57,708 nt of DNA, from positions 1 through 57,708 of the forward strand of contig VGBK01000004.1 in the NCBI GenBank assembly GCA_016870535.1. The letters are read 5' to 3'. Under the pieces are notes generated by a model. That model did not search any database, was not told the origin of the DNA, and was given only the letters and a program-made list of their open reading frames with translations. Below, piece by piece: positions 1 through 57,708 of the stretch; position 1 is the first letter of the stretch, and every line of letters begins with the position of its first letter. A program made the translations under genes and the position numbers. The DNA comes from Actinomycetota bacterium (GTDB taxonomy: Bacteria > Actinomycetota > Acidimicrobiia > Spongiisociales > UBA11373).

Positions 1-1
1 C

Positions 2-754
2 CTGAAGGGCAAGGTGGTGCTGGTCACCGGAGGCGCCTCGGGGATCGGCCGGGCGACGGCCCTGCTCTGCGCGCAGGAGGGGGCCGCCGTCGCCATCATG
101 GATCTGGATGAGGCCGGCGGGGCCGCCGCCGTCGAGGAGGCCAGGGCCGCCGGGGACCGGGCCCTGTTCCTCCCCGGCGACGTGACCGGCGCCGACGACT
201 GCCGCCGGGCGGTCGCCGCCACGGTGGCCGCCTTCGGCGGACTGGACGTGCTGTGCAACAACGCCGGGATCATCCGGCGGGCCGACCTGCTCGCCACCAC
301 CGAGGCCGATTGGGACCGGGTGATGGCGGTCAACGTCAAGTCGGTCTTCCTGATGAGCCGGGAAGCCATTCCCCACCTGGCGGCCCGCGGCGGCGGTGCC
401 ATCATCAACATCGCCTCCGGCTGGGGCCTCAAGGGAGGAGTTGCCGCGGCGGCCTACTGCGCCTCGAAGGGCGCCGTGGTCAACCTCACCCGGGCCATGG
501 CCATCGACCACGCCGCCCAGGGCATCCGGGTGAACGCCGTCTGCCCGGGCGACACCGACACCGCCATGCTGCGCCACGAGGCCGGCCAGTTGGGCCGCCC
601 CGAGGCGGAGTTCCTGGCCGAGGCCGCCGGCCGTCCCCTGGGCCGCTGCGGGCGGCCGGAGGAGATCGCCCGGGCGGTGCTCTACCTGGCCACCGACGCG
701 TCGTCCTTCGTCACCGGCACCACCCTGGTCGTCGACGGCGGCGGCCTGGCGTAG
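2..754 (+). CDS. Short-chain dehydrogenase/reductase (SDR), 5'-truncated by window edge
   Basis: LKGKVVLVTGGASGIGRA Rossmann motif (TGxxxGIG), NNAG, and YxxxK (YCASKGAV). The frame is open to position 2, so the true start lies upstream of the window. Confidence 0.9.
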   Translation: MKGKVVLVTGGASGIGRATALLCAQEGAAVAIMDLDEAGGAAAVEEARAAGDRALFLPGDVTGADDCRRAVAATVAAFGGLDVLCNNAGIIRRADLLATTEADWDRVMAVNVKSVFLMSREAIPHLAARGGGAIINIASGWGLKGGVAAAAYCASKGAVVNLTRAMAIDHAAQGIRVNAVCPGDTDTAMLRHEAGQLGRPEAEFLAEAAGRPLGRCGRPEEIARAVLYLATDASSFVTGTTLVVDGGGLA

Positions 755-784
755 CCGGGCCCGGGGCCGGCGCGCCCGCGCCTC

Positions 785-1390
785 CTACCGCCGCACCGCC
801 ACCACGACGTTGTCCACCGCCTGCCGCGGGCCTTCTTCAGCCTCCACCGGCCGCAGCACTTGCTCGGCTCGCACCACCTCGAGGGCGACGCCGACGACCT
901 CCACCACCTCCTCGGCGGTGTACAGGCTGGCGGGGTCGGAAGGACCGCCCCAGCCCCGGGTGAAGTTGTCGGCGTCGTGGCCGATGACGATGAGGCGGCC
1001 GCCCTCGGCCACCGCCTCCGCCGCCCGCCGCCACACCGCGTGGCGCTCCTCGGCCGCGGGCTGCAGGTAGGCGACGAGCACCAGGTCGAACGCCCGGGAA
1101 GACGGCTCCCACTCCCGGAGATCGGCCAGGATCCACTCCACCTCCACCGCGTGGCGCTCGGCCAAGAGCCGGCCCTTCCCCAGGGCGACCTCGGACCAGT
1201 CCACCGCGGTCACCGCCCAGCCCAGGGTGGCCAGCCAGACGGCGTTGCGCCCCGCCCCGGCGGCCAGGTCGAGGGCCCGCCCCGGGGTCAGGCCCTCGAC
1301 CTCGGGCACCAGGAAGCGGTTGGGATCTAGGTGTTCGATGAACTCCCTCTCCCGATGACGGCGATCCCAGTCGCGGCGGTCCACGGCCAC
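785..1390 (-). CDS. Class I SAM-dependent methyltransferase
   Basis: Motif I LDLAAGAGRNAVWLA and a typical MTase fold pattern (DLVLVAYL..GGRLIV). Trimmed from track ORF 785..1750 to the in-frame GTG at 1390, because the upstream part is Arg/Gly/Pro junk overlapping imuB. The start lies 36 nt after the imuB stop on the same strand. Confidence 0.8.
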   Translation of the reverse strand: MAVDRRDWDRRHREREFIEHLDPNRFLVPEVEGLTPGRALDLAAGAGRNAVWLATLGWAVTAVDWSEVALGKGRLLAERHAVEVEWILADLREWEPSSRAFDLVLVAYLQPAAEERHAVWRRAAEAVAEGGRLIVIGHDADNFTRGWGGPSDPASLYTAEEVVEVVGVALEVVRAEQVLRPVEAEEGPRQAVDNVVVAVRR

Positions 1391-1425
1391 CAGGGTAGGC
1401 GCGGCGCCGCGGTGCCGCCGCCGGC

Positions 1426-2889
1426 TCAGTCGTACACCGCGGCCAGGTAGCAGGACCCGTCCCGGACCTCGAAGAGAAGAGCGCCCGCCGAGGTGACCAC
1501 CTGGTAGCAGTCGGCGGGCCCCTCCCCCGCCCACCAGCGACCCGTCTGCCGCCACGGCCCGGCCCAGGCCAGCACCGGCTCCCAGCGGCTGCCCAGACGC
1601 ACCCGCTCCGGTGAGCCGCCGTCCCATTCCACTTCCAGCGGCCGGGGGGCGGGAGGCACCAGCGCCGGGGAGGGGCCGGGCAGGCGCCCCGGCCACGGAG
1701 CCCGGGGATCCCGGTCCGGAGGCGCCGCGGGCTCCCCCCACCGGTGCCACTGCACCCGCTCTCCCGGGCGGCGGCCTCCCTGCGGCCGCGCCTGGAGCAC
1801 CGCCTCCGGCCCCACCAGCGCCTGCGCCCGGGCCAGGGCCCGGGTGGCTTCCAATTCCGAGGCGGCGTCCTCCCCGAGAGACAACTGGCGGCCCCGGTCG
1901 GAGCGGTCGGCCGGCGCCAGGCGCAGCACCGCCAGGCCCCCCGGCACCCCGCCCGACTCCACCCAGGCCCGCAACTGCCAGCGCACTCGCTCCGCCACCT
2001 CCGCCTCGCCGAAGGGGTCGGCGCTCCGCCAGGTGCGGGAGCGGGTCTCCCCGGAAGGCGACCCGGCCTCGACCACCACCCGGTGCGGGGCTCCGCCCCA
2101 GGGCCCCAGCCCCTCGATGAGCCGGTGGGCCAGGGATCGGGCGGCGAAAGCGGCCTGCTCCAGATCACGCAGAGGCGGGTCGAAGCGTTCCTCGACCGCC
2201 AGATCCTCGGGCAGGGAACGGGGCCGCACCCCGCGGTCCTCCCCGGCGGCCAGGCGGTGGGCTTCGAGGCCGGGAAGGCCGAAGCGGGAAGCCACCGCCT
2301 CCCGGGGCAGGGCGGCGAGCGCCCCCAGGGTGGTGACGCCCAGCCAGCGCAGGGTGGCCGCCATCTCCTCCCGGCCCAGCACCGCCACATCGAGGGAGGC
2401 GAGGAAGGCCCGGGTGTCGGCGAGCACCACGGGCCCGTCGCCGGCGGCCGCCGCCGCCAGGCGGGCGGCGAATGGGCCGTCGGCCAAGCCGAGGCGCCCC
2501 CCCTGCCCTCCGGCCTCATCCACCGCCGCGGCCACCCGGGCCACCAGGGGCACCTCCCCGCCGTAGTAGCCGACCGCACCCGAAACCGGGACGAAGAGCA
2601 ACCCCGGATCGGCCACCTCCACCCGGGGGACCAGATCCTCTACAGCGGTGGCCACCACCTCGAAGGCGGCGGCATCGGCGGCGGGGTCGGCGGCCAGGGT
2701 GACCACCGCCGGGCAGAGAGCCTCGGCCTGCCGCCGTCGCATCCCCGCCGCCACCCCGGCGGCGGCAGCGAGGCCGTTGACGGCGAGGACCATCCCGGCG
2801 CCCACCACCTGGCAAGGGCTATCAGACGGCGCGTCCGGCCGGCGCAGCCGCCAGTCGGGGAACCACACGCAGAGCGTCCGAGCCGTCAT
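1426..2889 (-). CDS. imuB: ImuB, Y-family DNA polymerase-like mutasome subunit
   Basis: N-terminus MTARTLCVWFPDWRL is typical of ImuB. The fold-like region is UmuC/DinB-like without an obvious catalytic acidic triad. It lies directly downstream of a RecA-fold imuA'-like gene and behind an SOS box. Confidence 0.85.
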   Translation of the reverse strand: MTARTLCVWFPDWRLRRPDAPSDSPCQVVGAGMVLAVNGLAAAAGVAAGMRRRQAEALCPAVVTLAADPAADAAAFEVVATAVEDLVPRVEVADPGLLFVPVSGAVGYYGGEVPLVARVAAAVDEAGGQGGRLGLADGPFAARLAAAAAGDGPVVLADTRAFLASLDVAVLGREEMAATLRWLGVTTLGALAALPREAVASRFGLPGLEAHRLAAGEDRGVRPRSLPEDLAVEERFDPPLRDLEQAAFAARSLAHRLIEGLGPWGGAPHRVVVEAGSPSGETRSRTWRSADPFGEAEVAERVRWQLRAWVESGGVPGGLAVLRLAPADRSDRGRQLSLGEDAASELEATRALARAQALVGPEAVLQARPQGGRRPGERVQWHRWGEPAAPPDRDPRAPWPGRLPGPSPALVPPAPRPLEVEWDGGSPERVRLGSRWEPVLAWAGPWRQTGRWWAGEGPADCYQVVTSAGALLFEVRDGSCYLAAVYD

Positions 2890-3460
2890 CCAGCACCTCG
2901 AGGACCTGTTCGCTACCCCCTACCCCCCGCCCGGCGGCGCGCAGGGTGAGCCGCCGCCCGGTGATCCGCCCGTGCCCCGAGCCGGCGCCCTCCCAGCGCA
3001 CCGCCTCGCCCATCAGGTTGAGGTGGGCCAGGCCCGAGGGGAGAGCACCGCGCAGAGGGCGGAGGAGGAGGGCGGAGCGACGCGCCCGAGCCAGGGCCCC
3101 CAGGCGGCGGAGCAGGGCCTCATCGGCCCCGGCGGGAACCTCGGCGTACACCGCGGGCAGGCCCTCCAACAGGGCGGCGGTCACCCGGCCCCACAGGCTC
3201 CGCTCGGGGCAGCGCACCACCACCAGGCGCTCCGGGGCCACCCCGGCCTCCCAGGCGGCCGGAGGGCAGAGCCAGCCGCGCACATCCACCACCGCCACCG
3301 GGCCGCGACGGGCCGGGCCCGCCAACAGCGCCAGGCCGAGGCGGGTGAGGCCGGACCCGGGAGGCCCCACCAGGCCCAGCACCCGGCCCGGTTCGACGCC
3401 GGGCACAACCCGCGGGAAGGCTTCGAGGGCCACCACCTCCGCCCGCGCCGCCTCTGCCAT
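2822..3460 (-). CDS. imuA': ImuA' (RecA-fold, cell-division-inhibitor-like mutasome accessory protein)
   Basis: 212 aa with a degenerate P-loop GPPGSGLTRLG. It sits immediately upstream of imuB with a 68-nt overlap. A GGGAGG Shine-Dalgarno (SD) sequence lies 9 nt before the ATG, and a LexA box lies in its promoter. Confidence 0.75.
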   Translation of the reverse strand: MAEAARAEVVALEAFPRVVPGVEPGRVLGLVGPPGSGLTRLGLALLAGPARRGPVAVVDVRGWLCPPAAWEAGVAPERLVVVRCPERSLWGRVTAALLEGLPAVYAEVPAGADEALLRRLGALARARRSALLLRPLRGALPSGLAHLNLMGEAVRWEGAGSGHGRITGRRLTLRAAGRGVGGSEQVLEVLDDGSDALRVVPRLAAAPAGRAV

Positions 3461-3489
3461 GGCACCCGCCTCCCTATGCCGGGCCTCAC

Positions 3490-3519
3490 ATCTTAGTCGA
3501 ACATATGTTCGATAGGCAA
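3490..3519 (-). promoter_or_regulatory. Putative imuA'-imuB promoter (TTGCCT-18 nt-TAAGAT)
   Basis: On the minus strand, the -35-like TTGCCT is at 3519..3514 and the -10-like TAAGAT is at 3495..3490. The LexA box occupies 16 nt of the 18-nt spacer. These are AT-rich hexamers in an otherwise GC-rich intergenic region. Confidence 0.55.
3497..3512 (-). promoter_or_regulatory. LexA operator (actinobacterial/Gram-positive SOS box)
   Basis: Perfect 16-bp palindrome TCGAACATATGTTCGA, matching the TCGAAC-N4-GTTCGA consensus. Located 37 nt upstream of the imuA' ATG. Confidence 0.9.
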
Positions 3520-3536
3520 GGGGACCTGGAACGCCG

Positions 3537-3562
3537 GGAGGGCGGCCCGCAGGCCGCCCTCC
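3537..3562 (-). terminator. GC-rich stem-loop after pnp (putative terminator, no U-tract)
   Basis: An 11-bp perfect stem GGAGGGCGGCC/GGCCGCCCTCC with a 4-nt loop, 28 nt downstream of the pnp stop. Confidence 0.45.
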
Positions 3563-3589
3563 GCAGGGGATCGGAGTCGATCGAAAGGC

Positions 3590-6001
3590 CTACAGGCCCC
3601 GCTCGAAGTCGTCCTCGAAGGACACCACGGTGCGGCCCGTCCGGTCGCCCTCGCGGTTGCCGCGGGAAGACCGGTCGCTGCGGGGCTGGTCACTGCGGGA
3701 TCGGTCGGCCCGAGGCTGATCGCCGCGCGGGCGGCGGCCGGGGTCGCGCCCGCGGTCACGATCACCGCCGCCGCGCGGGCCGCGGTCGCGCTCGCCGCCG
3801 CGGTCCCGGTCGCCGTACCCGCCTTCGGGCCGCCGCCCCTCATCGCCCTCCCCCGCCGGGGCGGCCCCGGGGAGGTCGAGGCTCACCTTGCCGTTGCGGT
3901 CGATGTCGCGGACCACCACGGTGACCTTGTCACCGAGGTTGAAAACGTCCTCGACCCGTTCCACCCGTTTGCCACCGCCCATCTTGGAGATGTGCAGCAG
4001 ACCGTCGCGGCCGGGCAGGATGTTCACAAAAGCACCGAACGAGGTGATGTTGACGATCTCGCCCTCGTACTCCTTGCCCACTTCGGCCTCGGGCGGGAAG
4101 GCAATGGCCATGACCCAGTCCTTGGCCTTCTTGAGGCTCTCCCCGTCGGGGGAGCCGATGCGCACCGTGCCGTCGTCCTCCATCTCGAGGGTGGCGCCGG
4201 TCTCCTCCTCGATCTGGCGGATGATCTTGCCCTTGGGGCCGATGACCTCGCCGATCTTGTCCCGCGGGATCTGCACCGCCTCGATACGCGGGGCATAGGA
4301 GTTCAGCTCCGGGCGGGGAGCCGAGATGACCTGGTCCATCTGGTCGAGGATGTGCATCCGGCCGGCGCGAGCCTGCTCGAGGGCTTGAGCCAGCACCTCA
4401 GTGGGCAGGCTCTCGACCTTGGTGTCCAACTGGAGGGCGGTGATCATGTCCCGCGTCCCGGCCACCTTGAAGTCCATGTCGCCCAGGGCATCCTCGGCCC
4501 CGAGGATGTCGGTGAGGGTGATGTGCCCGCCCTCATGGGCAATGAGGCCCATGGCCACCCCGGCTACGGCGGCGGCAACCGGCACCCCGGCGTCCATCAG
4601 CGACAGGCTGGAACCGCAGACCGAAGCCATGGACGAGGACCCGTTGGAGGAGAGCACCTCAGACACCAGGCGGAAGGCGTAAGGGAACTGGTCCTCGGTG
4701 GGGATCACCGGCAGCACCGCCTTCTCGGCCAGCGCCCCGTGGCCGATCTCCCGCCGCTTGGGCCCTCGCATGAAACCAACTTCCCCGGTGCAGAACGGCG
4801 GGAAGTTGTAGTGGTGCATGTAGCGCTTGGATTCCTCGAAGGAGATGGTGTCGAGCATCTGCTCCATGCGCAGCATGCCCAGAGTGGTCACATTCAGCAC
4901 CTGGGTCTCACCCCGCTGGAAGAGGCCCGACCCGTGCGCCCGGGCCACCACCCCTACCTCGACCGAGATGGGCCGCACCTCGTCGGCCCGGCGGCCGTCG
5001 AGACGGGTCCCCTCTTCGATCACGCGCCGCCGCATCGCCTTCTTGGTGGCGGTCTTGAAAGCGCGGGTCGCCGCGGCGAAGTCTTCGTGATCCTCACCGA
5101 TGCCCAGGTCGGCCAGGGTGGCGGCGCGGGCCGCCTCCTCGGCGGCGTTCCGCTCCTGCTTGCCGGCGAGACGCACCACCTCGGCCAGACGGGGGGCGGC
5201 CGTCACGGCCACCTGCTCCAACAGCTCCTCGGAGTAGTCGAGGGTGACGGGGTAGTCGACCACGGGGATCTCCCCCACCGCCGAGCGCAGCTCGAGTTGC
5301 AGATCGACGAAGGCGGCGATGTGCGCCCGGGCCTCTTCCAGGCCACGGGCCACCGTCGCCTCGTCCACCGGGGCCTGCCCTTCGGCGACCAGGCGCAGGG
5401 CGTCCTCAGTAGCCCCGGCCTCGACCATGGCAATGTCCACGCCGCCGGCGGCGTTCCGCTTGCCCACCACCACCATGGAGAAGACCGCCTTCTCCAGTTG
5501 CGGGTAGGTGGCCATCGGGATCCAGGCACCTTCGGAGAAGGCCATGAGCACCGCCCCCACCGGGCCGAGGAAGGGGATGGGGCTCACCATGAGCGCCGCC
5601 GAGGCAGCATTGAGGGCCACCACGTCGTAGGGGTGCTCGTCGTCGACGGAGAGCACGGTGGCCACGATGTGGGTCTCGCAGCGGTAGCCCTCCCGGAAGG
5701 ACGGACGCAGCGGCCGATCGATGAGACGCGCCGAGAGGATCGCCTTCTCGGTAGGCCGACCCTCGCGGCGGAAGAAGGAGCCGGGGATCTTCCCGGCGGC
5801 GTACATACGCTCCTCGACATCCACGGTGAGGGGGAAGAAGTCCACCCCCTCCCGCGGCCGGCGAGTCGCGGTGGCGGTGGCCAGCACCTCAGTGCCGCCC
5901 ATGGCCACCACGACCGCGCCGTCGGCCTGGAGAGCCAGCTTGCCGGTCTGGAAGGTGATGTCGGCGCCACCCACGGCACCGCGTACGGTTACTTCGGACA
6001 C
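3590..6001 (-). CDS. pnp: Polynucleotide phosphorylase with Arg/Asp-rich C-terminal tail
   Basis: Full-length PNPase architecture: two RNase PH domains (FFRREGRPTEKAILSARLIDRPLRP), then KH and S1 domains. GTG start with an AGAGAGG SD. It follows rpsO as in the canonical operon. Confidence 0.97.
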   Translation of the reverse strand: MSEVTVRGAVGGADITFQTGKLALQADGAVVVAMGGTEVLATATATRRPREGVDFFPLTVDVEERMYAAGKIPGSFFRREGRPTEKAILSARLIDRPLRPSFREGYRCETHIVATVLSVDDEHPYDVVALNAASAALMVSPIPFLGPVGAVLMAFSEGAWIPMATYPQLEKAVFSMVVVGKRNAAGGVDIAMVEAGATEDALRLVAEGQAPVDEATVARGLEEARAHIAAFVDLQLELRSAVGEIPVVDYPVTLDYSEELLEQVAVTAAPRLAEVVRLAGKQERNAAEEAARAATLADLGIGEDHEDFAAATRAFKTATKKAMRRRVIEEGTRLDGRRADEVRPISVEVGVVARAHGSGLFQRGETQVLNVTTLGMLRMEQMLDTISFEESKRYMHHYNFPPFCTGEVGFMRGPKRREIGHGALAEKAVLPVIPTEDQFPYAFRLVSEVLSSNGSSSMASVCGSSLSLMDAGVPVAAAVAGVAMGLIAHEGGHITLTDILGAEDALGDMDFKVAGTRDMITALQLDTKVESLPTEVLAQALEQARAGRMHILDQMDQVISAPRPELNSYAPRIEAVQIPRDKIGEVIGPKGKIIRQIEEETGATLEMEDDGTVRIGSPDGESLKKAKDWVMAIAFPPEAEVGKEYEGEIVNITSFGAFVNILPGRDGLLHISKMGGGKRVERVEDVFNLGDKVTVVVRDIDRNGKVSLDLPGAAPAGEGDEGRRPEGGYGDRDRGGERDRGPRGGGDRDRGRDPGRRPRGDQPRADRSRSDQPRSDRSSRGNREGDRTGRTVVSFEDDFERGL

Positions 6002-6170
6002 GCTCTACAACCTCTCTTCGGGGGGGAGAGCGAGCCAATTACCAGTGGTCACACCTCGAGGCGAGCAAGGAGTGGCAACTAGCAACTGACCCGGAGTCCC
6101 CCGGTGAGCCTTACGGACTGCCGCGGCCGGCCCAGGACCCTCCCGGACACCCCGGCCGGCGGCCTTCCCC

Positions 6171-6428
6171 CTATCGGCGCAGGCCGAGGCGGGAGATGAC
6201 GGTGCGGTACCGCTCGACATCCTGGTCTTTCAGGTAATCGAGCAGGCGCCGCCGCTTGCCGACCAGCATGAGGAGGCCTCGCCGTCCGTGATGGTCCTTC
6301 TCGTGGCCCTTCAGGTGGTCGGTGAGGTGGTTGATCCGCTCGGTGAGCAGCGCCACCTGGACCTCCGGCGAACCGGTGTCGGCGGCGTGCATGCCGAACT
6401 CCTCGATGATGGTGCGGGTGTCCTTCAT
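6171..6428 (-). CDS. rpsO: 30S ribosomal protein S15
   Basis: 85 aa, [46 protein letters not shown]. Trimmed from track ORF 6171..6506 to the internal ATG. Confidence 0.95.
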
Positions 6429-6461
6429 AGAAGGTGCCGGGGTCGGACCCGGCAGAGAAGC

Positions 6462-6470
6462 ATCATAGCA
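6462..6470 (-). promoter_or_regulatory. Putative extended -10 promoter for rpsO-pnp (TGCTATGAT)
   Basis: The minus strand reads TGCTATGAT about 34 nt upstream of the rpsO ATG. This is the only AT-rich hexamer in the 90-nt gap. Confidence 0.35.
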
Positions 6471-6518
6471 GGTCAGCCCGCCAACCCCGCCCCCGGCCGG
6501 CCGCACCCCGGCGGGGCT

Positions 6519-7577
6519 TCACAGCACGCGATTCAGCGGCACCTTCAGGGCGCTGCCCGGGCCGTGCACCACCACTCCCGCCGCCGGGCGCTGACCCACC
6601 AGGGGAAGGGAGCACGACTCCGACCCGGCCGTCGCTGCGGCGATGCAGGCGGCCACCCGCGGGTCGTAGAGCACGGCGAGGTGGGCCTCGGCTACCCGGG
6701 AACCGACCTGCCAGGGACGGGTGAGCAAGGTGGGAAGGAAGCCCGGTTTGCCGTCGGAGGCCTCATAGACCCGCAGTCCTTCGGGGACATCGGCGAAGTT
6801 GGTGATCGCCGCCTGGGGGTTGCGCACCACCATCACCTCCACCCCCGACGCCCGGCCGAGGTGCCGGCGCGTGTCGACGCATCCCCTGAGGTCGCACCTG
6901 ATCGGGTCGTAGCCCCCGTCGTCGGGGATGGGGCCCCAGAGGGTGCCCAGGCTCTGCAGCCACCCGTGGAACCCGGAGGCCATGGGAGGGTCGAGCAGCG
7001 CGGCGCCGATCACCCCGTGGGCCGCCCCCGGCTCGCCGCGATCCCAGCGGGCCACCAGTTCGGCGATGCCGGCGCCGCCTTTGCTGAAGCCCACGAGGTA
7101 CACGGGCCGGCCGGATTCGTTCAGGCCCGCCAGGTAGCCATCGAGCGCGTCCGCCGTCTCGTCGATGGAGGCCTGCTCGGAGGCCCGGCCGTGCTCCCGG
7201 CCCCCGTCGGCCCAGCGGTAGTCGAAGTAGCGCGCCCGATCCGAGTCCAGGCCCATGAGCGCGACCAGATGGGAGAACACGCCGGGGGCGGAGGCGCTCC
7301 CGTGCCCCGACACGAACACCACCAGAGGCTCCTCCCCCTCGGCCTCTCCCCGGGCCTCCCCTGCCCCCCTGCGGCCCCGGGCCCGCGTCGCGGCCAGTGC
7401 CGCCAGGCCGGCGACGGCGCCTCCGACGGCCGCGGGGAGAGGGGGCACCGTCGGCCCCCCGGGAACGGGCGAGCCGGCGCCGACCGCGGGCAGGCGAGGA
7501 TCGGGAGCGAGGCGGATCCCGTCGCCGGGGACGGGATCGGCCAGGAGGACGAGAGCGAGGACGAGAGCGGCGGTCAC
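6519..7577 (-). CDS. Membrane-anchored alpha/beta-hydrolase (lipase/esterase-like)
   Basis: Hydrophobic N-terminus VTAALVLALVLLA and a nucleophile elbow GFSKGG after VVFVSGHG. Trimmed from track ORF 6519..9446 to the GTG at 7577, because the upstream part is an antisense artefact of the plus-strand gene. Confidence 0.75.
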   Translation of the reverse strand: MTAALVLALVLLADPVPGDGIRLAPDPRLPAVGAGSPVPGGPTVPPLPAAVGGAVAGLAALAATRARGRRGAGEARGEAEGEEPLVVFVSGHGSASAPGVFSHLVALMGLDSDRARYFDYRWADGGREHGRASEQASIDETADALDGYLAGLNESGRPVYLVGFSKGGAGIAELVARWDRGEPGAAHGVIGAALLDPPMASGFHGWLQSLGTLWGPIPDDGGYDPIRCDLRGCVDTRRHLGRASGVEVMVVRNPQAAITNFADVPEGLRVYEASDGKPGFLPTLLTRPWQVGSRVAEAHLAVLYDPRVAACIAAATAGSESCSLPLVGQRPAAGVVVHGPGSALKVPLNRVL

Positions 7578-7688
7578 TTGGCATTCCCGGGTGGAGGGCC
7601 CCCCAAAGGTGGCGCTCTCGCTCCCGCGTTTCAAGGGGGCTGCGCGCCGGGCGAACCGCGCCCGGGCAGAATGGGCGGTGGAGGCAAG

Positions 7689-9497
7689 ATGGCACGAGCC
7701 CGGGTGGCGGCCCTGCTCACGGTGACGCTGCTGTGCGCCGCCTGCTCCCCGCAGGCCGCGCCGCCCTCCTCGGGCCCCCCCGGCCCGGGCCCGCTCCCCA
7801 CCGCCGAAGAGGCTCGCATCACCGCCATCCTCCCCTTCGGCGGGGCCGGAGCCTGGGTGGGCACCTTCGACGGCACCCTGGCGATCCTCGGCGCGTCCGC
7901 CGTTCCCGTGGAGCCTCCCGACGACCCGGCTTGGGGATCGGTGCGCGCCCTGGTCTTCGAGGACGAGGACCTGATCGCCGCCGCCGGCACCGGCCTGTTC
8001 CGTCTCGGCAACGACGGCTGGGAGGCGCTGGACCCCGCCGGTGGCGGGGTGGTGTCCACCTCGATCACAGTGGGACCGGAGGGCATCTGGGTGGGGCGGG
8101 CCGACCCGGCCACCGGCCTGGGCAGCCTCGGTCGCGCCGGCGGCGAGGCCTGGCCTCTGCGGGACCACACCACGGTGATCCCCTCGGCCTCGATGGTGCT
8201 GAAGGTGGTGGCGGACGATGACGGTTCGGTCTGGGCGGCGACCAACGGGGCGGGGGTGGTGCGGCGGAGCGCCGAGGGCATCTGGTCCCTGCACGGCCTG
8301 GCCACCGGGGCGCTGCGCTCCGACCTGATGCTCGACCTGGCGGCCGACCCTCTGGGAGGCGTGTGGGCGGCCAGCGCGGCCGGCGTCTCCCATCTCACCA
8401 AGGCGGGCTACGAGGCTGCCCCCGCTCATGTCCTCCCCGGCCCCCTGGCGGCCACCACCGACGCGGTGTGGGTGGGCAGCGCAGGGGGCCGAGTGGTCAT
8501 GCTGGAGAGAGCGGCGCGCACCTGGTGGGTGGTGCGGGGCGAGGCCCCGGGGCAGGCGGCGGTCACTGCGATCGTGGTCGCCTCGGACGGGACGGCCTGG
8601 GTGGGCACCGACGGGGACGGCGTGCTCCGCTTCTCGTCCGCGGGGGTGCCGCTCCCCGGCTTCCTGGAGGGAGACGCCCACGTCACAGCCCTGGTGGCAG
8701 CCGGCGACGTCGTCTGGGCCGGCACGCGGGGCGGGGTCGCCTACCGGCTCATCGGGCACGGGCACGCCGTCGCCTCGACCCGCTTCCCGGTGGTGGCGGC
8801 CGTCGGCCCCTCGCCGGCCCCCAGCGAGGACCGGGTTGAGATCCCCTCGGGGTGGTTCCTGATGGGCAGCGACCAGCATCGCCCCGACGAGGCCCCCCAG
8901 CGGCGCGTCTACCTCGGAACCTTCCGCATCGGACGATACGAGGTCACCAACCGTCAGTACGACGAGTACGCCACCGCCGCCGGCCTGGCCGGGGCCGCCT
9001 CCTGGCCGGGACTGGACCCCATGCTGGGTCGCGGCGCCCACCCGGTGGCCGGCGTGCGCTGGGAAGAGGCCGCCGCCTATTGCGCCTGGGCGGGAGGGCG
9101 CCTCCCCACCGAGGCGGAATGGGAGAAGGCCGCCCGGGGCACCGATGGGCGGACCTGGCCCTGGGGCGACGAGTGGGACCCAGCCCGGGCCAACACCGCC
9201 GCAGCGGGACTCGGAGGGCCGGTGGACGTGGGATCCTTCTCCGGCGGCGTCTCCCCGTACCGCATCGCCGACATGGCCGGGAACCTGGAGGAGTGGGTGG
9301 CCGACTACTACCAGGCCGACTACTACTCCGTCGCCCCCGACCGCAACCCGACCGGCCCGGTGACCGTGGTGAACCACGTGCGCCGCGGGGGTTCGTGGGC
9401 GGGCGACGCCGACCAGGCGCGCACCTCCTACCGCACCAGCAGCCACGGCTCCAGCCCCGACTTCCGCGCCGGTTTCCGCTGCGCCTGGGATCCCTAG
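7689..9497 (+). CDS. Secreted/lipoprotein with beta-propeller (Reg_prop-like) repeats and a C-terminal FGE/SUMF1-type domain
   Basis: Signal peptide with a lipobox-like LLCAAC. Repeated xxVWxGTxxGGVxR motifs (DGSVWAATNGAGVVRR, DGTAWVGTDGDGVLRF, DVVWAGTRGGVAYRL). The C-terminus carries FGE-sulfatase hallmarks (GWFLMGS, RVYLGTFRIGRYEVTN, RLPTEAEWEKAARG, RGGSW, GFRC). Confidence 0.85.
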   Translation: MARARVAALLTVTLLCAACSPQAAPPSSGPPGPGPLPTAEEARITAILPFGGAGAWVGTFDGTLAILGASAVPVEPPDDPAWGSVRALVFEDEDLIAAAGTGLFRLGNDGWEALDPAGGGVVSTSITVGPEGIWVGRADPATGLGSLGRAGGEAWPLRDHTTVIPSASMVLKVVADDDGSVWAATNGAGVVRRSAEGIWSLHGLATGALRSDLMLDLAADPLGGVWAASAAGVSHLTKAGYEAAPAHVLPGPLAATTDAVWVGSAGGRVVMLERAARTWWVVRGEAPGQAAVTAIVVASDGTAWVGTDGDGVLRFSSAGVPLPGFLEGDAHVTALVAAGDVVWAGTRGGVAYRLIGHGHAVASTRFPVVAAVGPSPAPSEDRVEIPSGWFLMGSDQHRPDEAPQRRVYLGTFRIGRYEVTNRQYDEYATAAGLAGAASWPGLDPMLGRGAHPVAGVRWEEAAAYCAWAGGRLPTEAEWEKAARGTDGRTWPWGDEWDPARANTAAAGLGGPVDVGSFSGGVSPYRIADMAGNLEEWVADYYQADYYSVAPDRNPTGPVTVVNHVRRGGSWAGDADQARTSYRTSSHGSSPDFRAGFRCAWDP

Positions 9498-10423
9498 AGA
9501 CCCAGCACCTCACGGGCGGCGGCCAGGTCCCGGACGATCTGCGCGGTCAACTCGGCCGGCCCGGCGAACTGCCTCTCGGCGCGCAGGCGCCCGGCGAAGG
9601 CGACCCGCAGCACCGTCCCGTACAGGTCGCCGGGAGGCTCCAACAGGTGGACCTCCAGGGTCTCCGCCGCCCCCCCGAAGGTGGGGCGCCTCCCCAGGTT
9701 GGCCACCCCGGGCAGCAGCGGCCCGCTGCCGGGCCCGGCCCGCACGGCGTAGACCCCGGAAGGAGGCAGGGCGAGTTCCCCGGGCACCGCCACGTTGGCC
9801 GTGGGGAAGCCCAGGCCCCGGCCCCGGCCCTCTCCCGCCACCACCGGCCCCCGCACCTCATGTGGGCGGCCCAGCAGCGACGCCGCCCCATCGAGGTCGC
9901 CGGAGGCGACCATGGCGCGGATCCGGGTCGAAGACACCGGGGCCTGGCCCCCAACGAGGGGGACCACCTCCACTCCAAAACCATGAGCGTCGCCCAACTC
10001 GGCCAGCGACGCCACATTCCCGGTGCGCTGGTGACCGAAGCGGAAATCCTCCCCGACCACGACCAGGCGAGTCGCCAGGGCGGAGGAAAGCACCGTCGCG
10101 GCGAAGAACGCCGAGGTGCGACGGCGCATCGCCTCGTCGAAAGGGAGCACCGCCGCCAGGTCGAGGCCCGCGTCGGCCAGCAACTCCAGTCGATGCTCGA
10201 TGGAGGTGAGCAAGCGCGGAGCGTGCTCCGGCGCCACCACGGTGAGCGGGTGCGGGTGAAAGGTGACCACGGCACACTCGAGGCCGCGGGCCGCGGCGGC
10301 GCGCCGCAGGAGCGAGAGCACGTGGCGGTGGCCCTGGTGCAAGCCGTCGTAGACGCCGATGGTCACCGCCCGAGGCCGCGGCTCCGCCTCCCACTGCGTC
10401 GGCGGGCCGGTGAGCACCCTCAT
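9494..10423 (-). CDS. ribF: Bifunctional riboflavin kinase / FMN adenylyltransferase
   Basis: IGVYDGLHQGHRHVL, a GEDFRFG-type motif and a C-terminal riboflavin kinase domain (GFPTANV). ATGA overlap with the truB stop. Confidence 0.95.
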   Translation of the reverse strand: MRVLTGPPTQWEAEPRPRAVTIGVYDGLHQGHRHVLSLLRRAAAARGLECAVVTFHPHPLTVVAPEHAPRLLTSIEHRLELLADAGLDLAAVLPFDEAMRRRTSAFFAATVLSSALATRLVVVGEDFRFGHQRTGNVASLAELGDAHGFGVEVVPLVGGQAPVSSTRIRAMVASGDLDGAASLLGRPHEVRGPVVAGEGRGRGLGFPTANVAVPGELALPPSGVYAVRAGPGSGPLLPGVANLGRRPTFGGAAETLEVHLLEPPGDLYGTVLRVAFAGRLRAERQFAGPAELTAQIVRDLAAAREVLGL

Positions 10424-11313
10424 GCCAGCACCACCTCCGGCCGGGCCGCCCGCCCCTCAACCCGGTAGACCGCCAGGAGACGGCCCGTCGTGTCCAGGAT
10501 CCGGTGGGGCCCGGCGGCGGGAAGCCTCACCCCCAGCAGGGGCGCGGCGAAGACCGCGCCGCGGCCCACCGCCGTCGCCGTCTCGGCGGACACCCGCACC
10601 GCCGGCAAGTCGGCCAAGGCTTCGGCCGGCTCCAGCAGGAGGGCCGAGGCTTCGCCGGCGGCAGCCGCCGCCTCGATCGCCTCCATCGAGTGCGCCTGCC
10701 CCACTCGCAGCGAACCGACCGCCAGCCGGCGCAGGGCGCTCAGGTGGGCCCGGCCCCCCAGGGCCCGGGCCACGTCGTCGGCCAGCGTACGCACGTAGGT
10801 GCCGGTACTGCAGCGAATGCGGAAGGTGGCCTCCGGGTAGTCGGACGGCGCGAAGTCCACCAGGTCGAAGGAGTACACCTCCACCGGGCGAGCGGCGCGT
10901 TCCACCTCCTTGCCTTCACGGGCCAGGTCGTAGAGGCGCCGTCCCTCCACCCGGCGGGCCGACACCATGGGAGGGACCTGGGCGATGGTGCCGACGAACC
11001 GGGAGGCGACGCGCCGCACCTCCTCCTCGGTCACCGGCATGGGCCGGCGAGCCAGCACCGCCCCGTCGGCGTCCAGGGTGTCGGTGGCCACGCCGAGCAC
11101 GGCCACGGCGCGGTAGACCTTGGGCAGGTGCTGCACGAAGCGCAGCAGCCGGGTGGCCCGGCCCAGGCCCAGCACGAGGAGGCCCGTGGCCATGGGATCC
11201 AGCGTCCCGGCGTGGCCCAGGCGCCGCTCCCCGAACAGCCGGCGGCACCGGGCCACCACGTCGTGCGAGGTCCATCCCCCCGGCTTGTCCACCAGCGCGC
11301 AGCCCTCAGCCAT
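10420..11313 (-). CDS. truB: tRNA pseudouridine(55) synthase
   Basis: DKPGGWTSHDVV and GHAGTLDPMATGLLVLG motifs. Trimmed to the ATG at 11313 (MAEGCALVDKP). Confidence 0.93.
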   Translation of the reverse strand: MAEGCALVDKPGGWTSHDVVARCRRLFGERRLGHAGTLDPMATGLLVLGLGRATRLLRFVQHLPKVYRAVAVLGVATDTLDADGAVLARRPMPVTEEEVRRVASRFVGTIAQVPPMVSARRVEGRRLYDLAREGKEVERAARPVEVYSFDLVDFAPSDYPEATFRIRCSTGTYVRTLADDVARALGGRAHLSALRRLAVGSLRVGQAHSMEAIEAAAAAGEASALLLEPAEALADLPAVRVSAETATAVGRGAVFAAPLLGVRLPAAGPHRILDTTGRLLAVYRVEGRAARPEVVLA

Positions 11314-12268
11314 GGATGCCTGCACGCACCGCGTCCACCACGGCGGCGAGGTTGCCCCGCATGTTGAAGCCGGCCGCGTTGTGGTGCCCCCCGCCCCCAT
11401 GGGCGGCAGCGAGGGTGCCCACGTCCACCCGCCCGCGCGACCTCAGGGAGACCTTCCAGCCCTCAGGCGTTTCCTTCACCAGGGCCGCCACCTCGGCCTC
11501 GCGCGCCACCCGCAGGTCGTCGATGAGCAGGTCGAGGTCCTCCGGTCCCACCCCGGCGGCGGCGGCGTCGGCGGCGTAGAGGACGCTCCACACCAGGCCA
11601 CCGTCCAGCCGGGCGCGGCCGAGCACCGCCGCGGCCACCTGCAGGTAGCCGAAGGGACGCCACTCGTAGAGCCGCTGCCCGATGTCTTCTGGCCGGGCTC
11701 CCGCCGCCACCAGGGCCGCCGCCACCCGCAGCACCCCCGGGGCGGTGGAGGAGAACTGGAAACGCCCCGTGTCCGAGACGATGCCGGCCAGCAGTGCCGT
11801 GGCCGTCCGCCGATCTACGGGCCAGCCCAGGCGGCGCACGAGGTGGTAGACCAGTTCGGCGGTGGCCGCCGCCTGGGGGTCCACCACCGCCACATGGCCG
11901 AAGCCCGGGTTGGTGACGTGGTGGTCCACCACCACCAGCGTCCCCGCTCGGGAGGCCGGCCCGGCCAGTTCCCCCAGGCGGTCCGGCGAGGCGGCGTCGA
12001 GCACCACCATCAACGCCGGGGAGGCAGGGAAGTCCTCCGGAGGCACCAGCGGAGCCCGGTCGAGGAAGCCGAACTGCTCCGACACGGCGAAGGGGGAGCC
12101 GAACGAGGCCACCACCCGCTTCCCCGCCGCCGCGGCCGCCCGGGCCAGGCCGAGGGTCGACCCCAGGGCATCCCCGTCGGGGGACACATGGCAGGCCACC
12201 GCCAGGTCCGGGGCGGCAGCCAGGGCGTCAGCCGCCCGGCGGATCGCCCGGCGTATCGAGTCCTTCAT
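11306..12268 (-). CDS. nrnA: DHH/DHHA1 phosphoesterase (NrnA-like oligoribonuclease / pAp phosphatase)
   Basis: Motifs HVSPDGDALGS, VVVDHH and GGGGHHNAAG. Conserved position between rbfA and truB. Confidence 0.9.
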   Translation of the reverse strand: MKDSIRRAIRRAADALAAAPDLAVACHVSPDGDALGSTLGLARAAAAAGKRVVASFGSPFAVSEQFGFLDRAPLVPPEDFPASPALMVVLDAASPDRLGELAGPASRAGTLVVVDHHVTNPGFGHVAVVDPQAAATAELVYHLVRRLGWPVDRRTATALLAGIVSDTGRFQFSSTAPGVLRVAAALVAAGARPEDIGQRLYEWRPFGYLQVAAAVLGRARLDGGLVWSVLYAADAAAAGVGPEDLDLLIDDLRVAREAEVAALVKETPEGWKVSLRSRGRVDVGTLAAAHGGGGHHNAAGFNMRGNLAAVVDAVRAGIHG

Positions 12269-12614
12269 CCCGCTCCTCTCGCAGCCGGCGCAGAATCTCC
12301 TCCATGCGGAGGCCTTGCTCCACCGCGGCGTCGGGCTCGAAGTGCAGTTCGGGCAGGAACTTCAGGCGCACCTGCCGACCCACCACGGCCCGGATCCGGG
12401 GAGAGGCCCGCCGCAGGGCGGCGGCAGTCTCACCGTGCTGGGCCTCGTCGCCGAGCACGGAATAGTAGACCCGGGCCCACCGCAGATCGGGGGAGGTATC
12501 CACCCCGGTGATGGTCACGAAGCCCAGCCCCGGGTCCTTGAGCCGCTCCACCTCCTCGGCGATCACGTGGTGCAGGGCTTCGCTCACCTTGCGCAGGTAG
12601 GGGCCGGGACTCAT
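12228..12614 (-). CDS. rbfA: Ribosome-binding factor A
   Basis: RKVSEALHHVIAEEVERLKDPGLGFVTITGVDTSPDLRWARVYY. Trimmed to the ATG at 12614, which forms an ATGA overlap with the DUF503 stop. Confidence 0.93.
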   Translation of the reverse strand: MSPGPYLRKVSEALHHVIAEEVERLKDPGLGFVTITGVDTSPDLRWARVYYSVLGDEAQHGETAAALRRASPRIRAVVGRQVRLKFLPELHFEPDAAVEQGLRMEEILRRLREERDEGLDTPGDPPGG

Positions 12615-12901
12615 CGCTCCTCCAGGTAGGAGACGCCCACCTCGAGCAACTCCACCTCGGCATGCTCGCGCAACAGCCGCGTCACGGCGAGGATGAGCCG
12701 CTCCAGGTGCCCGGCCTGGGGGGCCACCATCGCCACCCCCAGGGTGGCTCGCTGCCACTGGTCTTGGAACCCGACCTCGCCGACCGCCACCGGGAAGGTG
12801 GTCCCCAGCGTGCCCATCAGGGCCTTCAGGACGCGGCGCTTGGCTTTGAGGGAGCGAACCCCCGGAAGGCGGATCTCCAGGCGCAGTGCGGCAGCGTGCA
12901 C
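12611..12901 (-). CDS. DUF503 family protein (YlxP-like)
   Basis: 96 aa, LRLEIRLPGVRSLKAKRRVLKAL pattern. Canonical position between infB and rbfA. Confidence 0.85.
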   Translation of the reverse strand: MHAAALRLEIRLPGVRSLKAKRRVLKALMGTLGTTFPVAVGEVGFQDQWQRATLGVAMVAPQAGHLERLILAVTRLLREHAEVELLEVGVSYLEER

Positions 12902-12913
12902 GGCGTCACCCCG

Positions 12914-14956
12914 TCAGGTGCGGGCGACTTCCTGCACCTCGTAGGCCTCGATCACGTCGCCCTCCTTGACGTCCTTGAAGCTCTCCAGGCCCACACCGCA
13001 CTCGAAACCGGCGGCCACCGACCGGGCGTCGTCCTTGAAGCGGCGTAGCGAGGCGATGGAGCCTTCGTAGACGACCACGCCGTCGCGCACCAGGCGCACC
13101 CGGGCGCTCCGGGCCAGTTCACCCTCGGTGACGTAGCACCCGGCGACGCTGCCGAAGCGGGGAGAGCGGAACACGGCGCGCACCTCGGCCGAGCCGAGAA
13201 CCCGCTCCACCGCCTCGGGGGCCAGACGGCCCACCAGCATCGCCTCGATGTCGTCGAGCATCTCGTAGATGATGCGGTAGGTACGGATCTCGATCCCGGC
13301 GTCCTCGGCGGCGCGTCGCGACTTGGCGTCGGGACGCACCCCGAAGCCGAAGATCACCGAACCGGTGGCGTCGGCCAACAGCACGTCGTTCTCGTTGATG
13401 CCGCCCACCGCGGCGTGGACGATGGTGATGCGGCCGCCGGACCGGCCGATCTTCCCCACCCCCTCCCGTATGGCCTCCTGCGAGCCCTGGGTGTCGGCCT
13501 TCACGATGAGGCGCAGCTCGGCCTGCTCGTCGCTGCGCAGCTCGTCGAGCAGCGACTGCAGCCGGTCGGCGGCGGTGGGCATCACCAGTTCCTTGATCCG
13601 CAGAGAGTCGGCGGCTTCATCGGCGGCGGCCCGCGCGGCGCGCTCGTCGCGCTTCACCTCGAAGCGGTCCCCGGCCCGGGGCACGTCGTCCCACCCCATG
13701 ATGAGGACCGGGGTGCTGGGCGGGGCGGAGTCGACCGGGGCCCCGGTGTGATCGAACATGGCGCGCACCCGCCCGGCCACGGCTCCCGCCACGATGGCAT
13801 CGCCCCGGCGGAGGGTCCCCTGGTGCACGATGACGGTGGCCACCGGCCCTCGTCCCCGGTCGAGCTGAGCCTCGACCACCGTCCCCGCGGCGGGAGCGGA
13901 GGGATCGGCGGAGAACTCCTCGAGCTCGGCGATGAGGTCCAGGTACTCCAGCAGCTGGTCGATGCCCTCGCCGGTCAGAGCCGACACCTCGGCGCTGACC
14001 ACATCGCCGCCCAACTGCTCCACCAGCAGGCCGTGCTCGGTGAGCTGGGCCCGCACGGTTTGGGGCTCGGCGCCGGGCAGGTCCATCTTGTTGATGGCCA
14101 CCACGATCGGGACCCCGGCGGCCTTGGCGTGGCTGATGGCCTCGACGGTCTGGGGCATGACCCCGTCGTCGGCGGCCACCACGAGCACCACGATGTCGGT
14201 CACCTCGGCCCCGCGGGCCCGCAAACTGGTGAAGGCCTCATGCCCCGGGGTGTCGATGAAGGTGATGCGCCGCTCGCCCAGGCTCACCTGGTAGGCGCCG
14301 ATGTGCTGCGTGATCCCCCCGGCCTCCTCGGCCACCACATTGGCGGTGCGGATGCGGTCGAGCAGCTTGGTCTTGCCGTGGTCGACGTGGCCCATCACGG
14401 TGACCACCGGAGGCCGACGCACCCCGCCCGTCGGCCGGGCCGGAGCCGAGCGGGGACCGGATGGGGCCGCGGCGGCGGGCGCCGTCGCGTCTTCGACCTG
14501 CAGGATGAATCCCAGGGCGCCGACCACGGCCTCCAGGTGGTCGGGCGGCACCGGCTGCGCCGCCCCGGCCATCTGACCCCGGGAGAGGAGGACCTTCACC
14601 ACCTCTCCGACGGGCCGGCCGGCCGCCGCCGCCAGGCCGGAGACGGTGACCCCAGGACGCACGCTGAGGAGGGGAGCCGCCGGACGCACCGGCGTCGGGG
14701 CGGCCGGAGCCGACAGGGGGGCCGCCTCCGGCTCCGGACCGGCGGGCGTCACCGGCTCGGCCGGCGATTCCTCCGGAGCGACTCCAGCCGCCGCAGCCGT
14801 CGCCGCCTCCTCGAAGGCGAGACGGATGAGGGCGACGGAGTCGTCGTCGAGGCCGGAGGACGCCGCGGCTACCTCGATGCCCAGGTCGGCGGCGCGCGCC
14901 AGCACCTCTTTCGACTCCACGCCCAGTTCCCGGGCAAGTTCGTATGCGCGCATCAC
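12914..14956 (-). CDS. infB: Translation initiation factor IF-2 (short N-terminal region)
   Basis: N-terminal IF2_N (MRAYELARELG) and G domain (GHVDHGKT, DTPGHEAF, NKMD), with the C-terminal domains complete. Confidence 0.97.
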   Translation of the reverse strand: MMRAYELARELGVESKEVLARAADLGIEVAAASSGLDDDSVALIRLAFEEAATAAAAGVAPEESPAEPVTPAGPEPEAAPLSAPAAPTPVRPAAPLLSVRPGVTVSGLAAAAGRPVGEVVKVLLSRGQMAGAAQPVPPDHLEAVVGALGFILQVEDATAPAAAAPSGPRSAPARPTGGVRRPPVVTVMGHVDHGKTKLLDRIRTANVVAEEAGGITQHIGAYQVSLGERRITFIDTPGHEAFTSLRARGAEVTDIVVLVVAADDGVMPQTVEAISHAKAAGVPIVVAINKMDLPGAEPQTVRAQLTEHGLLVEQLGGDVVSAEVSALTGEGIDQLLEYLDLIAELEEFSADPSAPAAGTVVEAQLDRGRGPVATVIVHQGTLRRGDAIVAGAVAGRVRAMFDHTGAPVDSAPPSTPVLIMGWDDVPRAGDRFEVKRDERAARAAADEAADSLRIKELVMPTAADRLQSLLDELRSDEQAELRLIVKADTQGSQEAIREGVGKIGRSGGRITIVHAAVGGINENDVLLADATGSVIFGFGVRPDAKSRRAAEDAGIEIRTYRIIYEMLDDIEAMLVGRLAPEAVERVLGSAEVRAVFRSPRFGSVAGCYVTEGELARSARVRLVRDGVVVYEGSIASLRRFKDDARSVAAGFECGVGLESFKDVKEGDVIEAYEVQEVART

Positions 14957-15014
14957 GCTTCCTCAGCCTGCTGGTCGGCTCATTGTGCCACGGCGGCGCC
15001 GGCCCGCTGCCGGC

Positions 15015-16274
15015 CTAGTCGGCCGGGTCGGCCTGGTAGTGCTCGTCGGCGCCGGCGTCGCCGGCGGCCTCCGGAGCCGCAGGCTCGGCTTCGGCTGCCG
15101 GCTCCCCGGCCGCCGGTTCTGCGACGGCCTCCGCCTCCTCGGCCACATCCTCGACCTCGGCCGCCATCCCCACCGTTTCCTCGACCTCGGCCGCCATCCC
15201 CGCCGTTTCCGCGATCTCGGCAGGTTCACCGGCGGCAGCCATGGTCTCGGCCGCCTCGCCCGCCCCGGCTGCCGGCGGCGCCGCGCCCTCCCCGGCCGCA
15301 ACAGCAGGCCCGCCCGCCTGTTCGGTCTCCGAGCGGATGTCCACCCGATAGCCGCTCAGCCGAGCCGCCAGACGGGCATTCTGCCCTTCCTTGCCGATGG
15401 CCAAAGACAACTGGTGATCCGGCACCACCACGGTGGCGGTGCGGGACTCGTCGTCGAGGATCACCTGGCGCACCTTGGCCGGGCTCAGCGCCTCGGCGAT
15501 GAACTGCCGGGTGTCCTCGCGCCACTCCACGATGTCGACCTTCTCGCCCCGGAGCTCGTTCACCACCTGGCGCACCCGGGAGCCACGCGCCCCCACACAG
15601 GCGCCGACCGGATCCACGTTGGGATCGTTGGAGGAGACGGCGATCTTGGTGCGGTGACCGGCGTCGCGGGCGATGGCGCGGATCTCGACCACCCCATCGG
15701 CCAGTTCCGGGACCTCCAGATCGAAGAGCCGGCGGATGAAGTCGGGGTGGCTGCGGCTCACCACGATCTGCGGGCCCTTGGCCTCCCCCCGCACTTCCAG
15801 GATGAGGGCCTTGACCCGGGCCCCGCGCTCCAGGCGCTCGTAGGGGATCCGCTCTCCCGAGGGCATGACCGCATCGGCATTCCCCAGGTCGAGGATCACC
15901 GACCGGTGGTCGGACTGCTGCACGATGCCGGTCACCAGGTCGCCCTCGCGCCCCTCGTAGGTGTCGAAGACCTGGGCGCGCTTGGCGTCGCGCAGGCGTT
16001 GCACGATCACCTGCTTGGCGGTCTGGGCGGCGATGCGGCCGAAGTCGTCGGGGGTGTCCACCCACTCCCGCGTCACGTTGCCGTCCTCGTCCAACTCCTG
16101 ACCGTAGACGGTGATCTCCCCGGTGTCGGGATCGATGGTCACCCGGGCCTCCTCGGCGGCTCCCGGGCTCCGCTTGTAGGCGGAGACCAGGGCGTTGGCC
16201 AGCGCGTCGAGGATGGCGTCGGCGGGGACGCCCTTCTCCCTCTCCAGTGCCTGCAGTTCTTCCATGAAGTCCAT
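15015..16274 (-). CDS. nusA: Transcription termination/antitermination factor NusA with acidic repeat tail
   Basis: N-terminal domain, S1 and two KH domains (GACVGARGSRV, LAIGKEGQNARLAA). Start trimmed to MDFMEEL at 16274. Acidic Ala/Glu C-terminal tail. Confidence 0.95.
   Translation of the reverse strand: MDFMEELQALEREKGVPADAILDALANALVSAYKRSPGAAEEARVTIDPDTGEITVYGQELDEDGNVTREWVDTPDDFGRIAAQTAKQVIVQRLRDAKRAQVFDTYEGREGDLVTGIVQQSDHRSVILDLGNADAVMPSGERIPYERLERGARVKALILEVRGEAKGPQIVVSRSHPDFIRRLFDLEVPELADGVVEIRAIARDAGHRTKIAVSSNDPNVDPVGACVGARGSRVRQVVNELRGEKVDIVEWREDTRQFIAEALSPAKVRQVILDDESRTATVVVPDHQLSLAIGKEGQNARLAARLSGYRVDIRSETEQAGGPAVAAGEGAAPPAAGAGEAAETMAAAGEPAEIAETAGMAAEVEETVGMAAEVEDVAEEAEAVAEPAAGEPAAEAEPAAPEAAGDAGADEHYQADPAD
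15151..15210 (-). repeat. Tandem 30-nt duplication inside the nusA tail
   Basis: TCGACCTCGGCCGCCATCCCCACCGTTTCC occurs twice with one mismatch. It encodes E-T-A/V-G-M-A-A-E-V-E twice. Confidence 0.9.
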
Positions 16275-16276
16275 AG

Positions 16277-16765
16277 TCAGCCTCGCTTGTGCCCCGGCTT
16301 GGGGGCCTTCTCCCACCGGAACACCGTCCGGGCCTGCACCACCTGGCCGAAGGGGATGCGCTGCGCGCCGTCGCTCTGCCGCAGCGTCATCGCCTCGTCA
16401 CCGACTTCGTCGAGCAGGCCGCGATGGGTCCGGCTTCCCGCCACTGCTTCGCGCGTGGTCACTACCACCTCGCGCCCCAGCGCCTTGCCGAAGTGCGCCC
16501 GGCGGCGCAACTCGCGCTCCAGCCCGGGCGAGCCCACCTCCAGGGTGTAGGCCTCCGGCAGCGCATCGGCTTGGTCCAGCAGGCGCGAGACACCCTGGGA
16601 GGCTCGGGCGAGGGCCTCCACGTCCATCCCGCCCGCCGCATCCAGGGCGATCCGGACCAGCCGGGCTCCTCCAACGCCGCGCACCTCGAGATCGTCCAGT
16701 TCGATCCCCTCGGCGGCGAGGTACGGCCCGATCATGTCCCAGAGTCGCGCCTCCAGGTCGTCCAT
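16277..16765 (-). CDS. rimP: Ribosome maturation factor RimP
   Basis: 162 aa with LEVGSPGLERELR. Immediately upstream of nusA. GAGGAAGG SD. Confidence 0.9.
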   Translation of the reverse strand: MDDLEARLWDMIGPYLAAEGIELDDLEVRGVGGARLVRIALDAAGGMDVEALARASQGVSRLLDQADALPEAYTLEVGSPGLERELRRRAHFGKALGREVVVTTREAVAGSRTHRGLLDEVGDEAMTLRQSDGAQRIPFGQVVQARTVFRWEKAPKPGHKRG

Positions 16766-16777
16766 CCGTCCTTCCTC

Positions 16778-16808
16778 AAAGAAAGAGTGGGCACCAGGGC
16801 GCCCACTC
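16778..16808 (-). terminator. Canonical intrinsic terminator/attenuator hairpin directly upstream of rimP
   Basis: The minus strand reads GAGTGGGCGCCCTGGTGCCCACTC followed by TTTCTTT. The stem is 8-10 bp and the T-tract ends 12 nt before the rimP ATG. Confidence 0.65.
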
Positions 16809-16888
16809 GTCGCGTGCGTTCGGTTGCCCCCATTCTATCAGAGGCGGCGCCGCCGGGCAGGGCCGGGGGACCGATCGCGCGCGACGGG

Positions 16889-18595
16889 TCAGCGCTCGGC
16901 GGCGACGGCGGCGGCCACCACCGCCGCTGCGGCCGCCGGAGGCGCCGTTTGAGTCTCCCGCCCCCGCCGCCGCACCACCTCGACCTCTCCCTGGGCCAGG
17001 CGGCGCGGCCCCACCGTGACCCGGTAGGGGATGCCGACCAATTCGGCGTCGGCGAACTTCACCCCCGGCCGCTCCTCGCGGTCGTCGAGGATCGCCTCGA
17101 CGCCGCGCTCCAGCAGACCCCGGTAGATGCCCTCGGCGGCGATGGTGGTGGCGTCGTCGGACCCCACCGGGGTGACCACCGCCTCGAAGGGGGCCACGCT
17201 CACCGGCCACACGATGCCCGCCTCGTCGTGGTGCGCCTCGACCACCGCGGCCATCTGGCGGCCCACCCCGATGCCGTAGGAGCCCATGACGATGGGGCGC
17301 TCCCGGCCCTCCTCGTCCAACACTCGCGCTCCCATCGCCTCGCTGTACTTGGTGCCCAGCTTGAAGATGTGCCCCACCTCGATGGCCTTGAACACCTCCA
17401 GGGGCTCCCCGCAGCCGGGGCAGCCTTCGCCCGGCTCGACCCGGCGCACGTCGAGCCAGCGGTCGACGGCGATGTCCCGGTCGACGGTGACCCCCCGCAG
17501 GTGCCAGTCGTCCCGATTGGCGCCGGTCACCATGTTGCCCCGGCCCCGCAGCGACGGGTCGGCGATCACCGGCAAGCCGGTCACCCCCACCGCGCCCAGG
17601 CTGCCGGGCAGCGCGCCCAGCGCCTCACCGATCTCGTCGGGGTGGCCGGGCCGGATGTCCTGCGTCCCCAAGCCGTCGATGAGCTTCTGCTCCACGACCT
17701 CGTGGTCGCCCCGCAGCAGCACCAGGGTGAGCCGGCCGTCGACCACATAGGCCATGGTCTTGATCTGCCGGCCGGCGGCGGCGAAGTCCCCGAAGGCCTC
17801 GAGGGCGGCGATGGTGCGCACCCCGGGCGTGGGGAACCGCTCGGGCGGTCCCTCCCACAGGGTGTCCTCCACCGAAGCCGGTGTCGAGGTGGCCCGCTCC
17901 AGATTGGCGGCGTAGCCGCACCCCCGGCAGACGGCGACGAAGTCCTCCCCTGCCTCGCTGGGCACCATGAATTCCACCGACTCCGAGCCTCCCATCACCC
18001 CGGAAGAGGCCTGCACCGCTATGGGCTCCAGGCCGGTGCGCCGGAAGATGCGCGTGTACGCCGCGAAGTGGTTGGCGAACTGGCGGTCGAGGCCGGCCGC
18101 ATCGAGGTCGAAGGAGTAGGAGTCCTTCATGGTGAACTCCCGGACCCGCAGCAGCCCGGCCTTGGGACGCGGCTCGTCGCGGAACTTGGTCTGCAAGTGG
18201 TACCAGAGCTGGGGCAGCTGGCGGTAGGAGGACAACTCGGCGGCGAGCAGAGCGAAGATCTCCTCGTGGGTGACGGCCAGGAGCAGGTCCACCCCGCGCC
18301 GGTCGCGGAACTTCACCATGATCTCGTCGACCGAGTCCCACCGCCCGCTCCGGCGCCACACCTCCCCGGGATGGACCACGGGCAGGAGGAACTCCTGGCC
18401 GCCGATGGACCCCATCTCCTCCCGGATGATCCTCTCCACCTTGGCCGCCACCCGGCGGCCCAGAGGCAGCAGCGAGTAGGAGCCGCTCATGAGTTGGCGA
18501 ATGAAGCCGCCGCGCACCAGCAGCCGGTGGCTGGCGGCGTCGGCATCGGCCGGGTCCTGCCGCAGAGTGGGGATGAAGGCCTGAGACCAGCGCAC
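16889..18595 (-). CDS. proS: Proline--tRNA ligase (bacterial type with INS editing domain)
   Basis: MRWSQAFIPTLRQDPADA, class II motifs and a length of 568 aa. Confidence 0.96.
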   Translation of the reverse strand: MRWSQAFIPTLRQDPADADAASHRLLVRGGFIRQLMSGSYSLLPLGRRVAAKVERIIREEMGSIGGQEFLLPVVHPGEVWRRSGRWDSVDEIMVKFRDRRGVDLLLAVTHEEIFALLAAELSSYRQLPQLWYHLQTKFRDEPRPKAGLLRVREFTMKDSYSFDLDAAGLDRQFANHFAAYTRIFRRTGLEPIAVQASSGVMGGSESVEFMVPSEAGEDFVAVCRGCGYAANLERATSTPASVEDTLWEGPPERFPTPGVRTIAALEAFGDFAAAGRQIKTMAYVVDGRLTLVLLRGDHEVVEQKLIDGLGTQDIRPGHPDEIGEALGALPGSLGAVGVTGLPVIADPSLRGRGNMVTGANRDDWHLRGVTVDRDIAVDRWLDVRRVEPGEGCPGCGEPLEVFKAIEVGHIFKLGTKYSEAMGARVLDEEGRERPIVMGSYGIGVGRQMAAVVEAHHDEAGIVWPVSVAPFEAVVTPVGSDDATTIAAEGIYRGLLERGVEAILDDREERPGVKFADAELVGIPYRVTVGPRRLAQGEVEVVRRRGRETQTAPPAAAAAVVAAAVAAER

Positions 18596-18640
18596 GGGGC
18601 ACCTCGGCGTGAATCGGCGGCGGAGGATAGCCGCAACCGC

Positions 18641-19756
18641 TCAGCGGCCCGGCGGACCGCCGCCCGGTACGGAAGGGGCCTCGCCGCGGGAGGCGGCGGT
18701 GAGGCGGCGGCCCTCTTCGACCAGGGCCTCCACCATCTCGGCCTCGGGCACCACCCGCACCACCTTCCCCTCGACGAACAGATGGCCTTTGCCCTTGCCG
18801 GCGGCGATGCCCAGGTCGGCCTGCCGGGCTTCCCCGGGCCCGTTCACCACGCATCCCATGACCGCCACCTGCAGGTTGAGGCCCTCCGCCTGCAGGCGCC
18901 GCTCCACCTCGCGGGCCACGGCGATGACGTCGACCTCGGCTCGCCCGCAGGAAGGGCAAGCGATCAGGTCCAGGCCCCGGCGTTCCCGCAGGCCGAGCAC
19001 TTCGAGAAGACGCCGCCCCGCCTCGGCTTCCTCCACCGGGTCGGCGGTGAGGGAGAAGCGGATGGTGTCGCCGATGCCCTCCAGCAGCAGGGCGGCCACC
19101 CCGGCAACCGACTTGATGAGACCCGACGGCGGCGGCCCGGCCTCGGTGACCCCGAGGTGGAGGGGATGGTCGGTGCGCTCCGCCAGGAGGCGGTAAGCCG
19201 CCACCATCGAAGGCACGTGGGAGTGCTTCACCGAGATCTTCACGTTCTGGCACCCGGCCTCCTCCAGGAGGCGCACCTCGTGGAGGGCCGACTCCACCAG
19301 GGCCTCCGGCACCGGACCCCCGTAACGCGCCAGGAGGTCGGGCTCCAGGGAGCCGGCGTTGACCCCCACCCGAATGGGTACGCCGCGGGCGGCGGCCGCC
19401 GCTGCGACTCGGCGAATGTGCTCCGCGTTGCGGATGTTGCCCGGGTTCAGGCGCAGCCCCGCCACCCCGGCCTCGAGGGCGGCCAGCGCCAGTCGGTGCT
19501 GAAAGTGGACATCGGCCACGATGGGGACCGGTGAGCGCGACACGATCTCGATCAGCGCGGCCGCCGCCGGAGCGTCGTTGCAGGTGACCCGCACGATGTC
19601 GGCCCCGGCGCTGCGCAGGGCGTACACCTGGGCCACCGTGGCCTCCACATCGGAGGTGCGGGTGGTGGTCATCGACTGCACGGTGACCGGCGCCCCATCC
19701 CCCACGGGCACCCCGCCCAGGGAGATGCGCCGGGTGCGGCGCCGGGAGAAGGTCAT
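18641..19756 (-). CDS. ispG: 4-hydroxy-3-methylbut-2-en-1-yl diphosphate synthase
   Basis: VQSMTTTRT, CPSCGR and GCVVNGPGE motifs. Trimmed from track ORF 18641..20863 to the ATG at 19756. Confidence 0.95.
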   Translation of the reverse strand: MTFSRRRTRRISLGGVPVGDGAPVTVQSMTTTRTSDVEATVAQVYALRSAGADIVRVTCNDAPAAAALIEIVSRSPVPIVADVHFQHRLALAALEAGVAGLRLNPGNIRNAEHIRRVAAAAAARGVPIRVGVNAGSLEPDLLARYGGPVPEALVESALHEVRLLEEAGCQNVKISVKHSHVPSMVAAYRLLAERTDHPLHLGVTEAGPPPSGLIKSVAGVAALLLEGIGDTIRFSLTADPVEEAEAGRRLLEVLGLRERRGLDLIACPSCGRAEVDVIAVAREVERRLQAEGLNLQVAVMGCVVNGPGEARQADLGIAAGKGKGHLFVEGKVVRVVPEAEMVEALVEEGRRLTAASRGEAPSVPGGGPPGR

Positions 19757-20853
19757 CCGAGCCTGAAGGGATGGGCGATGTCGAGGTACACGGCGAGCAG
19801 GCCGATCACCACCAGGAAGGCGATCACCGTCGCCGCCACCGGCACCAGGCGACGCACGTCGGCGGGGCGTCCGCGCAGCTTTTCGTAGAGGGCCACGGCG
19901 AAGTGCCCCCCATCCAGGGGATACAGAGGAATGGCGTTGAGCAGGCCCACGAAGACCGCCACGTAGGCCACCAGCTGCACGGCGTACGACACCCCCAAGT
20001 CGCCGGCGATCCCCACCAGCCCGATGGGGCTCACCGGGCGGTTGTCCCCTACCTGGTCGGCATCGCCCCCCACTACCGCGGCCACCAGCCGCGGGACCCC
20101 GGTCACCAGATCCCAGAGCCCTCTCCCGCTGGCCACCACGGCGTTGCCCAGGGAGCTGCCGGCCTCGCCCAGGCCCGCCACCGGCCCGGCCCGCGCCGTT
20201 CGGGTCCCGGGGGCGATCCCCAGGTAGCCGCGCTCGCCGCCGGCGCCGTCGTCCACCGCGGCGAGGGTGATCTCTATGCTGAAGGCGCGCCCTTCGCGCT
20301 CCACCCCAAGGGACACCGTCTGCCCCGGCCGTTCGACGATGGCCTCCACCAAGTCGCCCCACTCCGGGGTGGGTGTGCCGGCCAGGGAGATCACCGTGTC
20401 CCCGGCGAGGAGGCCGGCCACCGCCGCCGGCGTGGGTGATCCGTCGTCCATGGCGGCCTGGACGTCGGCCACGGTGGTGGTGCGCACCGGCATGCCGATG
20501 CCGGAGGCGGCCAGGTAGAAGAGCAGGAAGGCCAGAGGGAAATGGGTCGCCGAACCGGCCAGCACCACCAGCGACTTGGCCCAGAAGGGCTTGTCCCGGT
20601 AAGTGCGGCCTTCGTCCTCCGGCGCCACCTCCTCCATGGGGTTCATCCCGGTGATCCGCACATAGCCCCCGAGAGGCAAGGCCTTGACGCCGTACTCCGT
20701 CTCGCCGCGGCGGGTGGACCACAGCCGGGGACCAAAGCCGAAGAAGAACTCCGTGGCCTTCATCCCCACGGCGCGCGCCGCGAAGAAGTGGCCCGCCTCG
20801 TGCACCATCACGATGACGATGATCCCGAGGACCACCAGGAATCCGCCGCTCAT
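19753..20853 (-). CDS. rseP: M50 site-2 protease (RseP/Rip1-like) with PDZ domain
   Basis: HEAGHFF zinc motif, and a later NxxPxxxLDGG motif (NAIPLYPLDGGH). ATG at 20853, with an alternative TTG at 20898. ATGA overlap with ispG. Confidence 0.9.
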   Translation of the reverse strand: MSGGFLVVLGIIVIVMVHEAGHFFAARAVGMKATEFFFGFGPRLWSTRRGETEYGVKALPLGGYVRITGMNPMEEVAPEDEGRTYRDKPFWAKSLVVLAGSATHFPLAFLLFYLAASGIGMPVRTTTVADVQAAMDDGSPTPAAVAGLLAGDTVISLAGTPTPEWGDLVEAIVERPGQTVSLGVEREGRAFSIEITLAAVDDGAGGERGYLGIAPGTRTARAGPVAGLGEAGSSLGNAVVASGRGLWDLVTGVPRLVAAVVGGDADQVGDNRPVSPIGLVGIAGDLGVSYAVQLVAYVAVFVGLLNAIPLYPLDGGHFAVALYEKLRGRPADVRRLVPVAATVIAFLVVIGLLAVYLDIAHPFRLG

Positions 20854-20901
20854 CCGCTGCCACTCCGCACTCGGGAGCCCCAAGTTACCCGGCAGCAACG
20901 T

Positions 20902-22077
20902 CTAGCCGCAGCTACCGACCGCCTCCCGGGCCGCCGCCCGGGCCTCGGCGTCGACCGCCAGCACCTCGGCGACGCTCCCTAGATGACGCCGGGGGATGGC
21001 CTCCAGCACCCGCTCGACGACCCCGGGGATGCGGGTGAAGCCGATGCGCCCTTCCAGGAACGCCCCGACGGCCACCTCGTCGGCGGCATTGAGCACGGCG
21101 GGAGCCGACCCCCCGGCCCGGCCTGCCTCGTACCCGAGACGCAGGCAAGGGAAGGCAACCGGGTCGGGCGCCTCGAAGGTGAGGCTGCGGCCGGCCAGGT
21201 CCAGGAGCGGGGCCATCCCGGGCGCGCGGCGGGGGAAGGTCAGGGCGTACTGGATGGGGATCCTCATGTCGGGAGGCCCGAGTTGTGCCTTCAGGGAACC
21301 GTCGACGAACTCCACCAGGCTGTGCACCACGCTCTGCGGGTGGATCAGCACCTCGATGCGCTCGTAGGGCAGGCCGAACAAGAGGTGGGCCTCGATGACC
21401 TCGAAGGCCTTGTTCATCAGCGTGGCGGAGTCGACGGTGATGCGGCGGCCCATGCGCCAGGTGGGATGAGCCAGCGCCTCGGCCACCGTCACCCGCTCCA
21501 GGTCGGCTCGGGCCCGCCCCAGGAAAGGGCCCCCGGAAGCCGACAGCACGATCCGGCGCACGAAGGCGATATCCTCGCCCGCCAGGCACTGCAGCAGGGC
21601 AGAATGCTCCGAATCCACCGGAAGCAGTTCCCCCCCGCCCCGGCGCCGGGCTGCCTCCACCACCGGCCCGCCCGCCACCAGGCTCTCCTTGTTGGCCAGG
21701 GCGAGACGGTTCCCTGCGTCGAGGGCAGCCACCGAGGCGGCCAGCCCGGCGGACCCCACCACCCCGTTGAGCACCACGCACCCCGGGGTGCCGGCCAATT
21801 CGATCACCCCCTCCGCACCGAAGCAAACCCGCCTGCCCAGTTCCGCGACGAAGCGCTCCCTCTCCTCTCCGGTGGGGGCGGCCACCGCCACCGTCGCGCC
21901 GGGGTGGGCGGTCCCGAGGCGCAGCAGGGAGGCGGAGCCCCGGGCGGCCGCCAGACCCCGCACCTCCATCCCCAGGCCGGCGGCCACCTCGAGCGCCTGC
22001 CGCCCGATGGAGCCGGTGGCCCCGAGGACGATCAGCGGCCTCAGCGCAGCAGCCCCATCGTCTCGAAGAGCACCCAC
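20902..22077 (-). CDS. dxr: 1-deoxy-D-xylulose 5-phosphate reductoisomerase
   Basis: LGATGSIG, LANKESLV and a conserved C-terminal domain. The GTG at 22077 overlaps the cdsA 3' end by 37 nt, and no downstream ATG/GTG precedes the GATGSIG motif. Confidence 0.93.
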   Translation of the reverse strand: MGALRDDGAAALRPLIVLGATGSIGRQALEVAAGLGMEVRGLAAARGSASLLRLGTAHPGATVAVAAPTGEERERFVAELGRRVCFGAEGVIELAGTPGCVVLNGVVGSAGLAASVAALDAGNRLALANKESLVAGGPVVEAARRRGGGELLPVDSEHSALLQCLAGEDIAFVRRIVLSASGGPFLGRARADLERVTVAEALAHPTWRMGRRITVDSATLMNKAFEVIEAHLLFGLPYERIEVLIHPQSVVHSLVEFVDGSLKAQLGPPDMRIPIQYALTFPRRAPGMAPLLDLAGRSLTFEAPDPVAFPCLRLGYEAGRAGGSAPAVLNAADEVAVGAFLEGRIGFTRIPGVVERVLEAIPRRHLGSVAEVLAVDAEARAAAREAVGSCG

Positions 22078-25000
22078 GCCGCGGGCAAGACGAACAGGAA
22101 GGCGTCGATGCGGTCGAGGATGCCGCCGTGACCCGGGAGGATCGACCCCATGTCTTTGATCCCCAGGCTGCGCTTCACCATCGACTCGGCCAGGTCGCCC
22201 AGCGGCGCCATCACCGCCACCACGAGCCCCAGAATGGCCCCGGCCCGCACGCCCACCTCGTCGAAGAGGTAGCCGGCCGCCACCGCGGCGCCTATGCCCA
22301 GGATCACTCCCCCGGCCAGTCCCTCCCAGGTCTTCTTGGGCGAGAGCACCGGGGCCATGGGCCGCGCCCCCCAGGCCCGGCCGGCGAAGAAGGCGCCCAC
22401 GTCGGCGGCGATCACGGTGAAGGCGACGGCCAGAACCAGCACGCGGAACTGGGGTGAGGCGGCAATTAGGAAGGCAAACCCTGCCGTCCCCGTGACCCAG
22501 AGCATGCCCAGGATGGTGAGCCCCCCATTGGTCAGCGCATCACGGCGCCGGGGCGCGAAGGCGTAGTAGAAGAACGACAGCACCGTGACCGCCACTACCG
22601 CGGTGGGGATGGCCACCGGGCCGTAGAACCACATCCCCACCAGCAGGCCTACGCCCCCCGGAAAGCCGAACAGGGCCAGGGGCTGGTATCCGCTGCGCCG
22701 CAGCGCGCCGTAGAACTCGCCGAGGCCGAGCACGGCCAGCAGCCCCACGAATCCGGCGAAGAACTCACCCCCCACCCAGAGGGAGCCGAGCAGCAGGGCG
22801 GCCAGCACCATTCCGGTCGCCACCCGCACCGGCAGATCGGAGCGGGGCCGCGCCGCCACCTCCTCGTCCGCTCCGAGGTGGGCCACATCTTCGAACCCGA
22901 CCACGCCGGACTCCAGCCCGAGCATGGGTGCGGCCAGGGCCTGCAACTCGGTCTCGCCGGTATCGGCTGCGGCCACCTCCTCGGCCAGGCCGCGGTGCTC
23001 CATGGTCACCGCCCCCGCCAGGGTCTCCTCGCTGATTGGACCCGGGCCGGAGGGCGGCCTCTCGAAGTCGAAGACCGGAGGGGGCATCTCCCGGGTGCGC
23101 CCGGTGACACCGGCGCCCTCCCCAGGAGCGGCAGCGTCGGCCACCGGAAGAACCGGCCCATATCGAGGGGGATCCTCCGGCGCCCGCCCCGCCGACGGCC
23201 GGGGCGGCGGCATCCCCGGCTCGGGGAAGGCCTCCCACCCCGCCGCCTCCAACTCCCCGGCCCCCAACCCGCCGGACCCGGCCCCGGCAGCCTCCTCCGT
23301 CTCGTCCCTCAACTCCGCCAGGGGCTCCCCGGGCTCCGGGAAGGGCACCCAACCCGCCTGGCGGAAGCCCTCTTCCTCCCAGTCGTCCTCGTCCCCCTCC
23401 TCGTCCTCCTGTTGCCCCTCAGCCCGATCCCCCTCCCCGGAGACCTTCGCGGCGCCGCCCTCTTCTCCCCACGCCGGCATCGCCGGCGGCAGCTCCGGCG
23501 GCCGGGCAGCGGCCGCGCTCCCCGACGGCTCTCCGTCGGGAACGCCCGGCCATCCCGGCTCTTCTGCCCACTCCTCCTCCCAATCCTCCTCGGGGAGAGT
23601 GACGGGCGGGACCGCAACCTCATCCTCGTCGATCTCGGCGTACCACCCGGCCGCCGGGGGCTCTGCCTCGCCGGACCACTCGGCTTCGCCCCACTGGCCT
23701 CCGTCTTCTTCCTCCCCCGGGGCCGCCTCGCCTGCACCCGCGGGTACCGGGAAACCCTCCGCCACCCCCGTTGCGCCCTCCGATCCGCCCGCCTGCCAGG
23801 CATCCCAGGCGGCTTCGGTGGCGATCGCGTCGTCGGCCCCGGCGTCCGGTCCCGGCTGCGGCAGGAGTTCCTCCACCGCCGGGGGCAGCCACGGCGGCGG
23901 CCGCGCCGCCTCCTCCTCATCGGCCACCCCGGCCTGTGCCGGCTCCACCTCGCGGCGGCGGCCCAGCCAGCCGCGCCGACGCGGCTTCATGGGAGATGCT
24001 GTCGGCACGGCTTCCGCCTCCGGTGCTGCCGCGGTCGCCGCAGGCTCCGCCGCCGGTGCTGCCGGGGTCGCCGCGGGTTCCGCCGCCGGGGGCAGCGCCG
24101 ACCCGGCCGCAGGTGAGGCTGGGGCCGGCGCTCCCTCCACGAAGGCCAGCCACTCATCCACCTCGGCCTCTACCTCGGCCTCAACCTCAGCCCCCACCTC
24201 AGGCTCCACCTCAGGCTCCACCTCAGCCCCCACCTCAGCCCCCGCCGCCTCGAGGTCTTCGCCGGCCTCGGGCAGGGCCGAGTCCGGGGAGCCGGGCACC
24301 GGCCCGGTGGGCGTCGCCGGCGCCGGGGGCTCCCAGGCCGCCAGCACCAGTCCCGAAGCATCTGGGCCGGCGGGGGCACCGTCGTCGGAGGCGGTCTCCT
24401 CCGGCCACGACTCCGACGCGACGCCTCCCTCCCGGGCTCCGGTGGCCTCCTCGCTGCCCGGCCGCCCCCATTCGCCGGGCTCCCCCGTCGGCTCGACATC
24501 GGCGAGGGCAGGAACCCAAGGCAGCGTGGGCAGATCCTCCTGCACCGGACCCGCCTCGCCGGGTTCGATGACCTCCACCTCCGGCGCTTCGCCCAGCTCG
24601 GCCAGCAGGGCAGAGGCCGCCTGCTCGAGATCCGCTACCGCCGTCGAGAGACCGGGCCCCGCATCCTCTTCCGGGAGCTCCTCGGGCGCCTCACCACCCT
24701 CGCCGGTCTGAACCGGGGGCAGGGGCGGGCCCATCGCCGACTCGCCCGGCACGGCCGGGAGAGGCGGTGGCGCCGCCGTCGCGCTCAACAGATCCAGCGG
24801 GATCAGTGCGGCTGCCGCCGGGGCCGCCTTCGGCTCCTCGCCGCCCTCCCCGGGCTCCTCGCCGCCCTCCCCGGGCGGCGCCGCGGTCGAGGGACCCGCG
24901 GAGAGATCCGCGGAGACCAGAGACGCCGGAGGCGCCGCCGCCGGGGCCGCCGCCTCCCACCACGGGAAGACCGGGGCGGCCGGCGCCGCCTCCTCCTCTG

Positions 25001-25388
25001 CATCGGGCTCGTCAACCCACTCGACGGTCCGGAGCGCCGCCTCCGGATCGAGAGGCTCCTCCCTCTGCCCCTCCTCCGCCTCGAGTCCGGCTGCCCACCA
25101 GCCGGCAGGCTCCGCCTCGTCCGAGGGGAGAGGCACGGTCTCTCCTCCCCCCCCCGGTTCCGCCACCCCTTCGCTCCCTGAGCCGCCCCGACGCGCCCCG
25201 CGTCCGAAGCGACGCCGGCGCGAGGAGCGCCCCGGAGTCTCCTCCGGACCGACCGGCGTGGCGGCGTCCTCCGCCTCGCCGGAGGCTTCGGAGGACCATC
25301 CGGGATGCCAAGGATCACCCGGATGAGGGTGGAACTCCTCGTCGTCTCCTCTGCGGCTCACCGTTCCTCCTCGCCGCCCCGCCCGCAC
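22041..25388 (-). CDS. cdsA: Phosphatidate cytidylyltransferase (CdsA) fused in frame to an ~820-aa acidic low-complexity N-terminal region
   Basis: The C-terminal ~290 aa is canonical CdsA (multi-TM, SxxKRxxGxKDxGxxxPGHGGxxDRxD = SMVKRSLGIKDMGSILPGHGGILDRID). The ORF stays open upstream to a GTG at 25388, which directly abuts the frr stop. A canonical-length start would be the ATG at 22925. Confidence 0.8.
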   Translation of the reverse strand: MRAGRRGGTVSRRGDDEEFHPHPGDPWHPGWSSEASGEAEDAATPVGPEETPGRSSRRRRFGRGARRGGSGSEGVAEPGGGGETVPLPSDEAEPAGWWAAGLEAEEGQREEPLDPEAALRTVEWVDEPDAEEEAAPAAPVFPWWEAAAPAAAPPASLVSADLSAGPSTAAPPGEGGEEPGEGGEEPKAAPAAAALIPLDLLSATAAPPPLPAVPGESAMGPPLPPVQTGEGGEAPEELPEEDAGPGLSTAVADLEQAASALLAELGEAPEVEVIEPGEAGPVQEDLPTLPWVPALADVEPTGEPGEWGRPGSEEATGAREGGVASESWPEETASDDGAPAGPDASGLVLAAWEPPAPATPTGPVPGSPDSALPEAGEDLEAAGAEVGAEVEPEVEPEVGAEVEAEVEAEVDEWLAFVEGAPAPASPAAGSALPPAAEPAATPAAPAAEPAATAAAPEAEAVPTASPMKPRRRGWLGRRREVEPAQAGVADEEEAARPPPWLPPAVEELLPQPGPDAGADDAIATEAAWDAWQAGGSEGATGVAEGFPVPAGAGEAAPGEEEDGGQWGEAEWSGEAEPPAAGWYAEIDEDEVAVPPVTLPEEDWEEEWAEEPGWPGVPDGEPSGSAAAARPPELPPAMPAWGEEGGAAKVSGEGDRAEGQQEDEEGDEDDWEEEGFRQAGWVPFPEPGEPLAELRDETEEAAGAGSGGLGAGELEAAGWEAFPEPGMPPPRPSAGRAPEDPPRYGPVLPVADAAAPGEGAGVTGRTREMPPPVFDFERPPSGPGPISEETLAGAVTMEHRGLAEEVAAADTGETELQALAAPMLGLESGVVGFEDVAHLGADEEVAARPRSDLPVRVATGMVLAALLLGSLWVGGEFFAGFVGLLAVLGLGEFYGALRRSGYQPLALFGFPGGVGLLVGMWFYGPVAIPTAVVAVTVLSFFYYAFAPRRRDALTNGGLTILGMLWVTGTAGFAFLIAASPQFRVLVLAVAFTVIAADVGAFFAGRAWGARPMAPVLSPKKTWEGLAGGVILGIGAAVAAGYLFDEVGVRAGAILGLVVAVMAPLGDLAESMVKRSLGIKDMGSILPGHGGILDRIDAFLFVLPAAWVLFETMGLLR
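24010..24090 (-). repeat. ~2.4 x 33-nt in-frame tandem repeat
   Basis: GCTTCCGCCTCCGGTGCTGCCGCGGTCGCCGCA followed by GGCTCCGCCGCCGGTGCTGCCGGGGTCGCCGCG and a partial third copy. Encodes the AAEPAAT(P/A)AAP repeat. Confidence 0.85.
24159..24242 (-). repeat. 7 x 12-nt in-frame tandem repeat (xACCTCrGCyCC)
   Basis: Units CACCTCGGCCTC, TACCTCGGCCTC, AACCTCAGCCCC, CACCTCAGGCTC x2 and CACCTCAGCCCC x2. On the minus strand they encode GAEVGAEVEPEVEPEVGAEVEAEVEAEV. Confidence 0.9.
24832..24873 (-). repeat. Perfect 2 x 21-nt tandem repeat
   Basis: GGCTCCTCGCCGCCCTCCCCG occurs twice. Encodes GEGGEEP GEGGEEP. Confidence 0.9.
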
Positions 25389-25940
25389 CTAGACCTCGAG
25401 GAGCTCGGCTTCCTTGCGAGCGAGCACCTCGTCGATCCGAGCCACGTGGCGGTCGGTGATGTCCTGCAGTTCCTTCTCGGCCCGCCTGATGTCGTCGTCG
25501 GAAACCTGGCCCTCCAGGGACTCCAGGGCCACCTTCGTGTGGCGCCGCACGTTGCGTGCCGCCACCCGGGCCTCCTCGGCCATGTGACGCACCAGTCGGA
25601 TGAGCTCGCGCCGGCGCTCCTCGGTCAGCGGCGGGAAGGCCAGGCGGATGACGGTGCCGTCGTTGCTGGGGTTCAGTCCCAGCTCGGAGGCGAGAATGGC
25701 GCGCTCGATGGCCCCGATAGTGGAGCGGTCGTAGGGATGCACCAGCAGCAGCCGCGCCTCGGGGACCGAAAGGGAGGCCAGTTGCTGCAGCGGGGTAGGG
25801 CTCCCGTAGTAGTCCACCGTGATCCGATGCATGATCGCCGGATTGGCCCGGCCGGTGCGGACCGTGGCGAAGTCGGCCTGCAGGTGGGTGACCGCCTGGT
25901 CCATCTTGGCCTCCCCCTCCAAGAGGGTCTCCTCGATCAC
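25389..25940 (-). CDS. frr: Ribosome recycling factor
   Basis: 183 aa. The pattern MIEETLLEGEAKMDQAVTHLQADFATVRTGRANPAIM is typical of RRF. Confidence 0.97.
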   Translation of the reverse strand: MIEETLLEGEAKMDQAVTHLQADFATVRTGRANPAIMHRITVDYYGSPTPLQQLASLSVPEARLLLVHPYDRSTIGAIERAILASELGLNPSNDGTVIRLAFPPLTEERRRELIRLVRHMAEEARVAARNVRRHTKVALESLEGQVSDDDIRRAEKELQDITDRHVARIDEVLARKEAELLEV

Positions 25941-25953
25941 CGGCTCCTCCTCA

Positions 25954-26658
25954 TCAGTGGACCAGGGTCCCCACCGGCTCCCCCCGCACGGCGCGAGCCA
26001 CGTTGCCGGGAACGGAGATGTTGAAGACCCTGATGGGCAGGTTGTTCTCCAGGCACATCGTAATGGCGGTGGCGTCCATCACCCGGAGTTGTCGCTCCAA
26101 GACCTCGCGGTAGCGCAGTTCGGTGAAGAAGCGGGCGCCGGGGTTCAGGACCGGGTCTTCCTCGTAGACCCCGTCCACCTTGGTGGCTTTGAGCACGGCC
26201 TCGGCGCCGATTTCGGCGGCGCGGAGGGCGGCCGCGGTGTCCGTGGTGAAGAAGGGGTTGCCGGTGCCGGCGGCGAAGATCACCACCCTCCCCTTCTCCA
26301 GATGCCGGATGGCCCGCAGCCTGATGTAGGGCTCGGCCACCTCCTCGATGCGGAGGGCGGTCTGCACCCGTGCCCGGCATCCTTCCCCTTCCACCGCCTC
26401 CCGCAGCGCCATGGCGTTGAGCACCGTGGCCAGCATGCCCATGTAGTCGGCGTTGGCCCGGTCCATCCCCGCCGCCGCCGACGAAAGCCCGCGGAAGATG
26501 TTCCCGGCCCCGACCACCACCGCGATCTGATGGCCCTCGGCCTGGCCGACGGCGATCTCCCCGGCCAGGCGCCTGACCGTGCCGGGATCGATGCCGTACT
26601 GCAGGGCGGGATCGGCGAAGGCCTCCCCGGAGAGCTTCAGGACGACGCGACGGCCCAT
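25954..26658 (-). CDS. pyrH: UMP kinase
   Basis: [21 protein letters not shown] and [15 protein letters not shown]. Confidence 0.97.
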
Positions 26659-27279
26659 CTAGTCGATCGGCTCCCCCACCCCGATGCGGGCGAAGCGGCG
26701 CACCTGGATGTTCTCGCCCATGGAACCGGCGAGGCCGTTGACCATCTCGCCGACGGTGCCCTGGAACTTCTCCGGGTTCACGAACGGCTGGTCGTAGAGC
26801 ACATGCTCCTCGTAGAAGACCCGCAAGCGCCCCTCCACGATCTTCTCGACGACCTTGTCCGGCTTGCCCTCGTGACGGGCCTGGGCGGCGATGACCTCGC
26901 GCTCATGAGCGAGCAGGCCTTCGGGCACCTCTTCGCGCCGCACCCAGCGGGGGCGCGCCGCGGCCACGTGCATGGCCAGGTCGCGGGCGGCCTGCTGGAA
27001 CTCCGGGCTCTTGGCCACGAAGTCGGTCTCCGCAGCCAGTTCGACCAGGACCCCTATGACCGGACGGTCGGCCTGGATGTGCAGGTAGTGGCCGATGGCC
27101 CCCTGGGTGGTCACGCGGGTGGACCGCTTGCGGGCGTCGGCCAGGCCGCGCTCGCGCAGCAGGTCCTTGGCCTTGTCCACATCGCCCCCGGCATCGGCCA
27201 GGGCCCGCTTGGCGTCCATCATCCCGGCGCCGGTGGCCTTGCGCAGCGCCACGACGTCGTCGGTGGAGATCTCAGGCAT
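26659..27279 (-). CDS. tsf: Elongation factor Ts (short ~200-aa form)
   Basis: N-terminal UBA-like [19 protein letters not shown]. Zero-nt gap to pyrH and an 8-nt overlap with rpsB. Confidence 0.93.
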
Positions 27280-28030
27280 CGTGCTCTACCTCTCTGCCGG
27301 TCCCGGGCGCCACGGCGGCCGGGCCGGCGTCCTTCCCGCGGGCTTCGGTCAACTGGCGCCCCTCGGCCGCGGCGGCGGCGATGATCCCCGCCATCAACTG
27401 CCCCGAGCGGATCGCATCGTCGTTCCCGGGGATGACCAGGTCCACCGGGTCGGGGTCGCAGTTCGTGTCGACCACCGCGATGATGGGAATGCCCATCCGT
27501 TTGGCTTCCTTCACCGCGATGGCTTCGGTGCGCACGTCGATGACGAACACCAGGTCGGGAACCCGATGCAGGTCGCCCACCCCGCCCAGCACCGTCTCCA
27601 GCTTGCCGAGTTCGCGTTGCAGGTGGAGGCGCTCCTTCTTGGGCAGGCCCTCCATCTCTCGGGAAGCCTGCATGCGCTGCAGTTCGCGCATGTAGAGGAT
27701 GCGCTTGTGGATGGTGGCGAAGTTGGTGAGCATGCCGCCCAGCCAGCGGTGGTTCACGAAGGGCATGCCGGCCTCGGCCGCCGCCTCGGCAACGACCGCC
27801 TGCGCCTGCTTCTTGGTGCCGACGAACAGCACCGTGCCCCCGCCGGCAACGACGTCTCGCACCAGGGTGTAGGCGCGCTCGCACGCCTCCAGGGTCTGAC
27901 GCAGGTCGATGATGTGGATCCCGTTGCGCTCCGAGAAGATGTACGGGCGCATCTTGGGGTCCCAGCGCCGGGTCTGGTGCCCGAAGTGGACGCCAGCCTC
28001 CAGCAGCTCTCGCATGGTGACGTGGGCCAC
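27272..28030 (-). CDS. rpsB: 30S ribosomal protein S2
   Basis: [27 protein letters not shown] start with a GAGGAGG SD. Confidence 0.97.
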
Positions 28031-28194
28031 CGCTGCCTCCTCTAGTTTCGGTTGGGCCTCCGCCCGCCCGGGGCCTCCCCGGGAGCCTGCCGGCTTCCCG
28101 ACCGCGGGAGGTTGCGGCGAGCGTGTGGAATCGGCGGAAGTATAGGCGGAGCCGGGCGCAGGCCGGCAGGGGGCGCTCCCTCGGGGGCCGCGCC

Positions 28195-28989
28195 TCAGCC
28201 CATGTGCTGGCCCGGTTCCATGAGGCGGTTGCGCAGGCTGAGCACCGCCTTGGTGTGGATCTGGCAGATGCGCGACTCGGTAACCCCGAGCACCGCCCCG
28301 ATCTCCGCCAGCGTCAGGCCCTCGTAGTAGTAGAGGGTGACCACGAGGCGCTCCCGCTCGGCGAGGCGGTTGATGGCGTCGATGAGCACGAAGCGGCTCT
28401 CCTGCTGCTCGAACGAGCCGCCCGGGTCCACCGCCCGCGGGTCGGCCACCAGGTCGCCGATCGCCGCCGCGCCCCGCTCGGAGGGGTCGACCAGTTCGTC
28501 CAGGGCCACGAAGCCCAGGGTGGCGATCTCCCCCAACTGGTCCTGGAGGGCCCCCGTGGAGAGGCCCATGTGCTCGGCCAGCTCCTCATCGCTGACCGAC
28601 CGCCGCAGCTGATGCTCCAGCTCGGCCAGCGAGCGCTGGATCTCCCGGGCCCGAGCCCGCACCGACCGGGGCACCCAGTCCAGCGCCCGCAACTCGTCGA
28701 GGATGGCGCCCTTGATGCGGTTGACCGCGTAAGTCTCGAACTTGATGCCGCGTTCCGGCTCGAACTTGTCGATGGCGTCGATCAGCCCGAACATGCCGTA
28801 GGAGACGAGGTCGGCCTGCTCGACGTTGCGGGGGAGCCCGACCCCCACCCGTCCGGCGACGAACTTCACCAGCGGGGAGTAGTGGAGGATGAGGCCCTCC
28901 CGGGCCTTCTCGTCGCCCTCCTCCTTCAACCGCCTCCAGGCCGCCTCGAGGCGATCGGGCGGGTCAGGCGCGGGGATGGGAACGGTCAT
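28195..28989 (-). CDS. whiG: FliA/WhiG-family (sigma-28 type) RNA polymerase sigma factor
   Basis: Region 2 ([30 protein letters not shown]), region 3, and region 4 HTH ([25 protein letters not shown]). Trimmed to the ATG at 28989. Position between xerC and rpsB, as for whiG in Streptomyces (from memory). Confidence 0.85.
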
Positions 28990-29857
28990 AGGCAGACCTG
29001 AGGTGCCGGCGGGTGACGGCAGTGTAGACCTGGGTAGTAGCCAGCTCGCGATGGCCCAGCAGTTCCTGGACGACGCGCAGGTCGGCGCCACCCTCCAGCA
29101 GATGGGTGGCGAAGGAGTGTCGCAGGGCATGAGGGAAGGTGCCCAGGCGAGCTCGTACCACCCGGCGGATGCCGCGTTCTCCCAGCGGCCCGCCGCGCAC
29201 CCCCAGCCACAGGGCGGCCTCGTCCCCCGCACGCGCCAGTGCCGGCCGCCCCTCGTCCAGGTAGCGGTCCAACGCCCGGCGAGCCTGGCCGGCCAGCGGC
29301 ACCACTCTCTCCTTGCCCCCTTTGCCCCACACCCGGATCAGCTCTGCCCCGCGCACCGCGGCCGCCGTCAGAGACGCCGCTTCGCCCACCCGCAGCCCGG
29401 TGCCGTAGAGCAGCTCGAGCAGGGCGCGGTCGCGTTGCGCCACCGGGTCGACGCCTTCGAGAGAGTCCAGCAGCGCCCCCAGGGAACCCGCCGGGAAGGC
29501 GCGCGGCAGGTGCCGCGGCCGCTTGGGGCCGGCGACCCCTTGCGCCGGGTTGGCCCCCACCAGCCCCCGCCGAGCGGCATCGGCGAAGAAAGCCCGGATC
29601 GCCGACGCCTTGCGCGCCGCCGACCGGGGCGCGTAACCGCGGGCGGCCAGGTGGGCCAGGAAGCGCCGCACCACCACGCGGTCGGCCTCCCCCGGCGAGC
29701 GCAGGCCGCGGCGATCGCAGAAGTCGAAGAACTGGCACAGGTCCCGCCGGTAGGCCTGCAGAGTGTGGGAAGACAGGCCGCGCGTCGCGGCGAGACGCTC
29801 CAGGTAGCCCGCCACGAGAGCCGCCGACCATTCCGGGCAGGGTGGGATGCGCGTCAC
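28964..29857 (-). CDS. xerC: Tyrosine recombinase XerC/XerD family
   Basis: Motifs [39 protein letters not shown] and the catalytic Y in TQVYT. Trimmed from track ORF 28964..30229 to the GTG at 29857 (297 aa). Confidence 0.9.
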
Positions 29858-29888
29858 GCCCCCATCGTGGCCCGGCGAGCCGGACGAT

Positions 29889-30944
29889 TCAACGACCCGG
29901 CAGCACCAGGCCCCCGTCACGGCGCACCAGACCGGCCACCTCGAGGCGCGCCAACGCCGCCATCGCCTCGGCCACCCCCAGGCCGGCGGCGGTAGCGGCT
30001 TCCTCCAGGGCGGCTCCCCCCGGCGGCAGAGCGGCCAGCAGAGCCCGCCCCGGCCCCTCCACGGGCGGCGCCGGCCCCGACGGGGCCGGCGCCCTCCCCG
30101 GCCCGAGCAGCAGGGACAGGGAGGCCACCAGGTCGGCCGGGTCGAGCACCGGCGTCGCCCCGTCACGGATGAGCAGGTTGCAGCCCCGGGAGGTGGCGCG
30201 ACCCACGTCGCCCGGCACGGCGAACACATGGCGCCCTTGCTCTAACGCGGCCGCGGCGGTGATGAGCGCTCCGCCGGTCTCTCCTGCCTCGACGACCACC
30301 ACCGCGCCGGCGAGGCCGGCGATGATGCGGTTGCGCGGGGGGAAGCGCCACGGCTCGGGGCGGGCTCCCGGCGGGTACTCGGTCACCATCCCGCCCCCGC
30401 CCGCCAGCAGGCTCTCGAGAAGAGGACGATGCTCCGCCGGGTACACGATGTCGGGACCGCAGCCCAGCACCGCCACTCCCGCTCCCCCCGCGTCTACCAC
30501 CCCGCGATGGGCTTCGGCGTCGGCGCCGCGCGCCAACCCGCTGATCACCGGCCAGCCGACGGCGGCGCACGCCTGCCCGTACACCCGGGCCAGGCCGGTC
30601 CCATAACGAGTGCAGCGCCGGGTTCCCACGATGGCCACCCCGGGCTGCGCGGGAAGCGCTCCTTTCGAGAAGAGCACGTCGGGAGCCCCCGGAAGATCGG
30701 CGAGGTGCGCCGGGTACCCCGCCCCGCCGCGAAAGAGGGGGGTGACGCCCAGGCGGGCCAGCCGCTCGCGACAGGCGGCGAAAGGCAGGGCGGCGGCGGC
30801 GCGCACCGCCTCGGGAGCGGCTACCCGCCCCGAGGCCAACGCGCCGACCGCGCCCGCGGGTGACCCGAAGGCGCGCTTCAGCCGGTCGGCGCGGTCGGGA
30901 TGCAGCCCGCAGAAGGCCAGGCGCAAGCGAGCCTCATCGCTCAT
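29889..30944 (-). CDS. dprA: DNA-processing protein DprA
   Basis: Rossmann-like DprA core ([34 protein letters not shown]). Trimmed to the ATG at 30944, which forms an ATGA overlap with the upstream gene. Confidence 0.92.
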
Positions 30945-32413
30945 CCCGCCGCCCTCAGGCTGAGCGCCTCGGCCACCTGCTCTTCGGCCACTGCCCCGAC
31001 ACCGGCCAGGTCGGCCAGGGTGCGGGCCACCCGGCGGACCCGGTCCCAGCCTCGAGCAGTCAGGGCCAGGCGATCGGCGGCGGCGCGCAACAGCCGCGTC
31101 GCCTCGGGACGCCACTGCAGGGCGTCGAGGTCGCGCCGCGACAGGCTCCGGTTGAGGGCGCCGCGCTCCGCCTGGAGCCGGCGAGCGACCGCCACCCGGC
31201 TGCGCACCGCGGCACTGGGCTCTCCCTCGGGGCCGCAGAGGTCGGCCGGGTCGAGCCGAGGCACCGCCACCTGCAGGTCGAAACGGTCGAGCAGCGGGCC
31301 CGAGAAGCGTCTGCGGTAGCGGGCCACCCCGGCGGGCGGGCAGGTGCACGCCACCAGGCGATCGCCGGCGTAGCCGCAGGGACAGGGGTTGGCGGCCGCC
31401 GCCACCTGCACGTCGCAGGGGAAGCGCACCGCAATCCCCTTGCGAGCGATGTGGACCCAGCCCTCCTCGATCGGCTGGCGCAGCGCATCCAGCAGGTAGG
31501 GAGGGAACTCGCCCAGCTCATCCAGGAACAGGACCCCGCGATGGGCGAGAGTGAGTTCGCCGGGCACGGGCACTCCGCTGCCTCCGCCGACGATGGCCGC
31601 CGGAGTAGCGGTGTGGTGCGGGCTCCGAAACGGCGGCTCGCTTGGGATGGGGCGGGGCCGGCCGGCCGCGGCCCAGGCACAGGCCACTTCGAGGGACTCG
31701 GCGGAGGTCAGCGCGGGGAGCATCCCCGGCAGGCAGCGGGCCAGCATCGTCTTGCCTGCCCCCGGGGGGCCCATCATGAGCAGGTGGTGCCCGCCGGCCG
31801 CCGCCACCTCGAGGGCCCGCCGGGCCAGAGCCTGACCGCGCACCCACGCCAGGTCGACACTCGCCCCCGACGCCGTCTCCGGCGGGGGACTGGGAGGCGA
31901 TGGGGCCGTCTCGCCGAGCGCCGCCGCCACCGCCTCGGCGAGGGTGCGCACTACGCGCACCTCGGCCCGACTCACCACCGCCGCCTCCTCGGCCGAGCCG
32001 GGAGGCAGCAGGCAGGGGAAGCCCGCGGCGGCGGCCACGATGCCGGCGCCCAGGCCACCACGCGCCGGGCGCACCGCTCCGTCGAGCGCCAGTTCTCCCA
32101 GCGCCACCACTCCGGTCACCGCCGCGGGGACCATCCCGGAGGCGGCCAGTACGGCGAGGGCGATGGGCAGGTCGTAGGCCGAACCGGCCTTGGGGATCTC
32201 GGCCGGGGCCAGGTTCACCGTCAGGCGCCGATAGGGGAAGCGGTAGCCCGACGACAGCAGGGCGGCTCGCACCCGCTCTTTTGCCTCCCGCACGGCGGTA
32301 TCGGGAAGGCCCACCAACTGGAAGGCCTCCTTGCCCCCGCCGACGTGCACCTCGACCCGCACCGGGCACGGGTCGATGCCCACCAGAGCGACGGAGGTGA
32401 CGGCGGCGAACAC
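30941..32413 (-). CDS. yifB: YifB/ComM family Mg-chelatase-like AAA+ ATPase
   Basis: Lon-like N-terminal domain (LVGLPDTAVREAKERV, YDLPIALAVL), Walker A GPPGAGKT and FLDELGEF. The start is uncertain: GTG at 32413 is favoured, and the track start is 32530. Confidence 0.9.
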   Translation of the reverse strand: MFAAVTSVALVGIDPCPVRVEVHVGGGKEAFQLVGLPDTAVREAKERVRAALLSSGYRFPYRRLTVNLAPAEIPKAGSAYDLPIALAVLAASGMVPAAVTGVVALGELALDGAVRPARGGLGAGIVAAAAGFPCLLPPGSAEEAAVVSRAEVRVVRTLAEAVAAALGETAPSPPSPPPETASGASVDLAWVRGQALARRALEVAAAGGHHLLMMGPPGAGKTMLARCLPGMLPALTSAESLEVACAWAAAGRPRPIPSEPPFRSPHHTATPAAIVGGGSGVPVPGELTLAHRGVLFLDELGEFPPYLLDALRQPIEEGWVHIARKGIAVRFPCDVQVAAAANPCPCGYAGDRLVACTCPPAGVARYRRRFSGPLLDRFDLQVAVPRLDPADLCGPEGEPSAAVRSRVAVARRLQAERGALNRSLSRRDLDALQWRPEATRLLRAAADRLALTARGWDRVRRVARTLADLAGVGAVAEEQVAEALSLRAAG

Positions 32414-32617
32414 ACCCCCAAGGTAAGGGTCGGGGGTGACACCGGGAAGAGGGGCGCGGCCGCGGTGCCCCCGCCGGCACGGTCGCCTCCTCAGGGGCCG
32501 CGCGGATTGGGCGAGCGGAGCGAGACCCATCCGCCGGACCCCCGCCCGAAGGCGCAGCTTCTTCGGGCGGAACAGACCAGACAGCGGGCGAAGCCCACCG
32601 CCTATCCGCTAGGCCCC

Positions 32618-33787
32618 TTAGGAGAGGGCGTTGGCCCGGGCCACCGCCCCGAGCCAACCGGCGCTGGGCCGCGGCCGGCGCTGCAGGCTCTGCCGATCGA
32701 CCTCGATGAGGCCGAAAGTGGGACCGTAGCCCAGGGCCCACTCGAAGTTGTCCAGGGCGCTCCAGTAGCAGTACCCCCGCACGGGAACACCGTCGGCGAG
32801 GCAGCGCCCGACTCCCTCCAGGGCGCGCCGCACGTACTCCACCCGCCGGGTGTCGTCGGCCACCGCCACCCCGTTCTCGGTCACCAGCACCGGGAGCCCC
32901 GTCTCACGGTGGGCCCGGCGGACGGCGGCCTCCAGCGCCTCGGGATAGAACTCCCAACCCATCAGCGTCTGCTCGGCCCCACGGGGCGGGCCCAGCGGGC
33001 CGGCTCGCCCCACGCGGATCCGGCTGTAGGCCTGCACCCCGACGAAATCCCCCGCGGCCGCCGCCTCCAGCAGCGGGCCCTCGTCGGAGTCCCGCAGCGC
33101 CTCGAGGGTGGCCTCGCCTCCCGGCTCCGCCGCCTGGTAGTCGGACATCGCCAGGGTCAGGCCCACCGCCGCCTCGGGGATGGCCCGGCGCACCACCTCG
33201 ACAGCGCGCCGATGCGCCGCCGCCAGCACCCCCTGCGCCCGGCGATGCCGCTCGGGATCACGCTCCCCCGGGGGGAACAGGCCGGTCAGGTAGCCCATGG
33301 TGGCCAGGATGTTGGGCTCGTTGATGGTGCACACCCACCGCACCTCGTCCGCCAGCGCGTCGGCCGCGGCGGCGGCGAAGCGGGCGAAGCGCCCGGCCGT
33401 AGCCGGGTCGGCCCACCCTCCCCGGTCTGCCACCCACCGCGGGGTGGTGAAGTGGTGCAGGGTCACCACCGGTTCCAGCCCGCCTTCCCGGCAAGCCTCG
33501 ACCATCCGCCGGTAGTGGCCCAGCGCCGCCTGAGAGAACTCCCCCTCCTCGGGCTCGATGCGGCTCCACTCCAGCGAGAACCGGTAGGCGTTGAACCCGA
33601 GGGAAGCCAGCAGGCCGAGATCCTCGAGATAGCGGTGGTAGTGGTCGCAGGCATCGCCGCTGGGCTCGACGCAGGGCGAGGCGGGATCGTGCTCCCAGGC
33701 CCACCAGTCGTTGTTCCAGTTGCCCCCTTCGACCTGGTGAGCCGCGGTGGCCGTGCCCCACAGGAACCCGCCGGGGAAGAGGACCAC
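32618..33787 (-). CDS. Glycoside hydrolase family 1 (beta-glucosidase-like)
   Basis: FLWGTATAAHQVEGG, acid/base TINEPN and nucleophile VTENG. Trimmed to the GTG at 33787 (MVLFPGGFLWG), 3 nt below the crotonase stop. The product is rather short for GH1 (389 aa). Confidence 0.88.
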   Translation of the reverse strand: MVLFPGGFLWGTATAAHQVEGGNWNNDWWAWEHDPASPCVEPSGDACDHYHRYLEDLGLLASLGFNAYRFSLEWSRIEPEEGEFSQAALGHYRRMVEACREGGLEPVVTLHHFTTPRWVADRGGWADPATAGRFARFAAAAADALADEVRWVCTINEPNILATMGYLTGLFPPGERDPERHRRAQGVLAAAHRRAVEVVRRAIPEAAVGLTLAMSDYQAAEPGGEATLEALRDSDEGPLLEAAAAGDFVGVQAYSRIRVGRAGPLGPPRGAEQTLMGWEFYPEALEAAVRRAHRETGLPVLVTENGVAVADDTRRVEYVRRALEGVGRCLADGVPVRGYCYWSALDNFEWALGYGPTFGLIEVDRQSLQRRPRPSAGWLGAVARANALS

Positions 33788-33792
33788 CGCCT

Positions 33793-34563
33793 CTACTTCC
33801 CCGAGAAACGCGGCGGGCGCTTCTCGAGGAAGGCCTGCACCCCCTCGATCACATCCTCCGAGGAAAGGCATTGCGCCTGGGCCTGGGCCTCGTACTCGAG
33901 GGCTTCGTCGAAGGACATCTCGAAGGAGTGGTCCAGGCCCAGCTTCACGGTCCGCTGCGCCTGCGGAGCGCCTGCGGCCAGTTCGGCGGCCACCTCGGCG
34001 GCGCGGCGCCTGAGATCCTCCGGATCCACCACCTCGGCGGCCAGGCCGTAGCGCAGGGCGTCGTCGGCGTTCACGATGCGCCCGGTCAGCGCCAGTTCCT
34101 TGGCCCGGGCCAGGCCGATGCGCCGGGGCAGCAGCCAGATGCCCCCGAAGTCCAACACCAGGCCGCGACGCACGAAGATCTCCGAGAACCGGGCCCGGCG
34201 GCTGGCGATGACGATGTCGCAACCCAGGGCCAGGTTCATCCCGGCGCCCACCGCCACCCCGTCCACCGCGGCCACCGACGGCTTGCCCAGTTCGTAGAGG
34301 GCGCGGGCGGCGCGGTTGAGGGGGCGCATCGCCTCATAGAGCAGGGTGGGCCCTCCCTGGAGAGCGAAGCCCGCCACCAGGTCGGCGCCGGAGCAGAAGT
34401 CGTCGCCGGCGCCGGTGATCACCAGGGCGCGCTGTTCCGAAGCGCCGAAATCCTGGAAGAGGTCGGCCAGGGCACCCCATTGGTCGGGGGGTATGGCGTT
34501 GCGGCGAGCCGGGTTGTCGATGGTCAGCCAGCGGACGGGGCCGTCGTCGGTGATGGAGAACAT
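33793..34563 (-). CDS. Enoyl-CoA hydratase/isomerase (crotonase superfamily)
   Basis: 256 aa with NPARRNA, ITGAGDDFCSGADL and VAAVDGVAVGAGMNLAL. Confidence 0.92.
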   Translation of the reverse strand: MFSITDDGPVRWLTIDNPARRNAIPPDQWGALADLFQDFGASEQRALVITGAGDDFCSGADLVAGFALQGGPTLLYEAMRPLNRAARALYELGKPSVAAVDGVAVGAGMNLALGCDIVIASRRARFSEIFVRRGLVLDFGGIWLLPRRIGLARAKELALTGRIVNADDALRYGLAAEVVDPEDLRRRAAEVAAELAAGAPQAQRTVKLGLDHSFEMSFDEALEYEAQAQAQCLSSEDVIEGVQAFLEKRPPRFSGK

Positions 34564-34590
34564 GCCGACAATCTACCCGCCGCACCTACC

Positions 34591-34866
34591 ATGCCGCTCG
34601 TGCTCCCCCCCGCGGTTCCCGACCCGCAACTGGGCCACCTGCCGCCGCGCCCTGCCGCGGCGGACCTCCCCGCCATGGAATCGGTCGGCCTGGTGCAGCC
34701 CTACCAGGCACGCAAGCGTTACCTCTGCCCCGGCTGCCAGGGCTACATCGAGATGGGCGAGGGCCACCTGGTGGTGGTACCGGAGCACTCCCCCGACCTC
34801 CGCCGGCACTGGCATCGGGCCTGCTGGCATCGAGAGCGGCGGCGCCGGCACGGTCGCCGGCACTAG
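34591..34866 (+). CDS. Small basic CxxC...HxxC (zinc-ribbon-like) protein, function unknown
   Basis: 91 aa. The core is RKRYLCPGCQGYIEMGEGHLVVVPEHSPDLRRHWHRACWHRERRRRHGRRH. Third codon positions are GC-rich as in the real genes. An alternative ATG is at 34675. The opposite-strand ORF looks like an off-frame artefact. Confidence 0.55.
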   Translation: MPLVLPPAVPDPQLGHLPPRPAAADLPAMESVGLVQPYQARKRYLCPGCQGYIEMGEGHLVVVPEHSPDLRRHWHRACWHRERRRRHGRRH

Positions 34867-34870
34867 CCGC

Positions 34871-35296
34871 TCAGCCGATGCCGGGCAGCCAGCGGACCTG
34901 AGCGCCTCCCCGGCTCAGGCGGACGGTGACCAGGTCGTAGCGCACCGGGGGCACCGGCAGCGCCCGCCCGGCGCGCCGGAAGCGGGCCGCCTTGCCGGCG
35001 GTGAACTCCTCCCCCGGATCGCCCCCCACCCTGGTCTTCACCTCAACGGCCACCAGGAGCGACCCCCAGGCCACCAGCAGGTCGATCTCGTCGGTGCCCA
35101 CCGCGACGTTGCGGCCCAGCACCCGGGCCCCCCGCTTCTCCAGGAAGGCGGCGGCCAGGCTCTCGCCGAAGCTGCCTACCCGCTCTCGTCGTCGAGCGGC
35201 CGCAGTTCGGGGTGCTCCACTTCCTCGAGGTTCACGTCGCGGAAGGTGAGTACCCGCACCTTCTTGAGAAACCGCGTGGGGCGGTACATGTCCCAT
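34871..35296 (-). CDS. yraN: YraN family (UPF0102) endonuclease-like protein
   Basis: GESLAAAFLEKRGARVLGRNV..DEIDLLV..LVAVEVKTR. The only ATG/GTG/TTG upstream of the conserved core is the ATG at 35296, giving a 121-nt overlap with DUF2469. Confidence 0.8.
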   Translation of the reverse strand: MGHVPPHAVSQEGAGTHLPRREPRGSGAPRTAAARRRERVGSFGESLAAAFLEKRGARVLGRNVAVGTDEIDLLVAWGSLLVAVEVKTRVGGDPGEEFTAGKAARFRRAGRALPVPPVRYDLVTVRLSRGGAQVRWLPGIG

Positions 35297-35493
35297 ACCC
35301 AGGCGTCTTCCATCTCGATGTCGAAGAACACGCTCCCGGCCGTGTCGCGAGTGTGCAGGTCGACCCGGTTCGCCAGGTAGAAGCGGCGCTCGGTCTCCAC
35401 CACGTAGCGGAACATGGGGAGCACGTCGCGGTACTCCTGGTAGATCTGCAGCTCTACGTCGGTTTCGTAGCGCTCGAGATCCTCTTCGCTCAT
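35176..35493 (-). CDS. DUF2469 family protein
   Basis: 105 aa, MSEEDLERYETDVELQIYQEYRDVLPMFRYVVETERRFYLAN. Conserved actinobacterial partner of lepB/yraN. Confidence 0.88.
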   Translation of the reverse strand: MSEEDLERYETDVELQIYQEYRDVLPMFRYVVETERRFYLANRVDLHTRDTAGSVFFDIEMEDAWVWDMYRPTRFLKKVRVLTFRDVNLEEVEHPELRPLDDESG

Positions 35494-35631
35494 CGCGGTC
35501 TCCTCATCACCCGGCCCGGCCGGGGTGGCTCGTGGCGGGGACGGCGCCGATGATACCCGCCCCCCGCGTCGGCTCTCCGTGGCCCTGCAGGGCTCGTTGT
35601 AGCAGCTGCCTGTGACTCGCCGCCGCCGGCC

Positions 35632-36444
35632 TCACAGGCCGCCCCAGCGGCTCGGCGGCCACACCCGCACGAAAGCCCGGCCCACGATGGCGGTCTCCGG
35701 GATCGGCCCGAAGACCCGGCTGTCGGTGCTCGAAGAGCGGTTGTCCCCCATGACGAAGACGTGCCCGTCGGGCACGGTGAGCGGCCCGTACCGCGCCATC
35801 CGGGACCCCTCCTTCACGTACGGCTCCTCGATGGCTACCCCATTCACGAACACGCGGTTCTGGCGGATCTCCACCGTCTCCCCGCCGACGGCGACGACGC
35901 GCTTGATGAGGGCCGAATCGGGAGAGGAGAGGCCGAGCGACTCCGCCACGTGGCGCACCAGCGCCCCGAAGATGGTCTCCCCGTCGCCGCGGCCGTCCTG
36001 AGGGTTGTCGAAGACCACGATGTGCCCGCGCGACGGGTCGCCGAAGCGGTAGGCCAGCTTGTTGACCATCACCCGGTCGCCCTCCAGCAGGGTGTCGTGC
36101 ATCGACCCGGAAGGGATGAAGAAGGCCTGGACCAGGAAGGTCTTGATGAGGACCGCCACCACCAGGGCCGCCAGGATGAGGATGGGCAGTTCCTTCCAGA
36201 AGGTGCGCCCGGCGGCCTTCTTGTCCCCGCGGCGGCGAGCATCCCGGCGCAGACGCCGCAGCGAGGCGGTCTGCTCGGCGTCGCCCGGCAGGGCGACGGC
36301 TCCGCCGGCGAAGGGATCCGAGGGGGCGGCGAGCCCTTCGGCCGCCTCCGACCCTGACGCCTCCGGCCCGGGGGCGACAGAAGGAGGCGGAGAGGAGGGT
36401 CCCGGCGCGTCTTCTGGAGATCCGGGAGGAACAGGCGAGGTCAC
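35632..36444 (-). CDS. lepB: Signal peptidase I
   Basis: TM segment followed by IPSGSMHDTL (catalytic Ser) and a GDNRSSSTDSR box. GTG start. Confidence 0.93.
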   Translation of the reverse strand: MTSPVPPGSPEDAPGPSSPPPSVAPGPEASGSEAAEGLAAPSDPFAGGAVALPGDAEQTASLRRLRRDARRRGDKKAAGRTFWKELPILILAALVVAVLIKTFLVQAFFIPSGSMHDTLLEGDRVMVNKLAYRFGDPSRGHIVVFDNPQDGRGDGETIFGALVRHVAESLGLSSPDSALIKRVVAVGGETVEIRQNRVFVNGVAIEEPYVKEGSRMARYGPLTVPDGHVFVMGDNRSSSTDSRVFGPIPETAIVGRAFVRVWPPSRWGGL

Positions 36445-36487
36445 GAGGGCGACGATACTGCGGCAGGGGGAGTGCGGGGAACGGCCC

Positions 36488-36832
36488 TCAGTCGCGCTTC
36501 TCCTTGATGCGAGTGGCCTTGCCCACCCGCCCGCGCAGGAAGTAGAGCTTGGCCCGGCGCACGTCGCCCCGACGGATCACTTCGATGCGCTGCACGATGG
36601 GAGCGTGGATGGGGAAGATGCGCTCCACTCCCACGCCGAAGGACACCTTGCGCACCGTGATGCTCTCGCGCAACCCGCCGCCGCGACGGGCGATCACCAC
36701 CCCCTCGTACACCTGGACCCGCTCCCGGCCGCCTTCGACCACGCGCACGTGGACCCGCACCGTGTCTCCCGGGCCGAAGTCCGGGAGGTCGGAGCGCAGT
36801 TGCGCTGCTTCGACCTGATCCAGCGTGTTCAT
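36488..36832 (-). CDS. rplS: 50S ribosomal protein L19
   Basis: 114 aa, [35 protein letters not shown]. Trimmed from track ORF 36488..37621. Confidence 0.96.
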
Positions 36833-36888
36833 GGGGGATTCCCTTCGCGCCGAAGCCAGGACGGCGGGCGCCGTCCGGCGGCGGGAGT

Positions 36889-37581
36889 TTAGCCCTCGCC
36901 TTCTTCCTCTGCGAACCCAGGCGGGAGGAGGTCCGGACGGCGCTCCCGGGTCCGGCGGCGGCGCTGCTCCCGCCGCCAGGCGAGGATGCGGGCGTGGTCG
37001 CCCGAGAGCAGCACCCCGGGCACTTCCCAGCCCCGGAAGTCCGCCGGCCGGGTGTACAGCGGCTCCTCCAGGAGGCCGTCGCGAAAGCTCTCCGCCCCGG
37101 CCGACTCGGGATTGCCCAGCACCCCGGGCAGCAGTCGGGCCACTCCCTCCACCACCACCAGGGCGGCAGCCTCGCCGCCGGCGAGCACGAAGTCGCCCAG
37201 CGAGGCTTCCTCTTCGATGAAGTGCTCGGCCACCCTCTCGTCCACTCCCTCGTAGCGGCCGCAGACCAGGGTGAGGTCGGGCAGGCCCGCCCAGCGATCC
37301 AGCGTGGGCTGGCCGAGCCGCCGCCCGGCCGGGGTTAGCAGGACGCGGTGGGTGCCGGCCAGCGGCTCCAGCGCCGCCGCCAGCGGCTCCACCATCATCA
37401 CCATCCCCGGTCCCCCCCCGAAGGGGGCATCGTCGAGCCGGCGGTGGCGGCCGAGGCCGTGCTCCCGCAGGTCCACGAGAACGATCGACAGCAGCCCGGC
37501 TTCGATCGCCCTCCCCACCACCCCGACGGCCAGGGGGGAGCGGAAGAACTCGGGGAACATGGTGACCAGGTGGAGTCGCAT
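36889..37581 (-). CDS. trmD: tRNA (guanine37-N1)-methyltransferase
   Basis: [21 protein letters not shown] and [11 protein letters not shown]. Trimmed from track ORF 36889..38184. Confidence 0.95.
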
Positions 37582-37654
37582 CGCCGTCAGCGTATCGGCT
37601 CTGCGCCGGGGCAGCTTCCACCGAAGCAGGGGGATCCGTTGGTATCGTCGGGCC

Positions 37655-38686
37655 ATGCCGCGCCCGGGTGCCGCCTGGTCCCTGCTCCTCGCCGCCGTCG
37701 CGCTGGCCGGCGGGGTCGGCTCCGCCGCCGCCCAGGTCCAGGGCCCCTGCACCGCGTACTTCAACGGCGTTGAGGCGCCGCGCATCGACTCACTCGCCTC
37801 CCCCCTGTTGCTCACCGACGACGACGCCCTGGTGTTCTCGGGGGTCGACGCCGCCGGCACCCGGCAGGCCCGACTCACGGTGCTCCTCGGCCCGGCCTCG
37901 CTGGGCCGGGCGGAGTCCTCCGCCCCTGCCGCCGGTGAATTCCTCGTGTCCCTGGACCTCGCCGAGGTCGCCCCGTACGGAGTCGGCCTGCTGCGGGTAC
38001 GGGCGCTCACCGACAACTGCACCGTGGAGGTCTGGCTGCGCCTGGGGGGCCGCACTCCCTTCACCACCCTCATCGGCCTCACCGGCGGCGGCCTGGCGCT
38101 CGCCGGGCTCACCGCCCAGATCTCCGCCCTGCTGGCCCGCCGGCGCTGGTCGCTGCCGGTGGCGGCTGCCGCCGGGGTAGCCACCGGTGCCGGCGGCGCC
38201 TTGCTGGGCCAGGAGTTCGGACGACTGCAGTTGTCCTATCCCTCGCTGGCGGGGTGCATCGCTCTCGCCGTCGTCGTCGGCCTGGGATTGGCGCTCCTGC
38301 TCCGCCCGCGTCGCGATCGGCCCGCTGCCGAGGAGGGCCCCGATCGGCCGCCGACCGCGACGCCTGCCGCCGCTGATCCCCGGCCTTCGCCTCCGGTCCC
38401 CGCCCCCGGACCCGCCTCGACGGCCTCACTCCAGGCGCCGCCCGCCGCCGCGGTGGCGCCCCGCCCTGCTCCGGCCGCGCCGCCGGCTGCCGCCGGGCCC
38501 TTCTGGTCCTACGTCATGGCTGAGGTCGAGGTCCTCGACCTCGATGACTACAGCCGGGTGGTGGCCGTCCTGCGCCCCGGCGCCTGGTACCTGGCCAAGC
38601 GCGAGGCCGGCGGCTGGACCCGGGTGGTGGCGGCCGACGGCGTGGAGGGCTGGGTGCCCCGCCAGGCCCTGCACCGCGAGGGCTGA
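37655..38686 (+). CDS. Membrane protein: signal peptide, ~150-aa ectodomain, 3 predicted TM helices, Pro-rich linker, C-terminal SH3-like domain
   Basis: [27 protein letters not shown] signal, then hydrophobic stretches. The SH3_3-like end is [38 protein letters not shown]. Trimmed from track ORF 37271..38686. Confidence 0.7.
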
Positions 38687-38842
38687 ACCCCCAGGGTGCG
38701 AGACCCCGGCGGCGAAACCCTCTTCCGGGGGGTTCGCCCCCGGGCGTCTCGGCGACGGCGCCTGCGCCGGTCGCGACGCCCGGCCATCGCCATCGCCCGG
38801 CATCGCCTGGACCCGGCAGCCCCGTCCGATCCTGCCCCCGGC

Positions 38843-40699
38843 TTAGCCGGCCCGCGGCGGCGCCGGGGCCTCTGCCGGCTCTTCGTAGAGGGTGGTACGC
38901 CGGGCGGGCACCCGCCCGGCAGCACGGATGATCCGCTCCAGGTCATCGGGCGCGGCAGCCGTGCCGTGAGCGGCCCCGGCGGCTCGCGAGATGCGGTCGC
39001 CCATGAGGGTGCCCCCCAGGTCGTTCACCCCGGCCTGCAGCAGGGCCGCCGCCCCGTCCCACCCCAGCTTCACCCACGACGCCTGGATGTTGCCCACCAG
39101 GCCGTCGAGTGCCAGGCGAGCCACGGCGTGGAGCAGCACCACTTCGTCCCAGGTGGGCCCCGGCCGGGCCCGTCCCTCGCGATACAGCGGAGCCTCCATG
39201 TGAACGAAGGGCAGCGGCACGAACTCGGTGAACCCCCCGGTCTGCGCCTGGAGGCGGCGGATCACCTCGAGGTGACGCGCCCAGGAGGCGGGGGAATCGA
39301 CGTGGCCGAACATGATGGTCGCCGTGGTCGGCATGCCGAGGCGGTGGGCCGCAGCCACCACCTCGACCCACCGAGCGGTGTCGATCTTGCTCGGGCACAG
39401 CACCCGGCGCACCTCGTCGTCGAGGACCTCGGCGGCCGTGCCGGGCAGGCTGTCCAGGCCCTCGGCGCCCAGGCGACGCAGGAAGTCCGGGATCGACATC
39501 CCGAGAGTCCGGGCTCCGTGCCAGACCTCCAGAGGGCTGAAGGCGTGCAGGTGGAGGGAGGGGGCCGCCGCCTTGACCGCGGCCGTCAGCGCGAGGTAGA
39601 AGTCGCCGGTGACGGCCCGGGGAACGCCCCCTTGCAGGCAGATCTCGGTGGCCCCGGCCGCTGCGGCCTCGCCGGCTTGCCGCCCGACCTCCTCGACGGC
39701 CATGAGATAGGGCTCCTCCCCCCGCCCGCCGCCCTGCGAGAAGGCGCAGAAACCGCAGCGGTAGGTGCACCGGTTCGTGAAGTTGATGTTGCGGTTCACC
39801 ACATAGGTGACGGTCTGCCCCTTGGCCCGGCGGCGCAACTCGTCGGCGGCGGCGGCCACCGCCTCGACCTCCGCCCCACGCGCCCCGAGCAGCAGTTCGA
39901 CCTCGGCCGCGCCGGGACGGCGGCCGGCGAGGGACCTCTCCAAGACACGGGCCAAGCCCGGGCGCATCGATGCTTCGCCCGGCTCCCCCGCCGCCCAGGC
40001 CGGGTCCGCCCAGGCCGCCGACAGGCGGCCCGCCGGGGGCGGGATGGCCGTGCTCCGGCCCGGCGCCCACGGAACGCGGGGGCGCACCACCCCCGAGGCA
40101 TCGATCTGGTCCAGGTAGGCCTTCAGCAGCGGGCCGGCGAGCGAGGCAGCGGCCCGGTCGTAGGCCACGCCCGGCGGCAGGGCGCCGCGCTCCACCAGCA
40201 GGTGCCCCGCCAGGGCCGTCCGCAGCTCCCCGAGGCGCTCCGTGTCCCAGTCACGCAGGAGCAGGTCGGTCGCTCCGGCTTCCACCGCCGCCACTGCCTG
40301 GCTCACCGTGTCGACGAACACCGACACCGCCGCCCCGGCGGAGCGGGCGGCGAGGCCGGCAGAGGCTACCCGGCTGCGCCCGGTGCGCAGGTACGCCGCC
40401 CGGGTGCGGGCCAGCGCCTCCCGCACGACGGGCCCCCCGCCCCGATCCAGCACGGTGAGGCGCCACCCGGGGATGCCGGCGGCCGCCAGGGACACCGCCC
40501 CGGATGGAGCCGCCACCCAGGCGGCCACCCCCACCGCCTGCGGTCCCCCGACCGGCAGGAGGCCGGCGCCCAGGATGGCCGCCCGTTCGGTCTCCCCGGG
40601 AGCAGCCGCCTCCAGCGTCGTAGTCCCTTCGCGGCGGCAGGTCTCCGCCCGGGCGGGGGTCACCGACCGGACGGGGCGCAGCCGACAGAAGGTGATCAA
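38843..40699 (-). CDS. cofH: FO synthase subunit 2 (CofH, radical SAM) with a 244-codon in-frame upstream region of unknown function
   Basis: The core from the ATG at 39967 (MRPGLARVLERSL..VTYVVNRNINFTNRCTYRCGFCAF..) is full-length CofH (374 aa). The frame stays open, and protein-like, up to a TTG at 40699 that overlaps the cofG stop (TTGA). Confidence 0.85.
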   Translation of the reverse strand: MITFCRLRPVRSVTPARAETCRREGTTTLEAAAPGETERAAILGAGLLPVGGPQAVGVAAWVAAPSGAVSLAAAGIPGWRLTVLDRGGGPVVREALARTRAAYLRTGRSRVASAGLAARSAGAAVSVFVDTVSQAVAAVEAGATDLLLRDWDTERLGELRTALAGHLLVERGALPPGVAYDRAAASLAGPLLKAYLDQIDASGVVRPRVPWAPGRSTAIPPPAGRLSAAWADPAWAAGEPGEASMRPGLARVLERSLAGRRPGAAEVELLLGARGAEVEAVAAAADELRRRAKGQTVTYVVNRNINFTNRCTYRCGFCAFSQGGGRGEEPYLMAVEEVGRQAGEAAAAGATEICLQGGVPRAVTGDFYLALTAAVKAAAPSLHLHAFSPLEVWHGARTLGMSIPDFLRRLGAEGLDSLPGTAAEVLDDEVRRVLCPSKIDTARWVEVVAAAHRLGMPTTATIMFGHVDSPASWARHLEVIRRLQAQTGGFTEFVPLPFVHMEAPLYREGRARPGPTWDEVVLLHAVARLALDGLVGNIQASWVKLGWDGAAALLQAGVNDLGGTLMGDRISRAAGAAHGTAAAPDDLERIIRAAGRVPARRTTLYEEPAEAPAPPRAG

Positions 40700-41856
40700 A
40701 GGCCCATCCCTCCCTGCTGAGGGCCGAGAGCGTAACCCTGCTCATCCGCGGAGGCCCGCAGGCGGCGGGACAGGGCCGGGTCCAGCCACTCGGCCCGAAG
40801 GAACTCCGGGTACACCGGAAGGCGGGGCACCAGGCGGAACCCGGCCGCCTCGGTGCGGTGCCGCAGTTCGTCCAGGTGCGGCCACGGCGCCTCCGGGTTC
40901 ACCCAGTCGGGAGTGAGGGGCGATACCCCACCCCAGTCGTTGACCCCGGCCTCCAGGTACACCTCGAAGCGCTCGGTCAGGTTGGGCGGCACCTGCAGGT
41001 TCATCTCCGGCCCCAGGACCCAGCGGGCCACCGCCACGACTCGGGCCAGGTACTGCGGCGTGGGCTCGGCGGCGCCACCCATCGGCGTTCCCGGCTTGGC
41101 CCGGAAGTTCTGCACGATCACCTCCTGCACCGCCCCGGTCGCAGCGGCCAGGGAGGCCAGAGAGAAGAGGCTGTCGGCCAGTTCCTCCGGGGTCTCCCCG
41201 ATGCCCACCAGCACACCGGTGGTGACCGGCACGCGCTGCGCCGCCATGGCCCGCAGCGCGGCCAGGCGACGCGCCGGGTCCTTGTCGGGGCAGCCGTGGT
41301 GGGGCATCCCCCGCTCCATGAGGCGGGGCGAGGCGTTCTCCAGCATGAGGCCCATGGAGGCGCACCACGGGCGGAGGGCCGCCACCTCGGCGGCGGACAC
41401 CACCCCGGGGTTGGCGTGCGGGAAGAGGGTGGTGGCCTCCACGACGGCGCGCGCCACCCGGGCGGTGTACTCCACCGTGGAGGCGCAGCCGTGGCGCGCC
41501 AGGAAGGCGCGCGCTTCCGGCCACCGATCCTCCGGGCGGTCGCCCGAGGTGATGAGCGCCTCGGTGCAGGCGGCGGCCGCGCCGGCCCGGGCGATGGCCA
41601 GCGCCTCCTCCGGCTCCAGGTAGCGCCCGCCGGCCCCGGGCGGGGCGGCGAAGGTGCAGTAGGCGCAGCGGTCGCGGCACAGCGTGGTCAGGGGGAGGAA
41701 CACTTTGGGCGAGTAGGTGACCACCCGTCCTTTGCCCTCATCCCGCAGGCGCCGGGCGGCGGCACACAGCGGAGCCGTCTCCCGCTCGCCGCGCAGGAAC
41801 TCCACGGCCAGGACCGGGTCGGGGGCGGGGAAGGCCACGACCGGCGACGCTATCAC
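40696..41856 (-). CDS. cofG: FO synthase subunit 1 (CofG, radical SAM)
   Basis: VTYSPKVFLPLTTLCRDRCAYCTF, and the rest is CofG-like. Trimmed to the GTG at 41856 (alternative 41838), because the track ORF N-terminus overlaps the divergent GAPDH-like gene. Confidence 0.88.
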   Translation of the reverse strand: MIASPVVAFPAPDPVLAVEFLRGERETAPLCAAARRLRDEGKGRVVTYSPKVFLPLTTLCRDRCAYCTFAAPPGAGGRYLEPEEALAIARAGAAAACTEALITSGDRPEDRWPEARAFLARHGCASTVEYTARVARAVVEATTLFPHANPGVVSAAEVAALRPWCASMGLMLENASPRLMERGMPHHGCPDKDPARRLAALRAMAAQRVPVTTGVLVGIGETPEELADSLFSLASLAAATGAVQEVIVQNFRAKPGTPMGGAAEPTPQYLARVVAVARWVLGPEMNLQVPPNLTERFEVYLEAGVNDWGGVSPLTPDWVNPEAPWPHLDELRHRTEAAGFRLVPRLPVYPEFLRAEWLDPALSRRLRASADEQGYALGPQQGGMGL

Positions 41857-41926
41857 GCCCTCCGCGACAAGCCCCGGCGAGGCCGTAAAGTACGGCCGAT
41901 TCCCCGCAAGCCACAAGAGAGGAACG

Positions 41927-42955
41927 ATGACGGACGGAAAGACCCGGGTAGGCCTGATGGGCTTCGGGCGGATCGGCCGCAACGTCTTCCGCCAACTGGA
42001 GGACCACCCCCGCATCGAGGTGGCGGCCATCGTCGACATCGCCGACCCCAAGGCCCTCGTCTACCTGCTCAAGTACGACACGGTGTTCGGCCGGTTCCCC
42101 AAGAAGGTGGGCCTCGACGCCGCCGGCAACCTGGTGGTGGGTGAGCGGAGCGTCCCCATCCTCGCCGCCCGCGACCCCGGCGACGTCGATTGGGCCGCCT
42201 ACGGGGTGGACGTGGTGGTGCAGGCCACCCGCAAGCATCGCACCGCCGCCGAGTGCCGCCTCCATCTCGACAAGGGCGCCAAGCGGGTGGTGCTCGCCTC
42301 CACCCCCGAGGATCCCGGCGATATGGACACCCTCCTGATGGGGGTGAACGACGAGGTGCTCGGCCCCGAAGACACCATCGTCGCCCTCGGGTCCAACACC
42401 TCCAACGCGGTGGCCCCGGTGCTGAAGGTGCTCCACGAGCACTTCGGAGTGGAGTGGGCCCTGTTCACCACCGTGCACGCCATCACCAACGAAGCCCGCC
42501 TGGCCGACGTCCCCGGGACCTCCCTGCGGGGCAGCCGGTCGGCGGCGGAGAACATCATCCCCGGGCCCACCAACTCTCCGGAGATCGTGGAGCGGGCCCT
42601 GCCGGCCCTGAAGGGACGCATCGCCGCCATGGCCCTCAACGTGCCGGTGCAGGACGGCTCCAACGTGGACCTGGTGGCCTTCCTCAGGCGGGAAGCCGCC
42701 GCCGCCGAGATCAACGAAGCCCTGAGCGCCGCGGCGGCCGACAGCACGGTGCTGGCCTACACCGACGAGCCGATCGTCTCGTCGGACATCATCGGCAACA
42801 GCTACTCGGCCACGGTGGACGGCCTGGCCACGCTCGTTCTGGGCGGGACCATGGCCAAGCTGGTGATCTGGTACGACAACGGCTGGGGCTACGCCGCCCG
42901 GGCCGTCGAACTGATCGAGAAGCTGGCAGCCTTCGACCGCAAAGGGGTGAAGTGA
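41927..42955 (+). CDS. GAPDH-family paralog lacking the catalytic cysteine (predicted pseudoenzyme or neofunctionalised)
   Basis: GFGRIGRN NAD motif and WYDNGWGY are retained. However SNASCTTNC is replaced by GSNTSNAVA (Cys to Asn, Cys to Ala), STGAAKA by GPTNSPE, and FRVP by LNVP. AGAGAGGA SD before the ATG. Confidence 0.85.
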   Translation: MTDGKTRVGLMGFGRIGRNVFRQLEDHPRIEVAAIVDIADPKALVYLLKYDTVFGRFPKKVGLDAAGNLVVGERSVPILAARDPGDVDWAAYGVDVVVQATRKHRTAAECRLHLDKGAKRVVLASTPEDPGDMDTLLMGVNDEVLGPEDTIVALGSNTSNAVAPVLKVLHEHFGVEWALFTTVHAITNEARLADVPGTSLRGSRSAAENIIPGPTNSPEIVERALPALKGRIAAMALNVPVQDGSNVDLVAFLRREAAAAEINEALSAAAADSTVLAYTDEPIVSSDIIGNSYSATVDGLATLVLGGTMAKLVIWYDNGWGYAARAVELIEKLAAFDRKGVK

Positions 42956-43971
42956 TGATCCGGGTAGCCATCAACGGCTTCGGGCGCATCGGCCGGGCCG
43001 TCTTCCGCGTCATCTCCCAGCGCCCGGCGGCGGGCATGGAGATCGTGGCGGTGAACGACCTGGCCGACGACGAGATGACGGCCTACCTCCTGAAGTACGA
43101 CACCGTCATGGGCACCTTCCCCGGCGAGGTCGCAGTGGAAGACGGCTACCTGGTGGCGGGCGGGCATCGAGCCAAGCTCCTCACCTTCATGGACCCGGCC
43201 GAGCTCCCTTGGAAGGAGCTGGAGGTGGACGTAGCCATCGAGTCCACCGGGGCGTTCCGTTCCCGCGCCCAGGTGGCCAAGCACCTGGAAGCCGGGGCCA
43301 AGCGGGTGATCCTGACCGTGCCGGCCAAGGACGAGCTGGACGCCACCGTGGTCCTCGGCGTCAACGACGCCGACCTGGGCGCCGACGCCCGGATCGTCTC
43401 GAACGCCTCGTGCACCACCAACTGCCTGGCTCCCGTCGCCAAGGTCCTGGACGACGCCTTCGGGCTGAAGCGCGGGGTAATGACCACGGTGCACGCCTAT
43501 ACCAACGACCAGCGCCTCGCCGACGTCCCCCACAAGGACTTCCGGCGCAGCCGGGCGGCGACGGTGAACATCATCCCCACCACCACCGGCGCGGCCAAGG
43601 CCGTGGGCAAGGTGCTGCCGCAGCTTCAGGGCAAGCTCGACGGCATGGCCATGCGCGTGCCGGTGCCCAACGGGTCCACGGTGGACCTGGTGGCCGAGCT
43701 GGGCCGTGCCGTGACCGTCGAGGAGGTCAACGCGGCGGTCCGGCAGGCTGCCGAAGGCCCGCTGGCCGGCATCCTCCAGTACACCGAGGCGCCGCTGGTG
43801 TCCACCGACATCATCGGCAACCCGCATTCGAGCATCTTCGATGCGGGCTCCACCATCGTGCTGGGCGGCGACAAGATCAAGGTCATCGCCTGGTACGACA
43901 ACGAGTGGGGCTACTCCCAGCGCGTGGTGGACCTCATCGAGCGGCTGGCCGCCCTTCCCGCGCCGGCGTAG
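42955..43971 (+). CDS. gap: Glyceraldehyde-3-phosphate dehydrogenase (canonical type I)
   Basis: INGFGRIGR, IVSNASCTTNCLAPVAKV, TVHAYTNDQ, TTTGAAKAVGKV, MAMRVPVPNGS and WYDNEWGYS. The ATG overlaps the upstream TGA by 1 nt. Confidence 0.96.
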   Translation: MIRVAINGFGRIGRAVFRVISQRPAAGMEIVAVNDLADDEMTAYLLKYDTVMGTFPGEVAVEDGYLVAGGHRAKLLTFMDPAELPWKELEVDVAIESTGAFRSRAQVAKHLEAGAKRVILTVPAKDELDATVVLGVNDADLGADARIVSNASCTTNCLAPVAKVLDDAFGLKRGVMTTVHAYTNDQRLADVPHKDFRRSRAATVNIIPTTTGAAKAVGKVLPQLQGKLDGMAMRVPVPNGSTVDLVAELGRAVTVEEVNAAVRQAAEGPLAGILQYTEAPLVSTDIIGNPHSSIFDAGSTIVLGGDKIKVIAWYDNEWGYSQRVVDLIERLAALPAPA

Positions 43972-43989
43972 CGCGCCGGCGGCAGATCC

Positions 43990-44037
43990 CTGCGCCCGGG
44001 CCCGGTGGGTGCCCGGGCGCAGGCGCGTTTGGCTAGT
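43990..44037 (+). terminator. Intrinsic terminator after gap
   Basis: 12-bp perfect stem CTGCGCCCGGGC/GCCCGGGCGCAG with a 9-nt loop, followed by GCGCGTTTGGCTAGTTT. Confidence 0.6.
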
Positions 44038-44046
44038 TTCGGCGGC

Positions 44047-45498
44047 GTGACCGACTTCGAGCGGATCTTCCACCCCCGCCGGATGGCCCTCGTTGGGGTG
44101 TCCTCCGAGGGCGGCGCCGGCTTCGCCAACGGCATGCTGCTCGCCTGCCGGGCCATCGGCTTCTCCGGCGAGATCCTGGCGGTGAACCCCAAGGGCGGGT
44201 CGTTCGCCGGGCACACGATCTTCCGCAGCCTCGACGAGATCCCCGGCGAGATCGACTTCGCCGTCATCGCCGTGCCCGCTCCCGCCGTTCCCGCGGCGCT
44301 GGAGGCCTGCCGCCGCAAGGGGGCGGCCGGCGCCGAGGTGCTCACCGCCGGCTTCACCGAGACCGGCACTCCCGAAGGCCGGGCCCTCGAACAGCAGATC
44401 AGGGAGATCGCCGCCCGCGGCATCCGGGTGGTGGGCCCCAACTGCTTCGGGATCTACTGCCCGGCCTCCGGCCTGACGCTGCTGCCCGGGGCCGACCTAT
44501 CGAGGGAGAGCGGGCCGGTGGCCTTCCTCTCCCAGAGTGGCGGCATGTCGATCGACCTGGCCCACCTTGGGGGATGGATGGGCCTGCGCTTCAGCAAGGT
44601 GGTTTCCTTCGGCAACGGGGCCGACCTGCGCGAGGCCGAGTTGCTGCACTACCTGGCCGACGACCCCGAGACCGGGGTGATCGCCATGTATGTGGAGGGG
44701 GTGGCCGACGGCGGCGACTTCTTCCAGGCCATCCGCGCCGCCGCGGCGCGCAAGCCGGTGGTGGTGCTCAAGGGAGGCCTCTCAGAGGCCGGGGGGCGGG
44801 CGGTGGTGGGCCACACCGCCTCCATGGGGGGAAGCCGGGCCATCTGGTCGGGGGTGCTGCGACAGGTGAACGCCACCAGCGTCGCCAGCTTGGAGGAGTT
44901 GGCCCAGGCCTGCCTGGCCTTCTCGCATCTGCCGGCGCGGGTATTCCGCGGCATCTGCGCCGTCGGCGGCGGCGGCGCTCTGGGGGCGGCGGCCGGCGAC
45001 GCCGCCGAAGCGTACGGCATCAGGTTGCCGGCGTTCGCGTCGGACCTGCGGGCCCGCCTCGAGGCCATCCTGCCCCGCCCCGGGTCGAGCGCGGGCAACC
45101 CCGTCGACGTAGCCAATCCCTTCGTGCCGCCGGCAGTGCTGGGGCAGGTGCTGCGCCTGGCCGCCGAGGACGACCGGGTGGACCTGCAGGTGTTGATCTC
45201 GCTGCTCTACCACTACAAGTCCCAGGCGCGAGCCATAGGGGCAGCAGTGGCCGACATCACCCCGTTCGCCGAGTTGGCCGAGACGGTGGCTGCGGCGGCG
45301 GCCGACACGGGGAAGCCGGTGGTGATGGTGCTCCCCGACCTCATGCGGGGCCCCGAGAACCTCGACCTCGCCGCCATGATGGCCCGGGCCCGGGAGGAGT
45401 TCACCCGCCGGGGTGTGCCCGTCTTCGGAGCCGTCGGCCAGGCGCTGCGGGCGATCGGCCACGTCAACGCCTACTACGGGAGGCGCCGTGCCCGATGA
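44047..45498 (+). CDS. ADP-forming acyl/acetyl-CoA synthetase, alpha-type subunit (CoA-binding + CoA-ligase domains)
   Basis: VALVGVS..NP CoA-binding fold, GPNCFG, SQSGG and the phosphohistidine loop GHTASMGG. The GTG at 44047 is preferred over the track start 44005, which lies inside the terminator hairpin. Confidence 0.85.
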   Translation: MTDFERIFHPRRMALVGVSSEGGAGFANGMLLACRAIGFSGEILAVNPKGGSFAGHTIFRSLDEIPGEIDFAVIAVPAPAVPAALEACRRKGAAGAEVLTAGFTETGTPEGRALEQQIREIAARGIRVVGPNCFGIYCPASGLTLLPGADLSRESGPVAFLSQSGGMSIDLAHLGGWMGLRFSKVVSFGNGADLREAELLHYLADDPETGVIAMYVEGVADGGDFFQAIRAAAARKPVVVLKGGLSEAGGRAVVGHTASMGGSRAIWSGVLRQVNATSVASLEELAQACLAFSHLPARVFRGICAVGGGGALGAAAGDAAEAYGIRLPAFASDLRARLEAILPRPGSSAGNPVDVANPFVPPAVLGQVLRLAAEDDRVDLQVLISLLYHYKSQARAIGAAVADITPFAELAETVAAAAADTGKPVVMVLPDLMRGPENLDLAAMMARAREEFTRRGVPVFGAVGQALRAIGHVNAYYGRRRAR

Positions 45499-46201
45499 CC
45501 GCATCACCACCGTGGCCCTCCTCCTGGAACAGGCAGCGGCGCGCGGGCAAAGCACGCTGGCGGAGCACGAGGCCAAGCAGGTGCTGGCCGCCTACAGCCT
45601 GCCCGTCACCCGGGAGATCCTGGTCACGACACGGGCAGAGGTGGCGCCCGCAGCGGGGGCCATCGGCTACCCCGTGGCCGTGAAGGCGTCGTCCCCCGAG
45701 ATTCCCCACAAGAGCGAGCAAGGCCTGGTGCGGCTCGGCCTGGCCGACGAAGCCGCCGCCCTCCAGGCCTTCGACGCCGTCGCCTCCGCCCTGGCCGGGC
45801 GCGGCGGAGGAGTGCTGGTGCAGGAGATGATCACCGGCCGACGGGAACTGGCCATGGGCCTGGTGCGCGACCCCGACTTCGGGCCCTGCGTGATGTTCGG
45901 CCTGGGCGGCATCTTCACCGAGATCCTGGGCGACGCCGTCTTCCGCCGCGCCCCCCTGGAGCAGGCCGACGCCGACGACATGATGGCGGAGATCCGGGGG
46001 CGGGAGATGCTCGGCGCCATCAGGGGCCTGCCTGCTGCCGATCGCGACGCGTTGGCCGGCATGCTCATCGCCCTCGGGCAGATCGGCCTCGACCACGAAG
46101 GAGTCGCCGAGATCGACCTGAACCCGGTGATCCTGGCCGGGCCTCGGCCTGTGGTGGCGGACGCGCTGATCGTGCTGCGCCCCGAACTGCCCGTCCTCTG
46201 A
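45488..46201 (+). CDS. ADP-forming acyl-CoA synthetase, beta-type subunit (ATP-grasp domain)
   Basis: LAEHEAKQVLAAYSLPV, YPVAVKASSPEIPHKSEQGLV and EIDLNPV. The GTG at 45488 overlaps the alpha-subunit stop by 11 nt. Confidence 0.85.
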   Translation: MPDDRITTVALLLEQAAARGQSTLAEHEAKQVLAAYSLPVTREILVTTRAEVAPAAGAIGYPVAVKASSPEIPHKSEQGLVRLGLADEAAALQAFDAVASALAGRGGGVLVQEMITGRRELAMGLVRDPDFGPCVMFGLGGIFTEILGDAVFRRAPLEQADADDMMAEIRGREMLGAIRGLPAADRDALAGMLIALGQIGLDHEGVAEIDLNPVILAGPRPVVADALIVLRPELPVL

Positions 46202-46633
46202 TCAGCGGTTCAGCGACGCCTCCAAGCCGGCTATCGCCTTGCGTCCCAGACGGCCGAACAGGGGTTTCATCAGGAAGGCGAACCGGCGGATTCCCCCCTT
46301 CAGGGTGAAGTCGGCCCGGTACACCACCCGGGTGCCGCCCTCCGGGGCCTCCTGGAAGTCGATGGTGTCCACCGCCTCCACCGCCTCCGCCGAACCGCGC
46401 AGCACGAGGCGCGACGGGACGGCGTGCTCGATCACCTCGTAGGTCATGGGAACGACCCGCCCGGCGAACGTGGCGGCGACCTCGTAACGGGTGCCCACTC
46501 CTCCATCGCCGGACACCCGGGTCGAGGAACGAATGCCCGGATCCCACTCGGCGACTTTCGTGAAGTCGGCGACGTAGGCGAACACCTCGGGGCGGGGGCG
46601 GGAGGTGGCGGCGATTCCCTGGATGCTGATCAT
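46202..46633 (-). CDS. SRPBCC (polyketide cyclase/START-like) family protein
   Basis: 143 aa, RPEVFAYVADFTKVAEWDPGI pattern. Trimmed to the ATG at 46633. Confidence 0.75.
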   Translation of the reverse strand: MISIQGIAATSRPRPEVFAYVADFTKVAEWDPGIRSSTRVSGDGGVGTRYEVAATFAGRVVPMTYEVIEHAVPSRLVLRGSAEAVEAVDTIDFQEAPEGGTRVVYRADFTLKGGIRRFAFLMKPLFGRLGRKAIAGLEASLNR

Positions 46634-46713
46634 GCCTGCAGTTTCGGCCGACCGCTCCCGCACGGCAAACCGGGGAATCGGGTAGAGAAGCCCGACTCGC
46701 TCGACGGCCTCCG

Positions 46714-47952
46714 GTGGTCTATGTTGCCCGACTCGTGAGCCTCGCCGAGGAAAGCCCCCAGGCTGCGACGGCCGACGACGCCGAGCAAGAGACCTACCGC
46801 CCCGCCGGCGTGGCCACCCTGGCGGCCGGCCACGCCGCCCACGACACCTATGTCGGCTTCGTACCGGTGCTGCTGCCCACCTTCGTGGAGCGCTTCGCGC
46901 TGACCAACACGCAGGCCGGGTGGCTCTCGGCCTTCACCCAGATGCCGTCGATCCTGCAACCGGTCTTCGGCCACCTGGCCGACCGCCTGGTCCTCCGCCG
47001 GGTGGTGATCCTCGGCCCGGGGGTGACCGCCTCCCTGATGAGCCTGGCGGGGTGGGCGCCGTCCTACCCCGTGCTGGCTCTGCTGTTCGTCGCGGCCGGG
47101 GTGATGAGCGCCGCCTTTCACGCCGTCGGATCGGCGGCGGCCGGCAGGCTGTCGCTGCGTCACCTGGGCCGGGGCCTCAGCCTCTGGATGGTCGGTGGGG
47201 AACTGGGGGCGGCGCTCGGGCCGATACTGGCCGCGGCATCGCTGACCGTGCTCACCATGAAGGAGTTGGGCCTGCTGATGGTGCTGGGTTGGCTGGCATC
47301 CTTCCTGCTGTTCTTGCAGTTGCGCCGCGCCCCTCTCCACCGGGTATCGGGGGTCGACCGGCCCCACTGGCGCCGCTCACTCGGCCGCATGCGCCGCCTC
47401 ATGCTGCTCCTCGGCGCCCTGGCCGTCCTGCGCAGCATGGCGGTGAGCGCCCCCTGGGTCTTCGCCCCCCTTCTCCTGAAGGAGCAGGGCAGCAGCGGGT
47501 TCGTGGCCGGCGCCGCGGTGACGGTGTTCCTCGCTGCCGGGATGATCGGCACCCTGGGCGCCGGATGGCTCAGCGACCGCTTCGGCCGACGGCAGGTGCT
47601 GCTCATCGGGGTGCTCACCGGGCCGCCGGGGCTGCTCCTGTTCGTTGCCCTGAACGGCTGGGCCCGGTTCCCGTTCCTGGCCCTCGCCGGGGCGACCCTG
47701 GTGTCGCTGCACCCCGTCTGCATGGCCCTGGTTCAAGAGGCCTTCCCGGAGAGCCGGGGCCTGGCCAACGCCCTCTACCTGTCGACCGTGTTCGTGGTCT
47801 CCTCCGCCGCGGCGGTGGCGGTGGGAGCGCTGGGCGACGCCGTGGGCCTGCGCTGGGCCTTCGTGGTCAGCGCGCTGGTGACCTTCCTCAGCATCCCGCC
47901 GACGCTGATGCTGCCGAAGGAACGCAGCCGCTCCCGCTCTTCGGCCCGGTAG
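46714..47952 (+). CDS. MFS transporter, Fsr (fosmidomycin-resistance)-like family
   Basis: GHAAHDTYVGFVPVLLPTFVERFALTNTQAGWLSAFTQMPSILQPVFGHLADR resembles E. coli Fsr SHLLNDMIQ..YPLL..FSLT..QPVVGYWTDK (from memory). About 12 hydrophobic segments. The start is GTG at 46714 or 46735. Confidence 0.8.
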   Translation: MVYVARLVSLAEESPQAATADDAEQETYRPAGVATLAAGHAAHDTYVGFVPVLLPTFVERFALTNTQAGWLSAFTQMPSILQPVFGHLADRLVLRRVVILGPGVTASLMSLAGWAPSYPVLALLFVAAGVMSAAFHAVGSAAAGRLSLRHLGRGLSLWMVGGELGAALGPILAAASLTVLTMKELGLLMVLGWLASFLLFLQLRRAPLHRVSGVDRPHWRRSLGRMRRLMLLLGALAVLRSMAVSAPWVFAPLLLKEQGSSGFVAGAAVTVFLAAGMIGTLGAGWLSDRFGRRQVLLIGVLTGPPGLLLFVALNGWARFPFLALAGATLVSLHPVCMALVQEAFPESRGLANALYLSTVFVVSSAAAVAVGALGDAVGLRWAFVVSALVTFLSIPPTLMLPKERSRSRSSAR

Positions 47953-47974
47953 GCCCGGACCTACTCTGGGGGAT

Positions 47975-49105
47975 GTGACCAAGGAGCCCTGGCTCTCCCT
48001 CGTCGAGAGCGACCCCCGGCCTTGGCTGCTGGAGAGCGGCGAACCGGCGGCGCGCTGGGTGGCTCTCACCCACCTGCACGACCTGCCCGCCGACCATCCC
48101 GAAGTGGCGGCCGCCCACGAAGCGGTGCGGGCCGACCCCGGCACCCGCGACCTCATCGAGCGCCTGGGCCGCTGGGGAGACGACACCGGCGCCTCCGGCC
48201 ACCACAGCCCCGCCTATCAGCCCAACCTGCTGCACCTGCTAGCCGACATGGGCCTGCAGGCGGGCGACGATCCCCAGGTCGATGCGGTGGTCGACGGCAT
48301 GCTCGAGCACCAGGACGAGGCGGGCCGCTTCCAGGCCTTCGGCCGTCTCCGGGGCGCCCCCGGACCCGTCTGGTCTTCGCTCCTCTGCGACACCCACGCC
48401 ATCACCGAGGTCCTGATCCGCTTCGGCCGGAGCGGGCATCCCTCGGTGACCCGGGCGGTGCAGCGCATCGCAGCGGACCTGGCGCCGAGCGCCCAAGGAG
48501 ACGCCTGGCCCTGCCTTCCCGAGCGCCTCACCGGCTTCCGCGGCCCCGGCCGCCGGAACGACTTCTGCCCCCAGGTGACCCTGGAAGCCCTCCGCCTGTT
48601 CGCTCGCCTTCCCCGCCCACAACGGCCTCCGGGCCTCGTGGGCGTGGCCCGGGTCGCGGTACGCGCCTGGCGGGTGCGGGGCGAGGAGCAGCCTTACATG
48701 TTCGGCCACGGGTACCGCTTCAAGACGGTGAAGTGGCCTGCCTTCTGGTACGACCTGCATTGGGTGCTGGACACCGTGGGCCGCTATCCGGGCCTGTGGC
48801 GGGCTCCGACTGCCGACCCCGGCGACCGGCAGGACCTGGCGGAGATGCTGGCCTGCCTGGTGGCCTACAACTTCGGCCCTTCGGGCCGGGTCACCCCGCG
48901 GTCCTGCTACCGGGGTTTTGAGGCGTTCAGCTTCGGCCAGAAGAGACGGCCCTCCCCCTTCGCCACCGCCCGCCTGCTGGCCGTGGTGCGCCGGTTCGGC
49001 CCCTTGGCCGCCGCCGCCGCCGCCATAGACGTGCTGGCCTTGCCGAGTTCGAAGGGCGGGAGCGGCCGGCCCCGGCCCCCGCCCGCCGCGCCCGAGAGCA
49101 ACTGA
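47975..49105 (+). CDS. Hypothetical protein (possibly alpha/alpha-toroid, prenyltransferase/terpenoid-cyclase-like fold)
   Basis: 376 aa with real-protein composition. Trp/aromatic-rich helical-repeat pattern, and GC-rich third codon positions. No motif that I can name with certainty. Confidence 0.6.
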   Translation: MTKEPWLSLVESDPRPWLLESGEPAARWVALTHLHDLPADHPEVAAAHEAVRADPGTRDLIERLGRWGDDTGASGHHSPAYQPNLLHLLADMGLQAGDDPQVDAVVDGMLEHQDEAGRFQAFGRLRGAPGPVWSSLLCDTHAITEVLIRFGRSGHPSVTRAVQRIAADLAPSAQGDAWPCLPERLTGFRGPGRRNDFCPQVTLEALRLFARLPRPQRPPGLVGVARVAVRAWRVRGEEQPYMFGHGYRFKTVKWPAFWYDLHWVLDTVGRYPGLWRAPTADPGDRQDLAEMLACLVAYNFGPSGRVTPRSCYRGFEAFSFGQKRRPSPFATARLLAVVRRFGPLAAAAAAIDVLALPSSKGGSGRPRPPPAAPESN

Positions 49106-49146
49106 GCCTCAGGCCGGGGCCGCTTCCGGGAAGGAAGGACGGTCCT

Positions 49147-49177
49147 CCGGTGCCGAGAGGCGGATGCCCGGCACCGG
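49147..49177. terminator. Hairpin between convergent genes (putative bidirectional terminator)
   Basis: 9-bp stem CCGGTGCCG/CGGCACCGG with a 13-nt loop, abutting the SDR stop codon. Confidence 0.4.
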
Positions 49178-49963
49178 TCAGTCCATCCGAAGGCCGCCGT
49201 TGACACTGAGCGCCTCCCCGGTGATGTTGCCCGCGGCCAGGTCCGAACTCAGGAACAGCACGGCGTGAGCGATGTCGTCGGGGGTCTGGGGCCGGCGCAG
49301 GGGAATCAGCGACATGTTCGCCTGCCAGATCTCCTCGCGGGGCAGGCGCTGACGGGCACTGCGCGCGTCCAGGATCGTCTCCCACATGGCGGTGCGCAGG
49401 ATGCCCGGGCACACGGCGTTCACGTGGATGCCGTGCGGCGCCATCTCCTTGGCCATGGACTGGGTGAGGCCGATGGCCGCGAACTTCGAGGCGGCGTAGT
49501 GGGGCATGGTGGCCTGCCCCTCCTTCCCCGAGCGCGAGGAGATGTTGACGATCCGGCCGTGGCTTGCCGCCACCATGTGCGGCAGCACCGCCCGCGATGC
49601 CAGGTAGATGCCCTTCACGTTGGTGTCGTTGATGCGGTCCCACTCTTCTTCTGCGATGTCGAGGAACGGGAAGTCGCTGACGACGGCGGCGTTGTTCACC
49701 AGCACGTCGATCCGGCCGAACTGCTCCACGGCCCCGGCCGCCATCCGCTCCATGTCGGCGGCGAGGCGCACGTCGGCTTCGACCGCGACCACCCGGCAGT
49801 CCTCACGGTCGAGGGCTTCGGCCAGTTCCCGTGCCTCGGCCCCCAGGATGTCGGCGATAACGACGTGGGCCCCTTCAAGGTGGAATCCCCGGACGATGGC
49901 CGCGCCGATGTTCCGCGCCCCGCCGGTGACGATCGCTACCTTGCCTCGAAGGCCCAGATCCAT
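49178..49963 (-). CDS. SDR family oxidoreductase (3-oxoacyl-ACP reductase-like)
   Basis: VAIVTGGARNIGAA, NNAA and YAASKFA. Confidence 0.9.
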   Translation of the reverse strand: MDLGLRGKVAIVTGGARNIGAAIVRGFHLEGAHVVIADILGAEARELAEALDREDCRVVAVEADVRLAADMERMAAGAVEQFGRIDVLVNNAAVVSDFPFLDIAEEEWDRINDTNVKGIYLASRAVLPHMVAASHGRIVNISSRSGKEGQATMPHYAASKFAAIGLTQSMAKEMAPHGIHVNAVCPGILRTAMWETILDARSARQRLPREEIWQANMSLIPLRRPQTPDDIAHAVLFLSSDLAAGNITGEALSVNGGLRMD

Positions 49964-50019
49964 CCCTTACCTCCTCCGCGTCGCCGCCAAGTATCCCACC
50001 GTGGGAAGACCCCACGCCC

Positions 50020-50988
50020 TCAGAGCGCAACCGATCGTCCGGTGGCGATCGACGCCTCGATGGCTTCGATCGCCTGCTGGCAGGTGATGGCGTCGTCCAT
50101 GGTCGAGAGAGGCTCGCCGCCGTGCCGCAGGAGGGAGACGAAGTGAGCCACCTCGTTGATGATCGACCCCTGGTAGGCGGTGTAGGTCCGCGAGTGGGCG
50201 ATGCCTTTCTTGACCTCGACCCAATCCTGGTAGGTATAGCGCGCCGTCCCGGCGGTGCCGATCACTTTCACCAGGAAAGCCCACGGGTCGGCCGACAGAT
50301 CGTCGGCGGCGAAACTGGCCGACAGATGGGCAATGGCGCCGCTCTCCAACTCGACCAGGGCGAGGACCAGATCTTCCTTCTCAGGATCGGGATGGTTCAG
50401 GACGGCCTTGAAGGCGCTCACCCGTCTGGGCCGCCCCCCCAGGTACATCATCGAGTACAGGTTGTGGGTCATGATCTGCCGAACCACGCCCGGGTAAGCC
50501 GCGGCACGCTCATCACCGTGATAGATGTTGTACAGGACGTACACCGACACCACCCGGCCCAGGTCCCCACGTTGGATCAGGTGGCGCGCCCGCTCCACGC
50601 TCTGCTCGTAGATCATGTTGTGCCCGGGCATGCAGAGCAGTCCGGCCTCCTCGGCGCAGCGCTTCATCTCACGCACTTCGTCGGCGTTCGCCGCCACCGG
50701 CTTCTCGCAGAGAACGGGCTTGCCGGCCGCGAACGCCGCCTTGGCGTACTGCAGGTGGGTCTCCAGATTGGTGAGGACGAACACGGCGTCGACTTCGGGA
50801 TCGGCAACCAGCGCCTCCGGGGTCTCGAACCAGCGGCACCCGAACTCGGAGGCGCGCGTCCGGCCGCGCGCTTCGGTGCGGTTCCACACCCCGACGAGCC
50901 GAGCGCCGGAGCAGCGGGCCACGGCCTCGGCGTGCAGGACAGACACGTCGCCTGCGCCCAGAAACCCGATGCCGAGCGTCTCAGCCAT
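50020..50988 (-). CDS. Gfo/Idh/MocA family NAD(P)-dependent oxidoreductase
   Basis: IGFLGAGDVS Rossmann N-terminus and VLCEKPVA motif. Confidence 0.9.
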   Translation of the reverse strand: MAETLGIGFLGAGDVSVLHAEAVARCSGARLVGVWNRTEARGRTRASEFGCRWFETPEALVADPEVDAVFVLTNLETHLQYAKAAFAAGKPVLCEKPVAANADEVREMKRCAEEAGLLCMPGHNMIYEQSVERARHLIQRGDLGRVVSVYVLYNIYHGDERAAAYPGVVRQIMTHNLYSMMYLGGRPRRVSAFKAVLNHPDPEKEDLVLALVELESGAIAHLSASFAADDLSADPWAFLVKVIGTAGTARYTYQDWVEVKKGIAHSRTYTAYQGSIINEVAHFVSLLRHGGEPLSTMDDAITCQQAIEAIEASIATGRSVAL

Positions 50989-51167
50989 GGCGCCACTCCT
51001 AGTGCGTCTCCCGGGCCGAGCCGGAAAGCGCCGCTTCCCGTTGCCGATCGGGGGCTCAGCCTACGGGTTCGGGGGAGGGTCGTGGCCGGCGACGGCCCGA
51101 GGTGGACCTGCCCCCGCCTACCCCGCGCCGCGGGACGCAGACGGCCCCTGCGCCTGGGGCTGCGCCT

Positions 51168-51677
51168 CTACCCGGGGAACAGGCCCTCCGGGGCGTCGAT
51201 CACGATCCGGCCGTCCTCCGGGTCGCCCACCATCTGCTCCACGAACGGGACCTGGACCTCTTCTCCCGAGGGGGTCTCCACCACCAGGCGGTCCTGGAGA
51301 CCCCCGGCGACGACCTCCGCCACCCGGCCCAGCACGGTGCCGTTGGGGGCCACCGCCTCCAGGCCCACCAGGGAAGAAGCCCAGAACTCCCCTTCCGCCG
51401 GCGAGCGGCGCCCGGCGGCCTCACGCGTGAGGACCAGTCCGCGCAACCCCTCCGCCATGTCCCGGTCCTCCACCCCGGCGAAGGCCACGATGAGGCCGCG
51501 GTCGCGATAGGGACGGGAGGAGCGCACCTCGAGGAAGCGGTCGCCGACGCATAGCGTGGAGCCGCGGCGGAAGTCCCCCGGGTCGTCGCTCTCGGGAAGC
51601 ACGGTGACTTCCCCTCGCACCCCGTGGGGCCGCCCCACCCGGCCCACGATCACGCGGCCGTCAGTCGACGAACTCAA
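51168..51677 (-). CDS. rimM: 16S rRNA processing protein RimM
   Basis: VIVGRVGRPHGVRGEVTV and a PRC barrel C-terminus. The track start is a TTG at 51677. The GTG at 51653 (MIVGRVG) is an equally good start. Confidence 0.9.
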   Translation of the reverse strand: MSSSTDGRVIVGRVGRPHGVRGEVTVLPESDDPGDFRRGSTLCVGDRFLEVRSSRPYRDRGLIVAFAGVEDRDMAEGLRGLVLTREAAGRRSPAEGEFWASSLVGLEAVAPNGTVLGRVAEVVAGGLQDRLVVETPSGEEVQVPFVEQMVGDPEDGRIVIDAPEGLFPG

Positions 51678-51909
51678 CGTTCGCCCGGATGCCCTCTTCC
51701 TCGCCGGCGGCCTGGGCCAGGGTGCGGACGGCGTTCGCCACCCGTCCCCGGCGGCCGATGACCCGGCCCATGTCGCGCTTGGCGGTGCGCACTTCGACCA
51801 GGACGCGGTCCGGGCCTTCGTCGATCATCTCGACCCGCACCGCCTCCGGTTCCTCGACGATGGCCTTGGTCAGGTAGGTGACCACCCGTTCAACGATCTC
51901 ACCCTTCAC
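51661..51909 (-). CDS. KH-domain RNA-binding protein (YlqC-like)
   Basis: 82 aa with [15 protein letters not shown] (GxxG KH loop). GTGA overlap with rpsP. Confidence 0.9.
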
Positions 51910-52325
51910 GACTGCTCCTCAGCGGTGTCCTCGGCGCCGTTCTCGTCGGCGTCCTCAGCAGCGTCGGCGTCGTCGCCGACGGCCTTCTCGGCCGCCGCCT
52001 CCAACTGGGCCTCCTCGCCCACCACGTGGATACGGGCCTCCCCGACGCGGATGCTGGTCGGAAGGGGTGCCGCCGGCGGGCCGGAGAGCACTCCCGCCAC
52101 CTGGAGGAGGCGGCGCACCGGCTCGGAGGGCTGGGCGCCGTGTTGCAGCCAGTAGGTCGCCCGCTCCTGGTCGATCTCGATCACCGAGGGCTCCTGGCGG
52201 GGGTCGTAGCGGCCGATCTGCTCGATGTAGCGGCCGTCGCGCGGGGCGCGCCCGTCGGCGACCACCACGCGGTAGCTCGGCTGCTTCTTCTTGCCCGTCC
52301 TGGTCAGGCGGATCCTCACCGCCAT
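51906..52325 (-). CDS. rpsP: 30S ribosomal protein S16 with acidic C-terminal extension
   Basis: [24 protein letters not shown]. Confidence 0.96.
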
Positions 52326-52328
52326 GCG

Positions 52329-53669
52329 TCACCTCTTCTTCTTCACCCTCCGCCCCGGCAGGGCCAGCCCGGGTATGGGGCTGCGGCCCTCGGCGACGGC
52401 CTTCATCATCCGCTGCGACTCGCCGAACTGGCGCAGCAACTCGTTCACCTGCTGGGGACTGGTGCCCGACCCGGCGGCGATCCGCCGGCGGCGGCTCCCG
52501 TCGATGAGCTTCGGGCCCCGCCTCTCAGCAGGGGTCATGGAGCGGATGATGGCCTCCGCCCGCGCCATGGCCTCGTCGGACGACTCGACCGAGCGAAACG
52601 CCGACGCGGCGCCGGGGAGCATACCAAGCAATTGCCCCAGAGACCCCATCCGGCGGACCTGCTGGAGTTGATCCAGGAAGTCCTCCAGGGTGAAGGAGGC
52701 GCGCCGCATCTTCTCGGCCGCCGCCTCGGCCTGCTCCCGGTCCCAGGCGGCCTCGGCCTTCTCGATCAGGGTCAGCACGTCGCCCATGCCCAGCAGGCGG
52801 GAAGCCATGCGCTCGGGGTGGAAGACCTCCAGGCCGTCGAGGCCTTCCCCCACCCCGGCGAACTTGATCGGCCGCCCGGTGACCTCGCGAGCCGAGATGG
52901 CCGCCCCGCCCCGGGCATCACCGTCGAGCTTCGAGAAGATGAGGCCGGTGATCTCGGTGCGCTCCAGGAAGCCGCGGGCCACGTTGACCGCGTCCTGGCC
53001 GGTCATGGCATCCACCACCAGCAGCACTTCGTCGGGTTCCACCGCCCGGCGCACCGCGGCCAGTTCGGCCATCAGCGGCTCGTCGATCTGCAGGCGCCCC
53101 GCGGTGTCGACGATCACCACGTCGCAGCCCAGCTCCCCGGCCCGCCGCAGGGCCGCCTTGGCCAGCCTCGGTGGGGTCGAGGAGCGCTCGGTGAACACCG
53201 GGACCCCGGCCCGCGCCCCCAGCGCTTCCAACTGCTCCACCGCCGCCGGCCGCTGCAGATCCGCCGCCACCAGCAGCGGGTGCTTGCCCGATGCCTTGAG
53301 CCGCCGGGCCAGCTTGGCCGCGGTGGTGGTCTTGCCCGAGCCCTGCAACCCCACCATCAGGATGCGCAGCGGGGGCACCCGGGCCGGAGCCAGCGGCGCC
53401 GTCTCGCCGCCCAGGGTGACGATGAGTTCCTCGTGGACGATCTTCACCACCTGCTGGCCCGGGGTCAGGCTGGCCGCCACCTCGGCGCCGACCGCCCGGG
53501 CGCGCACCCGCTCCAGGAACGCTCGAGTGACCGCCACATTGACGTCGGCCTCCAGGAGGGCGAGCCGCACCTCCCGCAGGGCGGCGTCGACATCGCCCTC
53601 ACCGAGGCGGCCGCGGCTGCGCAGGCGGTCGAAGACCGCTCCGAGATGCGAGGTGAGGGACTCGAACAA
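52329..53669 (-). CDS. ffh: Signal recognition particle protein Ffh
   Basis: LFESLTSHLG N-terminus (TTG start at 53669), GLQGSGKTTT, DTAGR and a Met-rich M domain. Trimmed from track ORF 52329..53804. Confidence 0.95.
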   Translation of the reverse strand: MFESLTSHLGAVFDRLRSRGRLGEGDVDAALREVRLALLEADVNVAVTRAFLERVRARAVGAEVAASLTPGQQVVKIVHEELIVTLGGETAPLAPARVPPLRILMVGLQGSGKTTTAAKLARRLKASGKHPLLVAADLQRPAAVEQLEALGARAGVPVFTERSSTPPRLAKAALRRAGELGCDVVIVDTAGRLQIDEPLMAELAAVRRAVEPDEVLLVVDAMTGQDAVNVARGFLERTEITGLIFSKLDGDARGGAAISAREVTGRPIKFAGVGEGLDGLEVFHPERMASRLLGMGDVLTLIEKAEAAWDREQAEAAAEKMRRASFTLEDFLDQLQQVRRMGSLGQLLGMLPGAASAFRSVESSDEAMARAEAIIRSMTPAERRGPKLIDGSRRRRIAAGSGTSPQQVNELLRQFGESQRMMKAVAEGRSPIPGLALPGRRVKKKR

Positions 53670-53772
53670 GCCGGGGGCAGGGTAGTCCGGGCCGGCATTC
53701 AGGCTCCGGCGACTCAGGCCCCGGCGGGAGGGCGGCAGCGAGTACCCTCTGTCGAGCGCGAGAGGAGCCGGG

Positions 53773-54393
53773 TTGAATCTCACCGTCATCGACCATCCCC
53801 TCACCCGCCACTACCTCACGGTGCTGCGCGACCGGCGCACCTCGCCGGAGCCCTTCCGCGCCGCCGCCCGCCGCCTCACCTACACGCTCGTTCACGAGGC
53901 CACGGCGCGGGCTCCGCTGTATCAGGAGGACATCGAGACTCCCCTGGAGCCCGTCGCGGGCTACCACATGCCGGGGGTGGTGGCCATCGCCGTCCTGCGG
54001 GCCGGCCTGGGCATGCTCGACGCCGTGGTCGACCTCATCCCCGACGTCAAAGTGGGCTTCGCCGGCCTGCAGCGCGACGAGGAGACCGCCCAGCCCATGG
54101 AGTACTACTTCAAGCTGCCCGACCTGTCGGGCTCGGTGGTGCTCATCCTCGAGCCGATGCTGGCCACCGGCGGCTCCCTGTCGTGGGCGGCGGCCAAGGC
54201 CAAGACCTCCGGGGCGCGCGACATCACCGCCCTCTGCGTGGTGGCGGCGCCGGAGGGGGTGCGCCGCATGTACCAGGACCACCCCGACGTCCGCATCGTC
54301 GCCGCCGCTCTCGACCGGGAACTCGACGCCCACTACTACATCCGGCCCGGCCTGGGCGACATGGGCGACCGTCTCTTCGGGACGCTGGGATGA
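53773..54393 (+). CDS. upp: Uracil phosphoribosyltransferase
   Basis: VIDHPL, ILEPMLATGGS and YIRPGLGDMGDRLFGT. TTG start. Confidence 0.93.
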   Translation: MNLTVIDHPLTRHYLTVLRDRRTSPEPFRAAARRLTYTLVHEATARAPLYQEDIETPLEPVAGYHMPGVVAIAVLRAGLGMLDAVVDLIPDVKVGFAGLQRDEETAQPMEYYFKLPDLSGSVVLILEPMLATGGSLSWAAAKAKTSGARDITALCVVAAPEGVRRMYQDHPDVRIVAAALDRELDAHYYIRPGLGDMGDRLFGTLG

Positions 54394-54683
54394 CCCGCCC
54401 CGACTTCGAGGAGGCGGTGCGCGCCGTGGTGCGCAGCCTGCCCTCGGGCGCCGTGGCCACCTACGGCGAGGTGGCCGCCGACGCCGGGTTCCCCGGGGCC
54501 GCCCGGGCGGTGGGCAGCCTCCTCCGCCGATCCACCGGCCTCCCCTGGTGGCGGGTGGTGGCCGCCGGAGGCCGCCTCATCCCCGGCGAGGAGCAAGAGC
54601 AGGCCCGGCGCCTGCGGGCCGAGGGGGTGCCTCTCACCGCCGAAGGCAAGGTGGCTCTGTCCATCCTGGGCGGCCGGCCATGA
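54390..54683 (+). CDS. Alkyltransferase-like protein (ATL; MGMT DNA-binding domain with active-site Cys replaced by Trp)
   Basis: 97 aa. YGEVAADAGFPGAARAVGSLL..LPWWRVV..G..EQARRLRAEGV parallels E. coli YbaZ YGDVAKLAGSPRAARQVG..LPWHRVV..QRQALLAEGV (from memory). ATGA overlaps on both sides. Confidence 0.85.
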   Translation: MTRPDFEEAVRAVVRSLPSGAVATYGEVAADAGFPGAARAVGSLLRRSTGLPWWRVVAAGGRLIPGEEQEQARRLRAEGVPLTAEGKVALSILGGRP

Positions 54684-55984
54684 ACGCCGTCGAGATCATC
54701 CAGCGCAAGCGCGATGGGGGCCCCCTCAGCCCCCAGCAGATCCGCTGGGTCATCGGCGAGTACGCCGCCGACCGCCTCCCCGACTACCAGATGGCAGCCC
54801 TGCTGATGGCGGTGTTCAAGGAAGGCCTCGACGCCGAGGAGCTCGCCGCCTGGGTGGACGCCATGCTGCACTCCGGCGACACCCTCGACTTCTCCCACGT
54901 GGCCGCTCCCAAGATCGACAAGCACTCGACCGGCGGAGTGGGCGACAAAGTGAGCCTGCCGCTGGGGCCGATGGTCGCCGCCTGCGGAGTCGCCGTGCCC
55001 ATGATGAGCGGGCGGGGCCTGGGCCACACCGGCGGCACGCTGGACAAGCTGGAGACGATCCCCGGCTTCCGCACCGCCCTCGACCCGCCCGAGTTCCGCG
55101 CTCTCCTCGCCCGCACCGGCCTGGTGCTGGCCGGGCAGTCGGAGACCCTGGTGCCCGCCGACCGCCGCCTGTACGCCCTACGCGACGCCACCGGCACGGT
55201 GGAGTCCATCCCCCTGATCTCCTCGTCCATCATGTCCAAGAAGCTGGCCGAGGGCCTCGACGGCCTGGTGCTCGACGTCAAGGTGGGGCGCGGCGCCTTC
55301 ATGAAGCGCCTGGAGGACTCCCGCACCCTCGCCGAGACCATGGTGGGGATCGGGCGCTCGTACGGAACCCCGGTGCGGGCGGTGCTCACCGACATGAGCC
55401 AGCCTCTGGGTCGCGAGGTGGGCAATGCCTGTGAGGTGGCCGAGTCGGTGGAGGTCCTGCGCGGCGGCGGCCCCGCCGACCTGGTCGACGTCACCTACCG
55501 CCTGGGCGAGGAGATGCTGCTGCTGGGCGGAGCCGCGGCCGACCGGGCGGAGGGGCGCGCCCGCCTGGAGCGAGCGGTGGCATCAGGGGCCGCCCTGGAG
55601 AAACTGGTGGAGGTCGTGGCCGCCCAGGGCGGCGACCCGAGGGTGATTCACGACCCCTCGCTCCTGCCCTCGGCCCCGCACCGGCACGAGGTGGCCGCGG
55701 CGCGGGGCGGCTTCCTCACCCGTTGCGACGCCCTCGACCTGGGCGTGGCCGCCACGCGCCTCGGGGCCGGGCGGGAACGCAAGGAGGACACCATCGATCC
55801 CCGGGTGGGGCTGCGGGTCCTGGTCAAGGTGGGCGACCCGGTGGAGGCGGGACAGCCCCTGGTGCGCCTGGCCTGGGCCGACGCCGCACGCCTGGCCGAG
55901 GCTCTCCCCCTGGTGGAGCGGGCCCTGGAGGTGGGTGACGAGCGGTCGGCGCCGCCGCCCCTCGTCCACGGGGAAGTCCCCTGA
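54680..55984 (+). CDS. deoA: Thymidine / pyrimidine-nucleoside phosphorylase
   Basis: IIQRKRDGG, DKHSTGGVGDK and GRGLGHTGGTLDKLE. Trimmed from track ORF 54548..55984. Confidence 0.95.
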   Translation: MNAVEIIQRKRDGGPLSPQQIRWVIGEYAADRLPDYQMAALLMAVFKEGLDAEELAAWVDAMLHSGDTLDFSHVAAPKIDKHSTGGVGDKVSLPLGPMVAACGVAVPMMSGRGLGHTGGTLDKLETIPGFRTALDPPEFRALLARTGLVLAGQSETLVPADRRLYALRDATGTVESIPLISSSIMSKKLAEGLDGLVLDVKVGRGAFMKRLEDSRTLAETMVGIGRSYGTPVRAVLTDMSQPLGREVGNACEVAESVEVLRGGGPADLVDVTYRLGEEMLLLGGAAADRAEGRARLERAVASGAALEKLVEVVAAQGGDPRVIHDPSLLPSAPHRHEVAAARGGFLTRCDALDLGVAATRLGAGRERKEDTIDPRVGLRVLVKVGDPVEAGQPLVRLAWADAARLAEALPLVERALEVGDERSAPPPLVHGEVP

Positions 55985-55991
55985 GGAAGGG

Positions 55992-56822
55992 ATGCTCATG
56001 AGCTACGAGGAACTCGCCGCCGCTGCCGCCGCCATAGGGGAAAGCACCGGGCGCCCAACGCACACCGTGGCGCTGGTGCTGGGATCGGGCCTGGGGGACT
56101 ACGCCGCCTCGCTACCGGGAGCGGTGGCCGTGCCCTATGCCGACATCCCGGGCTTCCCCGTCCCCAAGGTCGAGGGCCACGGCGGCACCCTGTACTCGGC
56201 GGCCCCCGGAGGCAAGCCGGTGCTGGTCTTCTCGGGACGGGTGCACGCCTACGAGGGCTGGCCGCTGGACAAGGTGGTCTTCGCCGTGCGCGCCGCCGTC
56301 CTCTGCGGCGGCGGCACCCTCGTGCTCACCAATGCCGCGGGCGGGGCCGGGGACGGCCTGGAAGCCGGCGACCTGGTCCTGATCCGCGACCACCTGAACC
56401 TCGCCGCCCGCAACCCCCTGACGGGAGCCAACGACGACCGCCTCGGCGCCCGCTTCCCCGACATGTCGGAGGTGTATTCCGCCGATCTCCGCCGGATCGC
56501 CCGCCGCGCCGGCGAGCGCGCCGGGGTGCCGCTGAAGGAGGGGGTGTACGCCTGGTTCCTGGGCCCGTCGTACGAAACCCCGGCCGAGGTGCAGATGGCC
56601 CGCCGCCTCGGAGCCGATCTGGTGGGGATGTCCACCGTGCCGGAGGCCATCGCCGCCCGCCACATGGGAGCCCGGGTGCTGGGGATCTCCCTGGTGACCA
56701 ACCTGGCGGCGGGGATCTCACCGGTGCCCCTCAGCCACGAGGAGGTGCAGGCCACGGGCCTGGCCGCCCGGGGCCGCTTCACTGCGCTGCTCGACGCCCT
56801 GCTGCCCGCCCTGGCCTCCTGA
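55992..56822 (+). CDS. punA: Purine nucleoside phosphorylase (trimeric PNP/PunA type)
   Basis: LGSGLG, GRVHAYEG, GPSYETPAE and GMSTVPE. ATG at 55992 (or 55998) after a GAGGAAGG SD. Confidence 0.93.
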   Translation: MLMSYEELAAAAAAIGESTGRPTHTVALVLGSGLGDYAASLPGAVAVPYADIPGFPVPKVEGHGGTLYSAAPGGKPVLVFSGRVHAYEGWPLDKVVFAVRAAVLCGGGTLVLTNAAGGAGDGLEAGDLVLIRDHLNLAARNPLTGANDDRLGARFPDMSEVYSADLRRIARRAGERAGVPLKEGVYAWFLGPSYETPAEVQMARRLGADLVGMSTVPEAIAARHMGARVLGISLVTNLAAGISPVPLSHEEVQATGLAARGRFTALLDALLPALAS

Positions 56823-56837
56823 GGGCGCCGCAACCGG

Positions 56838-56857
56838 GCCGCGGAATTAACCGCGGC
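56838..56857 (+). terminator. Short hairpin after punA (putative terminator)
   Basis: GCCGCGG-AATTAA-CCGCGGC: a 7-bp stem with an AT loop, 16 nt after the punA stop. No clear U-tract. Confidence 0.35.
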
Positions 56858-56912
56858 TAACATTCGCTCGGCCTCCCCTAGGATGGGAGGGCAGTCGCAC
56901 ACGGGGAGTGCC

Positions 56913-57689
56913 ATGAAGATCGCGGTCTGCGTCAAGCAGATACCGGATCCCAACACGCCCTACGCGTTGGATCCGGAGACCCATTTCGTGCAGCGGCCGC
57001 AGGACCAGATTCTCGACGACACCGATCGCTACGGCGTCGAGGTAGGCCTGCAGCTCGCCGAAGCCACCGAGGGGACCGTCACCCTGGTGTCCATGTGCCC
57101 GGCGGGGAACCTCCAGGGCATCCGCCAAGCCCTGGCCATGGGGGCCCACAAGGCGGTGATCGTCAGCGACCCGGCCCTCCAGGGATCGGACGCCCTGGTC
57201 ACCGCCAAGGTGCTGGCCGCGGTGCTGCGCCGGGCGCAGCCCGATCTGGTCATCGCCGGCACCGAGTCCACCGACGGGTACACCGGGGTGGTGCCGCAGC
57301 AGCTGGCGGAGCTGCTCGGCCTGCCCTCCCTCACCTTCGCCCGCAAGGTCGTCGGGGGGGACGGCAAGATCCGCATCGAGCGGCTCACCGCCACCGGCTA
57401 CGAGGTGGTCGAGGCGCCGCTGCCGGCGCTGCTCTCCGTCACCTCCGGAGCAGTGGAGCCCCGCTATCCCACGTTCAAGGGGATCATGGCGGCGAAGACC
57501 AAGCCGGTGGAGCAGCCCGCCGCCGCCGACCTCGGCTTCGGCCCCGACAGCGTGGGCCGCGCCGGTTCGGCGCAGGAGATCGTCGGCGTCCGGGCCGCTC
57601 CCGAGCGAGGCGCCGGCCGCAAGGTCGTCGACGAGGGGGAGGCCCATCTGGAGATCGTGCGGCTCCTCGAACAGGTGAAGGTGATCTGA
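56913..57689 (+). CDS. etfB: Electron transfer flavoprotein beta subunit
   Basis: MKIAVCVKQIPD, and the rest is EtfB-like. GGGGAG SD. Confidence 0.95.
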   Translation: MKIAVCVKQIPDPNTPYALDPETHFVQRPQDQILDDTDRYGVEVGLQLAEATEGTVTLVSMCPAGNLQGIRQALAMGAHKAVIVSDPALQGSDALVTAKVLAAVLRRAQPDLVIAGTESTDGYTGVVPQQLAELLGLPSLTFARKVVGGDGKIRIERLTATGYEVVEAPLPALLSVTSGAVEPRYPTFKGIMAAKTKPVEQPAAADLGFGPDSVGRAGSAQEIVGVRAAPERGAGRKVVDEGEAHLEIVRLLEQVKVI

Positions 57690-57690
57690 C

Positions 57691-57708
57691 ATGCAGACCT
57701 GGGTGTTC
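57691..57708 (+). CDS. etfA: Probable start of electron transfer flavoprotein alpha subunit (3'-truncated by window edge)
   Basis: ATG 1 nt after the etfB stop, reading MQTWVF. Called from operon context only. Confidence 0.5.

What the first reader, a model, noticed from the sequence alone, without database searches (positions are those of the whole stretch)
22926..25388. CdsA is preceded, in the same open frame, by ~820 codons of acidic Trp-studded low-complexity sequence with tandem repeats
What the sequence shows:
- Canonical CdsA needs only about 294 codons, from the ATG at 22925.
- The frame nevertheless stays open for another 2.46 kb, up to a GTG that directly abuts the frr stop codon. 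No other credible gene fills this space.
- The translation is Glu/Asp/Pro/Ala/Gly-rich with recurring Trp-acidic motifs: DWEEEWAEEPGW, QWGEAEWSGE, AAGWEAFPEPG and FRQAGWVPFPEPGEP.
- It is not the Arg/Pro/Gly junk seen in off-frame ORFs, and third codon positions remain mostly G/C.
- It contains at least three in-frame tandem DNA repeats (7x12 nt, 2.4x33 nt, 2x21 nt), suggesting a rapidly evolving disordered domain.

Inference: I do not know of a lipid-synthesis enzyme (CDP-diacylglycerol synthase) carrying a giant cytoplasmic acidic tether. It could be a scaffold or condensate-forming region, or an independently translated acidic protein sharing the frame.
Basis: partly seen in the sequence, partly recalled or inferred. 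Interest (0 to 1): 0.75.

Follow-up and report, generated by a model that had tools for sequence, protein, structure and literature searches.

The report
CdsA enzyme with giant acidic disordered tail
A membrane enzyme that makes the precursor of most phospholipids (CdsA) here carries a real, translated, about 840-residue acidic, floppy N-terminal arm with a dozen conserved short motifs; related bacteria (Acidimicrobiia) all have shorter or longer versions, and nobody has described it or knows what it does.

Summary
One open frame (22041..25388, minus strand) joins about 840 non-membrane residues to a canonical CdsA core. The real start is the GTG at 25361, which has a conserved GAGGAGG ribosome-binding site, not the GTG at 25388. 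The ATG at 22925 lies inside a conserved block and is not a domain boundary.

The extension is translated. At least 13 full-length orthologs (606-1275 aa) keep the frame open, including one at 64% GC whose other five frames carry 6-38 stops. About a dozen short peptide islands recur in the same order, with free synonymous change.

The arm has net charge -135 and is 3.4% Trp; Trp is its best-conserved residue type. AlphaFold predicts disorder apart from three short helices. The three tandem repeats are window-specific spacer expansions. No Pfam, PDB or other protein family matches.

Seventy-three Acidimicrobiia/Actinomycetota loci all have CdsA extensions of 94-1011 aa, nearly all acidic. A juxtamembrane block of about 50 residues is as conserved as the catalytic residues.

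The best reading, which is inferred, is a cytoplasmic polyanionic tether carrying linear motifs and two cationic patches, broadly like the FtsY A domain. Its function is untested. I rate it a new variant of a known enzyme, of moderate interest.

The parts
22041..25361 (-). Complete cdsA gene as supported here: GTG start, 1106 codons, TGA stop at 22041-22043
   Evidence: ORF. Conserved start. Identical length in the independent assembly L085/P0001.
25366..25372 (-). Shine-Dalgarno GAGGAGG, 4 nt upstream of the GTG at 25361, inside the 27-nt frr-cdsA spacer
   Evidence: The same GAGGAGG-plus-GTG arrangement occurs in 7 orthologs.
25290..25361 (-). N-terminal island MSRRGDDEEFHPHPGDPWHPGWSS (aa 1-24)
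   Evidence: Nearly invariant in 7 orthologs with free third-position change. Present in 23 metagenome loci and 4 database fragments.
25182..25229 (-). Cationic patch 1, RSSRRRRFGRGARRGG (aa 45-60)
   Evidence: One of only two positively charged segments in 845 residues. Conserved in 6 of 7 clade members.
25092..25106 (-). Island AGWWA (aa 86-90)
24954..24974 (-). Island PVFPWWE (aa 130-136)
24832..24876 (-). 21-nt tandem repeat x2.1, encoding GEGGEEP twice; a window-specific spacer expansion
   Evidence: TRF, 100% match. Absent from orthologs.
24789..24809 (-). Island ALIPLDL (aa 185-191)
24588..24638 (-). Island VADLEQAASALLAELGE (aa 242-258), a predicted helix
   Evidence: Conserved. AF2 helix 239-255, a local pLDDT peak of about 61.
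24510..24533 (-). Island LPTLPWVP (aa 277-284)
   Evidence: In the relative P0003/L003 this unit is itself tandemly expanded about 4 times.
24157..24242 (-). 12-nt tandem repeat x7, encoding (A/P)EV(E/G) units (aa 374-401); window-specific, abuts the EVDEW island
   Evidence: TRF. Absent from orthologs. The only 2 nt differences from L085 lie here, at 24203 and 24205.
24132..24164 (-). Island EVDEWLAFVEG (aa 400-410), a predicted helix
   Evidence: [DE][DE]W..[FY] present in 7 orthologs. AF2 helix 391-409, pLDDT 68-72.
24009..24089 (-). 33-nt tandem repeat x2.3, encoding AAEPAATPAAP units; window-specific
   Evidence: TRF. Alignment.
23949..23987 (-). Cationic-aromatic patch 2, KPRRRGWLGRRRE (aa 459-471)
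   Evidence: [RK][RK][GA][WLI][WFL] plus an Arg run in all 7 clade members. It is the second of the two positive segments.
23880..23903 (-). Island RPPPWLPP (aa 487-494)
23787..23819 (-). Island TEAAWDAWQAG (aa 515-525), a predicted short helix
   Evidence: AF2 helix 514-523.
23550..23684 (-). Composite island AEWSGE...GWYAEIDEDEVAVPPVTLPEEDWEEEW (aa 560-604)
   Evidence: W.A..DED is conserved in 7 orthologs with synonymous change. Also present in P0018, P0019 and P0029.
23319..23357 (-). Island AGWVPFPEPGEPL (aa 669-681), first copy of GW..FPEPG
23208..23243 (-). Island AGWEAFPEPGMP (aa 707-718), second copy of GW..FPEPG
23061..23087 (-). Island MPPPVFDFE (aa 759-767)
22860..23042 (-).
   Evidence: T786, E788, A793, G815, F823 and D825 are invariant in 105 homologs. 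The block lies outside Pfam PF01148. AF2 gives two short helices at pLDDT 50-72.
22044..22841 (-). CdsA catalytic membrane core (aa 841-1106)
   Evidence: PF01148, E = 5.7e-52. Matches 4Q2E/4Q2G by sequence and by fold, target TM-score about 0.81. pLDDT above 90.
25389..25940 (-). frr (ribosome recycling factor), the upstream neighbour; its stop is at 25389-25391
   Evidence: PF01765 in the orthologous loci.

Best explanation
Shown: cdsA (25361..22041, minus strand) encodes one 1106-residue protein. Its last ~265 residues are a complete, canonical CDP-diacylglycerol synthase membrane core. Its first ~840 residues are a translated N-terminal arm specific to this lineage. By homology with TmCdsA topology, the arm is cytoplasmic and leaves the enzyme at the rim of the cytoplasm-facing substrate funnel. 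The arm is an intrinsically disordered polyanion (net charge -135). It is built of fast-evolving Ala/Pro/Gly/Glu spacers that grow and shrink by indels and tandem-repeat slippage. These spacers separate about a dozen short conserved islands, mostly Trp/Phe-acidic, three of them short helices. There are two conserved Arg-rich cationic patches, and a juxtamembrane block of about 50 residues that is as conserved as the active site. Acidic extensions of 94-1011 aa are the rule for CdsA across Acidimicrobiia and neighbouring Actinomycetota. Inferred: the arm works as a flexible electrostatic tether that presents short linear motifs. The two cationic-aromatic patches (RRRRFGRGARRG and RRRGWLGRRR) are the likeliest contacts with anionic membrane lipid or with an acidic partner. 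The Trp/Phe-acidic islands are likely docking sites for proteins. The juxtamembrane block next to the funnel is the likeliest element to affect catalysis or dimer contacts directly. The net effect would be to localise CdsA, to regulate it, or to gather partners at the site of CDP-DAG synthesis. Spacer length would be only loosely constrained. The closest mechanistic precedent is the acidic disordered A domain of the SRP receptor FtsY.
For: Translation and selection. A conserved SD and GTG lie right after frr in 7 orthologs. The frame is open in at least 13 full-length orthologs of 606-1275 aa. L008, at 64% GC, has no stops in 755 codons while its other five frames have 6-38. The islands are invariant at the amino-acid level with free third-position change: 55 extra synonymous codon types over 57 island columns. 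dN/dS is 0.29-0.65 in the arm, 0.24 in the juxtamembrane block and 0.14 in the core. Anatomy. Composition, charge and the absence of any TM segment before aa 843. Only two cationic segments. Trp is the best-conserved residue type, 4.0/7 against 2.1-2.6 for Ala/Gly/Glu/Asp. AF2 gives pLDDT below 50 for nearly all of residues 1-777, except helices at 239-255, 391-409 and 514-523, which coincide with islands. Island order is conserved. The repeats are window-specific insertions between islands. Distribution. In 73 loci the extension is 94-1011 aa (median 269), and all but two are net-negative. Juxtamembrane residues are invariant in 105 homologs. Topology and position. The TmCdsA N-terminus is cytoplasmic, and the N-terminal part of M1 with the B-loop encloses the PA tunnel (PMC4083444). 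Precedent. The FtsY A domain is acidic and disordered, binds lipid through a positively charged N-terminal region and an MTS, and acts as an electrostatic tether (PMC5094494).
Against: No functional data exist, and all relatives are uncultured MAGs. Spacer dN/dS (0.55-0.65) overlaps the wrong-frame controls (0.55-0.71), so much of the length may be neutral. Low pLDDT in the arm partly reflects the shallow alignment there. Even with 105 sequences, the juxtamembrane block is only marginally ordered in a monomer model (pLDDT 50-72), so its docking onto the core is not shown. The cationic patches are too short to score as classical amphipathic helices, apart from residues 50-63. No partner is identified. 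No other protein anywhere shares the motifs, so a shared-partner argument cannot be made.
Confidence: 0.55

Rival explanations
1. Tolerated filler. The arm is translated but mostly functionless. In a ~75% GC genome stop codons are rare, so replication slippage and indels inflate a short ancestral acidic linker. Only the N-terminal peptide and the juxtamembrane block matter.
For: Length varies enormously, 606-1275 aa within the clade and 94-1011 aa across the class. The tandem repeats are window-specific. Spacer dN/dS of 0.55-0.65 is close to the wrong-frame controls. The 606-aa member L004 lacks many islands.
Against: About a dozen islands keep their sequence and order across orthologs whose spacers cannot be aligned, with synonymous turnover. 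Trp, Phe and Arg are selectively conserved. The frame is maintained at 64% GC, where about 20 stops would be expected. A strongly acidic character is kept in 71 of 73 loci.
Confidence: 0.22
2. Two products. Besides the full-length protein, internal initiation (for example at Met759, Met787 or Met813, the last being the ATG at 22925) yields a canonical short CdsA, so the arm is present on only part of the enzyme pool.
For: In-frame Met codons exist near the arm/core junction. Glu-Glu codons (GAGGAG) create many SD-like sequences inside the arm; this is seen directly in the sequence and was not scored.
Against: Met813 is part of the conserved A.M.G motif and lies downstream of the invariant T.E..LA segment, so starting there would cut a conserved block. 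No conserved internal SD-plus-start arrangement was found, unlike the one at 25361.
Confidence: 0.1
3. Condensate or scaffold. The arm is a sticker-and-spacer polymer: 26 Trp and two Arg patches in flexible spacers drive membrane-associated phase separation or clustering of lipid-synthesis enzymes.
For: Multivalent aromatic residues are spaced along a disordered chain, with two Arg-rich patches. The enzyme is dimeric in the TmCdsA crystal (PMC4083444), which would add valency.
Against: A net charge of -135 with only 33 basic residues strongly disfavours homotypic association without a polycationic partner. No partner is known and nothing here tests it.
Confidence: 0.07
4. FtsZ-tail mimic. The island DEDEV.VPP imitates the actinobacterial FtsZ C-terminal peptide and binds SepF, bringing CdsA to the division site.
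For: The Mtb FtsZ tail is ...DDDDVDVPPFMRR (PMC10213792). The C. glutamicum CTD is DDLDVPSFLQ, with D436, P438 and F440 conserved (PMC7118173). The window has DEDEVAVPPVTL, and the Asp and Pro positions are conserved in the clade.
Against: The strictly conserved Phe position holds V, A, S or V in this clade. The motif is internal, not C-terminal. The FtsZ and SepF of these organisms were not examined.
Confidence: 0.04
5. Annotation artefact. The 2.5 kb upstream region is a non-coding spacer that happens to be open in a high-GC genome, and CdsA starts near residue 770-840.
For: Long spurious ORFs are common here, for example the 595-aa antisense ORF at 22924..24711. The codon log-odds score is weak in the first ~90 codons. 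JGI gene calls on short contigs give proteins of about 350 aa.
Against: Peptide-level conservation with synonymous change from residue 1 onward. A conserved SD and GTG. An open frame in at least 13 orthologs, including the one at 64% GC. The ~350-aa calls come from contigs of 1.8-2.6 kb that are cut off at the end. The antisense frames are not consistently open.
Confidence: 0.02

Closest known systems
Bacterial CDP-diacylglycerol synthase CdsA (Pfam PF01148; Thermotoga maritima TmCdsA, PDB 4Q2E/4Q2G)
   Same: The C-terminal 265 residues are a full CdsA. They show a Pfam hit, the signature S.VKR....KD.G..LPGHGG.LDR.D, both Asp residues of the catalytic dyad, and a 9-helix fold matching TmCdsA at a target TM-score of about 0.81. 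The operon context pyrH-frr-cdsA-dxr-rseP-ispG is the usual one.
   Different: TmCdsA has about 20 residues before M1, whereas this protein has about 840. The arm and the conserved juxtamembrane block match nothing in Pfam, NCBIfam or the PDB.
A domain of the E. coli SRP receptor FtsY (PMC5094494)
   Same: Both are N-terminal, strongly acidic, intrinsically disordered regions of a membrane-associated protein. Both have small positively charged segments embedded in or flanking the acidic chain. In FtsY those segments bind lipid while the acidic centre stays disordered and acts as an electrostatic tether. This is a similarity in how the arm may work.
   Different: There is no sequence homology. 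The FtsY A domain is about 200 aa on a soluble GTPase, whereas this arm is about 840 aa on a polytopic enzyme that is already membrane-embedded, so membrane targeting itself cannot be the purpose. Trp-acidic islands are not a feature of FtsY. Lipid binding is untested here.
C-terminal peptide of actinobacterial FtsZ, the SepF-binding landing pad (PMC7118173, PMC10213792)
   Same: There is local resemblance: D-[DE]-V-x-V-P-[PS] in an acidic context (searches compared with 26).
   Different: The essential Phe is missing, and the motif is internal and not C-terminal. This is a lead only.
[quoted passage not shown]
   Same: Same general phenomenon: a long, conserved, disordered N-terminal extension added to a universally conserved membrane protein in one actinobacterial lineage (abstract seen).
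   Different: The abstract describes that extension as positively charged, and it is on a DNA translocase. This one is polyanionic and on a lipid-synthesis enzyme. I did not read the paper beyond its abstract.

Membership tests
CdsA / CTP_transf_1 (PF01148) | Profile match above the curated cutoff | tested here: met
   177.6 bits against a cutoff of 24, ORF residues 854-1109, profile positions 2-262 of 264. The NCBIfam equivalog PRK11624 matches only partially, 90.5 bits against a cutoff of 385; that model is built for the E. coli type.
CdsA / CTP_transf_1 (PF01148) | C-terminal signature S-x-[LIVMF]-K-R-x4-K-D-x-[GSA]-x2-[LIF]-[PGS]-x-H-G-G-[LIVMF]-x-D-R-[LIVMFT]-D (pattern recalled from PROSITE) | tested here: met
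   The sequence reads SMVKRSLGIKDMGSILPGHGGILDRID (aa 1060-1086). These positions are invariant in 105 homologs.
CdsA / CTP_transf_1 (PF01148) | Catalytic Asp-Asp dyad that coordinates Mg2+/K+ (TmCdsA D219 and D249, PMC4083444) | tested here: met
   D1056 and D1086 align with chain residues D239 and D269 of 4Q2G, which correspond to native D219 and D249 if the chain has a 20-residue tag offset (my inference from 290 versus 270 residues)..
CdsA / CTP_transf_1 (PF01148) | Nine-helix fold of TmCdsA | tested here: met
   Foldseek against 4Q2E/4Q2G: E = 3e-9, target TM-score 0.79-0.82. Core pLDDT is above 90.
CdsA / CTP_transf_1 (PF01148) | Enzymatic activity (CTP + phosphatidate -> CDP-diacylglycerol) | not testable with these tools
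   Needs an enzyme assay or complementation.
FtsY-A-domain-like acidic tether (a functional analogy, not a homologous family) | Strongly acidic, intrinsically disordered N-terminal region | tested here: met
   Net charge -135; the Uversky charge-hydropathy plot places it on the disordered side. pLDDT is below 50.
FtsY-A-domain-like acidic tether (a functional analogy, not a homologous family) | Positively charged segment(s) that bind anionic phospholipid | tested here: inconclusive
   Two conserved cationic patches exist. Lipid binding itself cannot be tested here.
FtsY-A-domain-like acidic tether (a functional analogy, not a homologous family) | Sequence homology to the FtsY A domain, or attachment to an SRP-GTPase NG domain | tested here: not met
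   No Pfam or NCBIfam SRP hit. The exhaustive search with the arm found only its own family.
FtsZ C-terminal peptide (SepF-binding motif) | Conserved Asp, Pro and Phe (C. glutamicum D436, P438, F440) at the extreme C-terminus | tested here: not met
   Asp and Pro are present. The Phe position holds V, A, S or V in clade members. The motif is internal.

The most novel reading that the evidence does not exclude
The acidic, motif-bearing N-terminal arm, together with the invariant juxtamembrane block at the mouth of the substrate funnel, is a previously unrecognised regulatory or organising module of phospholipid synthesis found across Acidimicrobiia. One possibility is an electrostatic sensor: its Arg/Trp patches bind anionic lipid (the products downstream of CDP-DAG) and so feed back on CdsA activity. 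Another is a tether that recruits partner enzymes or division and growth machinery to the site of CDP-DAG synthesis.
Probability: 0.25. Interest if true: 0.7.

Novelty: new variant of a known kind. Interest (0 to 1): 0.5.

Why it matters
CdsA catalyses the committed step to all CDP-DAG-derived phospholipids. It is normally a bare membrane enzyme of about 270-300 residues with no known regulatory domain in bacteria. Here a whole bacterial class attaches a conserved, cytoplasmic, polyanionic arm to it, three times the size of the enzyme in this window. A strictly conserved, unannotated block also sits next to the active-site funnel. If the arm regulates or localises CDP-DAG synthesis, it would be a new control point in bacterial membrane biogenesis. 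It would also be a clear bacterial example of an IDR that keeps its short linear motifs while its spacers turn over. In practice, the result also shows that gene callers and readers should not trim such high-GC N-terminal extensions: the ~350-aa database entries for close relatives all come from contigs of 1.0-2.6 kb that are too short to hold the full gene.

Tried and rejected
(1) The word-indexed homolog search with the full protein was swamped by low-complexity words and returned only 3 hits. Searching with the C-terminal 347 residues solved this.

(2) The DNA-level indel-phase test against L001 was uninformative. Only 22 of 37 gaps were multiples of 3, because the low-complexity spacers misalign. 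I replaced it with protein-guided dN/dS plus wrong-frame controls and codon inspection of the islands.

(3) The arm has no known domain. Pfam, NCBIfam and PDB sequence searches found nothing, whether for the window or for nine other extensions.

(4) Exhaustive phmmer of the arm against 1.84 billion representatives gave five hits, all N-terminal fragments of the same family. No other protein type shares the motifs. The motifs are also unique within the window.

(5) The FtsZ-tail or SepF mimic idea was rejected as a match, because the essential Phe is not conserved.

(6) An antisense gene was rejected. The 595-aa plus-strand ORF is a high-GC shadow, and antisense frames are broken in the orthologs (7-9 stops each in L008).

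(7) Assembly artefact in the repeats: a second assembly reproduces all copy numbers, with 2 substitutions inside the 12-nt array. It may derive from the same or a sister population, so long reads would still be the definitive check.

(8) No structured RNA: Rfam found nothing in the whole window.

(9) Literature: no paper links CdsA to a disordered extension or to Acidimicrobiia.

(10) Folding the juxtamembrane block with 105 sequences did not give a confident docked structure (pLDDT 50-72).

Full report
1. THE OBSERVATION

The minus strand carries an uninterrupted ORF at 22041..25388, 1115 codons long. It lies between frr (25389..25940) and dxr, in the usual rpsB-tsf-pyrH-frr-cdsA-dxr-rseP-ispG arrangement. 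Pfam recognises only ORF residues 854-1109 as CTP_transf_1, with E = 5.7e-52. The complete 290-residue Thermotoga CdsA chain (4Q2E/4Q2G) aligns to protein residues 841-1102. The AlphaFold model of the core superposes on those structures with a target TM-score of about 0.81. So roughly 840 residues precede a complete enzyme.

- 12 nt x 7.0 at 24157-24240
- 33 nt x 2.3 at 24013-24089
- 21 nt x 2.1 at 24832-24876

Third-position GC is 0.73-0.95 all along the frame. With a codon model trained on six neighbouring genes, the ORF's own frame is the best of six in 34 of 36 windows, although only weakly in the first ~90 codons.

2. IS IT TRANSLATED?

In a 77% GC sequence an open frame alone proves little; a 595-aa antisense ORF overlaps this region. 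The comparative evidence, however, is decisive.

(a) Protein searches and scans of genomes and metagenomes recovered at least 13 full-length orthologs whose cdsA frame is open from just after frr. They are: the window (1106 aa), L001/P0002 (1139), L005 (1275), L006 (1079), L008 (1016), L007 (855), L021 (982), L004/P0026 (606), L086 (1130), L088 (835), L089 (1027), L090 (1036) and L091 (964).

(b) In L008 the arm is only 64% GC. The cdsA frame has no stops in 755 codons, while the other five frames have 6-38. About 20 stops would be expected by chance, giving P about 2e-9.

(c) All seven orthologs checked share a GAGGAGG Shine-Dalgarno 3-5 nt upstream of a GTG, inside a ~25-nt frr-cdsA spacer. 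In the window that GTG is at 25361, not 25388.

(d) Peptide islands are conserved with free synonymous change. For example, HPGDPWHPGW (residues 13-22) is nearly invariant in seven orthologs, while its codons vary as CAT/CAC, GGT/GGC/GGA/GGG, GAT/GAC and CCT/CCC/CCG. Over 57 island columns there are 55 extra synonymous codon types.

(e) Against L001, dN/dS is 0.29-0.65 along the arm, 0.24 in the juxtamembrane block and 0.14 in the core. Wrong-frame controls give 0.55-0.71 and contain 7-14 stops.

(f) A separate assembly (L085, run SRR16108674) is 99.97% identical over 7.2 kb with no gaps. It differs at only two nucleotides, both inside the 12-nt array. The repeat copy numbers are therefore reproduced.

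The non-coding-spacer reading is effectively excluded. The ATG at 22925 encodes Met813 inside the motif A-x-M-x-G, downstream of residues that are invariant in 105 homologs. It is not a natural start for the enzyme.

3. ANATOMY (protein numbering from the GTG at 25361)

Residues 1-765 contain 16.9% Glu, 5.1% Asp, 19% Ala, 16% Pro, 13% Gly and 3.4% Trp (26 residues). Only 33 residues are basic, there is no Asn or Cys, and the net charge is -135. The charge-hydropathy plot puts the region on the disordered side. The first hydrophobic stretch begins at residue 843.

AlphaFold2 (56-sequence alignment) gives pLDDT below 50 and no secondary structure for almost all of residues 1-777. The exceptions are three short helices at 239-255, 391-409 and 514-523. 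The core has pLDDT above 90.

Alignment of seven clade members shows the same ordered series of islands, separated by spacers that cannot be aligned and are rich in indels:
- N-terminal MSRRGDDxGFxPHPGDPWHPGW
- cationic patch 1, RRRRFGRGxRRG (45-60)
- GWWA
- FPWW
- LIPLDL
- helix ADLExAAxALLAExGE
- LPxLPW
- helix EVDEWLAFVEG
- cationic-aromatic patch 2, RRRGW[FL]xRRRR (459-471; present in all seven)
- PPPW
- EAAWxAWQ
- AEWxGE...W[YF]AE[IV]DEDEVxVPPxxLPE[ED][ED]W
- two copies of GWExFPEPG
- FDFE
- the juxtamembrane block

The three predicted helices coincide with islands. Trp is the best-conserved residue type in the arm (4.0 of 7 identical), followed by Phe and Arg; Ala, Gly, Glu and Asp score 2.1-2.6. 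The two Arg patches are the only positively charged segments in 845 residues.

The three tandem repeats encode GEGGEEP x2, (A/P)EV(E/G) x7 and AAEPAATPAAP x2.3. All of them fall in spacers and are absent from the orthologs. The relative P0003/L003 has its own four-fold expansion of a ~34-residue unit. The arm therefore grows by slippage between fixed motifs.

4. HOW WIDESPREAD IS IT, AND DOES ANYTHING ELSE RESEMBLE IT?

In 73 Acidimicrobiia/Actinomycetota MAG loci that contain both frr and cdsA, the pre-membrane extension is 94-1011 aa, with a median of 269. It is net-negative in all but two loci, and those two have doubtful start calls. Sub-clades have different N-terminal signatures: EDLFEDLDKFFAPIQDVDWPE; EGVRIIGAEEA; and MADNKRRGLFGKGS...SIFDLFEPP.

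The window's clade has the longest arms (591-1011 aa before the first TM segment).

The juxtamembrane block (residues 774-834) is present in homologs down to about 43-45% core identity. Across 105 sequences T786, E788, A793, G815, F823 and D825 are invariant. That is as conserved as the catalytic residues, yet the block lies outside PF01148. With that deep alignment AlphaFold still gives it only pLDDT 50-72, with two short helices. That pattern would fit a segment that folds on a partner, on the dimer or on the membrane.

None of ten extensions tested has a Pfam domain. Nothing in the PDB matches the arm. An exhaustive phmmer search of 1.84 billion representative proteins with the arm found five proteins, all N-terminal fragments of this same family. 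In the metagenome scan, every locus carrying the N-terminal motif continued into the same type of arm, and, where the contig allowed, into CdsA. The module is therefore lineage-specific and exclusive to CdsA.

5. HOW IT MOST LIKELY WORKS

The following is established or follows directly from homology:
- The TmCdsA N-terminus is cytoplasmic.
- The substrate funnel opens to the cytoplasm and is walled by the C-terminal domain and the N-terminal domain (M1).
- The N-terminal part of M1, together with the B-loop, encloses the PA tunnel (PMC4083444).

The arm therefore emanates from the rim of the active-site funnel into the cytoplasm.

The rest is inferred. The pattern of conserved aromatic/acidic islands in rapidly changing spacers is what an IDR carrying short linear motifs looks like. 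The two conserved cationic(-aromatic) patches in an otherwise polyanionic chain are the best candidates for contacting anionic lipid.

The nearest mechanistic precedent is the FtsY A domain. That domain is acidic and disordered. It binds lipid through a positively charged N-terminal segment and an MTS, while its acidic centre stays disordered and tethers the protein electrostatically (PMC5094494).

CdsA is already an integral membrane protein, so the arm cannot be needed for membrane targeting. More plausible roles are localisation, partner recruitment, or lipid-dependent regulation of the gateway to anionic phospholipids. The juxtamembrane block is the element best placed to act on catalysis. 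I put about 0.95 on 'real, translated, selected IDR extension' and about 0.4 on the tether/motif/regulatory mechanism.

6. RIVALS

Neutral filler is the main rival (0.22). The spacers are close to neutral and the length is very variable. However, the ordered islands, the selective conservation of Trp, Phe and Arg, the maintained acidity and the open frame at 64% GC all argue for function in at least the islands.

The other rivals are internal initiation giving a second, short isoform (0.10, not exclusive), condensate scaffolding (0.07; the -135 charge argues against self-association), an FtsZ-tail mimic (0.04; the Asp and Pro match but the essential Phe does not), and annotation artefact (0.02).

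7. COMPARISON AND NOVELTY

The catalytic part is an ordinary CdsA, and all the family features I could test are met. The arm and the juxtamembrane block have no described counterpart. Searches for CdsA or CDP-DAG synthase together with disordered, N-terminal extension, Acidimicrobiia or Actinobacteria found no relevant paper. Extended proteins are present in databases, annotated simply as phosphatidate cytidylyltransferase.

I classify this as a new variant of a known kind. Interest is moderate (0.5). The size, about three times the enzyme, the class-wide distribution and the invariant juxtamembrane block would surprise a lipid-synthesis specialist. But the function is unknown, no cultured host exists, and long low-complexity extensions are a recurrent feature of high-GC Actinomycetota.

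Noticed in passing
window 22860-23042 (protein aa 774-834): A juxtamembrane block of about 50-60 residues directly N-terminal to TM1 is invariant at T786, E788, A793, G815, F823 and D825 across 105 CdsA homologs down to 43% identity. It lies outside Pfam PF01148 and has no annotation. It may deserve its own family model.
   Followed up: partly
L023-L046, L049/L075/L078/L052, L041/L047/L048/L059/L067/L070/L073/L076/L077 (5' ends of the cdsA ORFs): Other Acidimicrobiia/Actinomycetota sub-clades have their own conserved N-terminal signatures on the CdsA extension: EDLFEDLDKFFAPIQDVDWPE; MADNKRRGLFGKGS...SIFDLFEPP; EGVRIIGAEEA. Aromatic-acidic motifs and a KRRGLFGKG-type cationic patch recur, which suggests convergent or shared motif types.
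   Followed up: partly
L003:639-4205 (ENA ERZ25039527 contig_13410; P0003): This relative carries a ~34-residue unit (LPDLPWVVEGPGAEPGYLPEVGVPEEGSAAGGGE) repeated about four times. The gene is broken by frameshifts into a 963-aa call and a 191-aa CdsA call. These are probably assembly errors in a repeat-rich gene.
   Followed up: no
L077:4161-6920: The cdsA ORF of an Iamiaceae MAG is 920 aa with the CdsA domain at residues 281-536, leaving about 380 extra C-terminal residues. This is either a fusion with the downstream gene or a lost stop codon.
   Followed up: no
window 20902-22077 (dxr) against 22041-22043 (cdsA stop): The longest dxr ORF (GTG at 22077, 391 aa) overlaps the 3' end of cdsA by 37 nt. 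In L001 the dxr call starts 72 nt after the cdsA stop and is 356 aa. The true dxr start in the window is probably further downstream.
   Followed up: no
window 18641-20863 (minus strand): The 740-aa ORF that ends in ispG (GcpE) has an Arg/Gly-rich N-terminal half that overlaps rseP (19753-20898) in another frame. This is a typical high-GC over-extension; the real ispG start is near MTFSRRRTRRISLGG.
   Followed up: no
window 24203 and 24205: The only two differences between the window and an independent assembly (L085, SRR16108674) over 7.2 kb fall inside the 12-nt repeat array, changing Glu-Pro to Gly-Ala. This looks like a swap between repeat-unit variants or strain microheterogeneity.
   Followed up: yes
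window 1-57708: No Rfam family reaches its gathering threshold anywhere in the 57.7-kb window.
   Followed up: yes

What the first reader, a model, noticed from the sequence alone, without database searches (positions are those of the whole stretch)
41927..43971. Tandem GAPDH pair: a catalytic-Cys-less paralog overlapping canonical gap by 1 nt
The upstream 342-aa gene is clearly GAPDH-fold. It keeps GFGRIGRN, TVHA.TN and WYDNGWGY. By eye alignment to the adjacent canonical Gap and to E. coli GapA, these catalytic or binding positions are changed:
- The nucleophile motif SNASCTTNC becomes GSNTSNAVA (Cys149 to Asn, Cys153 to Ala).
- The phosphate-site loop S-TGAAKA becomes GPTNSPE.
- Arg231 (FRVP) becomes Asn (LNVP).

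Its only Cys sits in AAECRLHLDKGAKRVV, away from the active site.

Its TGA overlaps the ATG of a fully canonical gap by 1 nt (TGATG). The pair has its own SD and ends in a strong hairpin terminator, so the two are very likely co-expressed stoichiometrically.

Inference: this looks like a dead-enzyme partner for GAPDH (a heterotetramer or regulator), or a neofunctionalised NAD-binding protein.
Basis: partly seen in the sequence, partly recalled or inferred. Interest (0 to 1): 0.8.

Follow-up and report, generated by a model that had tools for sequence, protein, structure and literature searches.

The report
Cysteine-less GAPDH partner gene beside gap
Next to an ordinary glycolysis gene (gap) sits an old, well-preserved sister gene that has lost the enzyme's reactive cysteine; the two genes stay joined in many bacterial phyla, so this much-studied enzyme may have an undescribed non-catalytic partner.

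Summary
Gene A (41927-42955, 342 aa) has the GAPDH fold, with Cys149->Asn, Cys153->Ala, Arg231->Asn and a remodelled phosphate loop. Its TGA overlaps the ATG of a canonical gap (42955-43971) by 1 nt.

It is not a decaying pseudogene.
- All 120 closest homologues (>=63% identity, Acidimicrobiia MAGs) carry Asn149.
- dN/dS is 0.04-0.33, the same range as the adjacent gap.
- The former active-site columns are the most conserved part of the protein.

The pair belongs to a much larger module. In 76 of 77 evaluable loci from at least 7 phyla, a paralogue with Asn231 and W[YF]DNGWGY lies directly upstream of a canonical gap. Stop and start overlap in 56 of those 76 pairs. Both copies share an S-loop core, RLADVP, that is absent from 103 other GAPDH cluster representatives. 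Gaps with this loop have the partner; Gaps without it do not.

Most non-Acidimicrobiia members keep Cys149. It was lost at least 8 times, to N, S, V, A, P, I or G.

Best reading: a non-catalytic, probably NAD(H)-binding subunit or regulator that works with the co-translated Gap, probably as a heterotetramer. The physical complex is inferred, not shown. I found no description of it in the literature searched.

The parts
41917..41923 (+). Shine-Dalgarno-like GAGAGGA, 3 nt before the ATG of gene A
   Evidence: Read from the sequence. Not tested functionally.
41927..42955 (+). Gene A: 342-aa GAPDH-fold paralogue without the catalytic Cys (the 'upstream partner')
   Evidence: Start supported by 342-aa homologues with 100% coverage.
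41960..41983 (+). GFGRIGRN dinucleotide-binding motif, kept. It is preceded by Leu-Met in place of the canonical Ile-Asn.
   Evidence: Invariant in 120/120 homologues.
42221..42241 (+). QATRKHR, which replaces ESTG.F. (Glu94->Gln, Ser95->Ala, Gly97->Arg, Phe99->His) in the NAD adenosine-pocket strand. Specific to the subclade closest to the window.
   Evidence: Q 120/120, R97 118/120, H99 117/120.
42389..42409 (+). GSNTSNA, the former nucleophile motif: Cys149->Asn157 (AAC, 42395-42397) and Cys153->Ala
   Evidence: Asn in 120/120 close homologues and in all 32 Acidimicrobiia-type loci.
42470..42514 (+). TVHAITN (His176 and Thr179 kept) followed by the S-loop core RLADVP (42497-42514)
   Evidence: RLADVP is present in 80/80 upstream partners, 73/74 downstream Gaps and 0/103 other GAPDH representatives.
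42563..42583 (+). GPTNSPE, the remodelled phosphate-binding ('new Pi') loop (Gly209->Asn, Ala210->Ser)
42635..42646 (+). LNVP: Arg231->Asn238 (42638-42640). This is the family-wide hallmark.
42869..42892 (+). WYDNGWGY: Asn313 and Tyr317 kept, Glu314->Gly. Family-wide hallmark.
42942..42957 (+). SD-like AAGGGGTGA inside the end of gene A, plus the TGATG stop/start overlap (42953-42957): a translational-coupling junction
   Evidence: Overlaps of -4 or -1 occur in 56/76 pairs elsewhere.
42955..43971 (+). Gene B: canonical type I gap, 338 aa, with SNASCTTNC, His176, Arg231, WYDNEWGY and the same RLADVP S-loop (43513-43530)
   Evidence: (TIGR01534 439.3 > 367.2).
43983..44039 (+). GC-rich hairpin after gene B, followed by GCGCGTTTGGCTAGTTT: a possible U-poor terminator
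   Evidence: -59.9 kcal/mol, z = -3.4. Not called by the terminator scan.

Best explanation
Origin and spread. Gene A is the Acidimicrobiia form of an old, widespread GAPDH paralogue. It arose by tandem duplication of a gap that carried an RLADVP S-loop, and it has stayed immediately upstream of that gap ever since.

What changed. The upstream copy lost Arg231 and Glu314 and remodelled the phosphate loop in the whole family. In Acidimicrobiia it also lost the nucleophile (Cys149->Asn) and Arg195. It therefore cannot carry out the thioester chemistry of GAPDH.

What was kept. It retains the Rossmann motif, Asp32, Asn313, Tyr317, the residues that make inter-subunit hydrogen bonds (Tyr46, Ser/Thr48, Asp186, Asp/Glu276) and the S-loop.

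Proposed mechanism. It most likely still binds NAD(H) and still oligomerises. It is made in fixed proportion to Gap by translational coupling. It then works with Gap as a non-catalytic partner, most likely in a mixed tetramer such as A2B2, in which two sites are catalytic and two are regulatory or ligand-sensing. That would be a hard-wired version of the half-of-sites behaviour known for homotetrameric GAPDH.

Shown: the residue changes, the fold, purifying selection, the conserved gene pair and overlap, the shared S-loop, and co-divergence.
Inferred: NAD(H) binding, the hetero-oligomer, and the regulatory role.
For: Loss of catalytic residues:
- Cys149->Asn, Arg231->Asn and the phosphate-loop changes are seen in rigorous alignments. 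PMC12041015 describes Cys149 as the thiohemiacetal nucleophile and Arg231 as part of both the Ps and Pi sites.

Not a pseudogene:
- Asn149 is present in 120/120 homologues and Asn231 in 118/120.
- dN/dS is 0.04-0.33, against 0.06-0.25 for the adjacent gap.
- The Asn-type clade is monophyletic in 99/100 bootstraps.

Obligate pairing:
- 76 of 80 loci, from Acidimicrobiia, Acidobacteriota, Eisenbacteria, Krumholzibacteriota, Desulfobacterales, Binatia and Planctomycetota, have a canonical gap directly downstream. Three of the four exceptions are contig ends.
- Stop/start overlap is -4 in 38 pairs and -1 in 18 pairs, of 76.
- Reverse test: Gaps with the QRLADVP loop have the partner upstream in 5 of 5 evaluable metagenome loci. 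About 70 Gaps with other S-loops have none.

Shared history:
- Upstream and downstream copies are each monophyletic (100/100 and 95/100) and are sister groups.
- Their pairwise distances co-vary: r = 0.73, Mantel 0/999.
- The RLADVP S-loop, an R-axis interface element, is invariant in both partners and absent from 103 other GAPDH representatives.

Cys149 is dispensable at family level:
- At least 8 independent Cys/non-Cys changes, to N, S, V, A, P, I or G. The downstream Gap always keeps Cys.

Context:
- In other phyla the gene directly downstream of the pair is pgk, pfk or a glycerate-kinase-like gene. The partnered Gap is therefore likely the housekeeping glycolytic enzyme.
Against: - No direct evidence of a complex. 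AF2-multimer was not available, and apparent fusion proteins in the database are frameshift read-throughs.
- The former active-site columns of the Cys-less clade are far more conserved than the rest of the protein: 0.26 vs 1.16 bits, with 0 of 10,000 random column sets as low. A pure scaffold would not need that. It points to ligand binding or new chemistry.
- One subfamily (120 Acidobacteriota-type homologues) keeps Cys149, His176, Thr179, Arg194/195/197, Ser148, Thr150 and Thr208 invariant. There the partner may well be an active enzyme, so the ancestral role may have been catalytic.
- In the window's subclade, Gly97->Arg and Phe99->His alter the adenosine pocket, so NAD binding is not certain.
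- One locus (L075) has the partner without a gap within 6 kb.
- I could not check whether these genomes hold another gap elsewhere.
Confidence: 0.5

Rival explanations
1. Neofunctionalised enzyme or small-molecule-binding protein. Under this reading the remodelled pocket (Ser148-Asn149-Thr150-Ser151-Asn152, His176, Thr179, Thr208-Asn209-Ser210, Asn231) does new chemistry. One example would be direct hydride transfer without a thioester, as in other proteins with the GAPDH-like C-terminal domain. Alternatively it binds a metabolite. Either way it acts as its own homo-oligomer, and the linkage to gap reflects only a shared pathway.
For: - The pocket is extremely conserved in the Cys-less clade.
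- His176 is kept in 120/120 homologues.
- New invariant residues appear (Gln94, Arg97, Lys98, His99).
- The Cys-bearing subfamily keeps a complete catalytic dyad but has an altered Pi loop (Gly209->Trp/His/Phe/Tyr) and Asn or Cys at 231. This resembles the way non-phosphorylating Epd differs from Gap in its anion sites (PMC12041015).
Against: - Residue 149 is N, S, V, A, P, I or G in different lineages. No single replacement chemistry explains that.
- A merely pathway-linked enzyme would not be expected to keep its stop/start overlap with gap across so many phyla.
- Nor would it be expected to share an otherwise unique S-loop with gap.
- No other gene of a candidate pathway is conserved next to the pair.
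Confidence: 0.27
2. Free-standing regulator or moonlighting protein. Under this reading it would be, for example, an NAD(H)/redox sensor, or a protein that binds PGK, RNA or another partner rather than Gap. It would be co-expressed with gap only so that the two are regulated together.
For: - The NAD-binding motif and Asp32 are kept.
- GAPDHs are known for moonlighting (general knowledge).
- The downstream neighbours differ between phyla.
Against: - The shared RLADVP interface loop and strict adjacency to one particular Gap subfamily point to Gap itself as the partner.
- The protein has no extra domain or extension.
Confidence: 0.12
3. Still a working phosphorylating GAPDH that uses another nucleophile (Cys110, or a residue supplied by a neighbouring subunit).
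For: Only the overall fold and the retention of His176.
Against: - Cys110 sits at a buried L/I/V position and is Cys in only 21 of 32 Asn-type loci.
- Arg231 and Arg195 are also lost.
- The protein scores below the TIGR01534 cut-off.
Confidence: 0.02
4. A decaying duplicate (pseudogene) of the adjacent gap.
For: Loss of catalytic residues. The upstream copy also evolves about 1.36 times faster than the downstream copy.
Against: - The reading frame is intact in about 200 homologues.
- dN/dS is 0.04-0.33, equal to that of gap.
- The substituted residues are themselves invariant.
- The clade spans sequences down to about 50% identity.
Confidence: 0.01

Closest known systems
Type I phosphorylating GAPDH (GapA; EC 1.2.1.12; TIGR01534; e.g. 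B. stearothermophilus 1GD1)
   Same: - Same two-domain fold (TM 0.88) and 43% identity.
- Same GxGxxG motif, Asp32, His176, Thr179, Asn313 and Tyr317.
- Same inter-subunit hydrogen-bond residues.
   Different: - No Cys149 and no Arg231 (and no Arg195).
- Altered phosphate loop, and Glu314->Gly.
- Scores below the family cut-off.
- Cannot form the thioacyl intermediate.
Dead-paralogue partners ('prozymes') such as trypanosomatid AdoMetDC prozyme and the deoxyhypusine synthase paralogue (PMC6221367, PMC3663545)
   Same: An inactive paralogue of an enzyme, kept under selection together with the active copy. The proposed action is through a hetero-oligomer.
   Different: - In those systems the complex and the activation are shown biochemically, and the active copy is impaired on its own.
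- Here neither point is tested.
- The downstream Gap looks fully canonical.
- Many family members outside Acidimicrobiia keep the nucleophile.
Chloroplast GapA/GapB A2B2 heterotetramer
   Same: Two GAPDH paralogues that assemble into one tetramer. This is the precedent that GAPDH can be heteromeric.
   Different: - Both plant subunits are catalytic.
- GapB is regulatory through a C-terminal CP12-like extension with a Cys pair.
- The protein here has no extension and no catalytic Cys.
Erythrose-4-phosphate dehydrogenase (Epd/GapB of E. coli)
   Same: A GAPDH paralogue in which the Ps and Pi anion sites are not fully conserved.
   Different: - Epd keeps the catalytic Cys and His, and Arg231.
- Epd is not coupled to gap.
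- The protein here scores 241 bits against a 530.55 cut-off.

Membership tests
Type I phosphorylating GAPDH (TIGR01534 / EC 1.2.1.12) | Gp_dh_N plus Gp_dh_C fold | tested here: met
   Pfam E = 3.7e-28 and 1.4e-41. AF2 model matches 1gd1/1npt at TM 0.88.
Type I phosphorylating GAPDH (TIGR01534 / EC 1.2.1.12) | Score at or above the curated equivalog cut-off | tested here: not met
   302.6 bits against a 367.2 cut-off. Gene B scores 439.3. Other upstream partners score 275.7-381.5.
Type I phosphorylating GAPDH (TIGR01534 / EC 1.2.1.12) | Nucleophile Cys149 | tested here: not met
   Asn157 (AAC) aligns with Cys149. Asn is present in 120/120 homologues.
Type I phosphorylating GAPDH (TIGR01534 / EC 1.2.1.12) | His176 general base | tested here: met
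   His184 in TVHAITN; 120/120.
Type I phosphorylating GAPDH (TIGR01534 / EC 1.2.1.12) | Arg231 of the Ps/Pi anion sites, and the Thr208-Gly209 phosphate loop | tested here: not met
   Arg231->Asn (118/120), Gly209->Asn and Ala210->Ser. Roles of these residues per PMC12041015 and PMC2662861.
Type I phosphorylating GAPDH (TIGR01534 / EC 1.2.1.12) | NAD-binding GxGxxG, Asp32, Asn313 | tested here: met
   All are invariant. However, Gly97->Arg and Phe99->His change the adenosine pocket. Actual binding was not tested.
Type I phosphorylating GAPDH (TIGR01534 / EC 1.2.1.12) | G3P + NAD+ + Pi -> 1,3-BPG activity | not testable with these tools
   Needs an enzyme assay.
Pseudoenzyme partner of an active paralogue (prozyme type) | Paralogue lacks an essential catalytic residue | tested here: met
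Pseudoenzyme partner of an active paralogue (prozyme type) | Maintained by purifying selection | tested here: met
   dN/dS 0.04-0.33. Invariant substituted residues.
Pseudoenzyme partner of an active paralogue (prozyme type) | Strict co-occurrence and co-expression with the active paralogue | tested here: met
   76/77 evaluable loci. 56/76 overlapping stop/start. Reverse test 5/5. Co-transcription itself was not measured.
Pseudoenzyme partner of an active paralogue (prozyme type) | Physical hetero-oligomer with the active paralogue | not testable with these tools
   No multimer prediction was available. The evidence is indirect only (shared RLADVP S-loop).
Pseudoenzyme partner of an active paralogue (prozyme type) | Changes the activity or regulation of the active paralogue | not testable with these tools
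   Needs biochemistry.
Chloroplast-type GapB regulatory subunit | C-terminal extension with a regulatory Cys pair; catalytic Cys kept | tested here: not met
   342 aa with no extension. A single Cys, at a buried position.
Erythrose-4-phosphate dehydrogenase (TIGR01532) | Score above cut-off; catalytic Cys | tested here: not met
   241.1 bits against a 530.55 cut-off; no Cys.
ArsJ-associated GAPDH (NF033735) | Score above cut-off; adjacent arsJ | tested here: not met
   257.9 bits against a 450 cut-off. The neighbours are cofG/cofH and an ADP-forming acyl-CoA synthetase.

The most novel reading that the evidence does not exclude
Many bacteria, across at least 7 phyla, run glycolysis with an obligate heteromeric GAPDH. 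It would be built from one catalytic subunit and one diverged subunit, the latter catalytically dead in Acidimicrobiia and in at least 7 other lineages. This would be a hard-wired two-active-site tetramer in which the second subunit has become an NAD(H)- or metabolite-sensing regulatory site.
Probability: 0.35. Interest if true: 0.8.

Novelty: new variant of a known kind. Interest (0 to 1): 0.66.

Why it matters
GAPDH is among the best-studied enzymes and is treated as a homotetramer in bacteria. A conserved, translationally coupled, non-catalytic sister subunit would add a new layer of control at a central step of glycolysis. It would be found in large, mostly uncultured groups: Acidimicrobiia, Acidobacteriota, Eisenbacteria, Krumholzibacteriota and Desulfobacterales.

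It would also give a natural experiment on half-of-sites reactivity and NAD cooperativity, because the nucleophile was lost repeatedly and independently.

There is a practical point too. These proteins are annotated as 'type I GAPDH' or simply 'GAPDH'. Metabolic reconstructions therefore count two GAPDHs where there is probably one enzyme plus a partner.

Tried and rejected
- Rosetta-stone test. I searched with the two proteins concatenated. The roughly 670-aa 'fusions' (P0390, P0391, P0402, P0418, P0395) contain Arg-rich out-of-frame linkers. They are frameshift read-throughs into the overlapping gap, not evidence of a complex. P0400 and P0405 remain unclear. The related locus L087 has two separate genes with an 8-nt overlap.
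- Conserved neighbourhood. Beyond the pair itself, nothing is conserved across phyla. cofG/cofH adjacency is limited to Acidimicrobiia.
- RNA elements. There are no Rfam or tRNA hits in the window and no sigma-70-like promoter match.
- Literature. Six full-text searches found no description of a bacterial Cys-less GAPDH partner or of this tandem pair. A 2025 review of aldehyde-dehydrogenase superfamilies mentions pseudoenzymes only for ALDH16.
- Clustering at 50% identity. This collapsed the whole Asn-type clade into one representative, so it gave no count of the family's size.
- Exact-membership bootstraps. These were low because floating cluster representatives moved. I replaced them with separation tests.
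- Multimer modelling. It was not possible with the tools available.
- Whole-genome check for a second gap.
Full report
**1. The observation**

Gene A runs from the ATG at 41927 to the TGA at 42953-42955 and encodes 342 aa. Gene B runs from the ATG at 42955 to the TAG at 43971 and encodes 338 aa. The junction reads TGATG, so the two genes overlap by one base.

Both proteins carry the Pfam domains Gp_dh_N and Gp_dh_C. Against NCBIfam's type I GAPDH model (TIGR01534, cut-off 367.2 bits), B scores 439.3 and A scores only 302.6. A and B are 46% identical.

I aligned A to B. stearothermophilus GAPDH (1GD1) with HMMER and made a 124-sequence MAFFT alignment.
- Cys149->Asn (codon AAC at 42395-42397) and Cys153->Ala.
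- TSTGAAK->GPTNSPE.
- Arg231->Asn.

Further changes are Glu94->Gln, Ser95->Ala, Gly97->Arg, Phe99->His (motif QATRKHR), Arg195->Gly and Glu314->Gly.

Kept residues are GFGRIGR, Asp32, His176, Thr179, Arg194, Arg197, Thr208, Asn313 and Tyr317.

A 2025 review (PMC12041015) describes Cys149 as the thiohemiacetal nucleophile, His176 as its base, and Arg231 as part of both the Ps and Pi anion sites. The chemistry that defines GAPDH therefore cannot occur in A.

The single Cys of A (Cys110) sits where other GAPDHs have L, I or V, and it is Cys in only 21 of 32 related loci. It is not a substitute nucleophile.

An AlphaFold2 model (pLDDT 87.7; low confidence only in the S-loop) matches GAPDH structures at TM 0.88.

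SD-like sequences precede both starts. The second one (AAGGGGTGA) lies inside the end of gene A.

A strong GC-rich hairpin follows gene B (-59.9 kcal/mol, z = -3.4). Its U-tract is poor and the terminator scan does not call it.

**2. Not a pseudogene**

The 120 best database homologues (63-100% identity; where a source names them, the names are Acidimicrobiia or 'Actinobacteria' MAGs) all have Asn at position 149 and Ala at 153. At 231, 118 of 120 have Asn. The new residues Gln94, Ala95, Arg97 and Ser210 are themselves nearly invariant.

Nei-Gojobori dN/dS for gene A between related loci is 0.04-0.33. The adjacent gap gives 0.06-0.25 for the same locus pairs.

In the Asn-type clade, the 16 former active-site columns have a mean entropy of 0.26 bits. 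The mean over all columns is 1.16 bits, and none of 10,000 random column sets was as low.

**3. The pair is a widespread, conserved module**

I scanned one genome per species (GTDB) with family-derived patterns (W[FY]DNGWGY and SR[AS][AG]AENII). At least 588 loci were found and the best 80 were kept. By record title they come from:
- Acidimicrobiia/Actinomycetota
- Acidobacteriota (Thermoanaerobaculia, Holophagales, Polarisedimenticola)
- Ca. Eisenbacteria
- Ca. Krumholzibacteriota
- Desulfobacterales
- Binatia
- Planctomycetota

In 76 of the 80 loci, a canonical gap (SNASCTTNC, MRVP, WYDNEWGY) lies immediately downstream on the same strand. Three of the four exceptions end at a contig edge. 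Only L075 truly lacks a downstream gap.

Stop and start overlap by 4 nt in 38 pairs and by 1 nt in 18 pairs. The other 20 pairs have gaps of 3-88 nt.

Flanking genes are not conserved across phyla. In Acidimicrobiia, cofG and cofH lie divergently upstream, as in the window. Elsewhere the gene after gap is pgk, pfk or a DUF4147/MOFRL glycerate-kinase-like gene. This suggests the partnered Gap is the housekeeping glycolytic enzyme.

**4. Family anatomy and history**

Family-wide hallmarks of the upstream copy are:
- Arg231->Asn
- Glu314->Gly
- Thr151->Ala/Ser
- Gly209->Asn/Trp/His/Phe/Tyr
- Ile-Asn->Leu-Met before GFGRIGR
- Asn31->Val/Ser/Ala

In neighbour-joining trees of 274 sequences:
- The upstream copies separate from the downstream Gaps and reference GAPDHs in 100/100 bootstraps.
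- The downstream Gaps separate in 95/100.
- The Asn-type clade separates in 99/100.
- Upstream and downstream clades are sisters in the best tree. The only additional members of that joint clade are 17 cluster representatives, which by their motifs look like either the upstream or the downstream type.

Pairwise distances of the two genes co-vary (r = 0.73; Mantel 0/999). The upstream copy evolves about 1.36 times faster.

The simplest history is one old tandem duplication followed by joint inheritance.

**5. The nucleophile is optional in this family**

Outside Acidimicrobiia, most upstream copies keep Cys149. A 120-member Acidobacteriota-type subfamily keeps Cys149, His176, Thr179, Arg194/195/197, Ser148, Thr150 and Thr208 invariant. 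In that subfamily the protein may still be an enzyme with altered anion sites.

Across 98 upstream-type sequences, residue 149 is C (44), N (35), S (6), V (5), A (3), P (2), I (2) or G (1). Parsimony on the tree needs at least 8 Cys/non-Cys changes. The downstream Gap always has Cys.

Repeated loss to chemically unrelated residues, with the gene then retained, says that the function shared by the family does not require thioester catalysis.

**6. Evidence for a functional link to Gap itself**

The S-loop (residues 178-201) forms the R-axis subunit interface and lines the neighbouring subunit's NAD site. This is established structural knowledge for B. stearothermophilus GAPDH.

Its core sequence RLADVP is present in 80/80 upstream copies and 73/74 downstream Gaps. 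It is present in 0 of 103 other GAPDH cluster representatives.

As a reverse test, I collected 80 metagenome loci using the downstream Gap as query. Among these:
- Every Gap with QRLADVP and enough upstream sequence had an upstream partner (5 of 5). One more pair had a variant loop.
- About 70 Gaps with other S-loops had no such partner.

Residues known to make inter-subunit hydrogen bonds in B. stearothermophilus GAPDH are kept in both copies. These are Tyr46, Ser48, Asp186 and Glu276. That list comes from my own knowledge of the mutagenesis literature and was not checked here.

**7. Interpretation**

Shown:
- A GAPDH-fold protein without the nucleophile or Arg231.
- Strong purifying selection on it.
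- Translational coupling to a particular Gap subfamily, co-inheritance with it, and a unique interface loop shared with it.

Inferred:
- It still binds NAD(H), since the Rossmann motif, Asp32, Asn313 and Tyr317 are kept. However, QATRKHR alters the adenosine pocket in the window's subclade.
- It assembles with Gap into a mixed tetramer and acts as a non-catalytic, regulatory or ligand-sensing subunit.

I put this at about 0.5.

The main rival, at about 0.27, is a neofunctionalised enzyme or ligand-binding protein acting on its own. The very high conservation of the remodelled pocket favours this. The variety of residues at position 149 and the coupling to gap argue against it.

A free-standing regulator (about 0.12), a cryptic active GAPDH (0.02) and a decaying pseudogene (0.01) are less likely or refuted.

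**8. Comparison with what is known**

In fold, the protein is a member of the GAPDH superfamily. It fails three defining features of type I GAPDH: the curated cut-off, Cys149 and Arg231.

It resembles the 'prozyme' type of dead-paralogue partner in concept (AdoMetDC and deoxyhypusine synthase of trypanosomatids; PMC6221367, PMC3663545). The defining complex and activation are untested here.

It differs from chloroplast GapB, which is catalytic and carries a C-terminal extension. It also differs from Epd and from ArsJ-linked GAPDH, where it scores far below the cut-offs.

No solved structure is closer than about 43% identity, and all PDB hits are canonical GAPDHs.

Six full-text searches found no description of this family or of the tandem pair. 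Public annotations call these proteins 'GAPDH', 'type I GAPDH' or 'GAPDH NAD-binding domain-containing protein'.

**9. Verdict**

I rate it a new variant of a known kind: a pseudoenzyme or diverged paralogue partnered with its active sister, here for a central glycolytic enzyme.

Interest is about 0.66. The pattern is clear and apparently undescribed, and it makes a testable prediction of heteromeric GAPDH. The mechanism rests on genomic inference only.

Noticed in passing
L100:2941-4987 and L104:2272-4315: A second, different kind of tandem GAPDH pair. The upstream copy has GLNGFGRTGR and WFDNELGY but keeps Cys149 and Arg231. Both copies share an S-loop QRLLD[YF]P.
   Followed up: partly
Proteins P0390, P0391, P0402, P0418, P0395 (database entries): Apparent 440-680-aa 'fusions' of the partner and Gap. 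They are frameshift read-throughs with Arg-rich junk linkers, an artefact favoured by the -1/-4 overlap. P0400 and P0405 could be real in-frame fusions but were not resolved.
   Followed up: partly
L087:1366-3382: A low-GC lineage also has an Asn149 partner (SLGSNTSIAAGP). It overlaps its gap by 8 nt (ATGAGTAA), and that Gap has a variant S-loop (QALAETT).
   Followed up: partly
window 38843-41700 (-): cofH (radical SAM plus CofH_C) and a cofG-like radical-SAM gene, i.e. F420 FO synthase, lie divergently upstream of the pair. The same arrangement is found in 12 Acidimicrobiia loci.
   Followed up: partly
window 44005-46201 (+): A split ADP-forming acyl-CoA synthetase follows the hairpin: CoA_binding/Succ_CoA_lig, then ATP-grasp_5. 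The listed GTG start at 44005 overlaps the hairpin, so the real start may be the ATG near 44084.
   Followed up: no
window 47975-49105 (+): A 376-aa ORF with coding-like GC3 (0.90) and no Pfam match.
   Followed up: no
Proteins P0056, P0087, P0060: NCBI names some Cys-less members 'type I glyceraldehyde-3-phosphate dehydrogenase' and others 'GAPDH NAD-binding domain-containing protein'. The annotation is inconsistent and the first name is probably wrong.
   Followed up: partly
window 6288-9497 (+), 16289-19534 (+), 22041-25388 (-): Three ORFs of more than 1,000 aa picked by a GC3-based gene sketch. 16289-19534 has an odd codon-position GC pattern (GC1 0.91 > GC3 0.77) and may not be a real gene.
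   Followed up: no
L075:4413-5426: The only evaluable locus where a (Cys-bearing) upstream-type gene has no gap within 6 kb downstream.
   Followed up: no
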